Assembly: GCA_963815115.1 (NCBI GenBank)
Contig: CAWFFN010000005.1
Coordinates: 320,001 to 384,000, forward strand
DNA length: 64,000 nt
Direction: 5' to 3'
Source: an uncultured delta proteobacterium
GTDB taxonomy: Bacteria > Desulfobacterota > Binatia > DP-6
Numbering within the stretch: the first letter of the stretch is position 1; every line of letters begins with the position of its first letter. Both the position numbers and the translations under genes were made by a program. Positions 1 to 64,000 of this stretch are shown here, one piece after another. Below the pieces are notes generated by a model. That model was not told where the DNA came from. It worked only from the letters and a program-made list of their open reading frames with translations, and made no database searches.

Positions 1-2
1 TG

Positions 3-164
3 TCGCGGGCGATCTCTGCCGTGGCGGGCTGGCCGACGCTGGTGTCGTCGACGGCGATGGCGGGGGCGTTCGTCTTCTCGGCGGCCATCGGCGTCTTCTT
101 CGGCTACTATCCGGCCCGGCGCGCGTCGCGGCTGAATCCCATCGAAGCGCTGCGCTACGAGTGA
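3..164 (+). CDS. MacB/FtsX-family ABC transporter permease, C-terminal end (partial at window edge)
   Basis: Reads ...[32 protein letters not shown], the typical MacB-family C-terminus; an outer-membrane efflux gene follows. Confidence 0.85.
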
Positions 165-173
165 GGACCGGCG

Positions 174-1646
174 GTGAGGATGGCTGCGAGCGTGCGCGTT
201 CTTTGCCTGGCCGGCCTGCTGAGCGGCTGCGCCGTCGGTCCGGACTGGGTACGTCCCGCGCCGCCAGCGGTCCAGGGATTCACCGCGACCGAGCTGCCCG
301 GCGCGCTGGCGCCAGGCCAGGGCGAGGCGGAGCAGCACTTCGTCACGGGCGAGGAGATCTCGACGGACTGGTGGGAGCTCTTCCACTCCCCCGAGCTCTC
401 GGACGCGGTTCGCGACGCGCTCGCCGGCAACCAGACGCTCGCCGCCGCCGAGGCGACCCTCGCGAGTGCCCAGGAAGCGCTGGCCCAGGCGCGGGCGGCG
501 TTCTACCCGCAGATCAGCCTGACCGGGCAGGCCGAGCGCCAGAAGACCGCGCTGCGCGGCAACACCTCGAAACAGACCCCGGCGTTCAACCTGTTCTCGC
601 TGGGTCCGATGGTGAGCTATTCCCCCGACATCTTCGGGGGCACGCGGCGGCAGGTGGAGAAGCAGGCCGCGCTGGCGGACAACCAGAGCTACCAGCTCGC
701 GGCCGCCTATCTCACGCTGACGGGCAACGTCGTGTCGCAGGCGATCGGCATCGCGGGGACCCGTCTCGAGATCGCCGCGACCGAGGAGATCATCGCCGAC
801 GACGAGAAGAACCTCGACCTGGTGCAGGCCAAATACGAGGGCGGCAAGGCGGCGCACACCGACGTGCTCACCGCCGAGTCCCAGCTCATGAACGATCGGG
901 TACTGCTCCCGCCCTTGCGCCAGCAGCTGAGCGTGGCGAACGACGCCCTGGCCATCCTCCTGGGGCGGTTCCCGGCCGAGTGGACGCCGCCCGAGTTCGA
1001 TCTGGATCGGCTGGTACTCCCGGGAGCGCTTCCCGTCAGCCTCCCGTCGGACCTGGTTCACCAGCGTCCCGACATCCTCGCCTCGGAGGCCAGCCTGCAC
1101 GCGGCGAGCGCGGCCATCGGCGTCGCCACCGCGCAGATGTATCCGTCGATCACCCTCTCGGGCTCGGTGGGATTCGAGACCTTCATGACGAGTGGCATGT
1201 CCGCGGCGACGAGCGAGATGTGGCAGCTCGCCACGGGTCTCAGCGCGCCGATCTTCGAGGGCGGCGCCCTGGCGGCCCAGAAGCGGGGAGCGGTCGACGA
1301 CTATCGCGGCGCCCTCGCCACGTACCAGCAGACGGTGCTGCAGGCGTTCGGGCAGGTCGCCGACACGCTGCAGGCGCTCGCGCACGACGCCGACCTGATC
1401 GCGGCGGCGCGTCATGCCCTCGACATCGCCACCGAGTCCCTGGCGCTACAGCAGCTCAGCTACCAGGCGGGAAAGTCCGACGTGCTGCTGCTCCTCGAGG
1501 CCCAGCGCCTCGCCCAGCAGGCACGCCTGGTCTACGCCCGCGCGCAGGCCCAGCGCTACCAGGACGCGGCGCAGCTGTTCGTCGCCATGGGGGGCCGATG
1601 GTGGACGGCGGGTCGGCTCGGTCCCGACGTCGCGGCGCGGGGCTGA
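174..1646 (+). CDS. Efflux transporter outer-membrane factor lipoprotein (NodT/OprM family)
   Basis: Lipobox LSGC-AVGPD; WWELF; PVSLPSDLVHQRPDI motif; C-terminal LFVAMGGRWW. Confidence 0.93.
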   Translation: MRMAASVRVLCLAGLLSGCAVGPDWVRPAPPAVQGFTATELPGALAPGQGEAEQHFVTGEEISTDWWELFHSPELSDAVRDALAGNQTLAAAEATLASAQEALAQARAAFYPQISLTGQAERQKTALRGNTSKQTPAFNLFSLGPMVSYSPDIFGGTRRQVEKQAALADNQSYQLAAAYLTLTGNVVSQAIGIAGTRLEIAATEEIIADDEKNLDLVQAKYEGGKAAHTDVLTAESQLMNDRVLLPPLRQQLSVANDALAILLGRFPAEWTPPEFDLDRLVLPGALPVSLPSDLVHQRPDILASEASLHAASAAIGVATAQMYPSITLSGSVGFETFMTSGMSAATSEMWQLATGLSAPIFEGGALAAQKRGAVDDYRGALATYQQTVLQAFGQVADTLQALAHDADLIAAARHALDIATESLALQQLSYQAGKSDVLLLLEAQRLAQQARLVYARAQAQRYQDAAQLFVAMGGRWWTAGRLGPDVAARG

Positions 1647-1698
1647 GGCCGAAGCGGAGAGTCGTTGACCCAATTCATCCGGTGGCGCACAAGCGCGC

Positions 1699-2085
1699 AT
1701 GACCTTCCTGCGCCCGTACGAGCCCCAGACCCTCGCCTTGCTGCGCATCGTGGCGGGCTTCCTGTTTCTCTGGCACGGCATGCAGAAGCTGTTCGGGTTC
1801 CCTGGAGAGATGCCGCCCGGGGTCCCGGCCTTCATCACCTGGACCGCGGGGCCGATCGAGTTCTTCTGCGGCATCCTCGTCATGATCGGTCTCTTCACGC
1901 GCCCGGCCGCGTTCCTCGCGAGCGGTCTCATGGCCTTCGCCTACTGGATGGGACACGGCTGGCGGGCGCTGCTCCCGATCACGAATCAGGGCGAGCTCGC
2001 CGTGCTCTACTGCTTCACGTTCCTCTACATCGCCGCGCGCGGCGCAGGGCCCTGGAGCGCCGACGCGGCCCGCGGCGCGGGCTGA
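1699..2085 (+). CDS. DoxX family membrane protein
   Basis: LLRIVAGFLFLWHGMQKLFG, GLFTRPAAFLASG, NQGELAVLYCF, GAGPWS. Confidence 0.9.
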   Translation: MTFLRPYEPQTLALLRIVAGFLFLWHGMQKLFGFPGEMPPGVPAFITWTAGPIEFFCGILVMIGLFTRPAAFLASGLMAFAYWMGHGWRALLPITNQGELAVLYCFTFLYIAARGAGPWSADAARGAG

Positions 2086-2168
2086 GTCGAGCGTGACGCG
2101 GTCGGGCCGCCGAGCCCGGGACTAGGAGCGCCCGCCGAGCCGCGAGGAACCCGCGCGGCGCGGATCCC

Positions 2169-2228
2169 TTGACAGGAACGCGCGCCGCGGGATATCGGCT
2201 GCCCGATGAAATTGAAATCCATTCTCAG
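2169..2228 (+). promoter_or_regulatory. Sigma70-like -35 (TTGACA) and putative Fur-type box ATTGAAATCCATTCTCAG
   Basis: TTGACA at 2169-2174; AT-rich imperfect inverted repeat TGAAATCCATTCTCA inside 2211-2228 in otherwise very GC-rich DNA, upstream of a cupredoxin gene. Confidence 0.6.
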
Positions 2229-2604
2229 CGGCCTGGGTGGCATCTGTGCCCCCGGCCGCGGGAAGCTCGCCGCGATCGTCCCGGTCGCGCTGCTCGCGAG
2301 CGCGCTGGCCGCGCGCGCCGCCGACACCACCCAGGGGCAGGAGCAGCTCCCCGAGATCAAGGTGCAGCACGGGCGCTTCGAGCCCACCGAGCTGGTCGTG
2401 CCGGCGAATGCGGCGTTCAAGATCCGCGTGACCAACGGTGACGCCGAGGCGATCGAGTGGGAGAGCTTCGAGCTGCACCGCGAACGGGTGGTGCAGCCGG
2501 GAGAGACCATCACCGTCTTCATGCCGTCCCTGTCGCCCGGGACATACAAGTTCTTCGACGACTTCCATCGCGGGACGCCCGAGGGTGCGATCGTCGTCAA
2601 GTAG
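2206..2604 (+). CDS. EfeO/FtrB-like periplasmic cupredoxin-domain protein (start uncertain)
   Basis: Signal peptide; FEPTELVVPA, EWESFELHRERVV, LSPGTYKFFDDFH, GAIVVK, typical of iron-uptake cupredoxins. Confidence 0.85.
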   Translation: MKLKSILSGLGGICAPGRGKLAAIVPVALLASALAARAADTTQGQEQLPEIKVQHGRFEPTELVVPANAAFKIRVTNGDAEAIEWESFELHRERVVQPGETITVFMPSLSPGTYKFFDDFHRGTPEGAIVVK

Positions 2605-2609
2605 GCTCG

Positions 2610-3062
2610 ATGCATCGCCTGACCAGGTTCCTGCTGCCGGCGGCCGCGGCCGTCGTCGCGATGCAGGTCGTGCGCTACCCGCGCACCAACCCTGCCGTCG
2701 AGAGCGACCTCGTGGCGCCGCCCGAGGTCAAGAACGTCCTGCACCACGCCTGCTACGACTGCCATTCGAACGAGACCGCGTGGCCCTGGTACACCGCGAT
2801 CGCCCCGGCGTCCTGGATCATTCATCACGACGTGGAGGAGGGGCGGCGGCGCCTGAACCTCTCGAGCTGGGCCGACTATGCGGAAGACCCGGGGACGAGA
2901 GCTCGGAAGCTCGACGAGATCTCGAAGGCCGTCGCGAGCACCGACATGCCCCCCTGGTACTACCGGATGCTGCATCCGGATGCCGCCCTGAGCGGAGACC
3001 AGCGTGCGCTCGTGGCGCGCTGGGCCACCCAGGAGATCGGCTCGGAGCCAGCATCCCCCTGA
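2610..3062 (+). CDS. Haem-binding domain protein (monohaem cytochrome c, Haem_bd-like)
   Basis: ATG at 2610; N-terminal TM; CYDCH haem motif, WPWY, LNLSSW, candidate distal Met in DMPPWYY. Confidence 0.88.
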   Translation: MHRLTRFLLPAAAAVVAMQVVRYPRTNPAVESDLVAPPEVKNVLHHACYDCHSNETAWPWYTAIAPASWIIHHDVEEGRRRLNLSSWADYAEDPGTRARKLDEISKAVASTDMPPWYYRMLHPDAALSGDQRALVARWATQEIGSEPASP

Positions 3063-3083
3063 CGACATGGAGGCACCTACCAG

Positions 3084-3887
3084 ATGCGACGAGTGACGAT
3101 GGCCTTCGCCCTCGCGGGCATGCTCCTGGCACGCAGGGCGCGGGCGCAGGTCGATCCATGGGAGTTCGAGGTCTATCCCGTCGAGACCCTCGGCAAGGGC
3201 GTTCTCGAGATCGAGTCACTGAACAGCGTCGTCGCGGACGGCCACGGCACGGGCGATGCCGGGACCTCGGCCGGGACCTTCAAGAGCCAGGGCATGTGGC
3301 GCACCTCCCTCGAGGTCACCTACGGTCTCACCGACAAGATCGAGGCGGCGGCCTATTTGCTTCTCGCCAGGCCCGACGGCGCGTGGCTCCAGTACGCCGG
3401 CTCGAAGTTCCGCCTGCGCGGCATGTTCTTCGATCCGGGCGAGTACTTCATCGACCTCGGCTGGTACGCCGAGATGGAGGTCCACCAGACGCCGCAATTC
3501 GACGACGCCGAGCTCGAGCTCGAGCTCCGGCCGATCATCGAGAAGGACATCGGCCGCGTCCAGCTCATCGCCGAACCGAAATTCGAGAAGCCGCTCGTCG
3601 CGCCGGACACGAGCGGCGGCTTCGAGTTCGGGTACGTCGCGGCGGCCTACTACAGCCTCTGGCGTGAGCTCTCTCCGGGTGTCGAGTTCTATGGCGGGAT
3701 CGGCCTGATGTCCGACGTCGATCCGATTCACGAGCAGCAGCACTACGTCTTCCCGGTGATCCGCGGCTACCTGCCACATGGCCTGGAGTACAACTTCGGC
3801 GTCGGCGTCGGCCTGACGCGAGGCTCGGACCAGGTCATCACCAAGCTCAACATCGAGTTCGAGCACTTCATCGGGACGTTGTTCTAG
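3084..3887 (+). CDS. Putative outer-membrane beta-barrel protein
   Basis: Signal peptide ending ARAQ; alternating amphipathic strands; aromatic-rich C-terminus ending in F. Confidence 0.65.
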   Translation: MRRVTMAFALAGMLLARRARAQVDPWEFEVYPVETLGKGVLEIESLNSVVADGHGTGDAGTSAGTFKSQGMWRTSLEVTYGLTDKIEAAAYLLLARPDGAWLQYAGSKFRLRGMFFDPGEYFIDLGWYAEMEVHQTPQFDDAELELELRPIIEKDIGRVQLIAEPKFEKPLVAPDTSGGFEFGYVAAAYYSLWRELSPGVEFYGGIGLMSDVDPIHEQQHYVFPVIRGYLPHGLEYNFGVGVGLTRGSDQVITKLNIEFEHFIGTLF

Positions 3888-4044
3888 CGGGACGTCGTGG
3901 TCGGCGGCCCGGGCCGCCGGCTGCCCGCGGGTGGGCCCAGACGCGCCGCTCCTTGTGCGCGAGGCTCCGGGCCGGGTAGCTCGGGGAAGCGCCGACGTCC
4001 TGGTGCACGGATTTCTGACCGACGATAGCTAGGCTCGACCTTCC

Positions 4045-7000
4045 TCATGGCTCGACGGGCGTCGACAGCGACGCCCGGGCGCGCGAGCCGGCGGCGTCCT
4101 GCACCCGCGAGGCGACGGACAGGATCGAGCCGGCTGGCGTGGGGTTCGTTACGCGCAGGACGAACGTGACGGTGCGGTGCGCTCCCTTCGACAGGGTGCC
4201 GAGCTGCCACAGGGCATCGCGCCCGGGGAAGCAGAGCCCGGGAAGCGTGCCGTTGTCCGACAGCGTGCCGCAGGCGGAGAATCCGCTGGGGACGGGCATG
4301 CGGAGCTCGACCTGGATCGAGTCGTCCATTCCCGTGTTGGTGACCGTCAGCTGGTAGGTCACCTGCTGGTTGGGCTTCGCAGGATCGGAATCTATCGCCA
4401 TGTCGAGCGCCAGCGGCGCCGTCGGTTCGACCAGGGTCACGGTGCTCGCGCTCGCGGCGGCGGAGCCGCTGGTGATCACCGCTCTCGCCGGCCGCACCAG
4501 CGGGTCGGCCGCGCCCAGATCGTCGACGCTCACGCGCACGGCGCGCTCGCCGACGTCGCCGGCGTCGAGGGTGCCCAGGTCCCACCTGATCGTGTCGCCG
4601 GAGGCCTTGCCGCCGCCGTCATCGATCACCGTCGTTCCCGGCGGCAGGGTCAGCACCAGCTCCGCGCCGAGCGCGGCGCCGGTACCGCGATTGCCGAAGC
4701 GGATCGTGTAGTCGAGCTCGTCGCCGGCCAGCACGGGGTCCGAATTCTCGATGAGGGCCACCATGAGCGGCGACGCGGCGACGGTATGGAAGATGGTGGC
4801 CACCCGGGCGCGGGCGCGCGATTCGGCCGCATCCTCGACCCGCGCGGCGGCCGGGAGAATCGTGCCGTTCGGCACGGTCGTGGCGTCGAAGATGGCTTGC
4901 ACCGTGCGACTCGTCCCCTTCTTCAGCGTGTCGAGCGTCCACAGCACGTCGCGTCCGGTGAAGCAGTTCCCGGGGGTCTCCGCGTTGTCGGACAGCCGGA
5001 CGCACCCGCCGCCCCCGACGCCGCCCGGAATGGGCATGGTGATCTTCACCTGGAATGCGTCGTCGGGACCGTGGTTCGTGACCGTCAGCTCGTAGGTGAC
5101 GAACTGTCCGGTGCTCAGCGGATCGGGATTGGCCACCATGACCAGCGAGAGCGGCGAGGACTGCACCATGGTGAGGACGCTCGCCGTCGCCGCCGCCGTG
5201 CTGCTCGTGACCGTGGCGCGCGCCGCCCGCACGAGCGGATCGGCCGCGCCGAGATCGTCGACCTTCACGCGCAGCAGACGCTCTCCCGTCTCGCCTGGAT
5301 CGAGGCTGCCCAGATCGAAGGCCACGGTGTCCGCGTCCGTCGTGCCGCCGCCGTCGTCGACGAGGGTGACTCCGGGCGGGAGGGTGACCGCGAGCTGCGT
5401 GTTCAGCAGGGCGGCCGTACCGCGGTTGCCGAAGCGGACCGCGTAGCGCAGCTCGTCGTCGATTCGCACCGGGTTGGCGCTGTCGGTGAGCGCGACCATG
5501 AGCGGGGCGAAGGCGGTGCCGTGATACGTCGTGCTCGCGGCGGTCCGTGCGCGCGACCCGCTCGCATCGGCGACCGCGGCGGTTGCCGTGAGAATCGTGC
5601 CGTCCGCCGCCGAGGAGAGCACGTCGTAGATGGCCTGCACGGTCCGGCTCGTGCCCGCCGGCAGCGTGTCGAACGTCCACAGCACGTCGCGTCCGGTGAA
5701 GCAGTTCCCGGGCGTCTCGGCGTCGTCGGAGAGCCGGACGCAGCCACCGGTGGCACCGTCGGGAATCGGCATGCGGAGCTTCACCTCGCTGGCATCCGTC
5801 CCGCCCCGATTCGTGACCGTCAGCTCGTAGGTGAGGAACTGGCTGGTGCCCGCGGGCTCGGGGCTCACGGTCATGACGAGCGCGAGCGGCTCGTCCTGGA
5901 TCGCGGTGACGGTGCTGGCACGCGCCGCGACGTTGCCGCTGGTGACCGCCGCACGCGTGACGCGCACCAGGGGGTCGTCCGATTTGAGATCGTCGACGCT
6001 GATGCGCAGGCGGCGCTCGCCGGTCTGGCCCGCGTTGAGGGCGTTGAGCGCCCACGTGACGGTGCCGCCGGCCACCGTCCCACCGCCGTCGTCCAGGACG
6101 GTGGCGCCGGCCGGCAGGGTGACGACCAGCTGCGCGTTCAGCAGCGCGGCCATGCCGCGGTTGCCGAAGCGGACGAGGTAGCCCAGGCCGTCGCCCAGGA
6201 GCACCGGGTCGGCGCTCTCGGTGAGCCCGACCGTCAGCGGTGCGTTGACCGTCGTGCGGAACGTGCTGCTCACGGCGGCCCGCGCCCGCGCGCCCGCCGC
6301 GTCCACGACGCGCGCCCCGGCCGAGAAGACCGTCCCGTCGTCCAGCGCGATGGGGTCGAAGATGGCCTGCACCGAGCGGCTCGATCCCTTTCGCAGTGTG
6401 CCGAGCGTCCACAGGATCTCGCGGCCGGTGAAGCAGTTGGCGGGCGTCTGCCCGTCGTCGGACAGGCGCACGCATCCGCCCGTGACACCCTCCGGGAGCG
6501 GCATGCGGAGCTGCACGTCGTCGGAGTCGGCCGTGCCGCGATTCGTGACGGTCAGCTCGTAGGTGATCATCTGGCTCGGATCGACGGGCTCGGGACCGGC
6601 GATCATCGTGAGGCCGAGCGGTGCGGCGGTCTGGACCAGCGTCACCGCGCCGGCGCGCGCCGCGGTGGCACCGCTGCTGACCGCCGCCCGCGTCACCCGC
6701 ACCAGCGGATCGGCCGCGCCGAGATCGTCGACGCTCACGCGCAGCCGGCGCTCCCCCGACTGCCCCGGATTGAGCGGCCCCAGGGCCCATGTGACGACGC
6801 CCGAAGCCTGCGTGCCGCCGCCCGTGTCGAGCACGGTGACGCCCGGCGGCAGCGTCACGGCGAGCTGCGAATTGAGCAGCGCATTGGCTCCCCGGTTGCC
6901 GAAGCGCGCCACGTACTCGAGGGTGTCGCCCGTCCGAACGGGATCGGCGTCCTCGGTGAACCCGAGGGTCAGGGGCGACGCCGGGACGACGATGGCGTTG

Positions 7001-8016
7001 GCCTGCGCGGTGGCCTGCGGACTGCCGGCCGCGTCGTCCGCGCGTGCGGTCGCCGCGATCGTCGTGCCGCTCGCGAGATTCGCGGCGGTGAGCACGGCCT
7101 GGAGGGTGCGGCTCGTCCCGACGGGGAGGCGGTCGAGCGTCCACAGGATGTCGCGGGTGACGAAGCAGCCGGTCGGAAGCTGTCCCTCTTCCGACAGCGA
7201 GACGCAGCTGCCGGTCCCGGTCGGGATCGGCATCCGCACCTGGACCTGGACCGCCTCGACGGGCCCGAGATTCGTCACCGTCGCCTGGTAGGTGAGCAGC
7301 CCGTTGGGAGCCACGGGGTCGGGGTTCGCCACCAGCACGAGCGCCAGGTTGGTCTTCGGCAGCGTGGTCGTGGTCGTGCTGGTGTGGCTCACCGTGGTCG
7401 ACGTCGTCGTCACCCTCGGCGAGGTCGTGGTCGTGGCGTTGAAGAGCGTGCTGGTGGTCGGAAACGACGGGGTCGTGGTCGACGTCGTCGTCACGGGAGC
7501 CGCGGTGGTCGTCGTCGGAGGGGTCGGAGTGCAGTCGGGCTCGCAGCCGTCTCCCGGCGCCACGTTCCCGTCGTCGCACCGCTCGCCGCCGCCGGCGTCG
7601 ACGAGGCCGTCACCGCACAGCGATCGGGCCGCGTCGATCCTCTTCTTCAGCTTCTTCGCCCGGAGCGTCCCCTGGAACTGGGAGCACCCCGGCAGGATCC
7701 GGCCCTGGAGCACCACCGTTCCGTCGAGCCCGCTGCACTGCTTCCACCGCGTGAGGACCTGGGTGATGCCCTTTCGATTCTCCTGCATGCGCCTGGGCGA
7801 GATCGGGTCGCACACGCCGTCCAGCGCCACCGACGGGCCGAGCTGGAGCGCCGTGCCGCTCCCGTTCGCTGCGATCGGGCCGCCGGTGATGAGGTAGCGG
7901 GCCGGGGGACACGGAGCCGGCTTCGGGCCCTTGCGGGCGAGGGCGGGCTCGGCCCCGGCGGCGAGGATGAAGCTGGCCAGGGCGGCGGTGGCGAACGCGG
8001 AGACGGTCGAGGGCAC
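4045..8016 (-). CDS. Large secreted protein: Cys-rich (myxobacterial-type) repeat, Thr-rich linker, nine DUF11-like Ig repeats
   Basis: GTG at 8016 after GAAGGAGA RBS; signal peptide; CGDGLVDAGGGERCDDGN..GDGCEPDC; poly-Thr linker; repeated PDPV..G..LTY.LTVTN.G and D.V..GD.L.Y.VRFGNRG units. Confidence 0.85.
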   Translation of the reverse strand: MPSTVSAFATAALASFILAAGAEPALARKGPKPAPCPPARYLITGGPIAANGSGTALQLGPSVALDGVCDPISPRRMQENRKGITQVLTRWKQCSGLDGTVVLQGRILPGCSQFQGTLRAKKLKKRIDAARSLCGDGLVDAGGGERCDDGNVAPGDGCEPDCTPTPPTTTTAAPVTTTSTTTPSFPTTSTLFNATTTTSPRVTTTSTTVSHTSTTTTTLPKTNLALVLVANPDPVAPNGLLTYQATVTNLGPVEAVQVQVRMPIPTGTGSCVSLSEEGQLPTGCFVTRDILWTLDRLPVGTSRTLQAVLTAANLASGTTIAATARADDAAGSPQATAQANAIVVPASPLTLGFTEDADPVRTGDTLEYVARFGNRGANALLNSQLAVTLPPGVTVLDTGGGTQASGVVTWALGPLNPGQSGERRLRVSVDDLGAADPLVRVTRAAVSSGATAARAGAVTLVQTAAPLGLTMIAGPEPVDPSQMITYELTVTNRGTADSDDVQLRMPLPEGVTGGCVRLSDDGQTPANCFTGREILWTLGTLRKGSSRSVQAIFDPIALDDGTVFSAGARVVDAAGARARAAVSSTFRTTVNAPLTVGLTESADPVLLGDGLGYLVRFGNRGMAALLNAQLVVTLPAGATVLDDGGGTVAGGTVTWALNALNAGQTGERRLRISVDDLKSDDPLVRVTRAAVTSGNVAARASTVTAIQDEPLALVMTVSPEPAGTSQFLTYELTVTNRGGTDASEVKLRMPIPDGATGGCVRLSDDAETPGNCFTGRDVLWTFDTLPAGTSRTVQAIYDVLSSAADGTILTATAAVADASGSRARTAASTTYHGTAFAPLMVALTDSANPVRIDDELRYAVRFGNRGTAALLNTQLAVTLPPGVTLVDDGGGTTDADTVAFDLGSLDPGETGERLLRVKVDDLGAADPLVRAARATVTSSTAAATASVLTMVQSSPLSLVMVANPDPLSTGQFVTYELTVTNHGPDDAFQVKITMPIPGGVGGGGCVRLSDNAETPGNCFTGRDVLWTLDTLKKGTSRTVQAIFDATTVPNGTILPAAARVEDAAESRARARVATIFHTVAASPLMVALIENSDPVLAGDELDYTIRFGNRGTGAALGAELVLTLPPGTTVIDDGGGKASGDTIRWDLGTLDAGDVGERAVRVSVDDLGAADPLVRPARAVITSGSAAASASTVTLVEPTAPLALDMAIDSDPAKPNQQVTYQLTVTNTGMDDSIQVELRMPVPSGFSACGTLSDNGTLPGLCFPGRDALWQLGTLSKGAHRTVTFVLRVTNPTPAGSILSVASRVQDAAGSRARASLSTPVEP

Positions 8017-8180
8017 GGGAACTCTCCTTCGTGATCGGGTGCGGAGCAGTGGGGCATCGTCGAGGCTCGCCGTGGCGGCGGTCGTCGATGGACACACGGA
8101 TGCGGCCCGGTGCAGGCGGCGACCGTACGCCGACGCGCCGCACGACGAGGTCGATGCGTGAGCGCGAAGCGGGGTCCGGC

Positions 8181-8258
8181 TCAGGTCGTGGGATCGGGCC
8201 AGCAGGCTGGGACCGCGCGATCGATGGGCGATCCTCTGCACCGCCGCGACATGGACAT
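8181..8258 (-). other. Putative 25-aa upstream ORF (MSMSRRCRGSPIDRAVPACWPDPTT)
   Basis: GAAGGAG RBS 6 nt before ATG, between the promoter and the DUF11 gene. Confidence 0.35.
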
Positions 8259-8314
8259 ATGGAGCTCCTTCAACGTGGGAAGGCCCTAGGATGAGGCCCA
8301 GCTAAGTTGTGGGT

Positions 8315-8344
8315 AGTGTAGTCAGGCAGACTGAACCCTGTCAA
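8315..8344 (-). promoter_or_regulatory. Sigma70-type promoter for the DUF11-repeat gene
   Basis: Minus strand TTGACA-18 nt-TACACT. Confidence 0.7.
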
Positions 8345-8420
8345 GGCGTTCTCGTCTGACGGGCGCCGGGCGTCATTTCGATCCGCTTGACAGCGGCCGC
8401 CGTGCGTCGGACGAGGACGC

Positions 8421-9221
8421 ATGTACGAGACGCTCGCCCTGCAGCGGGAGGGACATCTCACCTGGCTCACGCTCGACCGACCCGGGTCGCTGAACGCCAT
8501 GAGCACGACTCTGGTCCGCGAGCTGCGGCAGTTCTTCTGGGAGCTGCCCGACGACACGGAGACGCGCGTCCTCGTGGTGCGCGGCGCGGGCCGGGCGTTC
8601 TGCGCCGGGCTCGACCTGAAGGAGCAGCCGAGCGCGGAGGGCGCGGGCGGCGGCTCGGTCGCCGCCGGCCTGCGTGCGCAGCGTACCATCAGCGAGCTCG
8701 TCCTCCTGATGCGGCGCGCACCCCAGCCCATCATCGCCGCGGTACACGGTGCCGCCTGCGGCGGCGGTTTCGCGCTCGCGCTCGCCGCCGACGTGCGGAT
8801 CGCCGGCGAGTCGGCGCGCATGAACGCGGCCTTCATCCGCCTCGGGCTCAGCTCGTGCGACGTGGGCGTGAGCTATTTCCTGCCCCGCATCGTCGGCGCG
8901 TCGGTGGCGGCCGAGCTGCTCCTCACCGGCAACTTCATCGACGCCGCGCGCGCCGAGCGGGTCGGGCTGGTGTCGCGCGTCGTACCCGACGCCGGCCTCG
9001 AGGACGCCGCCCGCGTCCTGGCGCAGGAGATGCTCCGCAACTCCCCCCTCGGCCTCCGCCTCACCAAGGAATGCCTGAAGCTCAGCCTGGATGCCGGGAG
9101 CCTGGAGGAGGTAGTGGCGATGGAGGACCGCAACCAGATCCTCGCGGCCCGCGGCGCGGATTTCCGCGAGGGCGTGATGGCGTTCCTCGAGAAGCGCCCG
9201 GCCCGGTTCCGGGACGCGTGA
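8421..9221 (+). CDS. Enoyl-CoA hydratase/isomerase family protein
   Basis: LTLDRPGSLNA, GRAFCAGLDL, VHGAACGGGFALALAADVR, AFLEKRPARF. Confidence 0.93.
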   Translation: MYETLALQREGHLTWLTLDRPGSLNAMSTTLVRELRQFFWELPDDTETRVLVVRGAGRAFCAGLDLKEQPSAEGAGGGSVAAGLRAQRTISELVLLMRRAPQPIIAAVHGAACGGGFALALAADVRIAGESARMNAAFIRLGLSSCDVGVSYFLPRIVGASVAAELLLTGNFIDAARAERVGLVSRVVPDAGLEDAARVLAQEMLRNSPLGLRLTKECLKLSLDAGSLEEVVAMEDRNQILAARGADFREGVMAFLEKRPARFRDA

Positions 9222-9348
9222 GGAGTGCGGGTGTGGCGGAGGCTCGCAGGTTGACGCTCTCCCCTGGCGGGCCCTAGGGTGCTCGCCGGCCGGGTACGTG
9301 TGATCGCGTCGCGGTACCTCCCGGCCGCTTCGGCGGAGGTGCAGATAG

Positions 9349-10530
9349 ATGGTCCAGCTTCGAGCGATGGTCTCGGCAACGTGCGACCGGCGGCGGGTGG
9401 TCTCGCCCCCACGGTTGATCATGGCGTTCCTGCTCCTGGCCGCGGGTCCGGCAGCCAACGCGCAGATCGCGGGCTCCGCGCCCGTCAACTGGGGTGACGA
9501 CCCGTCGACGGTGGCGCTCTGGACGTTCAACGGCAACGCCAGCAACGTCTCCAACTCCCGGACCTACTGCGCTGCGGGCGAGGCCGACCTGACGCGGTAC
9601 GCCGGGCAGAGCGGCGGGCTCAGCTTCGACTCCGGCAACCGGCGGGAGGGCAGCGCATCCGTGAGCCTCGACGGCAGTACGACGCTGGCTGCCCAGTCGT
9701 CGATCAACGATACCCGCTGTCTCCGCACGGGAAGCCCGAACCAGTGGACGATGACGTGGTGGATGCGCAACACCGCGCTCAACGCCAACACGTCGAGCCC
9801 GTTCCCCATGATCATCTTCAACCGTGACGAGGCCGCCAACGGGTCCGGCGCGCTCAACGGCTTCTACGTCACCTACATCAACGACGGCAGCAGCACGGAA
9901 GGCCGCACCTACGCCTGCACGCGGGCGAGCGGTGAGAACCGCGACACCTGCACCCCGTTCCTGGCCAACGCCTTCCCGCCGGGCAGCAGCTGGCACTTCG
10001 GTGCCGTCCAGTACACGGGCTCCGCGCTGCGCTACGCTCTCGAGGCCGCGCCGTTCACCAGCAGCGTGACGAATCGCGTCGGCAAGAACCCGGGAACCTA
10101 CCCGTTCCAGCTGTCCCACGTCGTCTCGCCGACCAACAAGAGCGGGGTGATCGGCAACGAGGACGAGGTCTGGTGGACCGCTGCCGTGCTCACCCAGCAG
10201 CAGATCTGTCGCGTGCGCAGCGTCGGAGTCCAGGGCAGCCTCGGGTGGTGTGCCCCGGACGGCTCGCACTGGATGGCCTGCGACGCCGACGCGGACTGCG
10301 GCGGATCGGGGCACGCGGGCGCGTGCAACGTCGCCTTCCCCGGCACGTTCCCCCAGGCCCGCAAGGGCACGTGCGTCGGTCATCTCGGCACCGGCGCGAG
10401 CGTGCCGACGGGGTGTCAGACGGTTGCCGATCTCGGACCCTGCAACGCGAATCTCACCGGGTCGGTCCCGCCGCCGCCTCCGAACTCTCCCCCGAGCCCG
10501 CCGAAGCTGCTCGACGTCCAGCCCAACTGA
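9349..10530 (+). CDS. Secreted LamG/concanavalin-A-like protein with Cys-rich C-terminal module (start may be 9421)
   Basis: Signal peptide ending ANAQ; VALWTFNGNA, WTMTWWM, WHFGAVQY, GNEDEVWW..VLTQQQI LamG-like motifs; CDADADC; Pro-rich tail. Confidence 0.6.
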   Translation: MVQLRAMVSATCDRRRVVSPPRLIMAFLLLAAGPAANAQIAGSAPVNWGDDPSTVALWTFNGNASNVSNSRTYCAAGEADLTRYAGQSGGLSFDSGNRREGSASVSLDGSTTLAAQSSINDTRCLRTGSPNQWTMTWWMRNTALNANTSSPFPMIIFNRDEAANGSGALNGFYVTYINDGSSTEGRTYACTRASGENRDTCTPFLANAFPPGSSWHFGAVQYTGSALRYALEAAPFTSSVTNRVGKNPGTYPFQLSHVVSPTNKSGVIGNEDEVWWTAAVLTQQQICRVRSVGVQGSLGWCAPDGSHWMACDADADCGGSGHAGACNVAFPGTFPQARKGTCVGHLGTGASVPTGCQTVADLGPCNANLTGSVPPPPPNSPPSPPKLLDVQPN

Positions 10531-10620
10531 CCCGGGCCGCCGTACGACGGCTTCGCGCCGTGGAGCACGGACTCGAGGAGAGGGATCGCCAATGCTCGCG
10601 AGACGTGGCACGCTTTCCCC

Positions 10621-11034
10621 ATGCCAGACTACAGCCTCTTCGGTGACGAGCACGTGCGGCAATACGAGGCGACCGGCGGCAAGGTCGGTCACGACTGGAA
10701 CGACGCGAGCGTTCTCATCCTGCACACCACCGGTCGGAAGTCCGGCGAGACACGCAAGTTGCCGCTGATCTACGGACGCGACGGCAAAGACTACCTGGTG
10801 GTCGCATCGAAGGGTGGCGCACCGACGAACCCGGGCTGGTACCTGAACCTGCGGGCGCATCCCGACGTGGAGATCCAGGTGCGCGACAAGGTGATCCCCG
10901 TCGCCGCGCGGACCGCCACGCCCCAGGAGAAGGCGCGCGTGTGGCCGATCATGACGGCGCAGTGGCCGGCGTATGACGACTACCAGACCAAGACCGCGCG
11001 CGACATTCCGGTGGTGATCCTCACCCCCCGGTGA
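10621..11034 (+). CDS. Deazaflavin (F420)-dependent nitroreductase family protein (DDN-like)
   Basis: LILHTTGRKSGETR, VVASKGGAPTNPGWYLNL, YDDYQTKTARDIPVV. Confidence 0.93.
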   Translation: MPDYSLFGDEHVRQYEATGGKVGHDWNDASVLILHTTGRKSGETRKLPLIYGRDGKDYLVVASKGGAPTNPGWYLNLRAHPDVEIQVRDKVIPVAARTATPQEKARVWPIMTAQWPAYDDYQTKTARDIPVVILTPR

Positions 11035-11133
11035 TCGACGGCGCGAAACACGTCAGAGCCGTAGCTTTCCCGCCCATCTCGGCGAGCCCTGACGGGAGGC
11101 GCGCGCCGGGCGAATCTGGTAGGCCGTGTCGTC

Positions 11134-11277
11134 ATGCGCCTCACCGGCGTCGCGACCTACCATCGCACCGTCCGCGCCTCGCTCGCCCGCGTGCGCGAGA
11201 ACGTCCTCGACTGGGAGCACCTGCCCGGCCGCAACCTCGACGGCCGCGCGCTGCGCCTCGAGACCGGCAGCGGCTAG
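11134..11277 (+). pseudogene. Internally deleted remnant of a Rieske-associated/SRPBCC-like protein
   Basis: 47 codons MRLTGVATYHRTVRASLARVRENVLDWEHLP|GRNLDGRALRL; ENVLDWEHLP resembles the oxygenase EN..D..H motif. Confidence 0.45.
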
Positions 11278-11444
11278 CCTCGCGGGATCCCCACGACCGG
11301 CAGCGCGCCGAGCGCGACGCACCGGCGGCCCGGTGCTCCTCCGATCCACGCGCAGGCAGCTCGTTCGCGTTGCCGCGAGCCTGCCGGGTGCGCTACTGCC
11401 GCTCTCGAGATGCCCCGACCGTGGCCAGCGGAGGAACGACACGC

Positions 11445-12224
11445 ATGAAGGCCCGCACGACGCGCTCCCCGCACGCCCGCTACACGCCGGCGGGCGAGGA
11501 CGGCATCGGCCACGTGGAGCTCACCCGATCCGAGAAGCTCAACGCCACCGACGATCAGTCGGTCGACGACCTCGATCGCGCCGTGACGCTCGCCAGGCGC
11601 GACGCGAAGGCGCGCGCGATCGTCGTCGCCGGCCGCGGGCGCGCGTTCTGCGCGGGCATCGACCTTGCGGCGCTCGCCGGCGATCGCCTCGGCGCCGACT
11701 GGTTCCGGCGCTGGGACGTCGCCCTCGCCAAGCTGGAGGCGATCCCGGTTCCGACGGTCGCGGCGATCCAGGGGCCGTGCCTCGGGGGCGGGCTCCAGGT
11801 CGCGCTCTGCTGCGATCTGAGTGTCGCCAGCGAGGATGCGACCTTCGGCCTGTCGGCCGTCCGGCACGGCATCATCCCGGGTCTCGCCACCTACCGCCTG
11901 CCGCGCCAGATCGGGATGGGCGCCGCGCGCGAGCTGATGCTCCTGGGCGAGACGTGGAACGCCGCCCGGGCGCTGCGGCAGGGCCTCGTGAACCAGGTCG
12001 TTCCCCCGGATCGGCTGAAGGCGACGGCGCTCGAGCTGGCGCGCAAGCTCGCCGGCAACGTGCGCGCCGCGAGCATCGCCACCAAGCGGCTCGCGCTCGC
12101 GTCGTACGACGTCTCGCTCGATCGCTTCCTCGAGGAGTACGTGCGGGCCCAGCGGCGATGCTGGAACGACCGCGAGACGAAGGCGAACCTCGCCCGCTAT
12201 CGTGCCGGGCGCTGGGGCAACTAG
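11445..12224 (+). CDS. Enoyl-CoA hydratase/isomerase family protein lacking both canonical Glu
   Basis: GGAGGA RBS then ATG at 11445; GRAFCAGIDL, GPCLGGGLQVALCCD, FGLSAVRHGIIPG. Confidence 0.88.
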   Translation: MKARTTRSPHARYTPAGEDGIGHVELTRSEKLNATDDQSVDDLDRAVTLARRDAKARAIVVAGRGRAFCAGIDLAALAGDRLGADWFRRWDVALAKLEAIPVPTVAAIQGPCLGGGLQVALCCDLSVASEDATFGLSAVRHGIIPGLATYRLPRQIGMGAARELMLLGETWNAARALRQGLVNQVVPPDRLKATALELARKLAGNVRAASIATKRLALASYDVSLDRFLEEYVRAQRRCWNDRETKANLARYRAGRWGN

Positions 12225-12280
12225 ACCACGGCGCCTTGCGCTTTGCAGACGCGACGGGCGGCGGCTAGGACGTTGGCCGC

Positions 12281-13276
12281 ATGACGTCCCCGCCGGCGCT
12301 GCGGGTCACCGCCGACGACGCCGAATATCGGCGGATGGCGGCGGCAGAAGCCGAGTACTGGAGCGGCCCCGTGCCGTACGCGCTGGAGGCGATCGAGGAG
12401 CGCTTCGCCGACGGTCCGGTCGACCGCTACACGAACGCGCGCTTCACGGGCGACCGCAACGTCGGCTGGCACCGGACGATCGCGCGGCACGGCCCGTTCC
12501 GGCGCGGCCTCGTGCTCGGTCTCTCGGCGCTGCGGGTGGAGGGCGAGATCCTGGAGACGAACCCGGGCCTCCACCTCACCTTCATGGACATCAGCCCGGG
12601 CTCGCTCGCGCGCCGCGCCGAGATCCTCGGCGCCCGGTTTCCGGGCCGCGTCGAGACCATCCGTGCCGACCTGAACTTCGCCGAGCTCCCGCGCGACGCC
12701 TACGATCTCGTGGTGTCGTCGGCCTCGCTCCACCACGTGACCAATCTCGAGCACCTCGCGTGGCAGATCGACGCCACGCTCGCCCCCGACGGATGGTTCT
12801 TCCTGAGCGACTACGTCGGCGAGCCGCGCTTCCAGTTCGCTCCGGCGAAGAAGCGCGTCTTCGAGCTGGTGCACGACCGCGAGATCGCCCGGATGCGCAA
12901 TCGCCGGCCGGGATGTCTCTGGATGGACGCCAGCGACCTGAGTCCGTTCTGTGGCGTCCGCTCGGACGAGGTCCTGCCGGTGCTGCGCGCACACCTCGCC
13001 GAGGTCGAGGTGCGGACGGCGGCGGCGCTCACCGTCGCCCTGCTGCGGTCGAGGCCTGCCGACGGCGCGACCGGCAAGCCGCCCGGGATCGGCCGCCGCG
13101 CCACCGATGGGCTCGTGCGCGCAGCGCTCGGTCTCTGCGGCAAGCTGCCGCCGGTGCGCGTGCCGATCTCGAAGCGCCTGCTGCGGGAGCTGCTCTTCGC
13201 GGGCGACCTCCTCACCGACGCCGGACTCCTGCTGCCGGGCACGGCATTCGCCACCTACCGCAAGCGCCGGCGGTGA
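12281..13276 (+). CDS. Class I SAM-dependent methyltransferase-like protein
   Basis: MDISPGSL, ADLNFAELPRDAYDLVVSSASLHHV, LAPDGWFFLSDYVG; Gly-rich motif I is degenerate (LVLGLSALRVE). Confidence 0.75.
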   Translation: MTSPPALRVTADDAEYRRMAAAEAEYWSGPVPYALEAIEERFADGPVDRYTNARFTGDRNVGWHRTIARHGPFRRGLVLGLSALRVEGEILETNPGLHLTFMDISPGSLARRAEILGARFPGRVETIRADLNFAELPRDAYDLVVSSASLHHVTNLEHLAWQIDATLAPDGWFFLSDYVGEPRFQFAPAKKRVFELVHDREIARMRNRRPGCLWMDASDLSPFCGVRSDEVLPVLRAHLAEVEVRTAAALTVALLRSRPADGATGKPPGIGRRATDGLVRAALGLCGKLPPVRVPISKRLLRELLFAGDLLTDAGLLLPGTAFATYRKRRR

Positions 13277-13290
13277 CGTAGCCTGTGCGA

Positions 13291-15060
13291 ATGGCGACGC
13301 TGGTGGCGGTGAACGTGGGTCTGCCGAAGGACGTGCCATGGCGGGGTGCCGCGGTGCACACCGGCGTGTGGAAGCAGGCCGTCAGCGGACCGCGGCTCGT
13401 GCGGCGGCTGAACATCGAGGGCGACGGGCAGGGCGACCTCGCCGGACACGGCGGCGAGCACCGTGCGGTGCTGGTCTATCAGCTCGCGTCCTATCGCTAC
13501 TGGCAGGAGGTGCTCGGCCGCGACGATTTCGTCCACGGGGAGTTCGGAGAGAACTTCACCGTCGACGGCCTTCCCGACGACGAGGTGTGCATCGGCGATC
13601 GCTATCGCATCGGCGACGCCGAGTTCGAGGTCAGCCAGCCGCGCGTCACCTGCTACCGCGTGGGCCTGCGGATGAACGAGCCCCGCATGGCCGCCCTGCT
13701 GGTCGCGCACCGGCGGCCCGGGTTCTATATCCGCGTGCTGCGCGAGGGACGGGTGCAGGCGGGCGACGAGATCGTGAAGATCGCGCCGGGTCCCGAGGCG
13801 ATGAGCGTCGCGGAGATCGACGCGCTGCTCTACCTGCCCGGCCATCCCCGCGAACGGCTCGCCGCCGCGCTGCGCATCCCGGCGCTCAGCCCGGGCTGGA
13901 AGGCGTCCCTGCAGGCGCTTCTCGACCAGGCCACCGGAGTCGGCGGCGGGCCGACCGGCAATCCTGGCCTCAACGACGTGGCCGCCGGTCCGCCGCCAGC
14001 CTGGAGCGGATTCAGGCCCTTGAAGGTCGTCCGCGTCGAAGCCGAGAGCAGGAGCGTGCGCTCGTTGGTGCTCGCGGACCCCGACGGTGCGTCGCTGCCA
14101 GCGGCGCTCCCCGGCCAGTTCCTCACCGTGCGGTTGCGGCGCGAGGCCGCCGCCCCGCCGCTCATCCGCAGCTACTCGCTCTCGGGCCGACCGGGCGCGG
14201 CGGAGTACCGGATCAGCGTGAAGCAGGAAGCCCACGGCGCCGGCAGCACGTACATGCACACGCGGGTCCGCGTGGGCGACACCCTCGACGTCGCGGCGCC
14301 GCGCGGCACCTTCACGCTGCGCGACGGCGACGGCCCGGTGCTCCTGCTGTCGGCGGGTGTCGGTGCCACGCCGGTGGTGGCCATGCTGCACATGCTCGCG
14401 GCCGGGCGTACGAGGCGCGAGGTGTGGTGGCTGCACGGCGCCCGCGACGGCTCCGAGCACGCGTTCGGCGCGGAGGTGCGGGCGTTGCTCGCCGGGCTCC
14501 CGAAGGCGCATTCGCAGATCTGCTACAGCCGGCCCGCGCCCGCCGATCGCCAGGGTCGTGACTACGACGTTGCCGGACGGCTGTCCGCGGAGCTGTTCGA
14601 AAAGGTCGGACTGTCGCGCGACGCCGACGCCTACCTGTGCGGCCCCACCGCGTTCATGCAGGACCTCGGCGCCGCGCTCGCCGCCTACGGCCTCGACCGC
14701 TCACGGATTCGCACGGAGATCTTCGGCGCGGGGCCGTCCATGACTCCCGGGGTGGTCGCCCCGGACGTCCGCCCGCCACATCAACCCGACGGCGCTCCCG
14801 GCACCGGTCCGTCGGTCTCCTTCGCACGCAGCGGGATCACGACCAGCTGGGATGCCAGATACGCGAGCCTGCTCGAGCTGGCGGAGGCGTGCAGCGTGCC
14901 GACACGCTGGTCGTGCCGCACGGGGGTGTGTCACAACTGCGAGAGCGGCCTGCTGTCGGGAACGGTGGCGTACTCGCCCGACCCGGTGGAGTCGCCGGCC
15001 GACGGCAATCTCCTGATCTGCTGCTCGCAGCCGCGCGGCGACGTCGTCCTCGACCTGTAG
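13291..15060 (+). CDS. MOSC + 3-alpha + FAD/NAD-binding + 2Fe-2S fusion oxidoreductase
   Basis: GDGQGDLAGHGG, FGENFT, SQPRVTC; RSYSLS, SAGVGATP, YLCGP; CRTGVCHNC...LICC. Confidence 0.93.
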   Translation: MATLVAVNVGLPKDVPWRGAAVHTGVWKQAVSGPRLVRRLNIEGDGQGDLAGHGGEHRAVLVYQLASYRYWQEVLGRDDFVHGEFGENFTVDGLPDDEVCIGDRYRIGDAEFEVSQPRVTCYRVGLRMNEPRMAALLVAHRRPGFYIRVLREGRVQAGDEIVKIAPGPEAMSVAEIDALLYLPGHPRERLAAALRIPALSPGWKASLQALLDQATGVGGGPTGNPGLNDVAAGPPPAWSGFRPLKVVRVEAESRSVRSLVLADPDGASLPAALPGQFLTVRLRREAAAPPLIRSYSLSGRPGAAEYRISVKQEAHGAGSTYMHTRVRVGDTLDVAAPRGTFTLRDGDGPVLLLSAGVGATPVVAMLHMLAAGRTRREVWWLHGARDGSEHAFGAEVRALLAGLPKAHSQICYSRPAPADRQGRDYDVAGRLSAELFEKVGLSRDADAYLCGPTAFMQDLGAALAAYGLDRSRIRTEIFGAGPSMTPGVVAPDVRPPHQPDGAPGTGPSVSFARSGITTSWDARYASLLELAEACSVPTRWSCRTGVCHNCESGLLSGTVAYSPDPVESPADGNLLICCSQPRGDVVLDL

Positions 15061-15066
15061 GCGCCG

Positions 15067-15879
15067 TCAGTTCGCTCCGAGCGCGCGGTCGATGAACGAG
15101 GTCAACGCGGCCAGGACCTCGTCGCGGTTGATCTCGTTCAGGACCTCGTGCCGTGCGCCCGGGTAGGTGATCGACTCGAGCCGCTCGCCGCCGATGCGCT
15201 CGATCGCCGCACGCGTGTCGGCCAGCGGTACCAGCGGATCGTCTTCCCCGTGCAGCCAGAGTGTGGGCAGCGCTCCGAGCGGCGGCCCGTCGGCGATGGC
15301 GCTGACCGCGCCGACCATCGCGGCGAGCGTGGCGCGCCGGAAGGGTCCATGCCAGACCAGCGGGTCGTCCATGTACGCGCTTCCGACCTCCGGGTCGCGC
15401 GACAGCGACGACGGGTCGATCGGCACCTCGGGAAGCGGATCCATCGTGAGGAGCATCTCGATCGCGGGATTGCCGCCGATCGCCGGCCCGGAGAGCACGA
15501 GGGCGGCGAGGCGACTGCCGTGGAGCTGGGCGAACCGCGTCGCCAGCAGGCCGCCCATCGAGTGGCCGATGAGGACGAGCGGAAGCCCCGGATGATCGCC
15601 GCGGGCCTTGCGCGCCACCGCGTCGAGGTCGGCCACCATGTCGTCGACGCGCTCGACCAGCGCGCGCTCGCCTTCCGAGCGCCCGTGCCCGAGATGATCG
15701 GGTGCGTACACCGCCGCGCCGTGGCGGACGAGGTGATCCGCGACGTGGGCATAGCGCTGCGCGTGCTCGCCGTAGCCGTGTGCGATCAGCGCCAGGTGGC
15801 GCGGGTGCTCGCACGGCCACTCGTGCAGCACGATGCGGCCGCGGGCGCCGGGAAGCTCGGTGAGCCGGGGTCCTGACAT
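15067..15879 (-). CDS. Alpha/beta hydrolase (lysophospholipase/monoacylglycerol lipase-like)
   Basis: HGYGEH, DHLGHGRS, GHSMGG nucleophile, HGEDDPLVP, RHEVLNE. Confidence 0.92.
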   Translation of the reverse strand: MSGPRLTELPGARGRIVLHEWPCEHPRHLALIAHGYGEHAQRYAHVADHLVRHGAAVYAPDHLGHGRSEGERALVERVDDMVADLDAVARKARGDHPGLPLVLIGHSMGGLLATRFAQLHGSRLAALVLSGPAIGGNPAIEMLLTMDPLPEVPIDPSSLSRDPEVGSAYMDDPLVWHGPFRRATLAAMVGAVSAIADGPPLGALPTLWLHGEDDPLVPLADTRAAIERIGGERLESITYPGARHEVLNEINRDEVLAALTSFIDRALGAN

Positions 15880-15984
15880 GCGCGGACAGTCCTTCGGGAC
15901 GGGCGTCGCGGTCAAGCGACCCGGGCAGCCCTGCCGGCCGGTCTGCGGGTTGCCAGGCGGGCCTCGAGTCTGCAAGGTCGATCC

Positions 15985-16515
15985 ATGTCCCTGCTGCGCT
16001 TCCTCGGAATCGGCCACGATGCACCGGCGAGGGGTGCCGGTGAGACCGAGACCGTCCGCCGTGTCGTCGCCGCGCTCGAGCGCATGGAGCCCGAGGCGGC
16101 GCGCCGTCTCGCCTGTTTTGCCTACGTCCTCGGTCGCGTCGCGGGCGCGGATCGGAGAGTGAGCCCCGAGGAGATGGGGATCATGGAGCGGACCATGATG
16201 GAGCGCGGCGACCTGGCGCAGGAGCAGGCGGCGCTCGTCGTGCAGATCGCCAGGGATCAACAGGCGCGGTCCGGCGGCACGGAGGACTACCTCGTGACCC
16301 GCGAGTTCGCGTCCATCGCCTCCCGCGAGCAGAAGCTCGCGCTCCTGAGCTGCTGCATGGCCGTGGCGGCCGTCGACGCCGAGGTGTCGGGCTCCGAGGA
16401 CGACGTCGTGCGCGAGATCGCGAGCGAGCTCGGCCTCTCCCACGCCGACTTCATCGCCGCTCGCACGGCCCATCGCGATGCGCTGGCCGTCCTGAAGGAC
16501 CCTCCCCGGACCTGA
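15985..16515 (+). CDS. TerB-family (tellurite resistance/DjlA N-like) protein
   Basis: Two TerB-like halves VAGADRRVSPEE and VAAVDAEVSGSEDDVVREIASELGL. Confidence 0.8.
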   Translation: MSLLRFLGIGHDAPARGAGETETVRRVVAALERMEPEAARRLACFAYVLGRVAGADRRVSPEEMGIMERTMMERGDLAQEQAALVVQIARDQQARSGGTEDYLVTREFASIASREQKLALLSCCMAVAAVDAEVSGSEDDVVREIASELGLSHADFIAARTAHRDALAVLKDPPRT

Positions 16516-16523
16516 CGGGGAGC

Positions 16524-16736
16524 TCAGTCGCGCTTCCGCTCCAGGTTGGCCGCGACCGCGGCAAACACCTCGTCCCAGAGAATCGCGTGCACCTCTGGCG
16601 CCGAGTAGCCGGATGCGACGATCCTCCCGGCGATGAAGCGGTAGGCCGGCTCGTCCAGCGCGGCATCCAGGAACAGGTCCGCCAGCGCCTCCCACACCGG
16701 GCGCCTGCGCTCCAGGTCTCGATCCGGGGGCAGCAT
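16524..16736 (-). CDS. Small conserved hypothetical protein (DUF7079-like), probably C-terminally truncated
   Basis: RRPVWEALADLFLD...SGYS..EV.AILWDEV motif; ends abruptly after NL. Confidence 0.5.
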   Translation of the reverse strand: MLPPDRDLERRRPVWEALADLFLDAALDEPAYRFIAGRIVASGYSAPEVHAILWDEVFAAVAANLERKRD

Positions 16737-16905
16737 CGCGGACGAGAAGGTCTAGCGGTCGCGGCGCTGGGCGAGGCGGGACATCGATGGTCACGCTAGA
16801 CCTGCACATCGTGCGTGTCCAGGGTGCGTGCCGCGGGGCCACCCGCCGGCTTGCTCGACAAGGAGCGTCCAGCTACCTCCGGCTCGGCAGAGAAAGGGGG
16901 GCGCG

Positions 16906-17697
16906 ATGCGGATCGAAGGTCGGACGGCGCTGGTGACCGGGGCAACCGGCGGTATCGGTCATGCGATCGCGCGGAGTCTTGCCGGGCGCCGGGCGAAGCT
17001 CGTCCTCACCGGCCGGCAGACGGACGTGCTGGGCCGGCTGGCGCGAGAGCTCGAGGCGCAGGTCTTCGCGGTCGATCTGGCGGATCGCCGCTCGCTCGAT
17101 CACCTGATCGAACGCACGGAGGCCGTGGACATCCTGGTCGCCAATGCCGCCCTTCCCGCGAGCGGCCGGCTCGCTGCGCTCACGGACGACGAGATCGACG
17201 CGGCGCTCGACGTCAACCTGCGTGCTCCGATCTTCCTCGCGCGCAGCCTCGCGATCCGGATGATGGCGCGTCGCTCGGGTCACCTCGTCTTCATCAACTC
17301 ACTCTCCGGCAAGGTCGCGGCTCCCGGCTCGTCGCTCTACAACGCCACCAAGTTCGGCTTGCGCGGCTTCGCCCAGAGCCTGCGCCAGGAGCTGCACGGG
17401 ACGGGAGTCGGCGTGTCGACGATCTTTCCCGGCTTCATTCGCGAGGCCGGGATGTTCGCCCGGAGCGGCGTCGTGCTGCCGAAGGGAGTCGGAACGCGCT
17501 CGCCCGAAGAGGTCTCGTCCGCGGTCGTGCAGGCGATCGAGCACGACCAGGGCGAGGTCGACGTGGCCCCCGCCGGCCTCCGCGCCGGCGCACTCGTGGC
17601 CGGCGTTGCGCCGGCGGTCTCGGCGACGCTGCAGCGCTGGCTCGGCGCCGGGAAGATCGCCGACGACATCGCCCGCGGCCAGCGCGGCGCGCGCTGA
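16906..17697 (+). CDS. Short-chain dehydrogenase/reductase
   Basis: TGATGGIG, VANAA, YNATK. Confidence 0.93.
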   Translation: MRIEGRTALVTGATGGIGHAIARSLAGRRAKLVLTGRQTDVLGRLARELEAQVFAVDLADRRSLDHLIERTEAVDILVANAALPASGRLAALTDDEIDAALDVNLRAPIFLARSLAIRMMARRSGHLVFINSLSGKVAAPGSSLYNATKFGLRGFAQSLRQELHGTGVGVSTIFPGFIREAGMFARSGVVLPKGVGTRSPEEVSSAVVQAIEHDQGEVDVAPAGLRAGALVAGVAPAVSATLQRWLGAGKIADDIARGQRGAR

Positions 17698-17748
17698 TCC
17701 CGCGGCCGCGTGTTGACGTTCGCCCGCGACGCGTGGCAAGCCGCCGAC

Positions 17749-18933
17749 ATGGCGACGTACGGACTGGACGACGACGGCCGCGCGCTGCGCGCGCGCATGC
17801 GGCGCTTCATCGACGACACGGTCATCCCGGCGGAGCGGATGCTCGGCCGCGAGGACGCCGAGTCGGCCGCCACGATGCGGCGGCTCAAGGAGACCGCGAA
17901 GCGCGAGGGTCTGTGGGCCCTGGGACATCCGAAGGAGATCGGCGGCGGCGGCGTGCCGTTCATGCCGTTCGTGTTCCTGAACGAGGTGATCGGGCGCTCG
18001 CACTGGGGGCAGGCGGCGGTCGGCACGCTCTCGATGCAGGACTCCATCATGCTCCACCTCTACGGCAGCCCCGAGCAGCAGCGGCGCTGGCTCGAGCCGC
18101 TCGTGGCCGGCGACATCTATCCCTCGGTGGGTCTCACGGAGCCCGAGGTCGCCGGCTCCGATCCGACGCTCATGCAGTCGACCGCGCGGCTGGACGGCGA
18201 TCACTGGGTGATCAACGCGCACAAGTGGTTCACCAGCGGCGCCAACCGCGCCGCCTTCACGACCATCTTCGCCATCACCGAGCCGGAGGCCCCGGCGCAC
18301 GGGCGGTTCTCGTCCATCATCGTGCCCACCGACGCGCCGGGCTACGAGATCGTGCGCGTCGTGCCCACCATGGGGCACACCGGGGGAGGGCACTGCGAGA
18401 TCCGGCTGACCGACGTGCGGGTGCCGAAGGAGAACCTGCTCGGGGAACGCGGGCAGGGATTCGTCGTGGCGCAGAAGCGACTCGGTCCGGGACGCATCTT
18501 TCACTGCATGCGGTGGCTCGGGCAGGCGGAGCGCGCCTTCGAGCTCATGTGCGAGCGAGCGAAGAGCCGCTTCGCCCACGGATCGCTGCTGGCCGAGAAG
18601 GGCGAGATCCAGCGTTACATCGCCGAATCGGCGGCGGAGATCCAGGCGGCTCGCCTGATGACGCTGGATGCCGCGCGCGCCATGGACGAGGGCAGCGAGG
18701 CGCGCGTCGAGATCGCGCTCATCAAGTTCTGGGGGGCGCGCATGCTGCACGACGTGATCGATCGCGCCATCCAGGTGCACGGGGCCCTCGGCGTGACCGG
18801 CGACACCCCGCTCGAGTTCATGTATCGCGAAGCGCGCTACGCGCGGCTCTACGACGGACCCGACGAGGTGCACCGCATGGTGGTCGCCCGCCGCCTGCTG
18901 AAGGATCCGGTCGCCGGCACGCCCTGGTCGTGA
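17749..18933 (+). CDS. Acyl-CoA dehydrogenase family protein
   Basis: LTEPEVAGSD, WVINAHKWF, RLGPGRIFHCMR, AIQVHGALG, RLYDGPDEVH. Confidence 0.95.
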   Translation: MATYGLDDDGRALRARMRRFIDDTVIPAERMLGREDAESAATMRRLKETAKREGLWALGHPKEIGGGGVPFMPFVFLNEVIGRSHWGQAAVGTLSMQDSIMLHLYGSPEQQRRWLEPLVAGDIYPSVGLTEPEVAGSDPTLMQSTARLDGDHWVINAHKWFTSGANRAAFTTIFAITEPEAPAHGRFSSIIVPTDAPGYEIVRVVPTMGHTGGGHCEIRLTDVRVPKENLLGERGQGFVVAQKRLGPGRIFHCMRWLGQAERAFELMCERAKSRFAHGSLLAEKGEIQRYIAESAAEIQAARLMTLDAARAMDEGSEARVEIALIKFWGARMLHDVIDRAIQVHGALGVTGDTPLEFMYREARYARLYDGPDEVHRMVVARRLLKDPVAGTPWS

Positions 18934-18974
18934 CCCACCGTTGACCGGACGGCGCGGGTCGCCCAGAAGGACGG

Positions 18975-19802
18975 ATGCAAACCCTCCACGGAAAGCGCGT
19001 GCTGGTGACCGGGGCGGCCTCGGGCATCGGAAGAGCGATCGCCGAACGCGTCGCCGCCGAGGGCGCCGAGCTGCTCCTGGTGGACGTGAATCCGCGCGCG
19101 CTCGAGGAGGCGGGGGCGAGCCTGGCGCGCGGCGGCGCGAGCGTGCGCACCTACGTGCTCGACGTGACGGACACGTCTCGCATGGTGGGCCTGCACGAGC
19201 AGATCACTCGCGACGGCGGTCCGATCGACGTCCTGGTGAACAACGCCGGCCTGGTCTTCGGCGGCGCGTTCCTCGACGTGCCGCTCGAGCAGCACCTCAC
19301 CACCTACCGGGTGAACACGATCGGTCTGGTGGCCATGACGTACGCCTTCCTGCGCGATCTCATCGCCGGGCGCGACGGCCACGTGGTCAACGTGGCGAGC
19401 GCGTCGGCGTTCATCGGGCTGCCCTTCGGCGCCACCTACGCCTCGAGCAAGTGGGCGGTGCTGGGCTTCTCCGAATCGCTCGCCCTCGAGCTCGAGCTCC
19501 AGGGCCACCGGCACGTGCACGTCACGGCCGTGTGCCCGAGCTACGTGGCGACGGGACTCTTCGACGGCGCGCGGGCCCCCCGCACCACGCGCATACTGAC
19601 TCCGGAGCGCGTCGCCGACCTCACCGTGCGCGCGGTGCTCGCGAATCGCCCGGTCATGCGCACGCCGTGGCTCGTGCGCGCGACGCCGGCGCTGAAAGGC
19701 CTGGTGCCGTTTCGCGTCTTCTACCGGGTGGCGGCCCTGCTCGGAGTGAACACGAGCATGATGGCCTGGCGAGGCCGCGGGCCGGGCGGGGGCGCGCGCT
19801 AG
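18975..19802 (+). CDS. Short-chain dehydrogenase/reductase
   Basis: TGAASGIG, LVNNAG, YASSK. Confidence 0.93.
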   Translation: MQTLHGKRVLVTGAASGIGRAIAERVAAEGAELLLVDVNPRALEEAGASLARGGASVRTYVLDVTDTSRMVGLHEQITRDGGPIDVLVNNAGLVFGGAFLDVPLEQHLTTYRVNTIGLVAMTYAFLRDLIAGRDGHVVNVASASAFIGLPFGATYASSKWAVLGFSESLALELELQGHRHVHVTAVCPSYVATGLFDGARAPRTTRILTPERVADLTVRAVLANRPVMRTPWLVRATPALKGLVPFRVFYRVAALLGVNTSMMAWRGRGPGGGAR

Positions 19803-20182
19803 GGCTCGGCCTCGCCGCCGGTCAGACGGATCATCGCCCGCACGAGCCGCTCCGCTTCGACCGGCTTGTCGAATCGTGGATGCCCGCGCAGGTGCTCGGG
19901 GAGCAGCTCCTCGCCGCCGTAGCCACTCAGGAACACGAAGGGGACGCCGCGGGTCTGCAGGTGCTCCGCGAGCGGGACCACGCTCGTGCCGTTGAGGTTG
20001 ATGTCGAGCACGGCGATGTCCACCGGACTGGCGGCGAGCACATCGTGCGCGCGCTGCACGGACGGCACGATGGCCGAAACCGAGCCGCCGTACCCGTCGA
20101 TGAGGAATCGGAGCGCATCGGCGACGACGAAGTTGTCCTCCACGATGAGCACCCTCGCCCCGCCCAGCGACAGCGTCTTCAT
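19799..20182 (-). CDS. Single-domain response regulator
   Basis: VLIVEDN, AVLDINL (phospho-Asp), FLSGYG, DKP; start overlaps the kinase stop. Confidence 0.88.
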   Translation of the reverse strand: MKTLSLGGARVLIVEDNFVVADALRFLIDGYGGSVSAIVPSVQRAHDVLAASPVDIAVLDINLNGTSVVPLAEHLQTRGVPFVFLSGYGGEELLPEHLRGHPRFDKPVEAERLVRAMIRLTGGEAEP

Positions 20183-21465
20183 CCGACCACCGCCGGGACG
20201 GGAATCTGGATCTCGCAGCGCACCCCCTGGGCGAGAAAGCGGAGCATGACCGCTCCCTCGGCTTCGTAGGCCAGCGCCTCCTCGATCAGCCTCGTTCCGA
20301 AGCCGCGGCGCAGAGGCTGGGAGACGCGCGGACCGGCGTGCTCGCTCCAGCAGATGCGCAGGCGCTGGGCGCCGTTGGAATCGAGCCGCGACGAGATCGC
20401 GACCCGCCCCTCCTTGGTGGAGAGGGCGCCGTACTTGGCGGCGTTCGTCGCCAGCTCGTGCAGCGTCATGCCGAGCACGCGAACCAGCTCGGACGAGACG
20501 AAGGTCCCGTCGCATTCGACCGAGACGCTCTCCGCGTGGTGGCGGTACGGCCCCACGACCAGCTCGATCAGCTCGGTCAGGGTGAGCCCTTCCCATCGGC
20601 GGTCGGCCAGCGCGATATGGATGCGCGCGATGGCCTGGATGCGCCCGTAGAACGCCTCGCTGAACTCGCCCATCGTGGACGACGCGCGCACCGTCTGGTC
20701 GGCCACCGCTTGTACCGTCGCCAGCGTGTTCTTCACCCGGTGGTCGAGCTCGCGCACGGCGAAGCGCAGCGCATCCTCCGTTCGGCGATGCTGCTGGATC
20801 TCCTCCTCGAGCCGCCGGTTGGCGTCGCGCAGGCTCTCCTCCCGGCTCGCGCGGTCGCGTTCTGCGCGCGCGACGGCAGCACGCTGGCGTCGCAGTGCGT
20901 GCGAGATGAAGACCGTCGCACCGAGCGTGGGCGCGATCGCGCCGATGTTCTCCAGCCAGAAGTTCCGCGGCGACTGGACGATCGTTCCCACGGTCCAGAT
21001 GCCGGTCGCGGCGACCAGCACGACGCTCAGCAGCTGCCATACCGGATTCCACGGCACCAGCGTGCCCGTCACGACCGAGAGGCCGACGAGGAGGACGATC
21101 GGGCTGGTCGCGTCCGCGGCGACGATGCCGACCGCTCCGACCGCCAGCACGGTGACGGCATAGGCCAGGAAGGAGAGGGCGAGGTTGGAGACCCGGCGGG
21201 CCGGGTCGTGCAGGAAGCGCAGCACGATCGCGACGCTGACGAAGTTGATCGCCTGCACGAGGCTGATCATCGGGCGCTCCCCGGGATGGAAGACCAGCTC
21301 CCCCAGGAACACGATCGCGATGCCGGCGAGGAGCAGCCGCCCGCCCAGCCGGACGCGCTCGACGAAGAGACGATCGTCGGCCTCGCCGGGATCCGACGAA
21401 CCGCCGAGCTGAGTCGCCAGCCACGATTCGGATCGCGACACGGTGAAGCCTCCCGCCGTCAGCAT
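20179..21465 (-). CDS. Membrane-bound HWE-family sensor histidine kinase
   Basis: About 5 TM helices; ELDHRVKNTLATVQA H-box; HELATNAAKYGALS; WSE; GFGTRLI. Confidence 0.92.
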   Translation of the reverse strand: MLTAGGFTVSRSESWLATQLGGSSDPGEADDRLFVERVRLGGRLLLAGIAIVFLGELVFHPGERPMISLVQAINFVSVAIVLRFLHDPARRVSNLALSFLAYAVTVLAVGAVGIVAADATSPIVLLVGLSVVTGTLVPWNPVWQLLSVVLVAATGIWTVGTIVQSPRNFWLENIGAIAPTLGATVFISHALRRQRAAVARAERDRASREESLRDANRRLEEEIQQHRRTEDALRFAVRELDHRVKNTLATVQAVADQTVRASSTMGEFSEAFYGRIQAIARIHIALADRRWEGLTLTELIELVVGPYRHHAESVSVECDGTFVSSELVRVLGMTLHELATNAAKYGALSTKEGRVAISSRLDSNGAQRLRICWSEHAGPRVSQPLRRGFGTRLIEEALAYEAEGAVMLRFLAQGVRCEIQIPVPAVVG

Positions 21466-21554
21466 CCCAGTTCGGGGAGAATGATGTCAACGCACCGGTG
21501 CCAGCCACCCGCCACGCTCGCCGGCTGCGGGGCGCACGTGCTACACGCAACGCC

Positions 21555-22331
21555 ATGTCGTCCCTCCGCGACCGCATCGTCGACCAGTTCACGCGCCAGG
21601 CGGTGCCGTTCTCGACGGCCCCCGGGATCCGCGACGAGGCCGCGCTCCAGCTGCTCGTCGAGGCGAGCGGTGCGGGCGCCGGGGACACGGTGCTCGACGT
21701 CGCCTGCGGACCGGGCCTGGTGGTGTGCGCGTTCGCGCGCGTCGTACGGCACGCGACCGGGATCGACGTCACGCCGGCGATGCTCGAGCGGGCGCGCACC
21801 GTGGCAGCGGAGGCAGGCGTCAGCAACGTCACCTGGCAGCAGGGCGAGGTGCTCCCGCTGCCGTTCCCGGACGGAAGCTTCTCGATCGTGGTGTCGCGTT
21901 TCGCCTTCCACCACTTCGAGCGGCCGGCGGCCGTTCTGGCCGAGATGCGCCGCGTGTGCCGGCCGGGCGGTCGCGTCGTCGTGTGCGACCTGACGGCGTC
22001 GGACGACCCGCGCAAGGCGGCGCGCTTCCACGAGATCGAGATGCTGCGCGACCCCTCGCACGTCGGGGCGCTCACCCTTGCCGACCTGACCGCGCTCTTC
22101 CCGACCGTCGGGCTCCCCGCGCCGCAGGCGACGTTCTACCGCTTGCCGTTCGAGCTCGAGGGCCTGCTGGAGCGCTCGTTTCCCCGTCCCGAGGACGTCG
22201 CGACGATCCGGGCCGCGTACAGGGCCGCGGTCGCGGACGACGGGCTCGGGCTCGGCACGCGTCTCGTCGGCGACGAGGTACGCGCGGCGTATCCGGTCGT
22301 GATCCTCTCCGCCCCGGCGCGTCCCCGATAG
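21555..22331 (+). CDS. Class I SAM-dependent methyltransferase (UbiE-like)
   Basis: VLDVACGPG, LPFPDGSF, FAFHHF, RVCRPGGR, LRDPSH. Confidence 0.92.
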   Translation: MSSLRDRIVDQFTRQAVPFSTAPGIRDEAALQLLVEASGAGAGDTVLDVACGPGLVVCAFARVVRHATGIDVTPAMLERARTVAAEAGVSNVTWQQGEVLPLPFPDGSFSIVVSRFAFHHFERPAAVLAEMRRVCRPGGRVVVCDLTASDDPRKAARFHEIEMLRDPSHVGALTLADLTALFPTVGLPAPQATFYRLPFELEGLLERSFPRPEDVATIRAAYRAAVADDGLGLGTRLVGDEVRAAYPVVILSAPARPR

Positions 22332-22341
22332 GCGCCGTGAC

Positions 22342-23463
22342 TCAGGCCAGCTTGTAGAGCCTCGCCGCGTTCAGGGCGCAGAGCTTGCGACGCTCGTCGG
22401 CCGGCACGTCGCGCATCATGTCGTCGACCACGCGGCGGGTCTCCGGCCAGTCGCAGCCGTGGTGCGGGTAGTCGGTGGACCACAGCATGTTGTCGACCCC
22501 GATGACGTGGCGGTTCTTGACCGCGTAGTGGTCGATCATGAAGCTCGCGCGCCAGTTGCGATGGAAGTAGAAGCTGGGCTCGTGCTTGAGCTTCACGGGC
22601 AGCCACCCGCGGTTGCGCCACCAGCGGTCGTCGAGCTGCTCCAGGATGTAGGGAATCCAGCCGCAGCCGGTCTCGACCGCGACCCAGATCAGGTCGGGAA
22701 AGCGGTCGTGCACCCCCGAGCTGATGATCTCCGACATGTCGGTGATCATGTCGGCCGCCCCCACGGTGGCGAGGCCGGTGAGGTCGTCGCCGCGCACGCC
22801 CTTGGGCCTGGGCTTGTTGATCTTCCGCATGACGCGGACGTGGAAGTGCACGGCGACGCCGTTCGCCTGCGCGGCCGCCCAGAACTCGTCGTCCTCGGGG
22901 CGAATGGCGGCGCCGACGCTCGGCATGGTGTTCAGCCACACGCCGCGGAAGCCGAGCTTCAGACAGCGCTCCATCTCGCGGATGGCGGCCTCGACGCCGA
23001 GCGCCGGGATGCAGGCGAGTCCGATCAGCCGGGAGGGATCGACGCTCACGACCTCCTCGGCGAGCCAGTTGTTGTAGGCCTGCACGCCGGCGAGATGGAA
23101 CTCGGGATCGGGGTCGGAGAAGAAGTGACTCATCATGCGCGCCGAGCCGAACAGCACCTCGGCGTCGACGCCGTCGACGTCCTGCTCCTCGAGGCGCGGG
23201 CCGCCGCGGAAGTTGCCCTGGTTGGCGGTGGCGAACGTGACGCCCGTCCAGCGCACCTCCTCGTGCTTGCGGCCGGCGGAGGCGTAGATGCCGATGGGCG
23301 CCGGCGGCACGTCGGGAGCGAACTGCCAGGCCTCGCCGCCGTCGCCGTCGGACACCACGCGCGGCACCTTGTCGTGGAACTTCTTCGCGACGTACGTGAC
23401 CCAGATGTGCGGCGGCTCGAGGACGTGCGAGTCGGCGGAGATGAGCTGGTAGTCGCGGGGCAT
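22342..23463 (-). CDS. Amidohydrolase 2 family protein
   Basis: ISADSHVLEP, YNNWLAE, VETGCGWIP, WSTDYPH. Confidence 0.92.
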   Translation of the reverse strand: MPRDYQLISADSHVLEPPHIWVTYVAKKFHDKVPRVVSDGDGGEAWQFAPDVPPAPIGIYASAGRKHEEVRWTGVTFATANQGNFRGGPRLEEQDVDGVDAEVLFGSARMMSHFFSDPDPEFHLAGVQAYNNWLAEEVVSVDPSRLIGLACIPALGVEAAIREMERCLKLGFRGVWLNTMPSVGAAIRPEDDEFWAAAQANGVAVHFHVRVMRKINKPRPKGVRGDDLTGLATVGAADMITDMSEIISSGVHDRFPDLIWVAVETGCGWIPYILEQLDDRWWRNRGWLPVKLKHEPSFYFHRNWRASFMIDHYAVKNRHVIGVDNMLWSTDYPHHGCDWPETRRVVDDMMRDVPADERRKLCALNAARLYKLA

Positions 23464-23486
23464 GTGGCGGGACCCTCCGGCGGGGC

Positions 23487-23516
23487 ACCATACGAACAAA
23501 CGATCGTTCGGTTCAA
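23487..23516 (-). promoter_or_regulatory. Promoter with palindromic TetR-type operator in the spacer (amidohydrolase gene)
   Basis: Minus strand TTGAAC-cgaacgatcgtttgttcg-TATGGT; perfect core palindrome AACGATCGTT at 23499-23508. Confidence 0.6.
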
Positions 23517-23546
23517 GAGGCTGGCGGGTAATGCTAGAGGAAGGCC

Positions 23547-24872
23547 GTGCAGATCGAGCTGATCGCTCCCGCCAGCACCGCCTCGGCAGCGTTGCCGCGC
23601 CTCGGGCTCGGCCTGCTCGCCGCCTGCACGCCGCCCGGCGACGAGGTCATCTACACCGACGAGGTGGTGCGTCCCTTCGACCTCGCGCGCGACGTGAAGG
23701 ACGTCGGCCTCGTCGGCATCAGCGTCGACTCCAAGACCGCGCGCCGCAGCTACGACATCGCCGACGCCTACCGCCGGCGCGGCGTGCCCGTGGTGCTGGG
23801 CGGCATCCATCCGACGGCGTGTCCCGAGGAGGCGGGGGCGCACGCGGACGCCGTGGTCGTGGGCGAGGGCGAGGACGTCTGGCCGACGCTGCTCGAGGAC
23901 GCGAAGCAGCGGCGGCTCGCGCCGGTCTACCGGCCGCCGCTTCCCGACCTCGCCGGCAAGCCCTTCGCCCGCCGCGATCTCTTCCGGGGCCGCCGCTACA
24001 TCCCCTTCCAGGTGCTCCAGACGATGCGCGGCTGCCCCTATCCGTGCGAGTTCTGCAGCGTCTCGACGGCCAACGGCACCACCATGCGCTTCCGCCCCGC
24101 CGATGACGTGCTCGCCGAGCTCGGCACGCTGGGCAAGCTCGTCATGTTCGCCGACGACAACGTCATGATCCATCGCGCCTACGCGCGCGATCTCTTCACG
24201 CGCATGATTGCGATGCGCAAGCACTGGATCGGGCAGTGCTCCCTGGCGGCGGTGCGGCGGCTCGAGAACGTGCAGCTCATGGCCGCCAGCGGGTGCAAGG
24301 CGCTCTTCGTCGGCTTCGAGAGCATCGACGAGGAGACCACGCGCTTCACCGGCAAGAAGCAGAACCGGCCGTCGGAGTATCGCGACACGGTGGACATGCT
24401 GCGCGAGCACGGGATCTCGGTGTGGGGCAGCTTCGTCTTCGGCTTCGACACCGACGACCCGGAAGTCTTCGACCGCACCGTCGAGTTCGCCATCGACATG
24501 CGGCTCACCATGGCGAACTTCGCCATGCTCTGTCCGTACCCCGGCACCGCGCTCTACCGGCGGCTCGAGGCCGAGGACCGTCTCACCGACGCCCGCTGGT
24601 GGCTGCGCGAGTACCACGAGGAGGAGGGACCGCATTTCCTCCCGAAGCGGCTGACGCGCGACCAGCTGCGCGAGGGCTGGTCGCGAGCGGCGAGCCGCTT
24701 CTTCTCCTACGGGTCGATGTGGCGGCGCTGGGAGGTGCCTGCCCGCTCGAGCTGGATCCAGCGCGTCGGCTTCTGGCCGTTGAACGTGATGCAGCACCGG
24801 GTGGCGCGGTCGCGCGCGAGCACGGTGTCCGCGAGCGGCGCTGACGATGCAGCAGGCTCGCCGTCGCGCTAG
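23547..24872 (+). CDS. B12-binding domain radical SAM protein
   Basis: VVLGGIHPT, VGEGE, RGCPYPCEFC, FADDN, VGFES, PYPGT. Confidence 0.93.
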   Translation: MQIELIAPASTASAALPRLGLGLLAACTPPGDEVIYTDEVVRPFDLARDVKDVGLVGISVDSKTARRSYDIADAYRRRGVPVVLGGIHPTACPEEAGAHADAVVVGEGEDVWPTLLEDAKQRRLAPVYRPPLPDLAGKPFARRDLFRGRRYIPFQVLQTMRGCPYPCEFCSVSTANGTTMRFRPADDVLAELGTLGKLVMFADDNVMIHRAYARDLFTRMIAMRKHWIGQCSLAAVRRLENVQLMAASGCKALFVGFESIDEETTRFTGKKQNRPSEYRDTVDMLREHGISVWGSFVFGFDTDDPEVFDRTVEFAIDMRLTMANFAMLCPYPGTALYRRLEAEDRLTDARWWLREYHEEEGPHFLPKRLTRDQLREGWSRAASRFFSYGSMWRRWEVPARSSWIQRVGFWPLNVMQHRVARSRASTVSASGADDAAGSPSR

Positions 24873-25074
24873 ACGATGTCCGTCGCGATGTCGGGCGAGT
24901 CGACCGAGCGGCACCCGGAGCGTGCTTGCCAGCCACAAAGGAAAGCAAGCCTGTTGACATCGCATCGAGTAGAGAGCAAGCGTGCACTCAGCTAGAAGGA
25001 CGAGGTCAAGACGCAGGGCCGCGCGCCCGCGAATTCGCCGGTGACCTCGACGGGTCATTCCCCGGGAGGCAGCC

Positions 25075-25884
25075 ATGGAAAATCTGAGAGAAGGATCGTC
25101 CGGTCCCGTGGTACGGCAGCTTCAGCAAGGGCTGAAGGAGAAGGGCTTCGATCCCGGCCGGATCGACGGCGAGTTCGGGCCGGGGACCGAGGCGGCGCTG
25201 CTCGCCTTTCAGAAGAGCGCCGGCCTCACCGCCGACGGCATCTGCGGGCCGCATACGCTTGCCGCGCTCGGGCTGGCGGACGCACCGCCTGCTGGCCAGC
25301 GGTTCGAGGACATCACCGAACGGGTCACCGTCAATCAGGTGGCGAAGATGTGTCCCGGGGCACCCCTCGGCAACATCAACAAGCACCTCCCCAGCATCAA
25401 GACGGCGCTGAGGCAGCGCGGTCTGGGCGACAAGCCGATGGTGTTGATGGCGATTGCGACGATCCGAGCGGAAACCGGGCGGTTCGAGCCGATCAGTGAA
25501 GGCAAGTCGCGGTTCAACACCTCACCGAACGGACATCCCTTCGACCTCTACGACCATCGCAAGGACCTGGGCAACCGCGGACGACCCGACGGGAGCAGCT
25601 TCAAGGGCCGCGGCTTCGTCCAGCTGACCGGCCGTTTCAACTATCAGAAGTTCAGCGACAAGCTGGACCTGGGCAACCGTCTGGTCGACGAGCCGGAGCT
25701 GGCCAACGATTCGCAGATCGCTTCAAATCTGCTCGCCCTGTTTCTCAAGGACAAGGAAGCCAGGATCAGGGAGGCGCTGCTCGACGGCGACCTGAGGACG
25801 GCGAGAAAGCTGGTCAACGGCGGCAGCCACGGGTTGACCGAGTTCTCCGAAGCTTTCAGAGTCGGCAACGCGATCCTCGACTGA
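25075..25884 (+). CDS. Peptidoglycan-binding domain + GH19 (chitinase/lysozyme-like) hydrolase
   Basis: LREGSSG..V..LQ..L...G..DGEFG..T..A...FQ...GL..DG..G..T PG-binding domain; AET, LGN...DG..FKGRGFVQLTGRFNY, VNGG. Confidence 0.9.
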   Translation: MENLREGSSGPVVRQLQQGLKEKGFDPGRIDGEFGPGTEAALLAFQKSAGLTADGICGPHTLAALGLADAPPAGQRFEDITERVTVNQVAKMCPGAPLGNINKHLPSIKTALRQRGLGDKPMVLMAIATIRAETGRFEPISEGKSRFNTSPNGHPFDLYDHRKDLGNRGRPDGSSFKGRGFVQLTGRFNYQKFSDKLDLGNRLVDEPELANDSQIASNLLALFLKDKEARIREALLDGDLRTARKLVNGGSHGLTEFSEAFRVGNAILD

Positions 25885-25929
25885 CCGGGAAAGCGTGAGA
25901 GAGGCGAGGCAGAGCGACAGCGCGAAAGG

Positions 25930-26478
25930 ATGGCGCGGGTGGGGCATCAGCGGAGAGCCGTCGCGACGAGCCCCGGATGCTGGTTCGCCGTAGCCCTGTC
26001 CGTCGCGTTCATTCTCTCACTGCTGCCTTGCGCGGCGGAGGCCGGCGCCTCCCATTGCTCCGCCAAGGAGCAGACGCTGTTTTCTTGCCGCACCGGGCGC
26101 AAGACCGTCTCCGTCTGCGCCTCGCGAGACCTGTCGGCGGACGCGGGCGCCGTCAGGTATCGTTTCGGGCGGCCTGGCGCCCTGGAGCTGATCTACCCGC
26201 CGTCCGATGCCGACTGGCGCCGGGTGACCCGCAGCGGCGTGCTCACGTTCTCCGGCGGCGGGGGCGCCTATCTCTCGTTCACCAACGAGCCGTATCGCTA
26301 CATCGTCTACACGGCGATCGGCAAGGGTTGGGGGAAGAAGGCCGGTCTCGTCGTGGAGAAGAACGGCCAGCGGGTTGCGAGCCTACCGTGCAAGGACAAG
26401 GAAACGTCCGAGCTGGGCCCCGATCTCTTCGCAAAGGCGGGAATTGCGGAGGACAAAAAAGAGTTCGATCTGCCCTGA
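25930..26478 (+). CDS. Secreted Cys-containing hypothetical protein (candidate immunity/inhibitor)
   Basis: Signal peptide; SHC..KEQTLFSC...KTVSVC, YRFGRPG.LELIYP, FSGGGGAYLSF. Confidence 0.7.
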   Translation: MARVGHQRRAVATSPGCWFAVALSVAFILSLLPCAAEAGASHCSAKEQTLFSCRTGRKTVSVCASRDLSADAGAVRYRFGRPGALELIYPPSDADWRRVTRSGVLTFSGGGGAYLSFTNEPYRYIVYTAIGKGWGKKAGLVVEKNGQRVASLPCKDKETSELGPDLFAKAGIAEDKKEFDLP

Positions 26479-26544
26479 GGTGCCACGACGCCCTCGCCCG
26501 CTGTTCGCGGAGAGTCCGCCCCGCAGGGTGCGCCCCGGGGCCGC

Positions 26545-28893
26545 TCAGAAGACGCGTGGCGGTCGGGGGGCGCGCTGGCGCAGCGCGACGTCGCCCAGCA
26601 CGAGCAGCATCACGAGCGGGATCAGCACCGGCGCGAGCGGCGCGCTCTCGTGCTCGACGCCGGGCCGGGCGGCGAGCACCGCCTCGGGAGTCGCATCGAG
26701 CACGCCGCCGGTCGTCGCCGCGAGCTGCTGGAGCAGCGGGCGGTTCGGCCCCACCACGCGCAGCTCGCGCGCGGTGTCGTCCTCGACGGGTCGGGCCGCG
26801 GCCTCTGCCGGCTGGGGCAGCGCCCAGAGGACCAGCTGCATCCAGAGCTTGCCGAAGCCCTCCCAGCCGGCCCACTCCGCCCCGCCGGACTGAAAGTCCA
26901 CCGGCACCACCGCGACGCGTCCCAGCTCGTACTGCCAGGTGGCGAGGAGGGGATCGTGCCGGGTGCCGGCGTCGAGGTAGAGGCGCAGCTGGGCGTCGGG
27001 CTTGAGGCGCGTCGTCGCCCAGCGGGCGACGTGGGGCAGCTCGTCCTCGCTCAGCCCGGCGAGGATCGCGCCGGGCTCGCCGAGTCGCGCCGGCGCGTTC
27101 ACCATGCTCCCCGGGGAGTCGATCAGGCGGCGCGTGTCGCGGATCATCAGCTGGGGCAGGGCGGCGACGTCGGCGACGTGGTGGAACTCGCCGCCGGTCT
27201 CCGAGGAGATCTGCTTGAGCAGATCCAGATTCACCGTGTCGCTGCCGATCCTGATCGTGGTGACGGTCACGTCGTCGCGCGCCAGCGACGCGATGAGGTC
27301 GAGGTGATCGTCGGCGCGCCGGTTGGTGTCGCCGTCGGTGAGGAGGATGATGTGTCGCACGCGCCGGCCCGAGGCGACGAGGCCGCGGCGCGCCATGTCG
27401 AGCGCCTCCTTGAAGTCGGTTCCGCCGCCGTGCTGCAGCGCGCGGACGCGGGCGGCGAGGGCCGCACGTCCGTCGGCCACCGGCAGCAGCGTCCCCAGCT
27501 CGTAGGGCTGCGAGTCGAAGGCGATCGCGCCCGCGAGGTCGCGCGGTCCGAGCTGGTCGAGCACCGCCAGAGCCGCCCGCCGCGCGTACTCCATCTTCTC
27601 GCCCTCGCCGCTCGGGTCGGGACGGGTCGAGTAGCCCATGCTGTTCGACCGGTCGATGACGAGCTCGAGCGCGATCGGCTCGCGTTCCTTCGGCTCGGGC
27701 TCCTGCGACAGCAGCTCCACCGGCAGGAGCGGCGCGAGGGCGCTGTCGGCCCATCCCGGATCGCCGAAGAGATGGGGGCCGCCGGTCACGAGGAGGGCGC
27801 CACCGCGCGCCACCCAGCGCGCCAGCGGGGCGAGCACGCTCGCCGGCATGGCGGCACGCCCGACGTCGTCGAGCACCACGACGTCCTCGCGATCCAGCCT
27901 GGGGACCTGCTGCGCGAGCGCGGCGGGTGCCACGAGGTCGACGTCCAGCCCGCGTCCGGCGAGAACCGTCGCGACCACCGAGCTGCCGCGCTCGCTGGCG
28001 ACGAGCACGTGCGGCGCTCCGCTCACCTCGAGCGCGAGGTGGGCGGCACCGGGAAGCGGCGGGTCGTCCGGCGGCACCCGCAGCGCCGCGTCGAGCCGGT
28101 GCCGGCCGCGTCCGCTGGCGCGATAGGGCAGGGCGACGAGGGTCAGGCCCGGCAGCAGCGTCGCGGCGACCTCGCGCGGCGCGCCATCGTCGGCGGCGAT
28201 CATCAGCGTCGCGTCGGCGGGAGCGGGCGCATGGCTCTCGACCACCGCCTCGATCGGCACCATGACGTGCTCCGGCGCGCGCACCGGGGCCAGGATGCGT
28301 CGGATGGTGGCCCGCGGAAGCTCCGTCTCCGGGAGGACCACCGGGAACACCGGCACCGGCGGCTCGGTCACCGACGCCTCGGCGAGCGCGCTGCCGCGCG
28401 TCTCCTGCCCGTCGCTGAAGAGCAGGATCGCCGGTTGCGTCGTGTCCGGGCACAGGGGGGTCGCCAGCGCCAGCGCATCGGCGAGGTTGCTGGCGTCGGG
28501 GTCGATCCCGGCGGAGTCCGCCCCGGCGACCAGCGCCGCAGGGGTCGGCGGCTCGTGTGAGGGTGGCGCCAGGACGCGCGCGTTGCCGCCGAACGCGACC
28601 GCTCCCACGACGTCCCGTGGCCGGAGGGCGTGCTCGATGGTCGGCAGCATGCGGGCGGCGGCATCGATCCCCGCGCGCGCGACGCTCGCCGACATGTCGA
28701 CGGCGAGGACGACGCAGGCGCCGCCCGACGGGCGTGATCGCTGCACGTAGGCGCCTGCCAGGACGAGCACGAGCCCGACCGCGGCGAGCATTCGCAAGGC
28801 GGCGGCCCAGACCGTCCCGCGCCGGCCGGCGAGCATCACCAGCGGGACGAGGAAGAGCAGCAGCATCCTCGGGGCGAGCACGCCGAAGGTCAT
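26545..28893 (-). CDS. Double vWA + glutamine-amidotransferase-like domain membrane protein
   Basis: MIDAS motifs DMSAS and DRSNS; LFSDG, LLTDG, GGTD; ATWQYELGR; C-terminal TM. Confidence 0.88.
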   Translation of the reverse strand: MTFGVLAPRMLLLFLVPLVMLAGRRGTVWAAALRMLAAVGLVLVLAGAYVQRSRPSGGACVVLAVDMSASVARAGIDAAARMLPTIEHALRPRDVVGAVAFGGNARVLAPPSHEPPTPAALVAGADSAGIDPDASNLADALALATPLCPDTTQPAILLFSDGQETRGSALAEASVTEPPVPVFPVVLPETELPRATIRRILAPVRAPEHVMVPIEAVVESHAPAPADATLMIAADDGAPREVAATLLPGLTLVALPYRASGRGRHRLDAALRVPPDDPPLPGAAHLALEVSGAPHVLVASERGSSVVATVLAGRGLDVDLVAPAALAQQVPRLDREDVVVLDDVGRAAMPASVLAPLARWVARGGALLVTGGPHLFGDPGWADSALAPLLPVELLSQEPEPKEREPIALELVIDRSNSMGYSTRPDPSGEGEKMEYARRAALAVLDQLGPRDLAGAIAFDSQPYELGTLLPVADGRAALAARVRALQHGGGTDFKEALDMARRGLVASGRRVRHIILLTDGDTNRRADDHLDLIASLARDDVTVTTIRIGSDTVNLDLLKQISSETGGEFHHVADVAALPQLMIRDTRRLIDSPGSMVNAPARLGEPGAILAGLSEDELPHVARWATTRLKPDAQLRLYLDAGTRHDPLLATWQYELGRVAVVPVDFQSGGAEWAGWEGFGKLWMQLVLWALPQPAEAAARPVEDDTARELRVVGPNRPLLQQLAATTGGVLDATPEAVLAARPGVEHESAPLAPVLIPLVMLLVLGDVALRQRAPRPPRVF

Positions 28894-30731
28894 CGCAGCA
28901 GCCCCCACGCGGCCCACTCGATGGCGAGCAATGCCGCCGCGGCGGCGTAGAACCACCACGACAGGTCGTGCCGCCCGGCGGTCGGCGGCGCGGACGCGGG
29001 AGCGGCCGTCGGCCGCCATTCGCCACCCCCGTCTCGGCCGACGTCGGACTCGTCGGCGCTCAGCAGGCTCGCGAGGACGAGGCGGTCGGCGCCACCGGCT
29101 CCCGCGAGCCTGTGGATGCCGGCGCGCTCGGCGAGCACGACGGGAGGATCGCCGCTCGCGTGCACACCGGGAGCCGACCGGAGCGCCGCCCCGGCGGAGC
29201 GCACCGGCACGCCGGTCGCGAGGGTGATCGGCGCCTCGGCGGCCGGCTCGGCGAGCCAGCGCAACGTTCCGAGCGTCAGCAGGACGAGCGGCATCGCGTC
29301 CGAGCTCGAGGGCTGCACGGGCAGCTCCGCCCCGAGGCAAGCGCGCCGCCGGCCGGCGTGCTCGCCCACCACGAGGAACGGGAAGGCCGCGCGCCGGCTG
29401 GCCGCGGTCACGGCGGCCGTTCCCCACGCGGGCAGCAGCAGCTGGGTGGCGTGGGCGGCCTCGACCGCCGCGAGAGAGCCAAAGCCCTGGAGCACGGGAT
29501 CGCCGGGCTCCCAGTCGACGACCGAGGCGTCCTCGACGGTGCGCGCTCCCGGACACACGGCATTGCCCGGTGGCGGCGCGAGGTAGAGCACGCTGCCGGC
29601 GCCGTCGTCGCTCGTCGGGACCTGGTGGTCGAAGACCGTCACCACGCCGTCGACGGTCTCGTGGCCGGCGCGTTCCGCCAGACCGGCACGGTTGACGACC
29701 TCGAGATGCCCGCGCGGCACCGTGGCGACCAGCGTGCGGAAGGCGGCGCCCAGGGCATCGGATTCGGTGACCAGGAGGACGTCGAGCGGCGGCTGCGCCG
29801 GCACCCAGGCGACCGCCTCGTCGTCCACCGGGAGGGCGTCGTTGGCGGCGATGCGGACGCGGAGCAGCCCGGGACCCGGGGGCGCGCCGAGCTTCGCGCG
29901 TCCGCTGCCGCGAGCCGCCAGGGCAAACGCCTGCCGCGTCCACGGCGTGCCGTCGAGCGTCGCTTCCAGCGTCGTGGCGCGCGACGCCGAGCCGAAGTTC
30001 CGCACCTCGACCTCGACCCGCACGTCCGCGGCCTCCGCGAACGGTGGCGCCTCCACCGTGACATCGGTGATGGCGAGGTTGTCGTCGCGCCGTCCGATCG
30101 CGATCCAGTCGACGCCGGCGAGCCTCGCCGGCGCCAGCTCGCTCGCCGCCGGCGGCAGGTCGGTGAGCACCGCGACGCCGGCGCCGGGTCGCCGCGCGGC
30201 CTCGCCGAGTGCCAGCTCGACAGCCGGGGCGAGCGCCGTGGGCGTATCGAGCGGCGCCAGCGCCGCGAGCCGCTCGGCGAGCCGGCCGCGATCCGTGGTC
30301 CAGCGTAGCGACACCCGCGGGCGATCGCCGGCCGCGACGAGCATCACCGGCACGGCGGACGGCAGCGCGTCGACCAGCTCGTCGAGCCGCCGTCGTGCGA
30401 GCGCGAAGCGGCTGCCGCCCGCTTCACGCACCTGCATGCTGGCCGACACGTCGAGCACGATGGCGAGTCCGCTGGCCGCGTCGCCGCCCGGCCGTCCGAT
30501 CCAGGGCAGCGCATAGCCCGCGACCAGCGCGAGGAGAAGGAGCAGGCGGAGGACGAAGAGGAGGTCCGGACGGAAGCGCTGGCGCTCGAGGGGCCGCTCC
30601 GGCAGCTGCTTCCAGAGCAGCAGGCTCGAGACGGGGGAGACACGCGAGCGCCGGCGCAGCTGGGTGAGCACGATCAGCACGGCGACGCTCGCGAGCGTCA
30701 GGAGGCCCAGGGGGTTCGCGAGGCCGAGCAT
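28890..30731 (-). CDS. BatA N-terminal + vWA domain protein
   Basis: NPLGLL...VSSLLLW...LRLLLL BatA-like N-terminus; DVSASM MIDAS; C-terminal LLAIEW. Confidence 0.88.
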   Translation of the reverse strand: MLGLANPLGLLTLASVAVLIVLTQLRRRSRVSPVSSLLLWKQLPERPLERQRFRPDLLFVLRLLLLLALVAGYALPWIGRPGGDAASGLAIVLDVSASMQVREAGGSRFALARRRLDELVDALPSAVPVMLVAAGDRPRVSLRWTTDRGRLAERLAALAPLDTPTALAPAVELALGEAARRPGAGVAVLTDLPPAASELAPARLAGVDWIAIGRRDDNLAITDVTVEAPPFAEAADVRVEVEVRNFGSASRATTLEATLDGTPWTRQAFALAARGSGRAKLGAPPGPGLLRVRIAANDALPVDDEAVAWVPAQPPLDVLLVTESDALGAAFRTLVATVPRGHLEVVNRAGLAERAGHETVDGVVTVFDHQVPTSDDGAGSVLYLAPPPGNAVCPGARTVEDASVVDWEPGDPVLQGFGSLAAVEAAHATQLLLPAWGTAAVTAASRRAAFPFLVVGEHAGRRRACLGAELPVQPSSSDAMPLVLLTLGTLRWLAEPAAEAPITLATGVPVRSAGAALRSAPGVHASGDPPVVLAERAGIHRLAGAGGADRLVLASLLSADESDVGRDGGGEWRPTAAPASAPPTAGRHDLSWWFYAAAAALLAIEWAAWGLLR

Positions 30732-30742
30732 GTGCGCGCCGT

Positions 30743-31657
30743 CTACCGGGGTCGGACGAGGCCGAGACGGACGAGGTCGCGTGTGACGAAGGCGTCGACG
30801 GAGACGTCGCTCACGAGAGAGGCCCACGAGGCGCGCTGGCGGACGGCAACGGCCTGCAGGCGCTCGAGGTGGGCCGCGAGGAGCTCGCCGTAGCGCGCCA
30901 GCGTGGCCGGATCGAGCTGCACGGCGTGTCGCGTACCGGACTCGACGTCCTCCAGCTCGCCGCTCGCGAGGACGCGCGCGGGCTCCACCTCGCCGCGCCC
31001 GAGCACCTGGAGCAGGGCGATGGCGTGGCCGCGGCGTCGCAGCGCTGCCACCCCCGGCTCGAGCGCGTCGGCGTCGACGAGAAAGTCCGAGATCACGAGG
31101 ACCGCGCCTCCCTCGGGGTGGCGATGGCTGTACTCGCCCAGTGCGGCCCCCAGCGCGAGCGTGCCGGACGGGGCCGTGGCATCGAGCAGATCGGCCATGG
31201 CAACCAGCCCGGGCCGGCGACGGTGCACTGCCGAGGAGCTCGGGGCGGCGCCGCCGCGCAGCACCACGAGTCGCACGGCGTGGTGGCTGGCGAGGGCGAT
31301 CGCCGCGAGCGCGAGGGCGAGCTCGGCCGCGATCGCGTACTTGCGATCGGCGGCCGGTGTTTCCATGGACGCGGTGGCGTCGACCAGGAGATGCACCACG
31401 ACCTCGCGCTCGGCGGTGAAGCGCCGCATGAGGAGGGCGTCGAACCTGCCGAGGAGATTCCAGTCGAGATGGCGCAGGTCGTCACCCGGCGCGTACGGAG
31501 TATGCGCCTCGAGCTCGAGGCCGGACGGCTGGGGGCGCCCCGGAAAGCGGCGCTCGCCGGGACGCGTGCCCATGCGCCCGCCGACGTCCAGGACGAGACG
31601 CGTGCCGAGCGCGCCCACCCGGGCAGCGGCCGCACGCGCCGGTCCGATCCGGGTCAT
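30743..31657 (-). CDS. DUF58 domain protein
   Basis: YAPGDDLRHLDWN, LLVDATASM, VISDF, LEDVESG. Confidence 0.9.
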   Translation of the reverse strand: MTRIGPARAAAARVGALGTRLVLDVGGRMGTRPGERRFPGRPQPSGLELEAHTPYAPGDDLRHLDWNLLGRFDALLMRRFTAEREVVVHLLVDATASMETPAADRKYAIAAELALALAAIALASHHAVRLVVLRGGAAPSSSAVHRRRPGLVAMADLLDATAPSGTLALGAALGEYSHRHPEGGAVLVISDFLVDADALEPGVAALRRRGHAIALLQVLGRGEVEPARVLASGELEDVESGTRHAVQLDPATLARYGELLAAHLERLQAVAVRQRASWASLVSDVSVDAFVTRDLVRLGLVRPR

Positions 31658-32670
31658 CGGCCCTGTCGCGCCGCGGTTGCCAGCACACGCTCGACCACGG
31701 TCGCAGGCTCGATCCCCTCGGTCTCGGCGGTGAAGGTGAGGACCAGGCGGTGGCGGAGCGCCGCGCGCGCGACGCGGTCGACGTCCTCGAAGGACACGTG
31801 CGGCCGGCCGTCGAGCAACGCGTGCACCTTGGCGCCGAGCAGCAGCGCCTGGCCGCCACGAGGACTCGCGCCGTACGCCACCCAGCGACGGATCTCGGCA
31901 TCGCCATCCGCGCCGGGCTGGGTCAACCGCACCAGCGTCGCCACGTAGCGCTCGACGTGGGGCGCTACCAGCACCGAGCGCACGAGCAGCTTGAGCTCCT
32001 CGACCCGTGCCCGCGCCGTCGCCGGGTCGAGCACCGGGCGAATCACCGGAACCTCGGCCCCGGTGGTGACGGCCAGGATGCGCTCCAGCTCCGCCTGCGA
32101 CGGGTAGTCGAGCAGGACCTTGAAGAGAAAGCGATCGAGCTGCGCCTCGGGAAGCTGGTAGGTGCCCTCCATCTCGATCGGATTCAGGGTCGCGAGCACG
32201 AAGAACGGCGCCTCGAGCAGGTGGGTCGTGCCGGCGACCGTGACCTGCTGCTCGGCCATCGCCTCGAGCAGGGCCGACTGCGTCTTCGGGGTGGCGCGGT
32301 TGATCTCGTCGGCGAGGAGCAGATGCGCGAAGATGGGCCCGGGCACGAAGACGAAGCTGCGATGACCATCCAGCGTCTCGCTGACGACGCGCGTGCCGGT
32401 GATGTCGGCGGGCATCAGGTCGACGGTGAACTGCACCCGGCTGAAGCGCAGCGCCAGGGCCTCGGCCAGCGAGCGCACGATGAGCGTCTTGCCGATGCCG
32501 GGAACGCCCTCGATGAGGACGTGGCCGCCGGCGAACAGGCCGACCAGGATCGTGTCGATGACCTCGTCGTGACCGACGACCACACGGGCCATCTCGCGCC
32601 GTAGCGCGGCGAAGGTGTCCTGGAAATCGCGGATCGCTCCCGCGGCGCCCTCGGCCGTCTCGATGCTCAC
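31654..32670 (-). CDS. moxR: MoxR-family AAA+ ATPase
   Basis: GVPGIGKT, RVQFTVDLMPADITG, LADEINRATPKTQSALLEAM, NPIEMEGTY.LPEAQLDRF, GASPR. Confidence 0.95.
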   Translation of the reverse strand: MSIETAEGAAGAIRDFQDTFAALRREMARVVVGHDEVIDTILVGLFAGGHVLIEGVPGIGKTLIVRSLAEALALRFSRVQFTVDLMPADITGTRVVSETLDGHRSFVFVPGPIFAHLLLADEINRATPKTQSALLEAMAEQQVTVAGTTHLLEAPFFVLATLNPIEMEGTYQLPEAQLDRFLFKVLLDYPSQAELERILAVTTGAEVPVIRPVLDPATARARVEELKLLVRSVLVAPHVERYVATLVRLTQPGADGDAEIRRWVAYGASPRGGQALLLGAKVHALLDGRPHVSFEDVDRVARAALRHRLVLTFTAETEGIEPATVVERVLATAARQGR

Positions 32671-33887
32671 GGGGACGCCCCCGGCACCGCATCCGCATGC
32701 GCGAACAGACGGCGGACGATCGGAGCGAAGGACGCCGGAACGTCCATGCGATGTCCGGCCTGCTCGGGACGCCGTGCCGGTGCAAGCGCCGGACGGCGGC
32801 CCGCGTCGGCACCGGGCGCATCGGCCCACTGCTCGCCGGCGGTGCCGGGACGCGTCCGCACGCGCGCCGCGATCGCCAGCTCGAAGCGATCGCCGCCGGC
32901 GGGGAGATCGTCATCGGGCTTGCCGTACAGCGACGGGTCCGTGTCGCTGCCCGCCCCTGGCGCCGCCGCACCCTCGCCCCGGGTCTGATCGTCCCGGTCG
33001 CCCGGTCGCGGCGTGGGCCGGCCGTCCGCGCCGGGCACCTCGCTCCCACCCTTCGCCCCGCGCGCGTCGGCGACCGGCCGTGCCTTGGGCTCGGGATCCT
33101 GACGTGGGCCACGCGCGCCATCCTGCCGCGCGCCGCTCGGTGGCACCTCGCCCCCGGTCTCCCAGCGCTCGTCGGCCCCGAGCGCCGCCTGCAGCCAGTC
33201 CTGGAGCGTCGCCAGCGTGGAGTCGTCGGCCTCCGTCTCGGATCGGGCGCCGGAACCGGGTGCGCCCGCAGGCGACGCGTGCTCGCTGCCCGGGGTCACG
33301 AGGAGGCGATCGGCGCCCTCGCGCGTCTCCTTGGCGGCGACGAAGTCCATGGGGCGATCGCCGATCAGCACGCGCGGGGGCGGGGGCCGCAGCCACGGCG
33401 CGAACACGACGACCAGGATCAACGCCCCCACCGCCGCCAGGGCAGAGGCGAGCGCCGACCCGGAAACGAGCCGGGGCACGACGTCCTCGGGCCGCCATCG
33501 CCCGAGCGCGTCGAGGTTCTGCTGCACGAGGAGGGCGAAGAGACCTCCTCGCGCGCGTCCTTCGAGCTCGGCGAGCGACGCCAGACGGCCGCCCAGCTCT
33601 CGTGATCGATCGATGCGCGCGGCCGCGTCGCGGGCCGCGAGCCAGCGCTCGCCGAGCTGCCGCGCCAGGACGACGCTCGCGGCGCACAGCGCTCCCGTCC
33701 CGAGGAGGACGACGCCGCCGAAGGCGAGCCGTCCTGCCCGGAGCGCGGCGAGGATGACGACCGCCGCCGCGAGCCCCGCCACGACCAGCCAGCGTGCGGT
33801 CGCTTGCTGGACGAGGAAGCCGTTGCTTCGCCGTCGCACCGCTCGGACCTGCTGCAGGACCGCTTGCATGGGCGGCGAGCTGCTCAC
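32667..33887 (-). CDS. Membrane protein with low-complexity C-terminus, first gene of the MoxR operon
   Basis: 2+1 TM helices, AARID...L.GRLAS motif, VP.....IVRRLF tail; stop overlaps moxR start. Confidence 0.7.
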   Translation of the reverse strand: MSSSPPMQAVLQQVRAVRRRSNGFLVQQATARWLVVAGLAAAVVILAALRAGRLAFGGVVLLGTGALCAASVVLARQLGERWLAARDAAARIDRSRELGGRLASLAELEGRARGGLFALLVQQNLDALGRWRPEDVVPRLVSGSALASALAAVGALILVVVFAPWLRPPPPRVLIGDRPMDFVAAKETREGADRLLVTPGSEHASPAGAPGSGARSETEADDSTLATLQDWLQAALGADERWETGGEVPPSGARQDGARGPRQDPEPKARPVADARGAKGGSEVPGADGRPTPRPGDRDDQTRGEGAAAPGAGSDTDPSLYGKPDDDLPAGGDRFELAIAARVRTRPGTAGEQWADAPGADAGRRPALAPARRPEQAGHRMDVPASFAPIVRRLFAHADAVPGASP

Positions 33888-34055
33888 GGCTCCGGCTAAA
33901 ACACGGCCGGTCGAGTCGCGTCAATGCGTGCTCGCTGGCTCCGGCGGTGCACCACACGCAGGAGGTGCCGTCCGGCACCGCGTCGCTGCAGGACGGCCGT
34001 CGTGGATGCCGTGCGGTTGACCGGGCCAGGTGCCGCTTGGTACGGCCCGGCACGC

Positions 34056-35270
34056 ATGCACCAACGAGGAACCGGCAACGGCGCGCTCTCCGGCATCCGC
34101 GTCATCGACATGAGCCACCAGGCGGCGGGTCCCTGGTGCACGTCGCTCCTCGGGGACATGGGCGCCGACGTCGTCAAGATCGAGAAGCCGGGGCGCGGCG
34201 ACAGCATTCGCTACGCCGACCGGACCGGCCGGCTTCCGCCGGAGGTCGGCGGTCTCAACTTCCAGGGCCTGAATCGCAACAAGCGCGGTCTCACCGTCGA
34301 CATCGGCCAGGAGGCAGGCGCGGCGCTGGTGCGCCGCCTGGTGCGAAACGCGGACGTGCTGGTGGAGAATTTCCGGCCCGGCGTCATGGACCGTCACGGG
34401 CTCGGCTGGGAGGCGCTGCACGCCGAGAACCCGCGTCTGGTGTACTGCTCGATCACCGCCTTCGGCCCGCGTGGTCCCCTGGCGCAGAAGCCGGGCATGG
34501 ATCTCATCGTGCAGGCGACGGGCGGCATCATGGGCCACACGGGCGAGGAGGGCGGCCCGCCGATCAAGTCGGCGCCGCCGGTGGCCGACATCACCACGGG
34601 TGTGTACGCGGCCTACGGCATCGCCTCGGCGCTGGTGGCGCGCGAGCGCTCCGGTGTCGGGCAGCGGGTCGAGATCGCGATGCTCGACGCGGTCGTGTCC
34701 CTCTACGCCGACAACGCGGCCAACGTGCTCACCGAAGGCACGCGCTTCCCGAAGTTCGGCAGCGGGCATCCGGATCTCGTGCCCTACCAGGCCTTCCCCG
34801 CCAGCGACGGCTACTTCATCGTCGCCTGCCTCACCAACGCCTTCTACAAGCGGCTGTGCGCCGCGCTCGGCCGCGACGACCTGCTCACCGATCCGCGCTT
34901 CGCCACCAACCCGTCGCGCGTCGCGCACCGCGAGGAGGTGGTCCGGATCCTGAGCGAGATCTTCCGGACCGCGTCGTGCGAGCACTGGATCGCGCTCCTC
35001 GAGCAGCACGACATCCCCGCCTGCCGCGTGAACCGCCTCGAGGAGATCCTCGCGCATCCGCAGATCGCGGCGAACGGACTCGTGGTCGAGCACGAGGACC
35101 CGGTGCGGGGGCGCCTCCGCACGCTCGGGCCGCCGCTCAAGATGTCGGCAACCCCGACGGCGTTCACGGCGCCCGCGCCACGGCTGGGCGAGCACACCGA
35201 CGAGGTGCTGCGCGAGGCCGGGCTGTCGGCGTCCGAGATCGCCGAGCTGCGCGCGGCCCGGGTGATCTGA
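34056..35270 (+). CDS. CaiB/BaiF family III CoA-transferase
   Basis: LSGIRVIDM, AGP, GADVVKIE, NRNKR, VENFRPG, APRLGEHT. Confidence 0.95.
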   Translation: MHQRGTGNGALSGIRVIDMSHQAAGPWCTSLLGDMGADVVKIEKPGRGDSIRYADRTGRLPPEVGGLNFQGLNRNKRGLTVDIGQEAGAALVRRLVRNADVLVENFRPGVMDRHGLGWEALHAENPRLVYCSITAFGPRGPLAQKPGMDLIVQATGGIMGHTGEEGGPPIKSAPPVADITTGVYAAYGIASALVARERSGVGQRVEIAMLDAVVSLYADNAANVLTEGTRFPKFGSGHPDLVPYQAFPASDGYFIVACLTNAFYKRLCAALGRDDLLTDPRFATNPSRVAHREEVVRILSEIFRTASCEHWIALLEQHDIPACRVNRLEEILAHPQIAANGLVVEHEDPVRGRLRTLGPPLKMSATPTAFTAPAPRLGEHTDEVLREAGLSASEIAELRAARVI

Positions 35271-35408
35271 CAAGCGCCGCCGCTGCCGCCGGTCCGCCAG
35301 GACCTGCCCGGTCGGGCGTAGCGAGACGATGCGGATGACTGCTGCGTCGACCCATCGGCAGCCGCGGCGGAGCGTCTCTGCGACGCGCGCGTCAGACGGA
35401 GTGTGCCG

Positions 35409-35462
35409 GTGGACCAGTACACCGGCGACGGCATCGTGGCGCCGTGCGGAGCGCCAATCGCC
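35409..35462 (+). pseudogene. Tiny class III adenylate/guanylate cyclase remnant
   Basis: VDQYTGDGIVAPCGAPIA resembles the V.QYTGDGIMALFGAPIA cyclase motif; lies in intergenic DNA. Confidence 0.45.
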
Positions 35463-35509
35463 GGCCCCGTCCGATTGCGTCACGTGCCGCCTCGATGTAC
35501 CAGATACAC

Positions 35510-35734
35510 ATGAAACGCACGAATCTTGTGCTGAATGAGGACCTCCTCGCAGAGGCGACCAGGCTGAGCGGCGAGAAGACGTATTCTCGAGCCGTGGAGC
35601 GAGCGCTGGAGGATTTCGTGCGCCGCGCCCGGGCGCGGCGGATCCTCGAGCTGCGTGGCTCCGGGTTGTGGGAAGGAAGCCTCTCGGCGATGCGTCGCGA
35701 CGCGAATCCGGCGCGTCGTTCGCGGCGCTCGTGA
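35510..35734 (+). CDS. vapB: Type II TA antitoxin, VapB family
   Basis: MKRTNLVLNEDLL..A.RLSGEKT...AV..AL..FVRR; overlaps the PIN toxin start (GTGA). Confidence 0.88.
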   Translation: MKRTNLVLNEDLLAEATRLSGEKTYSRAVERALEDFVRRARARRILELRGSGLWEGSLSAMRRDANPARRSRRS

Positions 35735-36120
35735 CCCTGGTCGACACGTCGATCTGGATCGAGGTGTTCCGACAGCGGCGTCCGCTGGACCTGGCCCGGC
35801 TCATCGACTTCGACGATGTGGTCACCTGTCTCCCCGTCGTCCAGGAAGTGCTTCAGGGTTTTCGAGAGGAAGGCGCATATCGTCGGGCGTGTGATGCGAT
35901 GCTGGCCCTCCCGATCGTCGAATCACCCCTGGGCGTCGACGTGGTGCTCGAAGCGGCGGGGCTCTACCGCACGGCGCGCGCCCGCGGTGTCACGGTCCGC
36001 TCGTCGGTCGACTGCCTGATTGCCGCATGCGCCCTGCGTCACGACCTCGAGGTACTGCATCGCGATCGGGACTTCGACGCGATCGCGCGAGTGTCTCCGC
36101 TCAGACGGCGCCGCGGGTGA
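35731..36120 (+). CDS. vapC: Type II TA PIN-domain toxin VapC
   Basis: LVDTSIWI, EVLQG, DCLIAACA, LHRDRDF. Confidence 0.92.
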   Translation: MTLVDTSIWIEVFRQRRPLDLARLIDFDDVVTCLPVVQEVLQGFREEGAYRRACDAMLALPIVESPLGVDVVLEAAGLYRTARARGVTVRSSVDCLIAACALRHDLEVLHRDRDFDAIARVSPLRRRRG

Positions 36121-36161
36121 CCGGCTGGCGGCGTCGTGGCCGCTGCTGCTAGGACGGCGTC

Positions 36162-36950
36162 ATGAGCGTCGTGACGCCGATCGATCTCGGCTCCCGCCAC
36201 CTCCGTGGTGGCAAGCACGGCGGCGTGCTGCGCGTGGTCCTCGATCGTCCCGAGCGGCGCAACGCCTGCACCATCGAGATGTACCACGGGATCAAGAAGG
36301 CGGCGGTCCTGGCCGAGCGCGATCCGGAGGTCGACGTGCTGGTTCTCACCGGCGCCGGCGAGCACTTCTGCGTCGGCGGCGAGATGGGCGGCCGGCACGA
36401 GGGCGGCGCGGGTCTCGATCGCGAGACCGACGGCATCGACCTGACGCCGTTCGTGCAGCTCGAGCGCTGCCCGAAGATCGTCCTCGTGGCCATCAATGGC
36501 ACCTGCCAGGGCGGTGGCCTGGTCATGACGCTGATGAGCGACCTCGCCGTGGTCTCCGACCGCGCCACCTTCCGCGTTCCCGAGCTGCTGCGCGGCGTCG
36601 CCGACTGCTACCTCGGCGCGCGGCTCGCCAGCCGCATCGGGGTGGCGCGCGCCAAGTGGCTGCTCTTCACGGCGCAGCCGTTCACCGCCCAGGAGGCGCT
36701 CGCGATGGGACTCGTCCCGCGCGTCGTCCCGCACGGCGGGCTCGACGCCGCGGTCGAGGAGACCATCGCCGCGGTCCGGCAGACGGGACCGCGCGCCCGC
36801 ACGGCGCTGAAGCGCGACCTGAACCGGCAGCTCCCGCCCCTCGACCTCGCGATGTTCGTCGAGTCGCTCGCGTCCGACGAGGTCCGCGAGGGATTCACCG
36901 CCTTCGTCGAGAAGCGGCCGGCGCGCTGGGTGCGCGGGCCGTCGTCGTGA
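36162..36950 (+). CDS. Enoyl-CoA hydratase/isomerase family protein
   Basis: DRPERRNA, FCVGGEM, INGTCQGGG, FRVPE, AFVEKR. Confidence 0.92.
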   Translation: MSVVTPIDLGSRHLRGGKHGGVLRVVLDRPERRNACTIEMYHGIKKAAVLAERDPEVDVLVLTGAGEHFCVGGEMGGRHEGGAGLDRETDGIDLTPFVQLERCPKIVLVAINGTCQGGGLVMTLMSDLAVVSDRATFRVPELLRGVADCYLGARLASRIGVARAKWLLFTAQPFTAQEALAMGLVPRVVPHGGLDAAVEETIAAVRQTGPRARTALKRDLNRQLPPLDLAMFVESLASDEVREGFTAFVEKRPARWVRGPSS

Positions 36951-36975
36951 CGGCGCGTCCCGTCCCTCGGAGCTC

Positions 36976-37005
36976 TTGACGAACGAACGTTCATTTCGGT
37001 AGTCG
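36976..37005 (+). promoter_or_regulatory. Promoter/operator of the TetR operon
   Basis: TTGACG followed by near-palindrome AACGAACGTTCATT, then TAGT. Confidence 0.6.
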
Positions 37006-37013
37006 TTCGGACC

Positions 37014-37709
37014 GTGAGAACGAGAGGGGTCCGCCTGGGCGCGGCACACGCCGACGCGCCGTCGCTCCCGACCCGCGAGGTCATCCTCGACGCCGCCGAG
37101 CGGTTGTTCTCCGCTCACGGCGTCGACGGCGTCGCGGTGCGCGACCTCGCGCGCGAGCTGGAGCTCACCCCGTCGAGCCTCTACAACCACTTCCCGGGCA
37201 AGCAGGCGCTCTACGAGGCGGTGCTCGAGCGCGGGCTCGGGCCGATCGTCGCGCTGATCCAGGCGTCGTGGCGGCACGGCGAGCTGCGGCGCGACACCGT
37301 CGCCGCCACGGTGGACGGCATGGTGACGCACCTGACCCAGCATCCGCACCTGGGCCGGCTCGTGCAGCGGGCACTGCTCGAGGACACGGACAGCGTGCGG
37401 GCGCTGATCACGCGCTCGCTGGAGCCGCTCTACCGGGAAGGAGTCGCCGTCGTCGGTCGCGCCGCGACGAGCGCGGGCTGGGAACACGACGAGGTGCCGC
37501 ACCTGGCGCTCGGGCTCTTCGGGCTCGTGTTCTCGTACTTCGTCAACGCCGACGCGATGCGCCGGCTGGCTGCGTGGGGCACGGAAGCGGTCGACCCGGC
37601 GGCGCTGGCCGTGCAGCGGCGCTTCCTCGAGAAGGCCATCTTCCGCCTGCTCGGCCCGCGTCAGAGCCGGGCAGGGAGCGTCCGGCGCACGAGGAGGGTG
37701 AATGGCTGA
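37014..37709 (+). CDS. TetR/AcrR family transcriptional regulator
   Basis: TREVILDAAERLFSAHG...VRDLAREL.LTPSSLYNHFPGKQALY. Confidence 0.93.
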   Translation: MRTRGVRLGAAHADAPSLPTREVILDAAERLFSAHGVDGVAVRDLARELELTPSSLYNHFPGKQALYEAVLERGLGPIVALIQASWRHGELRRDTVAATVDGMVTHLTQHPHLGRLVQRALLEDTDSVRALITRSLEPLYREGVAVVGRAATSAGWEHDEVPHLALGLFGLVFSYFVNADAMRRLAAWGTEAVDPAALAVQRRFLEKAIFRLLGPRQSRAGSVRRTRRVNG

Positions 37710-38829
37710 GGTCACCGGACACGGCGGACGGATCACCGACGAGGGCATCGCGAGGGTCCGCGAGCGCATCGGGAAGGGCTTCAGCGGCAGGCGCCCCTGG
37801 CGCACCGAGGTGACGCGCGACGCTGCCTACCACATGGCGCTCGCCATCGGCGATCTGAGCCCGCTCTATCACGACGAGCCGTACGCGGCCGGGACGCGCT
37901 GGGGCAAGCTGCTCGCGCCCTACATCATGATCCAGACATTCGACACCCTGCGCTCGGTGGGCTCGAGCGGTCTACCGGAGGGGCTGCCCGGCGTGCATTC
38001 CATCTGGACGGGCTCGCTCTACGAGTGGAAGCGCCCGCTCGCGGTGGGCGATCGCGTGCGCGCCGACTGCTATCTGAAGGCGGTCGACGAGCGCGAGAGC
38101 AAGTTCGGCGGCGGCCGCTCGGTCTACCAGACCTACGAGGCGGTCTACACGGACCAGGCGGGCGACCGGATCGGCCTGCGCAACGACACCTGGATCCGCA
38201 TCGAGCGCCACAAGACCGCCGAGACGAAGAAGTACGGCGAGATCGGGCTCGCCCGCTGGAGTCCCGCCGACATCGAGCGGTTCATGGCGGAGTACGCGGC
38301 CGAGACCCGCACGGTCGAGCGATTCTGGAACGACGTCCAGGTGGGCGACGCGCTGCCGAAGCGCCTGAAGGGCCCGCTCACGCCGACCGCCGAGATCGCC
38401 TTCGAGTCCCAGCTCGGCATCTACCTGGTGGGAAACGAGGTTGCCGCGAACCTCTATGCCAAGCATCCGAAGCTCTTCATCACCAACGAGCAGGGCGTGC
38501 CGGAGCCGCCGCAGCGCGTCCACTGGGACAACGAGTTCACCACCCGACTGCTCGGCCTCCCGGGCGCCTACGACCTCGGGCCCGAGCGCTGTGCGTGGCT
38601 CATCCAGGTGGTGACCGACTGGATGGGCGATGCGGGTCACCTGGCGCGGCTCGAGTGCCGCTACCTCAAGTTCAACTACATCGGCGACGTCACCTGGGTG
38701 CGCGGGACGGTGACCGACAAGTTCGAGCGCGACGGCGCGGCGTACGTTCGCTGCGCAGTCGACTGCCTGAACCATCGCGACGAGGTCACCGCGGCCGGCA
38801 CGGCCGAGGTGGAGCTTCCTCGCCGCTGA
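37702..38829 (+). CDS. Tandem MaoC/FAS1-like acyl dehydratase (double hot-dog)
   Basis: AIGDLSPLYHDE.YA..TRWG.LLAP, W.RPL.VGD, VHWD, DWMGD.G. Confidence 0.82.
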   Translation: MAEVTGHGGRITDEGIARVRERIGKGFSGRRPWRTEVTRDAAYHMALAIGDLSPLYHDEPYAAGTRWGKLLAPYIMIQTFDTLRSVGSSGLPEGLPGVHSIWTGSLYEWKRPLAVGDRVRADCYLKAVDERESKFGGGRSVYQTYEAVYTDQAGDRIGLRNDTWIRIERHKTAETKKYGEIGLARWSPADIERFMAEYAAETRTVERFWNDVQVGDALPKRLKGPLTPTAEIAFESQLGIYLVGNEVAANLYAKHPKLFITNEQGVPEPPQRVHWDNEFTTRLLGLPGAYDLGPERCAWLIQVVTDWMGDAGHLARLECRYLKFNYIGDVTWVRGTVTDKFERDGAAYVRCAVDCLNHRDEVTAAGTAEVELPRR

Positions 38830-38857
38830 GACGCACGCGGTCGAAGGGTTCGGATCG

Positions 38858-40255
38858 ATGACGAAGGCCCCGCTCGCAGCCGTCCTCCTGACATCCGTGC
38901 TCGCCGGCGCCGCGCAGGCGGCCGGCCAGCCCGATCACCCCTGGCCGCCCGACGCGTCGAAGTACGACCCCCCGGGCACGGAGGTCGCCCCGGGCCTCAA
39001 GGTCGGGGATACGCTGGATCAGTCCAACGCGGACAAGGCGAAGGACCTCCTGCCGCCCGAGATCCTGAAGCACTACAAGGACGGCGGGTATCGCAACGAG
39101 ATCGGCACGTGGCCGGAAGGCATCATCTACCGGGAGAAGTCGTTCGAGGAGTCGACACGGAAGAACGCCTCCAAGTACGACATCGATCCCGAGACGGGCA
39201 CGATCGTCGACAAGGCGACCGGGAAGCCGCCCGAGTACGTCTACGGCATCCCGTTTCCCACCCTCGATCCCGGGGATCCGCGCGCCGGCATCAAGGCCGT
39301 GTGGAACATGTTCCACAACTACTGGAACAACGGCAGCTATCACTTCAACGCCATCCTGGTGTGGACCAACCCGGGGGGGAAGGAGCGCGAGGCACTCCAG
39401 GACGTGTGGTTCCAGTACTACGAGAACCAGGCACCGGCCTATCGCGTTCCGAATCCGCAGGATTTCTCGTGGCAGGGGCTCGCGAACGCGATGTCGCCCG
39501 CCGATCTGAACGGCACCGCCGCCCTCAACTACCGCTGGCGGGATCCCAAGAAACGGGACGCCACCTGGACCTACGTCCCCGCCCTGCGCCGCGTGCGGGC
39601 CGTCAGCCCATCCAACCGCTCCGATGGCGTGCTCGGGTCCGATCTCGGCCAGGATGACGGGCACTTCTTCGACGGCAAGCCGGAGGACTTCAACTGGAAG
39701 ACGGTCGGAATGCGCGAGGGGCTGCGCATCACGGAGCCGTACTCGTTGAAGGGGCAGGGCGGCCCGCTCACCTGGCAGGACGGGAGCGGCTGGCGAGACA
39801 ACTGGCCCAAGGCCCCCGCCGTCGCCGGCTACGCCCTGAAGGACTGGAAGGGCGTGGGCTGGGCGCCGACGGACGCCGTGCTCACGAAGCGCAAGTTCTG
39901 GGTCGTCGAGGCGACGCCCAAGGACCGCTACTACCTCTACGGGCGGCTCGAGCTGTGGATCGACGCTGAGTCGTGGATCGGCGCCTGGAATCGCAAGGAC
40001 GACTGGAAGGGCGAGCTGCTGAACACCTACCAGGTGCAGGGATACCTGAACCATCCGGCCATCAAGCCGGGACAGGACGAGGTCGAATGGCTGTGGAGCT
40101 CGCAGGGCGCGTGGCAGTGCGCGGAGAACGTGAAGATGAACCGCGCCACGCTCGCCGGCCTGCGCTCGAACCCGTCGTCGCTCTTCGACCGCCGGGTGAA
40201 GCACAACATCGCGCAGCTGTTCGACATGCAGACGCTGAGCCGGTTCGGCAAGTAG
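38858..40255 (+). CDS. DUF1329 domain (LolA-like) exported protein
   Basis: Signal peptide; GIPFP, WN, WTYVPALRRVR, VVEATPKD.YY.YG. Confidence 0.88.
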   Translation: MTKAPLAAVLLTSVLAGAAQAAGQPDHPWPPDASKYDPPGTEVAPGLKVGDTLDQSNADKAKDLLPPEILKHYKDGGYRNEIGTWPEGIIYREKSFEESTRKNASKYDIDPETGTIVDKATGKPPEYVYGIPFPTLDPGDPRAGIKAVWNMFHNYWNNGSYHFNAILVWTNPGGKEREALQDVWFQYYENQAPAYRVPNPQDFSWQGLANAMSPADLNGTAALNYRWRDPKKRDATWTYVPALRRVRAVSPSNRSDGVLGSDLGQDDGHFFDGKPEDFNWKTVGMREGLRITEPYSLKGQGGPLTWQDGSGWRDNWPKAPAVAGYALKDWKGVGWAPTDAVLTKRKFWVVEATPKDRYYLYGRLELWIDAESWIGAWNRKDDWKGELLNTYQVQGYLNHPAIKPGQDEVEWLWSSQGAWQCAENVKMNRATLAGLRSNPSSLFDRRVKHNIAQLFDMQTLSRFGK

Positions 40256-40375
40256 CGGCGTCGGACGTACGACTCCGCCGCTCCGCGGGACGCGCGCCTC
40301 CCCTTGACCTCGCGTCGGCCCGCGTGCATTCCTCGCGCGGCAAGGTGAGCCCGCCGCATCGTGCGGCAGGGACCG

Positions 40376-41657
40376 GTGGCGACCTACGAGACCGATCCTG
40401 GCAATCGACGGCGGCCCTCCCGTCCGCGCGCCCGGCCGACCCTGGCCGACGTGGCCCCGCTACACGGACGCGGCTCGCCGCGAGGTCGACGCCGCCCTGG
40501 CGAGCGGTCGCTGGGCGATCAGCGGGCCCTGGACCGGCGAGCCGTGCCGCGCGCGCCGCTTCGCCGAGCGCTTCGCGGCGTTCCACGGCGTGGAGCACTG
40601 CATCCCGACGGCGAACGGCAGCGCAGCGCTTCTCGTCGCGCTGGAGGCGCTCGACGTCGGCGCGGGCGACGAGGTCATCGTACCCGGGCTGACGTGGGTG
40701 GCCAACGCGTCCGCGGTCGTGCGCGCGAACGCCATACCCGTTCTGGTCGACATCGATCCCGAGACGCTGTGCCTGTCGGTGGAGGCGACGCAGCGTGCGC
40801 TGTCGTCGCGTACGCGCGCCGTCTGCGTGGTGCACCTCTACTCCGCGATGGCCGACATGGACGCGTTTCGCGCGCTCGCGGCCGAGGCGGGCGTGCCGCT
40901 CCTCGAGGACTGCGCGCAGGCCCACGGCGCCGCCTGGCGTGGCGCTCGTGCCGGGACGCTCGGCACGGTCGGCGTCTTCAGCATGCAGCAGACCAAGGTG
41001 CTCACCGCCGGCGAGGGAGGCGCGGTGATCACCGCCAGCGCGGAGCTCGCTCACCGGCTGGAGCAGCTGCATGCCGACGGGCGCGTGTTTCGACAGCCAC
41101 CTCCGCCCGCGGGAGATCTCGAGCTGGCCGAGATCGGCGAGGTGATGGGGGCGAACCTGGCCTTGTCGGAGGTCCAGGCCGCGCTGCTGCTCGAAGGGCT
41201 CGCGCGGCTCGAGGACGAGAACGAGGTGCGCGAACGCAACGCCCGGCGGCTCGATGCCGCGCTCGGCGAGCTGCCCGGCGTGACACCGGTCCGGTGCCTT
41301 CCAGGCCAGACTCGTCGCTCGTACTATCACTACGTGCTCCGGATCGACGTGCGGCGATTCGGGTGGAGCGACGTCGGGCGGCTCACGGCCATGCTGAGCG
41401 CCGAGCTCGGTTTGCCCGCCGAGCGGGTGTATCGACCGCTGAACGACCACCCCCTCTACCGGCCGGCGACGAAGCGCACCACCGCGCTGTCGGCCTCGTA
41501 CCGTGCCGCCGTCGACCCGGCTCGCTTCCGCCTTCCCGAATGCGAGCGGGCCCATGCCGAGGTGATTTCGTTCCATCACCGCCTGCTCCTCGGCGACGAC
41601 CGCGACATGGACGACGTGGTCCGCGCCTTCCACAAGGTGTGGGACCATATGGGATAG
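40376..41657 (+). CDS. BtrR/StsC-like L-glutamine:(2-deoxy)-scyllo-inosose aminotransferase (DegT/DnrJ family); start defective or non-canonical
   Basis: In-frame LAIDGG..WPTWP...GRWAISGPWTG from 40398; EDCAQAHG, FSMQQTKVLTAGEGG, LEQLHADGR, GANLALSEVQAA; no ATG/GTG/TTG in frame between the stop at 40305 and 40590; GTG at 40376 is one base out of frame. Confidence 0.85.
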
Positions 41658-41667
41658 GTCGACGGGC

Positions 41668-42699
41668 ATGCGCTACGCGACGATCCTGCTCCTGATTGCC
41701 GGCACGGCGCTGCTCGGCTTCACGCTGGCCCGCGCCGATCTCGGTCAAGCTTGGAGCCAGCTCCACGACGTCGGCTGGTCTGGCACCGCGGTGCTCGCCG
41801 GCCTGCTCTTCGCCGCCTCGCTCGCCCAGGCAGGCGTCCTGATCCAGACGGTTCCAACCGCCCGCATGACCGCGCACTGGGCTCACGCACTCTGGAAGGT
41901 CTGGATGGTGGGCGAGGCGTTCAACACGGTGACTCCGCTGGGCTCGTTCGGGGGTGAGCCCGTCAAGGCTGCCTTGCTGAAGAAGCACTACGGCATCGGC
42001 CTGCGGGAAGGGGCTGCCGCGCTCGTCCTGGCGCAGACGATCGGCATCATCGCCCTCGTGGCCTTTCTCGTCGCGGGCTTCGTGCTCATGCTGAGGAGTC
42101 CGGTCATCCCGTCGGCGTACCGCGTGACCGTCGGGTCCGCCCTCGCGGCGTTCGGCGGCTGCGTCCTGCTCCTGTTCCTCACCCAGCGCCACGGGATGCT
42201 GTCACGGGTGGGCAGGCGCCTCGCGAGCACGCGCTTCGGCGGCCGGGCGCAGACCCTCGTCGAGCTGGTGCACGACGTCGAGCACCGGCTGATCGCGTTC
42301 TACACCGGTCAACGCCCTCGCTTTGCCCTCGCCGTGGGCCTCGGCTTCGCGTACTGGCTGTTCGGCATGCTCCGCACCTACGCCACCATGGCGTGGCTCG
42401 GGCGGCCGATCACGTGGACGGACGCCTGGATCATCGAGGCCGGGTTGCTGCTCGTGCGCTCCGTCCTGTTCCTCGTGCCCGGAAACGTCGGCACGCAGGA
42501 GGCGGCACTGGTCATGAGCGTCGGCGCGATCACGGGCTCGAGCGCGCTCGGGCTCGCGATGGCCATCATCCGGCGCGTCCTCGAGCTCGCCTGGGTGGGA
42601 GTGGGACTGCTCGTGGGCTGGACGTTCTCGTGGGCTCCCGAGGCCATCCCGGGAGCCGTCTCCGAACCTGCGCCGCCCGCGCCGGATCTTTCGGCCTGA
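41668..42699 (+). CDS. Lysylphosphatidylglycerol-synthase TM / flippase-like protein (UPF0104/HpnL-like)
   Basis: Multi-TM; GEAFNTVTP...GGEPVKA.LL, FLVPGNVGTQEA, RRVLEL.W. Confidence 0.85.
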   Translation: MRYATILLLIAGTALLGFTLARADLGQAWSQLHDVGWSGTAVLAGLLFAASLAQAGVLIQTVPTARMTAHWAHALWKVWMVGEAFNTVTPLGSFGGEPVKAALLKKHYGIGLREGAAALVLAQTIGIIALVAFLVAGFVLMLRSPVIPSAYRVTVGSALAAFGGCVLLLFLTQRHGMLSRVGRRLASTRFGGRAQTLVELVHDVEHRLIAFYTGQRPRFALAVGLGFAYWLFGMLRTYATMAWLGRPITWTDAWIIEAGLLLVRSVLFLVPGNVGTQEAALVMSVGAITGSSALGLAMAIIRRVLELAWVGVGLLVGWTFSWAPEAIPGAVSEPAPPAPDLSA

Positions 42700-42789
42700 G
42701 CTGCGCGCCCGAGCGCCCCGCCTCCGGCCGACGTCGGGTCCCTGGCCACCTCCGCCTGCCCGGCGGCTATTGCCGATGGTCGAGCCCGG

Positions 42790-42905
42790 TGGTACGGAAC
42801 CGGCTCGTGGCCGAGTGGTGTCAGGAACGCGGTCAGGAGCTGGCGGACGCCTGGGATGCGGCTATCAACGGAAGGGAGATCCCATGGGTGGCTCCACTCC
42901 GCTGA
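42790..42905 (+). pseudogene. C-terminal remnant of a DUF4160-like protein
   Basis: RNRLVAEWCQERGQELADAWDAAINGREIPWVAPLR*; overlaps the next ATG; N-terminus missing. Confidence 0.55.
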
Positions 42906-43173
42906 TTCGTGCGGTCACGACGCCCGCGTACATGCGGGTCTCGATCGAGGCTAGCGACGGCAACCGATACCACGCCGATCTGTCCTCGTTCTCGGCGGTT
43001 ACTGCTTCCCGCGCAACGCGGACGAATGGTCTAAGGTGTCGATCGACTCCTACGGCCTTGGCCTCGTGTGGGCTACGAGATTCGAGGTCCACGTCGACCA
43101 GATCATCGGGTTGACAGATCATGTGGAGCGGGTCGCGGAGTCGCCGCCGACGACGACGCCCGCCTCCTCCTGA
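42884..43173 (+). pseudogene. Frameshifted DUF2442-like protein
   Basis: MGGSTPLIRAV...HADLSSFSAV, then a shifted frame at about 43000 YCFPRNADEWSKVSIDSYGLGLVWATRFEVHVDQIIG...*. Confidence 0.6.
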
Positions 43174-43377
43174 GGGCCGGGACCGACCAAGGGCTCGGAA
43201 ATGGATGGGGCCCGTACCCCGGCACATCTGTAGATAGCGGTTTCGGGCAGATAGCGGACGTAGCCCCCGCCCCCTTCAGCCCCGGCTTGCACGGTTCAGC
43301 CGCACGTGCGGCGTGTCGCCGATCGCGTCGAGGATCGTCGTGGCGCGCCCGGAGCAGTCCGGCCGGCTCGGGCCGCG

Positions 43378-44133
43378 TCAGCGCCGCGGCCAGGCGACCC
43401 GCCCGCGTCGGACCTGCTCGAAGAACCACTCGTGGAAGCCGCGGGCGAGTATCCACTCGATCCGATCGCCGCGCCACACGATACGCTCGGGGCGTGCAGG
43501 GACGCCGCCTTCACGGAGAAACGCCTGCGTGCGGTCGAGGTCGGCGCGGCACGGGTCGAGCCGCCGAAGACGCTGGTACCAGGCGAGGAGGCACGGATGG
43601 GTCGTGCCGTCGAACGAGACGTCGAGGAAGCGGACGGCCGTCAGGTGCGGGAAGAGCGCGAGGTCGGCGATCGACAGCGCGCCGCAGAGGAACTCGCGAT
43701 CCGCAAGCACGCGCTCGAGCTCGGTGTACACCGGCGCCAGGTCCTCGCGCGCCGCGTCGCGCAGACCCGGCGGCTCCTCGCCCGGGTGAAAGCCGAAGCC
43801 GCCATTCGAGACGTCGTGCGTGATGGCGTCGAGGAGCGTGTCGGCGAGCCGCTCCCAGTGGAGCGCCCGCGCCCGTTCCTCGGGGTCGGACGGATACACC
43901 GGACGCTCCGAGTAGCGCTGCTCGAGGTACGCCACGATGTGAGAGGAGTTGATCACGAGCAGCTCCCCGTCCTGCAGGACGGGGACTTCGACCCTGGGAT
44001 TCACCGCCGCGAGCCGTGCGTGTCCCGCCGGGGCGAGTCCGTCAATCACCTCGAACGCGAGCCGCTTGTGTTCGAGGACCATGCGCACCTTGCGGGCGAA
44101 GGGGCTGAATGCGTTGTCGTAGAGCGTGATCAC
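43378..44133 (-). CDS. Glutathione S-transferase family protein
   Basis: LYDNAFSPFARKVR, NPRVEVPVL, NSSHIVAYLE, LSIADLA. Confidence 0.9.
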   Translation of the reverse strand: MITLYDNAFSPFARKVRMVLEHKRLAFEVIDGLAPAGHARLAAVNPRVEVPVLQDGELLVINSSHIVAYLEQRYSERPVYPSDPEERARALHWERLADTLLDAITHDVSNGGFGFHPGEEPPGLRDAAREDLAPVYTELERVLADREFLCGALSIADLALFPHLTAVRFLDVSFDGTTHPCLLAWYQRLRRLDPCRADLDRTQAFLREGGVPARPERIVWRGDRIEWILARGFHEWFFEQVRRGRVAWPRR

Positions 44134-44239
44134 GAGGATTCGCGCCTCCGGTCCCAGCCTGGGCGACGGCCAGGGCCGACGCAAGGGCGGGACGAGCGCG
44201 CCCATCGCACCCGGTCGCGACCTGTGGCATCGGATGCCC

Positions 44240-44542
44240 ATGTACGCCCGCATCGGCACCTTCGATGCTCCGCCCGATCGGCTGGACACCGTCGTCGACC
44301 ATTTTCGCGACAGCGTCGTCCCCGCCTTTTCGAAGCACGACGGCTTCGGCGGCTACCGCCTCTACGTCGATCGCGAACGCGGCCGCCTCGTCGGCATCTC
44401 GCTCTGGACGACCCGCGCCGCCCTCGAGGCGAGCGTCGCCACCGCGCGCACCGCGCTGGATGGGGCGGCTCGGCTCGGCGCGACGATCGTCGGCGAGCCG
44501 CAGACATTCGCCGAGGCCTTCGACGCCAGTCCCGTGCCATGA
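44240..44542 (+). CDS. Antibiotic biosynthesis monooxygenase (ABM)-like protein
   Basis: MYAR..., GFGGYRLYVDRERGRLVGISLW. Confidence 0.75.
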   Translation: MYARIGTFDAPPDRLDTVVDHFRDSVVPAFSKHDGFGGYRLYVDRERGRLVGISLWTTRAALEASVATARTALDGAARLGATIVGEPQTFAEAFDASPVP

Positions 44543-44623
44543 GTCCCGGGATGCGCCGTTGGCGAGACGCCGACGTCACGGCGCACTTTGAGTCCGGGAC
44601 TGGGGTGACGTAGTCGACCGCCG

Positions 44624-46450
44624 TCACGGCCCCTGCCCCGTCGCGGCGCTCCACGCCTCGACGCTCGAGTATGTCTCCGCGCCCCAGACGATCGACACCG
44701 GGGCACCACCGGTGTCGTACTCGTTGCCAGTGAAGAGCAGGCCCGGCTGGCGCGCGGGCTCCGGTACGACGATCAGCGGCACGCCGTCCTGCGTCGTGAT
44801 CGCGTTGCCCTCGAAGGTCGTGTCGACGTTCGTCGTGCCGTCGCGCACGACGTGAATCCCGAACGGACCGTCGCCCACCGGCGCGCCGGGCTCGCGCGGG
44901 CCGACCTCGATCCGGTTGCCTGCGAACCTCGTGCGCACCGCACCACCGCCGACCACGAGCCCGCCGCCGTTGGTGCGGCCGTCGTTCACCGACACGTTGT
45001 CGAGCACCTGGTTGTCCCCCATCGGGCGCGCGCCGGCGAACTGGTAGACGAGGAAGCCCGAGCCGACGTTGTCGTGGCTTTTGTTGCGGTGCAGCACGCA
45101 ATTCGTGGCGCCGCCGTCGAGGTCGAAGCCGCCGCCGTCCCGCGTGCCGGACCGGTTGCCCCACGCCTCGTTGTGCTCGATGACGACGCGGTTCGAGTCC
45201 CAGGTCCAGATGCCGATCGGGCCGCCCGGGAAGTCGTTGCGCCATCCGTTGTCCCAGGCGCGCGAGCGCGCGATCAGACCTCCGTCCACGTCGACCAGGA
45301 CGATACCATTCCCGCTGTTGCCGCCCTTGCCCGCAATGCCGGGGTTGGCGTGGCTCGCGCTGTGCACGACCTTCACGTTCGCGTGCGCCCAGCCAACCGC
45401 GTTGCTGGCGAACGAGCCGTAGGTCAGGATGCCGGCGTCGGCGTTGTCGTGCGCGTCCACGCGGAAGAAACGGACGTCGGAGAAGCCGGTCTTGACTGGA
45501 CGCCCGAGCGCGTCGGTCGCGTAGCCGCCGAGCACGAGACCGACACCGCCGAAGCCGCTCACCTCGACGTTCGTGACGCGAGCGTAGTCGAATCGCGTTC
45601 CGGGCACGGCGACGTCGGAGTAGAACGAGATGCCGTCGCCGCGGTTGCCTGCGTCGCGTCCCGCACCGACGACGATCAGCCCGCTCAGGCTCACCCCGCC
45701 CGCGTCGTAGACGAGGATGCCGCCGCCGGTGCCGCCGTCGATCGTCGCGCGGCCACCGCCGAAGCTGCGGACGGTCACCGGCCGGCGGCGGGTGCCCGCG
45801 TCCTCGGGGCCGATCACCAGCCGGCCATCGAAGGTGGCGCGGCCCTCGAGCAGGATGCGGTCGCCGGGCTCGAGATCGACCTCGTTCACCCGGGCGAGCG
45901 AGCGCCACGCGGTGGCGCGGCTGTTGCCCGCCGCGGCGTCGTCGCCCGCGGCACGGACGAAGTACGCGGTCGCGGCGCTGGACTGGGGTGCGGCCACGAG
46001 CACGGCCACGGCGAAGGCCGCGGCCAGTGCTCGACCGGGCGAGCTACGGTGTCGAGGTCGATCCAGGGGGATCAGCGTGTGGCCCGCGCGCGCCCAGATG
46101 CAAGCGCCGCGTGCGGAGCCGTCGGCCGGCGCCTCGGCACGCCCAAGGGGCGCGAGCGCGCCGCCGGGTACGTCGCCCGCGTCGTCGAGCCGAAGGGCGG
46201 CTGGTCGCGCATCTCGCGCGGTAGCGAGAACCGCGTAGCGTAGCGCGGACCGGGGGCATGGGCGAGTGCGCCGGTCCGCCCGGCCGACGGCGATCCGAGC
46301 TGCGACCTCGACGGCCACTGCAACGATCAGTGCCTCTTCGGACTGAGCATCTGTGCGACGTCGCCGTCTGTCGTGCTCTACGGTGCTTCTCTCGTCGTTG
46401 AGTCTCCAGCCTCGTGATCGTGCAGGTCGTCGTCTGCGCTGCGCCGGCAC
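44624..46450 (-). CDS. Secreted right-handed parallel beta-helix protein (true start probably near 46080)
   Basis: Signal-like ALAAAFAVAVLVAA; YFVRAAGDD..AGNS...AWRSL; DGGGFDLDGG; repeated N..HDN. Confidence 0.8.
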   Translation of the reverse strand: MPAQRRRRPARSRGWRLNDERSTVEHDRRRRRTDAQSEEALIVAVAVEVAARIAVGRADRRTRPCPRSALRYAVLATARDARPAALRLDDAGDVPGGALAPLGRAEAPADGSARGACIWARAGHTLIPLDRPRHRSSPGRALAAAFAVAVLVAAPQSSAATAYFVRAAGDDAAAGNSRATAWRSLARVNEVDLEPGDRILLEGRATFDGRLVIGPEDAGTRRRPVTVRSFGGGRATIDGGTGGGILVYDAGGVSLSGLIVVGAGRDAGNRGDGISFYSDVAVPGTRFDYARVTNVEVSGFGGVGLVLGGYATDALGRPVKTGFSDVRFFRVDAHDNADAGILTYGSFASNAVGWAHANVKVVHSASHANPGIAGKGGNSGNGIVLVDVDGGLIARSRAWDNGWRNDFPGGPIGIWTWDSNRVVIEHNEAWGNRSGTRDGGGFDLDGGATNCVLHRNKSHDNVGSGFLVYQFAGARPMGDNQVLDNVSVNDGRTNGGGLVVGGGAVRTRFAGNRIEVGPREPGAPVGDGPFGIHVVRDGTTNVDTTFEGNAITTQDGVPLIVVPEPARQPGLLFTGNEYDTGGAPVSIVWGAETYSSVEAWSAATGQGP

Positions 46451-46552
46451 TCACCAGGCGTCCATTCTGGGTCGCGGGGCGCCCCACGTTGCACGCGGGG
46501 AGCGCGGCCCCAGACGGCTATCTGAGCTCGCGGCTCAGGACATGAACCGGGG

Positions 46553-49500
46553 TCACGTGCTCGCGCTTGAAGCTCGCAGGACCACCGTCGACGGGCAGCG
46601 CCGCACCGTGACCGCGTCGGCGCCGAACTCCGGTACCGCCCTGCCGTCGAGCTCGACCGCGCGCAGCGTGCCGCCGAGCGGCGGGCGCAGGACGATGCCG
46701 CCCGGCGGCGCGACGTCGCCGCGCAGGGCGATCGTCACGGCGTCGTCGCCGGCGCGGCGCAGCGTGAAGCCGAGCGTGCCCCAGTAGGTGACGAGCCCGT
46801 CGACTTCGACGTCTGCCTCGTCGAGCCACGCGGACGGAATGCCGGCCGCGATCACGAGCGCCTCGTCCACCATGCGCTCGTACGCCAGCATCGTGCGGAA
46901 CGAGAGCACCCACTCCGCCGCGATCCACGCGTGCGGCACGTCGCCGATGTGGCCGGGGCTCCGCGGATCGCGCCACGAGATCTCGGGCCACTGGTTCCAT
47001 GGGGCGGGACGACGATCGCCGATGAGGAAGCTGGCCAGCTCGTTCGCGGCGCTGCGCTCGCCGAGGCACACGAGCGCGCCGACGATGCGCACCTCGTAGG
47101 CGGTGTAGTTCTTCCACGGAATCTCGCCGCCGCGCCGCTGCCGAAAGCCGGTGAGGTACTTCGCGTACGTGTGCGCGGCGGCGTCGCGCGGCAGCGTGGG
47201 CAGCTCGCCGAGGAGCGAGATCGCGTTCGACGTCGCCGTCGGATCGAAATCCGCCCACTCGACCGAGCCCGGCACGTAGTCGAGGCCCCGCACGGCGATC
47301 GTCGTCTCGAGCGACGCGCGCACGTGGGTGCGCATCGCGTCGCGCAGCCCGCGCAGCCGCGCCGCCTCTGCCGCGTCGCCGCGGACGCCGGCCAGGTACG
47401 CGGCGTCGGCGAACGCGCGGATCGCCCAGAAGTCGTCCCAGTAGGCGTGCACCGGGTGGGCGAGGTAGCCCTCGTGGCTCGCCGACTCGGGCAACAGGCC
47501 GCGAAACGCGCGCTTCTCGGGGGTGTCGTACTCGGCCGCGAGGCGCGTCTCGCGCAGCCGCGCGAGGAAACCGACGGCCCGTTCCACCGACGGCCACAGC
47601 GAGTCGAGGAAAGCGCGGTCGGCCCCGAAGCGGACGCACTCGGTGACCGTGAAGACGAGCTCGCCGTGGCTGTCGTGCTCGACGAGCCAGTCGGGTCCGT
47701 TGTGGTCGACGATGCAGGGGACGTTGCCATCGTCCTTCTGATACGGGGCGTACCAGCGCACGAACGCTTGCGCCGCGTCGGCGCACCCCATGCGCAGCAG
47801 CGCCGCCGCCATGATGGCGCCGTCGCGGATCCAGGAGCGCGTGTAACGGCGCGGTCCCGGCTGGAGCGCCGGGCCGTCGCGCAGGACGAGCACGTGCGCA
47901 ACGGCCGTGCGCATCGTGTCGGCCCACGGACGAGCGCTCGCCGGCAGGCGGACGGTCACGCCGCCGAGCCGCTCGCGCCAATCCCGCCGGATGGTCTCCA
48001 GCGGCGGCGCCACCACGTCCATGTCCGCCATCGTGCCGAACGGGACCGCGAGGTGCACCTCCGCCGCGCCGCCCGCCGCCAGCGCGACGTCGAAGCGCAG
48101 CGCGCCCGAGGCGTAGCCGAACGCGTCGACGACGTGCGTCCGCGGCGGCACGTCGCCGCCGTGGAGGTGCGCGACGACGCCGCCCTGGTCGAAGGTCGCG
48201 GCGCCCGCGCCGTCGGCCGGCGTGAGCGCGACCACCGTGCGCGCGCCGTCGACGCGCAGCCCGCGAGCGGATGCCACGATCTCGCCGATCGAGCTCATGC
48301 CGCCGAGCGCGCCGAACGCCTGCCATGGCGGCGTCACCTGGAACGGACGGCACGTGGCGAACAGCCGCACCGACTGCGCCGGTCCGTCGTGCTCGAGGCG
48401 ATAGCGGACGAAGAGCACGGGTCGGTCGTCGACGCGCGCCGCGAACGCCGTGGTCCGCAGCACGAGCCCGCCGACGCGCCACACGGACGACGGGATCGGC
48501 AGCCAGCCGTCGTCGAGCTCCTGGCTCACCGCGGCGTCGGCCCACGTGACCAGGGCACCGTCGACGAACAGGAACGGCTCGAGCGAGAAGGTGCCGCGGT
48601 CGACCTCGATCCGGCCCTCCTCCTCGATGAGCGCGCAGGTGTCGCCGTCGGCGACGCCGATCGGCGTCCAGTAGCTCTGCTCGCCGACCTGGTAGCGGGG
48701 GCAATCGCCGCGCGGCAGGTCGGCCGCGACGGCGCGGAAGAAGCTGTCGATCGAGCGCGAGAACTCGTACGGACGGATCTCGATCCGCGACAGGCCGAGG
48801 CCGTCGCCGGCGCTCTCGTCGAGCTCGAGCCGCAAGTAGCGGGCCGACGTGCCGGGCATGTAGACCCAGCTGCGGGCGGCGTCGGCGTGCGTGGTGGTGT
48901 GCGCCGTCTGCCAGGCGATCCCGTCGTTCGACGTCCGCACGCGGAACGCGCGTGCGCGCCCGCCGTCTTCCCAGTGGAGGACGAGGCCGCCGTACTCGCG
49001 CTCGCCCTGGAAGTCGACGTCGAGCCACTGCGGCGCGGCGCCCTGGCTTCGCCAGCTCGTTGCCGGCGACGCCGTGAAGAGGTCGTCGGCCCCGTGCCCC
49101 GGCTGCGCGCTCGACGCACGCACCACGGGCGCGGCGCGGACCGTGCGGTCCTCGAAGCGCAGGTCGGCAAGCCAGACGCTGCCGCGGCCGCCGGGGCCGG
49201 CCGCGAGCGCGATCTCGATGGTGCCCACCTCCGAGATCGCTCCGCCGCCGGCGGGGCCCCACGCGAACTCGACCTGGCTCGAGCGGACGCGCATGGGTTG
49301 CCACTGCGGCGGCAGCGCGAGCGCCTCTTCACGGTACCACCACACGTTCTCGCCGCCCGGTGCAGCCAGCTTGATCTCCAGCCGATTGCGCGGACCGTCT
49401 CCCCGTAGCGCGAACGCGAGCGCCCAGGTCTCGGGCAGTTGCAGCGCCAGCTCCTTGCGCGCCACCACGAAGCCGCCGCCCCCGGCGAAATCGAAGTCGA

Positions 49501-49621
49501 GACGCATCGCGTTCCCGCCGTCGGGGCCGGGGTCCCGCCTGACATCGAGACGCGCCAGCCCGGAGGCGATCGGACGCCAGCCGGACAGGTCCGCGAAGTC
49601 GTCGCGCAGCAGATCGGCCAT
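46553..49621 (-). CDS. Discoidin (F5/8 type C)/CBM-containing six-hairpin glycosidase-like protein
   Basis: LDFDFAGGGGF CBM-like N-terminus; WL.VDF...REYGGL.L.W discoidin; QPGPRRYTRSWIRDG, SHEGY..HPVHAYWDDFW, GDVPHAW. Confidence 0.85.
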   Translation of the reverse strand: MADLLRDDFADLSGWRPIASGLARLDVRRDPGPDGGNAMRLDFDFAGGGGFVVARKELALQLPETWALAFALRGDGPRNRLEIKLAAPGGENVWWYREEALALPPQWQPMRVRSSQVEFAWGPAGGGAISEVGTIEIALAAGPGGRGSVWLADLRFEDRTVRAAPVVRASSAQPGHGADDLFTASPATSWRSQGAAPQWLDVDFQGEREYGGLVLHWEDGGRARAFRVRTSNDGIAWQTAHTTTHADAARSWVYMPGTSARYLRLELDESAGDGLGLSRIEIRPYEFSRSIDSFFRAVAADLPRGDCPRYQVGEQSYWTPIGVADGDTCALIEEEGRIEVDRGTFSLEPFLFVDGALVTWADAAVSQELDDGWLPIPSSVWRVGGLVLRTTAFAARVDDRPVLFVRYRLEHDGPAQSVRLFATCRPFQVTPPWQAFGALGGMSSIGEIVASARGLRVDGARTVVALTPADGAGAATFDQGGVVAHLHGGDVPPRTHVVDAFGYASGALRFDVALAAGGAAEVHLAVPFGTMADMDVVAPPLETIRRDWRERLGGVTVRLPASARPWADTMRTAVAHVLVLRDGPALQPGPRRYTRSWIRDGAIMAAALLRMGCADAAQAFVRWYAPYQKDDGNVPCIVDHNGPDWLVEHDSHGELVFTVTECVRFGADRAFLDSLWPSVERAVGFLARLRETRLAAEYDTPEKRAFRGLLPESASHEGYLAHPVHAYWDDFWAIRAFADAAYLAGVRGDAAEAARLRGLRDAMRTHVRASLETTIAVRGLDYVPGSVEWADFDPTATSNAISLLGELPTLPRDAAAHTYAKYLTGFRQRRGGEIPWKNYTAYEVRIVGALVCLGERSAANELASFLIGDRRPAPWNQWPEISWRDPRSPGHIGDVPHAWIAAEWVLSFRTMLAYERMVDEALVIAAGIPSAWLDEADVEVDGLVTYWGTLGFTLRRAGDDAVTIALRGDVAPPGGIVLRPPLGGTLRAVELDGRAVPEFGADAVTVRRCPSTVVLRASSAST

Positions 49622-49717
49622 GAGCCGCGCGAGCCCTAGACGACGCCTGCGCGGCAGGCAACCCGGTTCCATTCGCGGCGCGGCCGGGGAGTGCGCTAGA
49701 CAGGGGCCGCGTCACCC

Positions 49718-51469
49718 ATGAGCCCCGTCGCCACCGGCTCCGACGAGAGCACTCATTCCCGGCAGACCTGGCGGCACTTCGTCGACGCGATCCGCAACCT
49801 CCTGACGAGCGAGGTCCGCGGCAGGGCGATCTTCCTGTGCGTGTCGCTCCTCCTCATCTTCCTCGCCATCAACGCCCTCAACGTCGTCAACAGCTACGTC
49901 GGCCGCGACTTCATGACGGCGATCGAGAGCAAGGACCGGGTGGGCTTCGCCCGCTACGCGCTGTTCTATGTCCTGGTGTTCGCGGCCTCGACGGTGACCG
50001 CGGTGCTGGCGAGCTACACCCAGGATCTCCTCGGGCTGCTGTGGCGCGACTGGCTCACGCGGCGGACCGTGAACATCTATCTCACCGATCGCTCCTACGT
50101 ACGCGTGCAGATGCCGGGCGGGTTGCAGAATCCCGACCAGCGCATCTCCGAGGACATCCGCACCTTCGTCACGATGACGCTGTCGGTGAGCCTCATGCTG
50201 CTCAACGGCTCCATCACCGTCGTCGCGTTCTCGAGCGTGCTGTGGTCGATCAGCCGGAAGCTGTTCGCGGTCGGCCTCCTCTATGCGGCCGTCGGCTCGG
50301 TGGCGACCGTCCTCCTCGGCCGCCGGCTGGTGTCGCTCAACTACATCCAGGCCGACCGCGAGGCCGACTTCCGCGCGCAGCTGATCCACGTCCGGGAGAA
50401 CGCCGAGTCGATCGCGCTGCAGCATCGCGAGGCGCGCCTGCTGAGCCGGCTCATCGATCAGATCGCCGCGCTGATCGGCAACCAGCGCCTCATCATCAAC
50501 GTCTCGCGCAACGTCGGCTTCTTCACGACCGGCTATAACTACATGATCCAGATCATCCCCGCGCTGATCGTCGCGCCGATGTTCATGCGTGACGACGTGC
50601 AGTTCGGCGCGGTCACCCAGGCGGCGATGGCGTTCTCGACCCTGCTCGGTGCGTTCTCGCTCGTGGTGACGCAGTTCCAGACGATCACCTCGTATGCCGC
50701 CGTCATGGCCCGGCTGAACGTGCTGGTGGACGCGCTCACGCCCGACGGAGTGCCCAGGGAGATCACGGTCGTCGAGGACGGCGAGCGGGTGGCGTGGGAG
50801 CACCTCACGCTGCGTGCGCCACGCGACGGGCGGCCCCTCGTGCGCGATCTCAGCGTCGACACGCCGCGACGCATCCGGCTGCTCGTGCGTGGCCGGGACA
50901 ACGCCGCGCGCACCGCGCTCGTCCACGCCACCGCCGACATCTTTCACCACGGGGAAGGCCGCATCATCCGGCCGCCGCTCGGCCACCTGGCCTTCCTGCC
51001 CGAGCGGCCGTACCTGCCGCCGGGGACGCTCCGTGAGGTGCTGGTCGGCGAGCTCGACGGAGGCGCCGTCGGCGACGAGGAGCTGCTGCGCGTGATCGGC
51101 CTGCTCCGCGCCGAGCGGGTGCTGGAGCACGTCGGGGGGCTCGATCGTGAGGAGGACTGGGACGAGGCGCTGTCGCTGCGCGAGCAGGAGCTGATCGCCG
51201 TCGGGCGCGTGATCGTCTCGCGGCCGACGTTCGTGATCCTCCACAACCCGAGCCGCACGCTCGATCGCGACCACATCGAGATCGCGCTGAAAGCGCTCTG
51301 CGAGTGCTCCGTCACCTGCATCACGTTCACGGGCACCGACGAGGAGGACGACCACATTGCGGCGCACGACGCGCTCCTCGAGCTCGCGGTCGACGGGAGC
51401 TGGAGCTGGAAGCCGATCCGCGACGGCGTCGTCGTCGAGGGCGAGGCGCGGCAGGCGGGCGTGCCGTGA
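49718..51469 (+). CDS. YddA/ABCD-type ABC transporter (TMD + degenerate NBD)
   Basis: WRDWLT, NPDQRISEDI, EADFR, RENAESIAL, FLPERPYLPPGTLRE; Walker A/B and signature motifs degenerate. Confidence 0.88.
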   Translation: MSPVATGSDESTHSRQTWRHFVDAIRNLLTSEVRGRAIFLCVSLLLIFLAINALNVVNSYVGRDFMTAIESKDRVGFARYALFYVLVFAASTVTAVLASYTQDLLGLLWRDWLTRRTVNIYLTDRSYVRVQMPGGLQNPDQRISEDIRTFVTMTLSVSLMLLNGSITVVAFSSVLWSISRKLFAVGLLYAAVGSVATVLLGRRLVSLNYIQADREADFRAQLIHVRENAESIALQHREARLLSRLIDQIAALIGNQRLIINVSRNVGFFTTGYNYMIQIIPALIVAPMFMRDDVQFGAVTQAAMAFSTLLGAFSLVVTQFQTITSYAAVMARLNVLVDALTPDGVPREITVVEDGERVAWEHLTLRAPRDGRPLVRDLSVDTPRRIRLLVRGRDNAARTALVHATADIFHHGEGRIIRPPLGHLAFLPERPYLPPGTLREVLVGELDGGAVGDEELLRVIGLLRAERVLEHVGGLDREEDWDEALSLREQELIAVGRVIVSRPTFVILHNPSRTLDRDHIEIALKALCECSVTCITFTGTDEEDDHIAAHDALLELAVDGSWSWKPIRDGVVVEGEARQAGVP

Positions 51470-51496
51470 CGCGTCCGCGGTCCCGTGTGGCTCGAG

Positions 51497-51643
51497 AGCG
51501 GTTTCAAGGGTGTTTCAAGGGGCCTGTTCGGCGCAGGCTGAACATGACCCCCCACCCCACCCGTTCGGACATCTCTACTTCGGGGAAAGGCGGACATTTC
51601 CACTTTGTGTTGACATCCATGGATCGTCGCCCTCTGATGGGAG
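51497..51643 (+). repeat. Non-coding repeat copy A (interrupted by an IS end)
   Basis: About 45/56 identity with 53242-53296 and 23/24 identity (TGGATCGTCGCCCTCyGATGGGAG) with 53298-53321, aligned by eye. Confidence 0.75.
51566..51615. mobile_element. Solo IS end, IS1202/ISNCY-like
   Basis: Terminal TGT (GTTGACA on +) with two subterminal direct repeats CGGACATyTCyACTT 25 bp apart; no transposase nearby. Confidence 0.65.
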
Positions 51644-51722
51644 AGCGCCGGGGAACAGTCGCCCAGTGACGGACTCGGGCGTCCTTGTAGGCGGGCTGCG
51701 GTTCGGTGTACTCCGCCGCGCT

Positions 51723-52205
51723 ATGACGGTGCGCGGAGCGTTCCTGGTGGCGGCGTTTGCGATCGGATTGCTGGGCGGCGTCGCCGAGCGCGCCTCGGCG
51801 GAGTGGGTCGTCGATGCGAGGGGCAAGTGCGTGGAGCGATGGTCACCGGGATCGCTACTGCGCGGCCCGACGGCGATGCTGATGGCACCCACGGCGCCAT
51901 TCCGCCACGCGGCGGGCGTGTTCAGCTACGAGCCGCCGAACCCGGGCGCGGGCAAGGAGGGGTTCGATCCCTGGGGGCCGGTGACGGCGGTCCTCGCCGG
52001 CACCGTCGGCGTCCTCGACAGCGGCGTGTGGCTCGGCACCGGACTGGCAGACACGGTCACCGGCGGTTACTTCGCTATCGCGCCCCATCGCGCCACGCAG
52101 CTCAGCCTGGACCCGCTGATCCCGCTCCTGATGTCGGAGGGACAACGGAACGCGATCGAGGCGAAGCGCCCGGATCCGTGCGGCCGTATCGGGGCGCCCT
52201 CCTGA
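51723..52205 (+). CDS. Hypothetical exported/membrane protein
   Basis: Signal peptide ending ASAE; hydrophobic segments; GLADTVTGGYF; start uncertain. Confidence 0.55.
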   Translation: MTVRGAFLVAAFAIGLLGGVAERASAEWVVDARGKCVERWSPGSLLRGPTAMLMAPTAPFRHAAGVFSYEPPNPGAGKEGFDPWGPVTAVLAGTVGVLDSGVWLGTGLADTVTGGYFAIAPHRATQLSLDPLIPLLMSEGQRNAIEAKRPDPCGRIGAPS

Positions 52206-52231
52206 CGGCGGCTGCCCGAGGAGATGAAACG

Positions 52232-53071
52232 ATGCACACGTCACAGCGCGTGACGGTCGAGGCGCAGGTGAACTACCTGACTCCGATGGCGGAGAAGCCG
52301 GTCAACTACACGTTCCGGCCGCCGCCCGGGGTGCCCTTGCGCAGCGGCCGACCGGAGCCCCATCGCATCGAGGTGCGCAATGCCCGGACGCTCGCCGCGC
52401 GGCCCTCCCTGGACGAGCAGGGCTTCGCACTGGTCACCCGCGGGACGTCGGTCGGGAACTTCCACGACGCGGCCGAGGTGTGCTCGGTCTACTATCCGGA
52501 GATCGAGGCGCTCCTGAAGGCGGCCACCGGCGCCGCCGAAGTCGTGGTCTTCGACCACACGCTGCGCTCGGCATCCGCCGAGCAGCGTGCCGCGACGGGG
52601 ATCCGGGAGCCCGTGCGGTACGTGCACAACGACTATACCGCCCTGTCCGGCCGCCAACGGGTGACCGATCTCCTCGAGCCCGCACACGCTGCCGAGCGCC
52701 TGAAGGGCCGCCACGCGGTGATCAATGTCTGGCGATCCATCCACCGGCCGGTCGAGCAAGCACCGCTGGCGGTCTGCGACGCCCAATCGATCGCGCCGGA
52801 GGACCTGGTGGCCACCGACCTCATCTATCGGGATCGCATCGGCGAGGTGTACTCCCTCACCCACAACCCGCGCCATCGCTGGTTCTACTACCCCGCGATG
52901 GCTCCGGACGAAGCCCTGCTCATCAAGACGTACGATTCGCTCGAGGACGGTCGGGCGCGCTTCACCGCGCATACGGCCTTCGACGACCCGAACACGCCGC
53001 CCGATGCGGCGCCACGTGAGAGCATCGAGGTCCGGGCGCTCGTCTTCTACCCGGCCGCCGCCCGGTCGTGA
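52232..53071 (+). CDS. CmcJ/NvfI/AsaB-family putative Fe(II)/2OG oxidoreductase
   Basis: LDEQGF, YYPE, FDHTLR, VHNDYT, INVWR, PLAVCDA, FTAHTAF, RESIEVRAL. Confidence 0.88.
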   Translation: MHTSQRVTVEAQVNYLTPMAEKPVNYTFRPPPGVPLRSGRPEPHRIEVRNARTLAARPSLDEQGFALVTRGTSVGNFHDAAEVCSVYYPEIEALLKAATGAAEVVVFDHTLRSASAEQRAATGIREPVRYVHNDYTALSGRQRVTDLLEPAHAAERLKGRHAVINVWRSIHRPVEQAPLAVCDAQSIAPEDLVATDLIYRDRIGEVYSLTHNPRHRWFYYPAMAPDEALLIKTYDSLEDGRARFTAHTAFDDPNTPPDAAPRESIEVRALVFYPAAARS

Positions 53072-53229
53072 GCATCCAGCCATCGGGTGGCGGCGGTCTT
53101 CGTGGCAACCGCCGCCGGGAGTTCGATTGGCGCTCGCTGTCGACAATCAGGGCTGCGCTCCGAGACTACTGCCGGTCGATGCGGCCGGACAAGCCCAGCC
53201 TATGGTAAGAGCGGGTCCGTCCTGGAGGG

Positions 53230-53321
53230 GGGCAGATAGCGGTTTCAACGGGCGTGTTCGGCCCAGGTGGATATAACCCCCCATCCCGGACGTTCGCTGG
53301 ATCGTCGCCCTCCGATGGGAG
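53230..53321 (+). repeat. Non-coding repeat copy B
   Basis: Homologous to 51497-51643 without the IS-end segment; its GGGCAGATAGCGGTTTC 5' part also matches 43232-43257. Confidence 0.75.
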
Positions 53322-53343
53322 CCCTGACAGCCATCCGCACGGC

Positions 53344-53433
53344 GTGACTACCAGCTCGCGACCCTTCCGTAGCGAGGACGCGTACGTCGCCGACACCGGC
53401 GGTGGTCGTGTCCAGAAGTTCGGGTGTCCCTAG
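53344..53433 (+). pseudogene. C-terminal remnant of an NHL-repeat protein
   Basis: ...AYVADTGGGRVQKFGCP* resembles the NHL YVAD.GN.RIQKF motif. Confidence 0.5.
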
Positions 53434-53466
53434 CTCATCCGGGCCTACCGGCCGCCGCCGTCATCG

Positions 53467-54069
53467 TCACGAGATGGGGTGACCAGGGGGGTGGACATTC
53501 GGCTGACAAGAACAGGTTCCCGGGGGCAAGGATCCCTCCGGCACGCAGTGGTACCCTGGGGAGCAAGCGCCGCCGCATTGCGGGTAGAGCACCGGTCCGC
53601 AGGGTGGCAGCGTCGTCGTGGTGGTCGTCGACGTGGTGGTGGGCGTCTGGCACGTCGATCCGCCCGCGGAGGGCGCGCAGACGAGGCCAACACAGCACGA
53701 CGTCGACCCGCAGGAATCGCCGGCGGCCACGCAATCGCCGGGCTCGGCGACCACGAGCCCCATGACGATCGCGTCGACGTGCGCTTCGACCGCCGCGACG
53801 TCGCCGGTCGTGCGACATCCACCCTTCGCCTCCGCCGCCGCGAATGCCGCCGTGAACCGCTGATCGGCTTTCGCGAGACAGGTATCGTCGACGGGCACGC
53901 TCACCTTGACGGACTTGCCCCAGCACGCGAGCTTCGCGACGGCCTTCTTGCTCGCCGCGGTGAGCTTGGCGGCGGCGCATGTGTCGGCGGGGGTCGCAGC
54001 GGCAGCCACGCGGGCCAGCACGAGGATCGCGGTGAGGATCGAGCGGAGCGCTGGACGTGTCGTGCGCAT
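53467..54069 (-). CDS. Secreted Cys-rich hypothetical protein
   Basis: Signal peptide; CAAAKL...C..K...CL.KA...GGC helical domain; knottin-like C..CC..C..C; Thr linker; Cys-rich tail. Confidence 0.75.
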   Translation of the reverse strand: MRTTRPALRSILTAILVLARVAAAATPADTCAAAKLTAASKKAVAKLACWGKSVKVSVPVDDTCLAKADQRFTAAFAAAEAKGGCRTTGDVAAVEAHVDAIVMGLVVAEPGDCVAAGDSCGSTSCCVGLVCAPSAGGSTCQTPTTTSTTTTTTLPPCGPVLYPQCGGACSPGYHCVPEGSLPPGTCSCQPNVHPPGHPIS

Positions 54070-54080
54070 GGCAATCCCCG

Positions 54081-55277
54081 TCAGTTGGTGGCGCAGCCGA
54101 ATATCGACTGGCCGGTCGAGGGCCAGACGTACATGCCGACGAAGCATTGCTCGGAGTCGACGGACTCGCCGAAGAATATCGTGTGGCCCGTCGCGTTGAC
54201 GTAGGTGCAGATCGTCTGGACGGCGTCCCCGGCGTGCACCGGGAACGACGTCGGCAAGACGAGCTGATCGCCGAGTGTGTACGGTGCATCGAGGACCGTC
54301 TTCGGCACGGCGCCCGTGGTGATCACCATTTTCACATGGGTGCCCCTGGCATGGAGATGCGGCCACAGCCCCACGACCTGCGTCTCGTCCAGCCAGCTGC
54401 ACCCGCCGGACGCCGTGTGCGGCATGCCGTCACTCGGGATCGAGATGTTGAACGTCCCGGTGAGCACCAGGGCGGCATCGTCGAGCACGCTCGACGCCGG
54501 GCCGGTGCGGACGAGCACCCCCGCGATTCCGTTCGCGGGCACGGCCGCGTCGTTCGCGAGAGACACGTTCAGGTTGACGTAGTCGCCCGCATGCAGATGC
54601 ACGCCGACGCCCAGCGGGAAGGCGAAGTCGTCCGTGCCGATTCCCGACGCGAAGATCAGCCGATCGTCGAGGCTTCCCGCGTTGCAGTCGTAGTCGCCGA
54701 GCGGTGCCGAGGTGGACGACGACACGGTGACGAGCATCTCGAACACGCCCGTCGGAGACACTGGACGGAACGCCTTGATGTACACGTCCGACGGAACCCG
54801 AACCCGCCGGCACTGGAATCGCTGGGACCCCGGCAGGGTCGACCAGGAGCGCCCGACCAGCAGGCGCCAGTCGCCGTCGGGGCCGCCGGGCTCGCCGGCC
54901 ACGAGCATGGTGACGCCGTCATCGACGTCGGACGCGATGGTCGTCGCATCGCCGCTCCTGGCGCACCCGCCTTTCGCGTCGGCCTTGACGAAGGCGGTCG
55001 TGAGCTTCTCCTCCGCCTTCAGCAGGCACGCGATGTCGACCGGCCGCGCCCTCTTGACGGCGCTCGTGTAGCACTTGAGCTCGCCCGCCGTTCCTTTGCC
55101 CGCGGCATTGAGCTTGGCCGCGGCGCAGGTCCCCTGCGGCGTCGTCGCGGCGCGCGCGACGTCCGGGGACAGCGTCCAGGCGGCGAGGACGACGACGGCC
55201 GCCGTGGCGTGTCGGACCGCATCGATCGATGTCGCGCGGTCGCGGGTGACGATCCGGGATGCTCGCCTGAAGGTCAT
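54081..55277 (-). CDS. Secreted protein: CAAAKL domain + degenerate copper type II (PHM/DBH-like) monooxygenase domain
   Basis: WPHLHARG, CTYVN.TG..I.FGES...EQC. Confidence 0.72.
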   Translation of the reverse strand: MTFRRASRIVTRDRATSIDAVRHATAAVVVLAAWTLSPDVARAATTPQGTCAAAKLNAAGKGTAGELKCYTSAVKRARPVDIACLLKAEEKLTTAFVKADAKGGCARSGDATTIASDVDDGVTMLVAGEPGGPDGDWRLLVGRSWSTLPGSQRFQCRRVRVPSDVYIKAFRPVSPTGVFEMLVTVSSSTSAPLGDYDCNAGSLDDRLIFASGIGTDDFAFPLGVGVHLHAGDYVNLNVSLANDAAVPANGIAGVLVRTGPASSVLDDAALVLTGTFNISIPSDGMPHTASGGCSWLDETQVVGLWPHLHARGTHVKMVITTGAVPKTVLDAPYTLGDQLVLPTSFPVHAGDAVQTICTYVNATGHTIFFGESVDSEQCFVGMYVWPSTGQSIFGCATN

Positions 55278-55313
55278 TGGAATGCGCTCCCGACCGTGGA
55301 GGCGTGACCGCGT

Positions 55314-55342
55314 ACGGCACGACGTGCCGTCGTCCGGCACGA
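55314..55342. promoter_or_regulatory. Palindromic putative operator
   Basis: ACGGCACG-A-CGTGCCGT perfect inverted repeat plus a third half-site CGGCACGA, between a regulator-like gene and the secreted-protein genes. Confidence 0.35.
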
Positions 55343-55373
55343 ATCGCGGGCCCCGCAAAAAATTTGGCGGAAC

Positions 55374-57257
55374 CTAGAGGTCCCAAAAGATGGACGGGGC
55401 GGGGCCCGGATCGTAGGCGCAGCAGTGGCCGGTCTTGATCGAAGTCGCGAGATGGCGGCCGAGGGCCTCGTCGTTGGTGCGGACCTTCGCGATCGCGGCC
55501 TTGATGGCCTTCGTCACCATCAGCCGCGCCCGCTCGGCGTGTGACGCGGCCTTTCGGTCTCGACCGCCGAGGCCGAGCGCGGCGACGATCTGTTCCCGAA
55601 GCGACTCGATCTCGGCGCGCAGGCGCGCCGCGCGCAAGGTGTCGTTCAGTCGAACGGCGTCGGCGAGCTCGTCGCGCATCTCACCGATGCGCCGGCGATA
55701 CTGCTCGCGAGCCGCGGCATCGATCGACGGTCCGGCGTCTCCGAGGTCCGCGGCGGTCGCGTCGGAGTCGACCCTCGCACGGCGGCTGCCGGGCGGCGCA
55801 GCCGCCTCGGCGAGATCGCGCGCGAGGATCGGGCGACCGGGGTGCGCCAGGAGGTGCGCGATGTAGCGAAGCCCCTTGGCGTCCTTCAACCTGATCACGT
55901 TGGCCCGCCACGACACCGTCCAGTACTCGCCTTCGCGCCGAAACGTCGCCTCGGCGTCCGCCGATCCGGCTCCGCCGCTCGCGGTCGCGCTGCGGGCGCC
56001 GTCGATCTCGACGCCACGTCGTGTCGGCGCGTGTCGGCGATAGACCTCGATCGCGCTGTCGAGCTTCTCGATCGCCGCGCGGCGCTCGGCGCCGGCTTGC
56101 AGCGTTCGGCCCCAACTCTGGAACGTCCGCGCTTCCTGCCACACCATGCCGTACCGACGAAAGGTCTCCGCCGCCTTGATGAAGAGAGCTTCGGATTCGC
56201 TCCACGATCCCCGCGCCGCGGCGACGACCGCCTCGGCCCGCGCGACGAGGCCGGCCAGCGCGGCCGCGTCGTCGCCCGCGGCCAGGATCTCGCGGCATCG
56301 CTCGAGCTCTGCGATGGCTTCGTCCGGATTTGCGCACTCGCCGTCGGGCGATTCTCCCGCCATCGGGTGCGCGAAGCCCAGCTCGTCGGCGGCCGCCGGC
56401 GCGGCGATCGGTTGGACCGCGTCCGGGCGACGGCGTTGGCCGGTCACGAACTCCTCGACCTCGTCGAGCAAGAGGTCGAGCACGTCCCGATCCATGGCCT
56501 GAAGCAGGTGATCGTCGCCGGGAAGCTCGACGTACTTGGCGCCCGGAATGGTCCGCGCCAGGTATCGTCCGGCCTCGACCGGAACGAGTGCGTCCCCCGC
56601 GCGATGCAGGACGAGCGTCGGCACGCGGATCGACGGCAGGAGATCGCGCACGTCGATCTCGTAGTTCGCCCGGACGAGCGCGAGGATCCCGTTCGGACTC
56701 GCCACCGCACGCTCGAGCCGACCGAACCACTCGACGAACGCCTTGTCTCCGAGGCGCTGCGGGGCGTTCAGGCGCACGAGGATGCCTTGCCCCCAGTACG
56801 TCTCGAGCGCCACGAGAAATCGCTGCATCAGCTCGCGGCTCACCGTCCATGGCGGGGCCTGCATGGAGGCGTACGTGCCGTACAGGATGAGACCCGACAG
56901 CCGCTCCGGATGCTTGGCCGCGAGCGTGAGACACATCTGCCCGCCTTCGGACCAGCCGTAGACGGTCGCGCGACGCGACCCCGTTGCATCCATGACCGCC
57001 AGGATGTCGCCGACACGCTCGTCGAGCGTCTGCTCGGCGACTCGATCGGACAAGCCCTGTCCGCGCTTGTCGAAGACGATCACTCGCGCGAACGAGGCGA
57101 GCCGCTTGAGCATGTAGGCGTTGATGGGAAGCTCCCAAAAGAGCTCCACGTGCGACACCGTTCCCGGTACGAGGACGACGTCGCACGGGCCGTCTCCGAA
57201 AACCCGGTACGCGATGTGGACGTCGCCACTCTTGGCGTACTTCGTGCCGGCTTCCAT
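55374..57257 (-). CDS. Alpha/beta hydrolase fused to TPR-like and putative DNA-binding C-terminal domain
   Basis: YAKSGDVHIAY, FDKRGQGLSD, GWSEGG, LPGDDH; FRREGEYWTV, KGLRYIA.LL, ERARLMVTKAI, IKTG..CAY.P. Confidence 0.8.
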   Translation of the reverse strand: MEAGTKYAKSGDVHIAYRVFGDGPCDVVLVPGTVSHVELFWELPINAYMLKRLASFARVIVFDKRGQGLSDRVAEQTLDERVGDILAVMDATGSRRATVYGWSEGGQMCLTLAAKHPERLSGLILYGTYASMQAPPWTVSRELMQRFLVALETYWGQGILVRLNAPQRLGDKAFVEWFGRLERAVASPNGILALVRANYEIDVRDLLPSIRVPTLVLHRAGDALVPVEAGRYLARTIPGAKYVELPGDDHLLQAMDRDVLDLLLDEVEEFVTGQRRRPDAVQPIAAPAAADELGFAHPMAGESPDGECANPDEAIAELERCREILAAGDDAAALAGLVARAEAVVAAARGSWSESEALFIKAAETFRRYGMVWQEARTFQSWGRTLQAGAERRAAIEKLDSAIEVYRRHAPTRRGVEIDGARSATASGGAGSADAEATFRREGEYWTVSWRANVIRLKDAKGLRYIAHLLAHPGRPILARDLAEAAAPPGSRRARVDSDATAADLGDAGPSIDAAAREQYRRRIGEMRDELADAVRLNDTLRAARLRAEIESLREQIVAALGLGGRDRKAASHAERARLMVTKAIKAAIAKVRTNDEALGRHLATSIKTGHCCAYDPGPAPSIFWDL

Positions 57258-57627
57258 TACCGACGCTCTGCCTCTCGCTGCACGCTGCCGCGTGGAGCGG
57301 TGCGCTGTCAATGGATGGCGTCGAGGCGGTCCTGGGCGATGGGCGGCCGCAAAAGCGGCGCTTCCAGAAGGCGTTCCGCCCTGGCGTGCAGAGCAGCGGT
57401 TCCATTCTCAGGACGAAGCTCCCCTCGAAGGCGAAGACCGGGACAACGCCGACTTCGGAGGGTTGCCAGCGGCGCCGGGGAGGACCGAGGTTCAGGCGTT
57501 TCGACCTCGTGCGGGAGCTTCCACTCAGAGGCGACGCTGCACGTGTACGTGGCGGCGCTGCGGTTCTCCACCGGTGACGTTGGAGCGGCGGACGTGATGT
57601 GTCAGGTTCCGGCGCCGCGGACGATCC

Positions 57628-59181
57628 TCAGGTCGCGAGTGCGGGGTCCAGGGCGTGCCGGCCCGCCGCCCACGGGCTCTCGGCCGCGCCGAGCTCTGGA
57701 TCCCACATGTCGAGCTTCTGCATGACGGACACGATGTGCTTGTACGTCACCAGGGCGGAGAACACGGCGTTCAGTCCCGACGGCTTTTCCTTCCACCGGC
57801 GCAGGACCCGGAGCGGGATGCGTCGGAACTCCGGTCCCATCGACCCGAACGCCCGCAGCAGGTGCGTGTAGAACTCGGCGCCGTCGTCCTCGCCGAGCCC
57901 GTACACGACCCGACCGGAGTCGGGCCACACCTCGCAGAGCCCCAGCACACGCTGGCCGAAATGGGCCGGGTGGTACAGGCGATTGAGCAGCCAGCGCGTG
58001 CCGTGGCGTAGCTGGTCGGCGGTCATCAGCTTGGGCACGATGTTGGTCCCGGAATAGTGGTCGAAGTCGGGACGATCGACGAGCCGACCGTCCGCCCGGA
58101 GGCGCGCCTCGAGCGGAGTCCCCGCGGGCGCGTTCAGCATCCCGGTGCTGCAGATCGGCACGTTGGCGGCCTGCAGGAACTCGAACTGCTCGCGAAACGC
58201 GTCGGTGGTGTCGTGGTCGAAGCCGACGATCATCCCCGCCTGGACGCAGACGCCCCGGGCCTGCAGCTCGTGGATGCTCTCGAGCAGGTCGCGGGCGAGG
58301 TTCTGCCGCTTCTTGGCCTCCGCGAGCGCCGCCTTGTTGGGCGACTCGATGCCGACGAACGCCACGTTCAGGCCCGCCGCGGCGCACAGGTCCACGACCT
58401 CGGGATCGCGCACGATGTCGATCGAGAGCTGGGTCGAGAAGATCACCGGCTCCGCGCGGTCCCCGTTCCAGTCGCGGAGCGCGGTGAGGATCTCCGTCGC
58501 CTTCTTGCGGTTGACGGTGAAGTTGTCGTCCGAGAGGAAGATGGAGCGATACCCGTAGCCGTACAGCGTGTCCGCCTCGGCGAGGATCTGCTCGACCGCC
58601 TTGTGGCGGATGCGGCGGCCGAGATACACGATGACGTCGCAGAACTCGCACTCGAACGGGCATCCGCGGCTCGTCTGGATGACGCCGATCGTGTAGCGGT
58701 CGTTGCGCAGGAGATCCATGCGCGGCGGGGGCGAGAGGGCGAAGTCGATCTTCTCGGGCTGGGCGTAGTGGTCGCGGTGCCGCCCGGCCCGGAAGTCGTC
58801 GAGGAACGCCGGCCAGGTGAGCTCGGCCTCGCCGGTGAAGAGGATGTCGCAGTAGGGGCGGCAGCGCTCCGGGCTCAGCGAGGCGAACGGACCGCCGATC
58901 GCGACCAGCCGCCCGCGCTCGCGGAACATCCGCGCGAGCTCGACCATGCGCCGGCTCTGGCTGACGTAGCCGGTGATCCCGACCAGGTCGCACGGCAAGT
59001 CCAGGTCCACGGCCTCGACCGTCTCGTCACAGATCACCACCTCGACGTCCTTCGGCGTCAGCGCCGCCAGCGTCGGCGGCGCGAGGTTCGGGATGTATCC
59101 CGGCTTGCCGGTGATGTCGGCCGCTTCCGAGAGGCTCCAGAAGCTCGCCTGCAGCCCGGGATTCACGAGGTAGACGCGCAC
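57628..59181 (-). CDS. B12-binding domain radical SAM protein (DUF4070-like)
   Basis: PNLAPPTLAALTP, GGPFASL, TGEAE, SRGCPFECEFCD, LSDDNF, GIESP, GMIVGFD.D. Confidence 0.92.
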   Translation of the reverse strand: MRVYLVNPGLQASFWSLSEAADITGKPGYIPNLAPPTLAALTPKDVEVVICDETVEAVDLDLPCDLVGITGYVSQSRRMVELARMFRERGRLVAIGGPFASLSPERCRPYCDILFTGEAELTWPAFLDDFRAGRHRDHYAQPEKIDFALSPPPRMDLLRNDRYTIGVIQTSRGCPFECEFCDVIVYLGRRIRHKAVEQILAEADTLYGYGYRSIFLSDDNFTVNRKKATEILTALRDWNGDRAEPVIFSTQLSIDIVRDPEVVDLCAAAGLNVAFVGIESPNKAALAEAKKRQNLARDLLESIHELQARGVCVQAGMIVGFDHDTTDAFREQFEFLQAANVPICSTGMLNAPAGTPLEARLRADGRLVDRPDFDHYSGTNIVPKLMTADQLRHGTRWLLNRLYHPAHFGQRVLGLCEVWPDSGRVVYGLGEDDGAEFYTHLLRAFGSMGPEFRRIPLRVLRRWKEKPSGLNAVFSALVTYKHIVSVMQKLDMWDPELGAAESPWAAGRHALDPALAT

Positions 59182-59193
59182 GGTGCACCTCCG

Positions 59194-59940
59194 TTACATC
59201 GCGAGTCCGCCGTCGACGTGCACGACCGCACCCGTCACGTAGCGGGCGGCGGGGGAGAGCAGAAACGCCGCCACCGGCGCGACGTCCTCGGGCTCGCCGA
59301 AGCGCCGCATGGGAATCAGCTCGGTCGCCTGGCGCTCGTACTCCGGCTTCAGTCCGGCCGTCATGTCCGTCCGGATGAACCCGAGGGCCAGGGCGTTGAC
59401 GGTGATGTCGAGCCGCCCGACCTCCTTCGCCAGCGCCTTGGTGAAGCCGATGACGCCCGCCTTCGACGCCGAGTAGTTCGCCTGACCGGGCATGCCGACG
59501 ATGCCACTCACCGAGGTCACGTTGAGGATGCGGCCGCTCTTGGCCTTCATCATGGGCGTGATCACGGCGCGACAGAAGTTGAACACCCCGGTCAGGTTGG
59601 TGTCGAGCACGTCCTTCCAGTCGTCGGCCTTCATCATCATGAGGAGCTTGTCCTTCGTGATGCCCGCGTTGTTCACGAGGGCGTGGATCTCCCCCAGCTC
59701 GCTGCGGGCGCGCGCGATCATCTCCCGGACGCGCTCGAGATCGGCCGAATCCACCTGGGCCGCGAGCGATCGGACGCCCAGGGCGTCGAGTTCGCTCGTC
59801 AGCGTCTCGGCGAGGTCGGCGCGGCTGCGATAGGAGAACGCCACGCTGCACCCTTGCCGGGCGAGCTCCAGGGCGATGGCGCGCCCGATGCCCCGCGTCG
59901 CTCCCGTCACGACGGCGACTCTGCCCTCGAACGTGCTCAC
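59194..59940 (-). CDS. fabG: 3-oxoacyl-ACP reductase
   Basis: TGATRGIG, VNNAGITKDKL..MM, GQANYSASKAG, VDGGL. Confidence 0.9.
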   Translation of the reverse strand: MSTFEGRVAVVTGATRGIGRAIALELARQGCSVAFSYRSRADLAETLTSELDALGVRSLAAQVDSADLERVREMIARARSELGEIHALVNNAGITKDKLLMMMKADDWKDVLDTNLTGVFNFCRAVITPMMKAKSGRILNVTSVSGIVGMPGQANYSASKAGVIGFTKALAKEVGRLDITVNALALGFIRTDMTAGLKPEYERQATELIPMRRFGEPEDVAPVAAFLLSPAARYVTGAVVHVDGGLAM

Positions 59941-60692
59941 GAGCTGCCATTCCCCGAGCGCTCCGCGATCTGCTCGCCGACGAGCGCCGCGAAGGCTTCC
60001 GTCTCGCGGCGGAGGCCGTCGGCGCCGCCATCGGTCAGGAAGCATTCCTTGAGCGCTCTCACCGCCGCCGCGGGCTTCGCGGAGAGGTCGCGGGCCATCT
60101 CCCCGGCGGTCGCCAGCACGCGGTCTCGCGGCACGAGCCGGTCGACGAGCCCCCAGGCCAGCGCCGTCTCGGCCCGGATCATCCGTCCGAGGTACAGCAT
60201 CTCCTTGGCCCGTCCGACGCCGATGAAGCGGGCGAGGCGCTGGGTCGCCCCGAGGCCCGGAATGATGCCGTGCTTCAGCTCGGGCATGCTGAAGTACGCC
60301 ACCTCCGAGGCGACCCGGAGGTCGCACACCAGCGCGAGCTCGAGGCCCCCGCCGATGGCGACGCCGTTGATGGCGGCGATCAGCGGCTTCGGATAGGCCT
60401 CGATGCGCGAGTAGATGCGCTGGAACCTTTCGAACAGCGTCATGCGCTCCTCGTGTCCGAGGCCCGCCATCTCCTCGCCGAAGAGCTGCTGCAGATCGCC
60501 GCCGGTGCAGAACGCGTTGCGGATCCCGCCGGTGAGGATGACCGCAGCGACGGCAGGGTCGTCCTTCCAGGCCTCCAGCGCCGTGACGATCTCGTCCAGC
60601 ACCTGGCCGTTGATGGCATTGATCGGCGGTCGCATCAGGGTGACGGTGCCCACCCCGTCCTCGTGCGCGACCGACAGGTGATGAAATCCCAT
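59937..60692 (-). CDS. Enoyl-CoA hydratase (crotonase) with both catalytic Glu
   Basis: AFCTGGDL, GGGLELALVCD, FSMPELKHGIIPG. Confidence 0.9.
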   Translation of the reverse strand: MGFHHLSVAHEDGVGTVTLMRPPINAINGQVLDEIVTALEAWKDDPAVAAVILTGGIRNAFCTGGDLQQLFGEEMAGLGHEERMTLFERFQRIYSRIEAYPKPLIAAINGVAIGGGLELALVCDLRVASEVAYFSMPELKHGIIPGLGATQRLARFIGVGRAKEMLYLGRMIRAETALAWGLVDRLVPRDRVLATAGEMARDLSAKPAAAVRALKECFLTDGGADGLRRETEAFAALVGEQIAERSGNGSS

Positions 60693-60694
60693 GC

Positions 60695-61915
60695 CTATTC
60701 GCTCCCCACGACGAGACACGCCGAGCTGGCCTGCGGATCGAGCGATGGCACCAGGACGGTGCGCACCGCCCGGGCGAGCGGGCCGGACACGAGGGCCAGC
60801 GGCCCGATCTCCGGATCGACCTCCGTCGTGTTGATCGTCGGCGGGATCGTGCCCGACTCGAGCGCGACGAGCGCGGCAGCGGTCTGCAGCGCGCCCGACG
60901 CCCCCATGCATTCGCCCAGCATCGACTTGACCGCCGTCACCGGGACATCGGGTCCGAGGAGCCGTCCGATCGCCGCCCCCTCGACGAAGTCGGCCTCGCG
61001 GCTCGAGCTGGCGGATGCGCTGACCAGGTCGACGGACCGGGGCGCAACGCCGGCACGCTCGAGCGCCAGGCTCATCACGGCTTTCACGGAGTCCGCCGCG
61101 CGCCGTCCGCCGGTGAAGAGCGACCCGTAGCCAGCCACGGTTCCCCGGATGCGCGCGCCTCGTTTGCGGGCCACGTCCCGGTTCTCGAGGACGAAGAGAT
61201 AGCAGCCCTCACCGAGGACGAACCCTCTCCGCCGCCGGTCGTAGGGCACGCTGAGCCCTGCCGCCTCGCCTCGCGCGAGCCGACCCTCGTCGGCTGCGAG
61301 CAGGAAGGCATCGAGGGAGAGCTGCTCCATGCCGCCGGCGACCACGCGGGTCGCCTGTCCCGAGCGGATCATGCCCGCCGCGGTGCCGAGCGCGTCGGCG
61401 CTGGACGCGAATCCCGAGGACACCGTGTTGATGCAGGCCTGGAGCCTGGACCGCACGGCGGCGAAGTTGGTCGCGGAATTGAGCGCCGCGTCGAACCCCT
61501 CCATGGGAAGCAGGTCGGCTGGATCATGAGTCAGTATCTTCTGCGTGTAGTCGGTGGTCTGAGGAAAGTTGCCGTGCGCGGTCCCGACGATGAGCCCGGT
61601 CTCGGCCCGCGTCTCCTCGCCGTCCTCCAGCCCGGCGTCCTGGAGCGCCTGCTGCACCGCGACGGCCAGAAGCCGCGTCCCGCGCATGACGTACTTGATG
61701 CCCTTGCCGCCCAGCCGCTCGTCCGCACGCAGGTCGCGCACCTCGGCGCCCACCCGTACCGGCGACGCCGAGAGGTCGAGCGTCGTCACGGGACCGATCG
61801 CCGAGGCGCCACGGCGAAGATTCGCCGAGAACTCCTCCCAGGCGCAACCCAGCGGCGAGACGACGCCCACGCCCGTGATGACGACGTGCAGGGATGTCCT
61901 CGCCTCGGCGCTCAT
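60695..61915 (-). CDS. Non-catalytic ketosynthase / chain-length-factor-like subunit
   Basis: VVITGVG, GFVLGEG, KSMLGE; active-site Cys replaced (SSGFASS), HGTGT replaced by SASSS, second His replaced by E. Confidence 0.85.
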   Translation of the reverse strand: MSAEARTSLHVVITGVGVVSPLGCAWEEFSANLRRGASAIGPVTTLDLSASPVRVGAEVRDLRADERLGGKGIKYVMRGTRLLAVAVQQALQDAGLEDGEETRAETGLIVGTAHGNFPQTTDYTQKILTHDPADLLPMEGFDAALNSATNFAAVRSRLQACINTVSSGFASSADALGTAAGMIRSGQATRVVAGGMEQLSLDAFLLAADEGRLARGEAAGLSVPYDRRRRGFVLGEGCYLFVLENRDVARKRGARIRGTVAGYGSLFTGGRRAADSVKAVMSLALERAGVAPRSVDLVSASASSSREADFVEGAAIGRLLGPDVPVTAVKSMLGECMGASGALQTAAALVALESGTIPPTINTTEVDPEIGPLALVSGPLARAVRTVLVPSLDPQASSACLVVGSE

Positions 61916-63090
61916 GCCTTCGTGAAGACGACGACGGCGTTGTTGCCGCCGAAGGCGAACGAGTTGTTCATCACCGCACGGAGCGCGAGCGGGCGTGCGG
62001 CGTTCGGGACGCAGTCGACGGGGCAGTCCGGGTCGGGGGTCTGGTAGTTGATGGTGGGAGGGACGACTCCGTCCCGCAGCGCCAGGCAGCACACCACGGA
62101 CTCGATGGCGCTGGCCGCTCCCATGGAATGGCCGATCATCGACTTGACCGAGCTCACCGGGAGGCGGCCGGCCCGGTCGCCGAACACGGCGCGCAGCGCC
62201 ACGGCTTCGGCCCGGTCGTTCGCCGGTGTCCCGGTGCCGTGCGCGCTCACGTAGTCGATGTCGTCGGGCGCCAGCCCGGCGGCGCGGAGCGCGGCGCGCA
62301 TCGCCCGGATGGCCCCTGCGCCCGACGGATCGGGCGACGTCACGTGGAAGCCGTCCGCGCTCAGCCCGTACCCCTTCACCTCGGCGTAGGCCGGCGCTCC
62401 CCGCTCGGCGGCGTGCTCGCGCGACTCGAGCACGAGCATCCCCGCGCCCTCGCCGATCATCAGACCGCGGCGGTTCCGGTCGAACGGCTGGCAGTGCTCG
62501 GCGGCCAGAGAACGGAGGTTGTGGAAGTACGTGAACTCCGTCTGCGCGAAGACGTCGACCCCGCCGACGACCATCGCGTCCACCTCGCCTCGCCGGATGA
62601 GATCACACCCGGAGGCGAGGGCATGATTCCCGGAGGAGCACGCGTTCACGGACAGGAGATGGGGTCCGCCGGTGCCGAGCCGGTCCGCCAGCGCGCCCAG
62701 GATGGTGGAGAGGGGATAGGTGCGGGTGACCGCCGGCGTGAAGCCGTTCGCCTTGGTTGCCGGGTCGGCGCGCAGCGCCGCCTCGAAGGTCTTCAGATCG
62801 CCCCCGAGCGTGCCGACGACCACCCCCACACGCTCCGCGCCCGTGCGGCCCACGTCGAGCCCGGCGTCCCGGACCGCCTCGCTCGCGGCCGTGCCCGCCA
62901 GCTCGTGCGGGGTGGTCTCGAGCGCGAGCTCGCGGATGACGTGGCCCCGGTGCACCTTGTAGGCCGTCGTGTCGAAGTAGGGGATCTCGCCGGCGCCTTC
63001 CCGACCGGCGAGCATCGCCTTCCACGCCGCATCGGTACCGACTCCGACGGAGGTGACGAGGCCGACGCCGGTGACGACGACTCCTGACAT
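61912..63090 (-). CDS. fabF: Beta-ketoacyl-ACP synthase (FabF-like / type II KS-alpha)
   Basis: NACSSG, HGTGT, KSMIGHSMGAA, NNSFAFGGNN; intact Cys-His-His triad. Confidence 0.9.
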   Translation of the reverse strand: MSGVVVTGVGLVTSVGVGTDAAWKAMLAGREGAGEIPYFDTTAYKVHRGHVIRELALETTPHELAGTAASEAVRDAGLDVGRTGAERVGVVVGTLGGDLKTFEAALRADPATKANGFTPAVTRTYPLSTILGALADRLGTGGPHLLSVNACSSGNHALASGCDLIRRGEVDAMVVGGVDVFAQTEFTYFHNLRSLAAEHCQPFDRNRRGLMIGEGAGMLVLESREHAAERGAPAYAEVKGYGLSADGFHVTSPDPSGAGAIRAMRAALRAAGLAPDDIDYVSAHGTGTPANDRAEAVALRAVFGDRAGRLPVSSVKSMIGHSMGAASAIESVVCCLALRDGVVPPTINYQTPDPDCPVDCVPNAARPLALRAVMNNSFAFGGNNAVVVFTKA

Positions 63091-63335
63091 CTAGGAGACC
63101 GACCCAAGACGGCGTCTCGGGTCGGATCCGGAGGCGAGCGCAGCGCGCTCGGTAGCACGCACGACCTGCATGTCGCGGCCGGCAACGCCGGCGCGACACT
63201 CTCGGCACGCCCGTGTCCGCCTCGTTTGCCGCGCCAGCTTTGCTGGCCGCGGCATGGCGGTCGCCCATGCCACCATACGTCTCATGTCCACTTTTCCTCT
63301 CCGACCCAAGACGCAGTCCTGGGTCGGCCTTCTAG
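63091..63335. mobile_element. MITE-like element with CTAG flanks and terminal inverted repeats
   Basis: Left CTAGGAGACCGACCCAAGAC versus right (reverse complement) CTAGAAGGCCGACCCAGGAC; each end has a CCGACCCAAGAC..GTCYYGGGTCGG hairpin. Confidence 0.75.
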
Positions 63336-64000
63336 GCGGTGGCGTGCTCCTGCCGGTAGCGCCACAGCGCGCGGTCGTACTCGCCGGAGTCCCGCAGGTC
63401 CTTCGCGTTCTGGATGAGGTGCCGGAAGACCAGCTGCCAGTCGAGGTTCACGCGAAACGCGAAGTACGCCGCCGCCAGGTTGCCCAGCACCTCGCGAGCG
63501 CGGGCGAACCGCCGGCGCAGGACCTCCGTGGTGTAGAGGCGCTCGTAGAGGTGCTCGAGCCCCGCGATGAAGTCGTCCAGCGGCATGCTCTTCAGCAGGT
63601 AGAGGAGGTGATGCGCGGTGCCGTACTGCCAGTCCTGCGGGAAGCGGTTGCGGAACAGCCGCCCCTCGGCCTGCAGGCGCTCGTAGAAGCGCGTTCCCGG
63701 GGCCGGGGTCTCGATCCCGCAGGTCATGATGTCGATGTCGTTGTCGAGGACGAAGTCGGCGACGCGATCGAACACCTCGGGGCTCTCCGTGTCGGTCCCG
63801 AAGATCATCGTGCCCCAGACCGCCAGGCCGTGGTGGTGGATGCGCTCGATGGCGCGTCGATAGTCGCCCCCCGTGGCCTTCAGGTTGAACTTCTTGTTGA
63901 GGAGCTGGAGGGTCGCGGCCTCGAGCGACTCGAATCCGATCAGCATCCCCACGCTGCCGGACTGCGCCATCCAGTGCAGGACCTCGTCGTCCTCGGCGAT
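63332..64000 (-). CDS. B12-type radical SAM protein, C-terminal part (partial at window edge)
   Basis: LIGFESL, GTMIFGTD, TPAPGTRFYERL..EGR; same C-terminal pattern as the other two rSAMs in the window. Confidence 0.82.
   Translation of the reverse strand: MAEDDEVLHWMAQSGSVGMLIGFESLEAATLQLLNKKFNLKATGGDYRRAIERIHHHGLAVWGTMIFGTDTESPEVFDRVADFVLDNDIDIMTCGIETPAPGTRFYERLQAEGRLFRNRFPQDWQYGTAHHLLYLLKSMPLDDFIAGLEHLYERLYTTEVLRRRFARAREVLGNLAAAYFAFRVNLDWQLVFRHLIQNAKDLRDSGEYDRALWRYRQEHATA

Follow-up and report, generated by a model that had tools for sequence, protein, structure and literature searches.

The question raised by this locus is what a pair of ketosynthases (KS), one of them catalytically dead, makes together with B12-type radical SAM proteins. 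The genes lie at 57628-64000, at the end of the window (the whole stretch of DNA analysed, 64,000 nucleotides), and an earlier note had read them as a candidate pathway for an unusual, ladderane-like lipid. We find that they form the downstream half of a minus-strand operon of ~15 kb and 13 genes. This operon probably unites, outside anammox bacteria, counterparts of the two gene clusters regarded as ladderane candidates in anammox, and probably encodes an ACP-dependent route to a fatty acyl lipid on which radical SAM enzymes act.

Gene content of the operon

The six visible genes are all on the minus strand and occur in the order that had been claimed: rSAM3, KS2, CLF2 (a dead, chain-length-factor-like KS), crotonase, FabG and rSAM4. 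There are two 4-nt overlaps, one of them between KS2 and CLF2, and gaps of 2, 12 and 241 nt, the longest between rSAM3 and KS2, so the description of the genes as mostly overlapping was slightly generous. As foreseen, the cluster continues beyond the window edge (positions above 64000 are window coordinates extended past that edge). The first gene, ACP1 (72192-72467), is followed by FabZ (71728-72195), KS1 (70493-71731), the dead KS CLF1 (69270-70496), a CrtI-like (phytoene-desaturase-like) oxidase (67790-69265) and two more B12-radical SAMs, rSAM1 (66327-67775) and rSAM2 (64774-66315), all on the minus strand. The ACP, FabZ and phytoene-desaturase-like genes that the earlier note had suggested looking for past 64000 are thus present, and FabZ is indeed missing from the visible part, where the crotonase is found. 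Immediately upstream of these 13 genes there is a third KS module, ~8 kb long. G+C is even across the region (0.68-0.73), in a host genome of 70% G+C.

Both radical SAM genes in the visible part are of the B12 type, as had been proposed. The full rSAM3 gene (63332-64774, minus strand; G000:C5:383332-384774) encodes 480 aa with B12-binding, Radical_SAM and DUF4070 domains; its C-terminal 222 aa are visible at 63332-64000, and this part alone matches DUF4070. The last operon gene, rSAM4 (57628-59181, minus strand; 517 aa), matches Radical_SAM (67 bits), DUF4070 and B12-binding, the latter at 31.5 bits, just under the 32.1 cut-off. On the same B12-binding model (PF02310) rSAM1-3 score 41-48 bits. 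A CxxxCxxC motif is present in four of four proteins (CPYTCEFC in rSAM3; CPFECEFC at residue 174 of rSAM4), as expected of B12-dependent (class B) radical SAM enzymes with putative cofactor binding. rSAM4 is 29-32% identical to rSAM1-3, and its nearest relatives, at 62-65%, are a tandem pair next to a Spirochaetales-labelled cluster (L074); in anammox genomes it finds only 36-40% identity over ~80% of its length. A search with rSAM3 among longer proteins, for a possible radical SAM-KS fusion, gave two matches. One (P0121, 862 aa) has only a partial KS N-domain and one stretch resembling an out-of-frame translation, and was taken as a gene-call artefact; the other (P0122) lacks a KS domain.

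The assignment of one active and one dead KS in the visible part was borne out. KS2 (61912-63090, minus strand; 392 aa) retains the Cys-His-His residues (reading Cys-His-Lys-His). CLF2 (60695-61915, minus strand; 406 aa) keeps the KS fold, with Ketoacyl-synt N and C domains, and has lost all three catalytic residues (Cys to Phe, first His to Ser, second His to Glu), giving the pattern Phe-Ser-Lys-Glu. A KS2-CLF2 complex model scored 0.95 against 0.00 for the best control, passing a mark that 116 of 157 solved complexes and 2 of 215 mismatches also pass; because solved KS dimers exist, this pass may reflect likeness only. At least 95% of contacts agree between model runs, with a partner pLDDT of at least 90, and CLF2 is predicted from these models to pair with KS2. 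The crotonase-fold enoyl-thioester hydratase (59937-60692, minus strand; 251 aa; ECH_1, 3e-59) has both catalytic Glu motifs (GGGLELAL and MPEL) aligned with those of solved hydratases. FabG (59194-59940, minus strand; 248 aa) is a 3-oxoacyl-ACP reductase that exceeds the TIGR01830 cut-off (312 versus 297.75 bits).

The 241-nt spacer between rSAM3 and KS2 (63091-63331) has a strongly folded sequence (256 nt with a minimum free energy of -170 kcal/mol; z = -11.4) and was considered as a regulatory RNA. It is instead a dispersed palindromic repeat outside the pathway, with many genomic copies that share ~67-78% identity across stretches of at least 100 nt; it is missing at this place in a same-genus genome, where the spacer measures only ~62 nt. 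There were no Rfam matches at E <= 0.1 in 57000-64000. A scan of 55000-64000 returned no sigma-70-like sites and one terminator-like site (55385-55368), after an alpha/beta-hydrolase gene.

Correspondence to two anammox clusters

Cluster I of Kuenenia (kuste3603-3608) consists of amxACP, amxFabZ, amxFabF2, amxFabFmut, a phytoene-dehydrogenase-like protein and a B12-radical SAM. Here the stretch from ACP1 to rSAM1 (66327-72467) has the same six genes, in identical order and orientation. Identities to the Cluster I proteins are 42-52% for the ACP, 42-56% for FabZ, 48-63% for the KS, 44-51% for the dead KS, 44-53% for the oxidase and 57-63% for the radical SAM; rSAM1 is 62% identical to the Kuenenia protein over 99% of its length. 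The six-gene core occurs in the same order at 55 of 79 related loci.

PDB searches, a KS tree and a radical SAM tree all place the core proteins nearer to anammox proteins than to those of ordinary fatty acid synthesis (FAS). The best solved matches are 9s5h_B for KS1 (2.5e-162; next, 7e-103) and 9s5h_C for CLF1 (2.9e-106; the best outside 9s5h and 9s5i is a FabF at 2.5e-57). FabZ matches 8ayi and 7qv0, both named S. brodae amxFabZ by their depositors, at ~1e-47 (next, 3e-33), and ACP1 matches 7auf (3.9e-26) and the amxACP chain 7qv0_D (2e-21), with the best ordinary ACP at 7.6e-7. In gene trees KS1, KS2, CLF1, CLF2, rSAM1 and rSAM3 each fall beside their anammox counterpart. The concern that the KS might group with housekeeping FabF was not borne out: KS1 and KS2 group apart from the FabF-like genes of the host (C8:597931 and C5:1018665), and their TIGR03150 (fabF) scores of 435 and 375 bits are both below the 493.75 cut-off. 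On the NCBIfam lipid-biosynthesis model TIGR04072 (rSAM_ladder_B12), rSAM1-4 score 51-73 bits, under the curated 360-bit cut-off; the Cluster I radical SAMs of Kuenenia and Brocadia themselves reach only 87-89 bits, so this model describes another family and the low scores do not count against orthology to kuste3608.

The visible genes correspond to a second anammox cluster. In Kuenenia, kuste2802-2805 encode AcpS, a B12-radical SAM, FabF and a non-canonical dead KS. Our operon has the same succession of radical SAM, KS and dead KS; a crotonase and FabG come next, an arrangement also seen in Brocadia and Scalindua. rSAM3 is 57-59% identical to the radical SAM preceding the KS/dead-KS pair in Brocadia and Scalindua and forms a joint clade with its anammox counterpart (local support 98). 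KS2 (51-52%) groups with the KS of the second cluster (SH-aLRT 100), and CLF2 (39-41%) shares a clade with the Brocadia and Scalindua orthologues (SH-aLRT 96). The crotonase is 41-44% identical to the one downstream of the dead KS in the same two second clusters, and FabG is 60% identical to that of the Scalindua genome (L099).

The dead KS residues fit this correspondence. CLF2 shares the Phe at the Cys position and the Glu at the second His with Kuste2805; the Brocadia and Scalindua orthologues read Phe-Asn-Lys-Glu, the pattern tabulated for Kuste2805 by Rattray et al. CLF1 has likewise lost Cys-His-His and reads Glu-Gly-Lys-Glu, with Val-Asn-Lys-Glu in its Kuenenia and Brocadia counterparts, and the patterns of the two dead KS fit those of Kuste3606 and Kuste2805.

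In all, eleven operon genes have colinear anammox counterparts (ACP, FabZ, KS, dead KS, CrtI-like oxidase and radical SAM; then radical SAM, KS, dead KS, crotonase and FabG). The link to the anammox ladderane candidate genes suggested earlier is therefore stronger than could be known from the window, resting on colinearity with both clusters, and synteny between radical SAMs and KS pairs extends to related genomes; its absence there would have counted against the link. There are also differences. The genes of this operon fall outside the clade of Brocadiales-type sequences, two paralogous radical SAMs and the attached second cluster are added to the Cluster I core, no AcpS domain was seen among the scanned cluster ORFs, and the operon ends with a fourth, divergent radical SAM. 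The two clusters are joined here, whereas both anammox genomes examined hold them apart, ~215 kb from each other in Brocadia pituitae and on different contigs in the Scalindua genome. Parts of both clusters lie close together at 6 of the 79 loci, none from typical anammox bacteria and carrying five phylum labels or none, which provides independent comparative evidence for one shared pathway. AntiSMASH "ladderane" calls outside anammox bacteria are already in the literature; we found no report of full orthology or of the joining of the two clusters.

Host and genomic surroundings

This bacterium differs from the anammox hosts of Cluster I in its G+C content (~70%) and in lacking a match to the hydrazine synthase alpha domain (HZS_alpha, PF18582). 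The search was negative in the host genome (100% complete) and in two others (G003 and G028), and both anammox controls matched. Genes for a conserved ABC/MlaC-type transporter, an inositol-phosphate-synthase-like protein and an acyl-CoA-ligase-like protein adjoin the cluster, and the MlaC/ABC lipid-transport set lies within a block syntenic across the genus. One search with the acyl-CoA-ligase-like protein (PCL) found no match at E <= 1e-20 in four Planctomycetota-type genomes and G028, an empty result that is uninformative. One relative from the same class lacks the CrtI-like gene at the corresponding place.

Synteny with a same-genus genome stops just downstream of rSAM4. The alpha/beta-hydrolase gene (55374-57257) was considered as a release enzyme and left out of the cluster because 46000-57700 shows no DNA similarity to the 12 kb around the cluster's end in that genome. 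Evidence of expression is thin, consisting of short contigs of ~90-97% identity from one soil RNA library that may contain DNA, and the parts lacking contigs carry no meaning. No sequencing run contained half or more of the sampled words (best DNA run, 0.29); all runs listed are labelled as soil metagenomes.

Proposed pathway and candidate products

From the genes and their conserved residues we infer the following chemistry. The dedicated amxACP-like ACP1 would carry the growing chains, which two KS/dead-KS heterodimers would elongate: KS1/CLF1 may prime and handle short chains, as a 2026 preprint describes for its anammox orthologue, and KS2/CLF2 may act at a second stage. FabG would act as the ketoreductase, with dehydration left to FabZ or the crotonase. 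Double bonds could persist, because no enoyl reductase was found among the scanned ORFs of the cluster, and further ones may be introduced, or existing ones moved, by the CrtI-like flavoenzyme. The B12-radical SAM paralogues would then form C-C bonds on the chain while it grows on its carrier, giving rings or alkyl branches. A parallel in principle is offered by the archaeal GDGT ring synthases, B12-binding radical SAM proteins reported to form rings in lipid tails; their substrates are isoprenoid rather than acyl, and we claim no membership of that group. The product would be the acyl chain of a membrane lipid, and the transporter, inositol-phosphate-synthase-like and acyl-CoA-ligase-like genes adjoin.

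It is possible, if somewhat improbable, that this lineage and anammox bacteria both make a non-ladderane lipid, for example a fatty acid that is polyunsaturated or carries a mid-chain methyl branch. The B12-radical SAMs would then work as C-methyltransferases, and the anammox clusters would not be the ladderane genes. Anammox bacteria also hold methyl-branched acids. Most of the characterized B12-radical SAMs listed in a 2026 review are methyltransferases, as is the nearest solved relative of rSAM1, the C-methyltransferase QCMT (9ccb), a weak match (5.5e-12) that fits methylation as well as cyclization. The cluster also occurs in genomes labelled Myxococcales, Blastocatellia, Acidobacteriota and Spirochaetales that have no full-length HZS_alpha match, and in a deltaproteobacterium whose synteny is looser, Rattray et al. 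detected polyunsaturated hydrocarbons rather than ladderanes. However, a set of three to four paralogous radical SAMs plus two KS/dead-KS pairs is excessive if all it adds is a single methyl branch, and by consensus in the literature Cluster I is highly expressed and has a central role in ladderane production.

That the operon makes true ladderane fatty acids (concatenated cyclobutanes), so that their synthesis is not confined to anammox bacteria, we regard as unlikely. The eleven colinear genes argue for it, as do orthologues of kuste2805, 3603, 3605 and 3606, the four genes assigned by Liao et al. to the origin of anammox, and the 2026 preprint terms Cluster I "unique to ladderane-producing bacteria." However, the cluster has no known product even in anammox bacteria, and the same preprint states that no Cluster I protein has been tied experimentally to ladderanes. 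In the literature consulted, ladderanes are reported from anammox bacteria only, and a cluster in a host lacking hydrazine synthase therefore points to a product other than a ladderane, or to one besides it. Two members of the rSAM1-3 family occur in each of three anammox genomes searched, against four radical SAMs of this kind here, so the product may differ. It is similarly doubtful that a soil lineage lacking hydrazine synthase makes ladderanes or related cyclobutane lipids, with ACP1 to rSAM4 as the complete gene set and the two anammox clusters as halves of one pathway.

Very unlikely is a highly reducing type II polyketide synthase (PKS) making a polyene secondary metabolite in the style of ishigamide or aryl polyenes, with radical SAM tailoring, rather than a membrane lipid: a TetR gene lies inside the cluster, and the active KS with dead partner, stand-alone ACP, ketoreductase, dehydratases and lack of an enoyl reductase recall the ishigamide system (Iga11/Iga12), whose KS (6kxd) matches KS1 at 2.8e-96 and is the closest structural homologue of amxFabF2 in the 2026 preprint, but KS1 is much nearer the anammox KS (2.5e-162), every core protein is far nearer to anammox FAS-like than to PKS proteins, the cluster includes B12-radical SAMs and a CrtI-like oxidase, its scanned ORFs revealed no cyclase, thioesterase, amide synthase, glycosyltransferase or other amide-forming or release enzyme, and the lipid-transport set belongs to the genus-syntenic block.

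For the preferred reading, a joined counterpart of both anammox clusters that modifies a fatty acyl lipid, the consequences reach beyond this host. Ladderane synthesis is a long-standing open question; according to the 2026 preprint it has not been seen in vitro and no producer is genetically accessible. The joined clusters reduce the candidates to about 11-13 genes and force a choice between two views: ladderane-type lipids also occur outside anammox bacteria, or the product of the consensus "ladderane cluster" is something else. Ladderanes serve as a biomarker of anammox bacteria, and a second source would therefore matter. The diverse high-G+C orthologues are alternatives for heterologous expression, which reportedly failed in E. 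coli for the Kuenenia genes. The presence of counterparts of both ladderane candidate clusters in one operon is thus a new way to test how ladderanes are made.

Gene content of the operon

The G+C content of the region is approximately 70% (0.68-0.73 in 1-kb windows), so long spurious ORFs are plentiful. Pfam and NCBIfam scans combined with inspection of start codons identified six real genes, all on the minus strand: the B12-type radical SAM rSAM3 (63332-64000 in the window; the full gene reaches 64774 in numbering extended past the window edge), the ketosynthase KS2 (61912-63090), the dead ketosynthase CLF2 (60695-61915), a crotonase (59937-60692), FabG (59194-59940), and a second B12-type radical SAM, rSAM4 (57628-59181). 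The Cys-His-His residues of KS2 are all present, and CLF2 has Phe, Ser, and Glu in their place. Both catalytic Glu motifs were found in the crotonase, and each of the four radical SAMs at this locus has a CxxxCxxC motif. The domain scans and residue alignment bear out an earlier note made from the sequence alone, which described six co-oriented genes with one intact and one dead KS.

The spacer between rSAM3 and KS2 (63091-63331) is a single, almost perfect long hairpin (MFE -170 kcal/mol, z = -11.4). It is one of a family of dispersed palindromic repeats, of which several contigs carry many copies (~67-78% identity over at least 100 nt), and the corresponding spacer in a same-genus genome is only ~62 nt. 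The hairpin resembles a MITE- or REP-like insertion within the operon. One soil RNA library contains short contigs with ~90-97% identity to parts of rSAM4, FabG, KS2, and rSAM3, one of which skips the repeat insertion. These contigs are a weak hint of expression, as the library may contain DNA.

The earlier note also held that the cluster goes on past the window edge, and the 26 kb directly beyond it proved to contain the ACP, FabZ, and phytoene-desaturase-like oxidase. In extended numbering, the minus-strand genes are rSAM2 (64774-66315) and rSAM1 (66327-67775), both identified by domain scans, an oxidase of the phytoene-desaturase family (67790-69265), another dead KS, CLF1 (69270-70496; catalytic residues replaced by Glu, Gly, and Glu), KS1 (70493-71731), FabZ (71728-72195), and ACP1 (72192-72467). 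The operon, from ACP1 through rSAM4, comprises 13 genes and spans G000:C5:377628-392467 of the source genome (G000), in which the window is G000:C5:320001-384000. rSAM1, rSAM2, and rSAM3 are mutually 47-53% identical. Outside the cluster, the genome encodes at least five other B12-radical SAMs with 30-38% identity to rSAM1: one in the window (23601-24596, plus strand) and others at G000:C8:65088-66212, C8:176767-177933, C9:1835793-1836830, and C12:304638-305939.

Upstream of ACP1 are a minus-strand TetR gene and, on the same strand, a third KS module with its neighbors (72677-80958 extended; L001:17677-19599 and L002:1-5958 in local numbering of stretches around this locus). The module encodes an active KS (KS0), a crotonase, a 3-hydroxyacyl-CoA dehydrogenase, ACP0, and a dead KS (KSx) with Ala, Gly, and Asp at the catalytic positions. 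It is followed by a phenylacetate-CoA-ligase-like enzyme, similar to the DVU_1553 family (199 bits, cut-off 300), and an adjoining myo-inositol-1-phosphate-synthase-like protein. Divergent from the cluster, on the plus strand, are genes for an ABC ATPase, an MlaC-domain protein, and an ABC-2 permease (81096-83812 extended; L002:6096-8812), which may be a lipid-transport set. Rattray et al. place a VacJ-like protein (Kuste3352) within a Kuenenia lipid cluster. DNA synteny within the genus reaches upstream to 83802 extended and covers the ABC/MlaC/permease block. Downstream of rSAM4, no synteny was found for 46000-57700 in 12 kb around the cluster end of the same-genus genome.

Counterparts in the two anammox clusters

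Scanning one genome per species with the rSAM1 alignment returned 163 pattern matches, 140 of them confirmed relatives, and the best 80 of these 140 represent 79 loci. The 22 proteins of the locus were placed on the 79 loci by tblastn, each place being given to the best-scoring paralogue. ACP, FabZ, KS, dead KS, oxidase, and radical SAM have the same order and strand in 55 of these 79 loci, 50 of which carry a Planctomycetota label; the other 24 are mostly short contigs or paralogue loci. Identity to the anammox-type loci is 42-52% for ACP, 42-56% for FabZ, 48-63% for KS, 44-51% for the dead KS, 44-53% for the oxidase, and 57-63% for the radical SAM. The six-gene order matches that given for anammox Cluster I, KustE3603-3608, in a 2026 preprint on the amxFabF heterodimer, and the Cluster I-type dead KS has Val-Asn-Lys-Glu, as listed for Kuste3606 by Rattray et al.

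Searches of PDB sequences place anammox proteins first by wide margins for CLF1, KS1, FabZ, and ACP1. CLF1 matches 9s5h_C (2.9e-106) ahead of the second chain of that entry (1.1e-62) and the best FabF (2.5e-57), and KS1 matches 9s5h_B (2.5e-162; runner-up 7e-103). The preprint's main text does not give the codes 9s5h and 9s5i; we infer that these are its amxFabF heterodimer from the chain composition, an ACP with two distinct KSs, one of which has Val in place of the Cys. FabZ matches 8ayi, 7qv0, and 8ayd (1e-44 to 8e-48; runner-up 3e-33), and ACP1 matches 7auf (3.9e-26) and 7qv0_D (2e-21; best ordinary ACP 7.6e-7). The JBC 2023 paper lists 8AYB, 8AYC, 8AYD, 8AYI, and 7QV0 as amxFabZ entries, 7QV0 being the amxFabZ-amxACP complex. 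In protein searches, 99% of the rSAM1 length aligns to a Kuenenia stuttgartiensis protein at 62% identity, and many Brocadiales-labelled proteins are 52-63% identical to rSAM1.

The gene trees agree with the kinship to anammox lipid genes that the earlier note had drawn. In the KS tree (IQ-TREE quick, 47 rows), KS1, KS2, and their anammox counterparts are set apart from the other FabF-like genes of this genome (support 96), and the CLF1 and CLF2 clades have supports of 97 and 96. In the radical SAM tree (FastTree, 102 rows, rooted on rSAM4-like rows), rSAM3 falls in a clade with kuste2803-type sequences (98) and rSAM1 in one with Cluster I-type sequences (96). The rSAM1 clade includes a subclade (100) of 59 sequences whose labels are of Brocadiales type or unspecific, and the source genome, a same-class relative (G028), and a Blastocatellia MAG lie just outside this subclade. 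Some Brocadiales- or Planctomycetota-labelled genomes have a solitary third radical SAM, 56-59% identical to rSAM2 (L077, L079, L080, and L083-L087), and these form their own clade of eight. Elsewhere in the source genome, G000:C8:181895-187394 contains a pair of KS genes plus a KS-like one that clusters with the dead-KS clade; this may be another KS/CLF system, possibly aryl-polyene-like.

The genes in the window have counterparts in a second anammox cluster. In Brocadia pituitae and Scalindua genomes, CLF2 is most similar to a separate dead KS (40-41%), above the Cluster I dead KS (33%). Its neighborhood has the gene order of the window: a radical SAM (57-59% to rSAM3), a KS (51-52% to KS2), the dead KS itself (39-41%), and a crotonase (41-44%), followed in Scalindua by a FabG with 60% identity. 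The second-cluster dead KSs of anammox genomes have Phe-Asn-Lys-Glu, the residues tabulated for Kuste2805 by Rattray et al. In Javidpour et al., kuste2802 is listed as an ACP synthase, kuste2803 as a SAM radical enzyme, kuste2804 as FabF, and kuste2805 as a non-canonical FabB. By gene order, dead-KS residues, and this list, the window genes are counterparts of kuste2803-2805, with a crotonase and FabG in addition.

Distribution and joining of the clusters

The hydrazine-synthase alpha domain HZS_alpha (PF18582), used as an anammox marker, was full-length in five anammox-type genomes, all five of which have CLF2 orthologues (40-44%, E <= 2.5e-88). In a Kuenenia MAG outside this tested set (G042), the expected CLF2 place runs off the contig end. 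HZS_alpha was not found in the source genome (100% complete), in the compared genomes G003, G028, and G444, in the Spirochaetales-, Blastocatellia-, and Acidobacteriota-labelled genomes, or in one small Planctomycetota-labelled genome, and two other Planctomycetota-labelled genomes gave weak partial matches. Bacteroides thetaiotaomicron, one of the control genomes, is also matched, which means that the domain does not mark hydrazine synthase exclusively.

In organisms other than typical anammox bacteria, the two clusters occur joined: counterparts of KS2 and CLF2 occur together with Cluster I genes in 6 of the 79 loci from the best 80 of 140 relatives. Joined loci are found in the source genus (L009), in G028 (L012, without the oxidase and rSAM4), and in a MAG with a Spirochaetales label (L074), where two rSAM4-like genes (62-65%) are also present, with inositol-phosphate-synthase-like (64%) and CoA-ligase-like (66%) genes beside the cluster. 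The others are in a Planctomycetota MAG whose sole HZS_alpha match is weak and partial (L081), a Blastocatellia MAG in which ~11.5 kb of a single contig separates the two parts (L030 and L011), and a small Planctomycetota MAG in which the two parts are convergent (L078). The clusters are ~215 kb apart in Brocadia pituitae and on different contigs in the Scalindua genome. The rSAM1-3 family has two members in each of the three anammox genomes searched and three in the source genome, which encodes rSAM4 as well.

Among 41 relatives, the tandem radical SAM set is present in four of five genomes of the genus (source genome counted), none of 20 in the rest of the family, and 1 of 16 in the rest of the class; an even sample of the phylum has it in 2 of 401 genomes. 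A same-class genome (G025:C139:1541-7644) encodes four tandem B12-radical SAMs, 31-39% identical to rSAM1, which may be another, more distant tandem set.

Proposed working and significance

We infer a working scheme from gene content, orthology, and residues, which are its observed part. According to the 2026 preprint and a Nat Prod Rep 2026 review, the anammox KS/dead-KS heterodimer decarboxylates malonyl-ACP and favors C6-C8 chains, amxFabZ prefers short chains, and a B12-radical SAM is proposed as the ring former. By orthology, KS1/CLF1 and KS2/CLF2 would extend chains bound to ACP1, with keto reduction by FabG and dehydration by FabZ or the crotonase. Since no enoyl reductase is encoded in the cluster, the chains would stay unsaturated, and the B12-radical SAM paralogues may form C-C bonds on them as they grow. 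Among solved structures, rSAM1 is closest to the methyltransferase QCMT (9ccb, 5.5e-12); therefore methylation stays a live alternative to cyclisation. The KS-CLF pairing suggested in the earlier note was modeled, and the predicted KS2-CLF2 complex passed with a score of 0.95, the best control scoring 0.00, with agreement between runs in at least 95% of contacts and partner pLDDT of at least 90. Of 157 solved complexes, 116 attained the pass mark, as did 2 of 215 mismatches. As similar KS dimers are already solved, this pass indicates likeness to them, not binding.

Orthology, synteny, and catalytic residues support the earlier reading of a lipid operon like the anammox ladderane candidate, and the cluster belongs to a known but uncharacterized kind. 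Rattray 2009 reported looser synteny with Desulfotalea and Geobacter, a Cariaco Basin preprint and a 2020 soil study report antiSMASH 'ladderane' clusters of unknown function in Myxococcota, Verrucomicrobia, and other phyla, Liao 2022 has kuste2805, 3603, and 3605-3606 acquired when anammox arose, and the 2026 preprint describes the cluster as unique to ladderane producers. In our searches, which extended to preprints without their supplements, no paper was found that describes complete orthology of both clusters, gene by gene, or the two clusters joined, in an organism outside the anammox bacteria. The value of this locus is the link between the two anammox clusters, and it makes testable whether these clusters really are ladderane genes.
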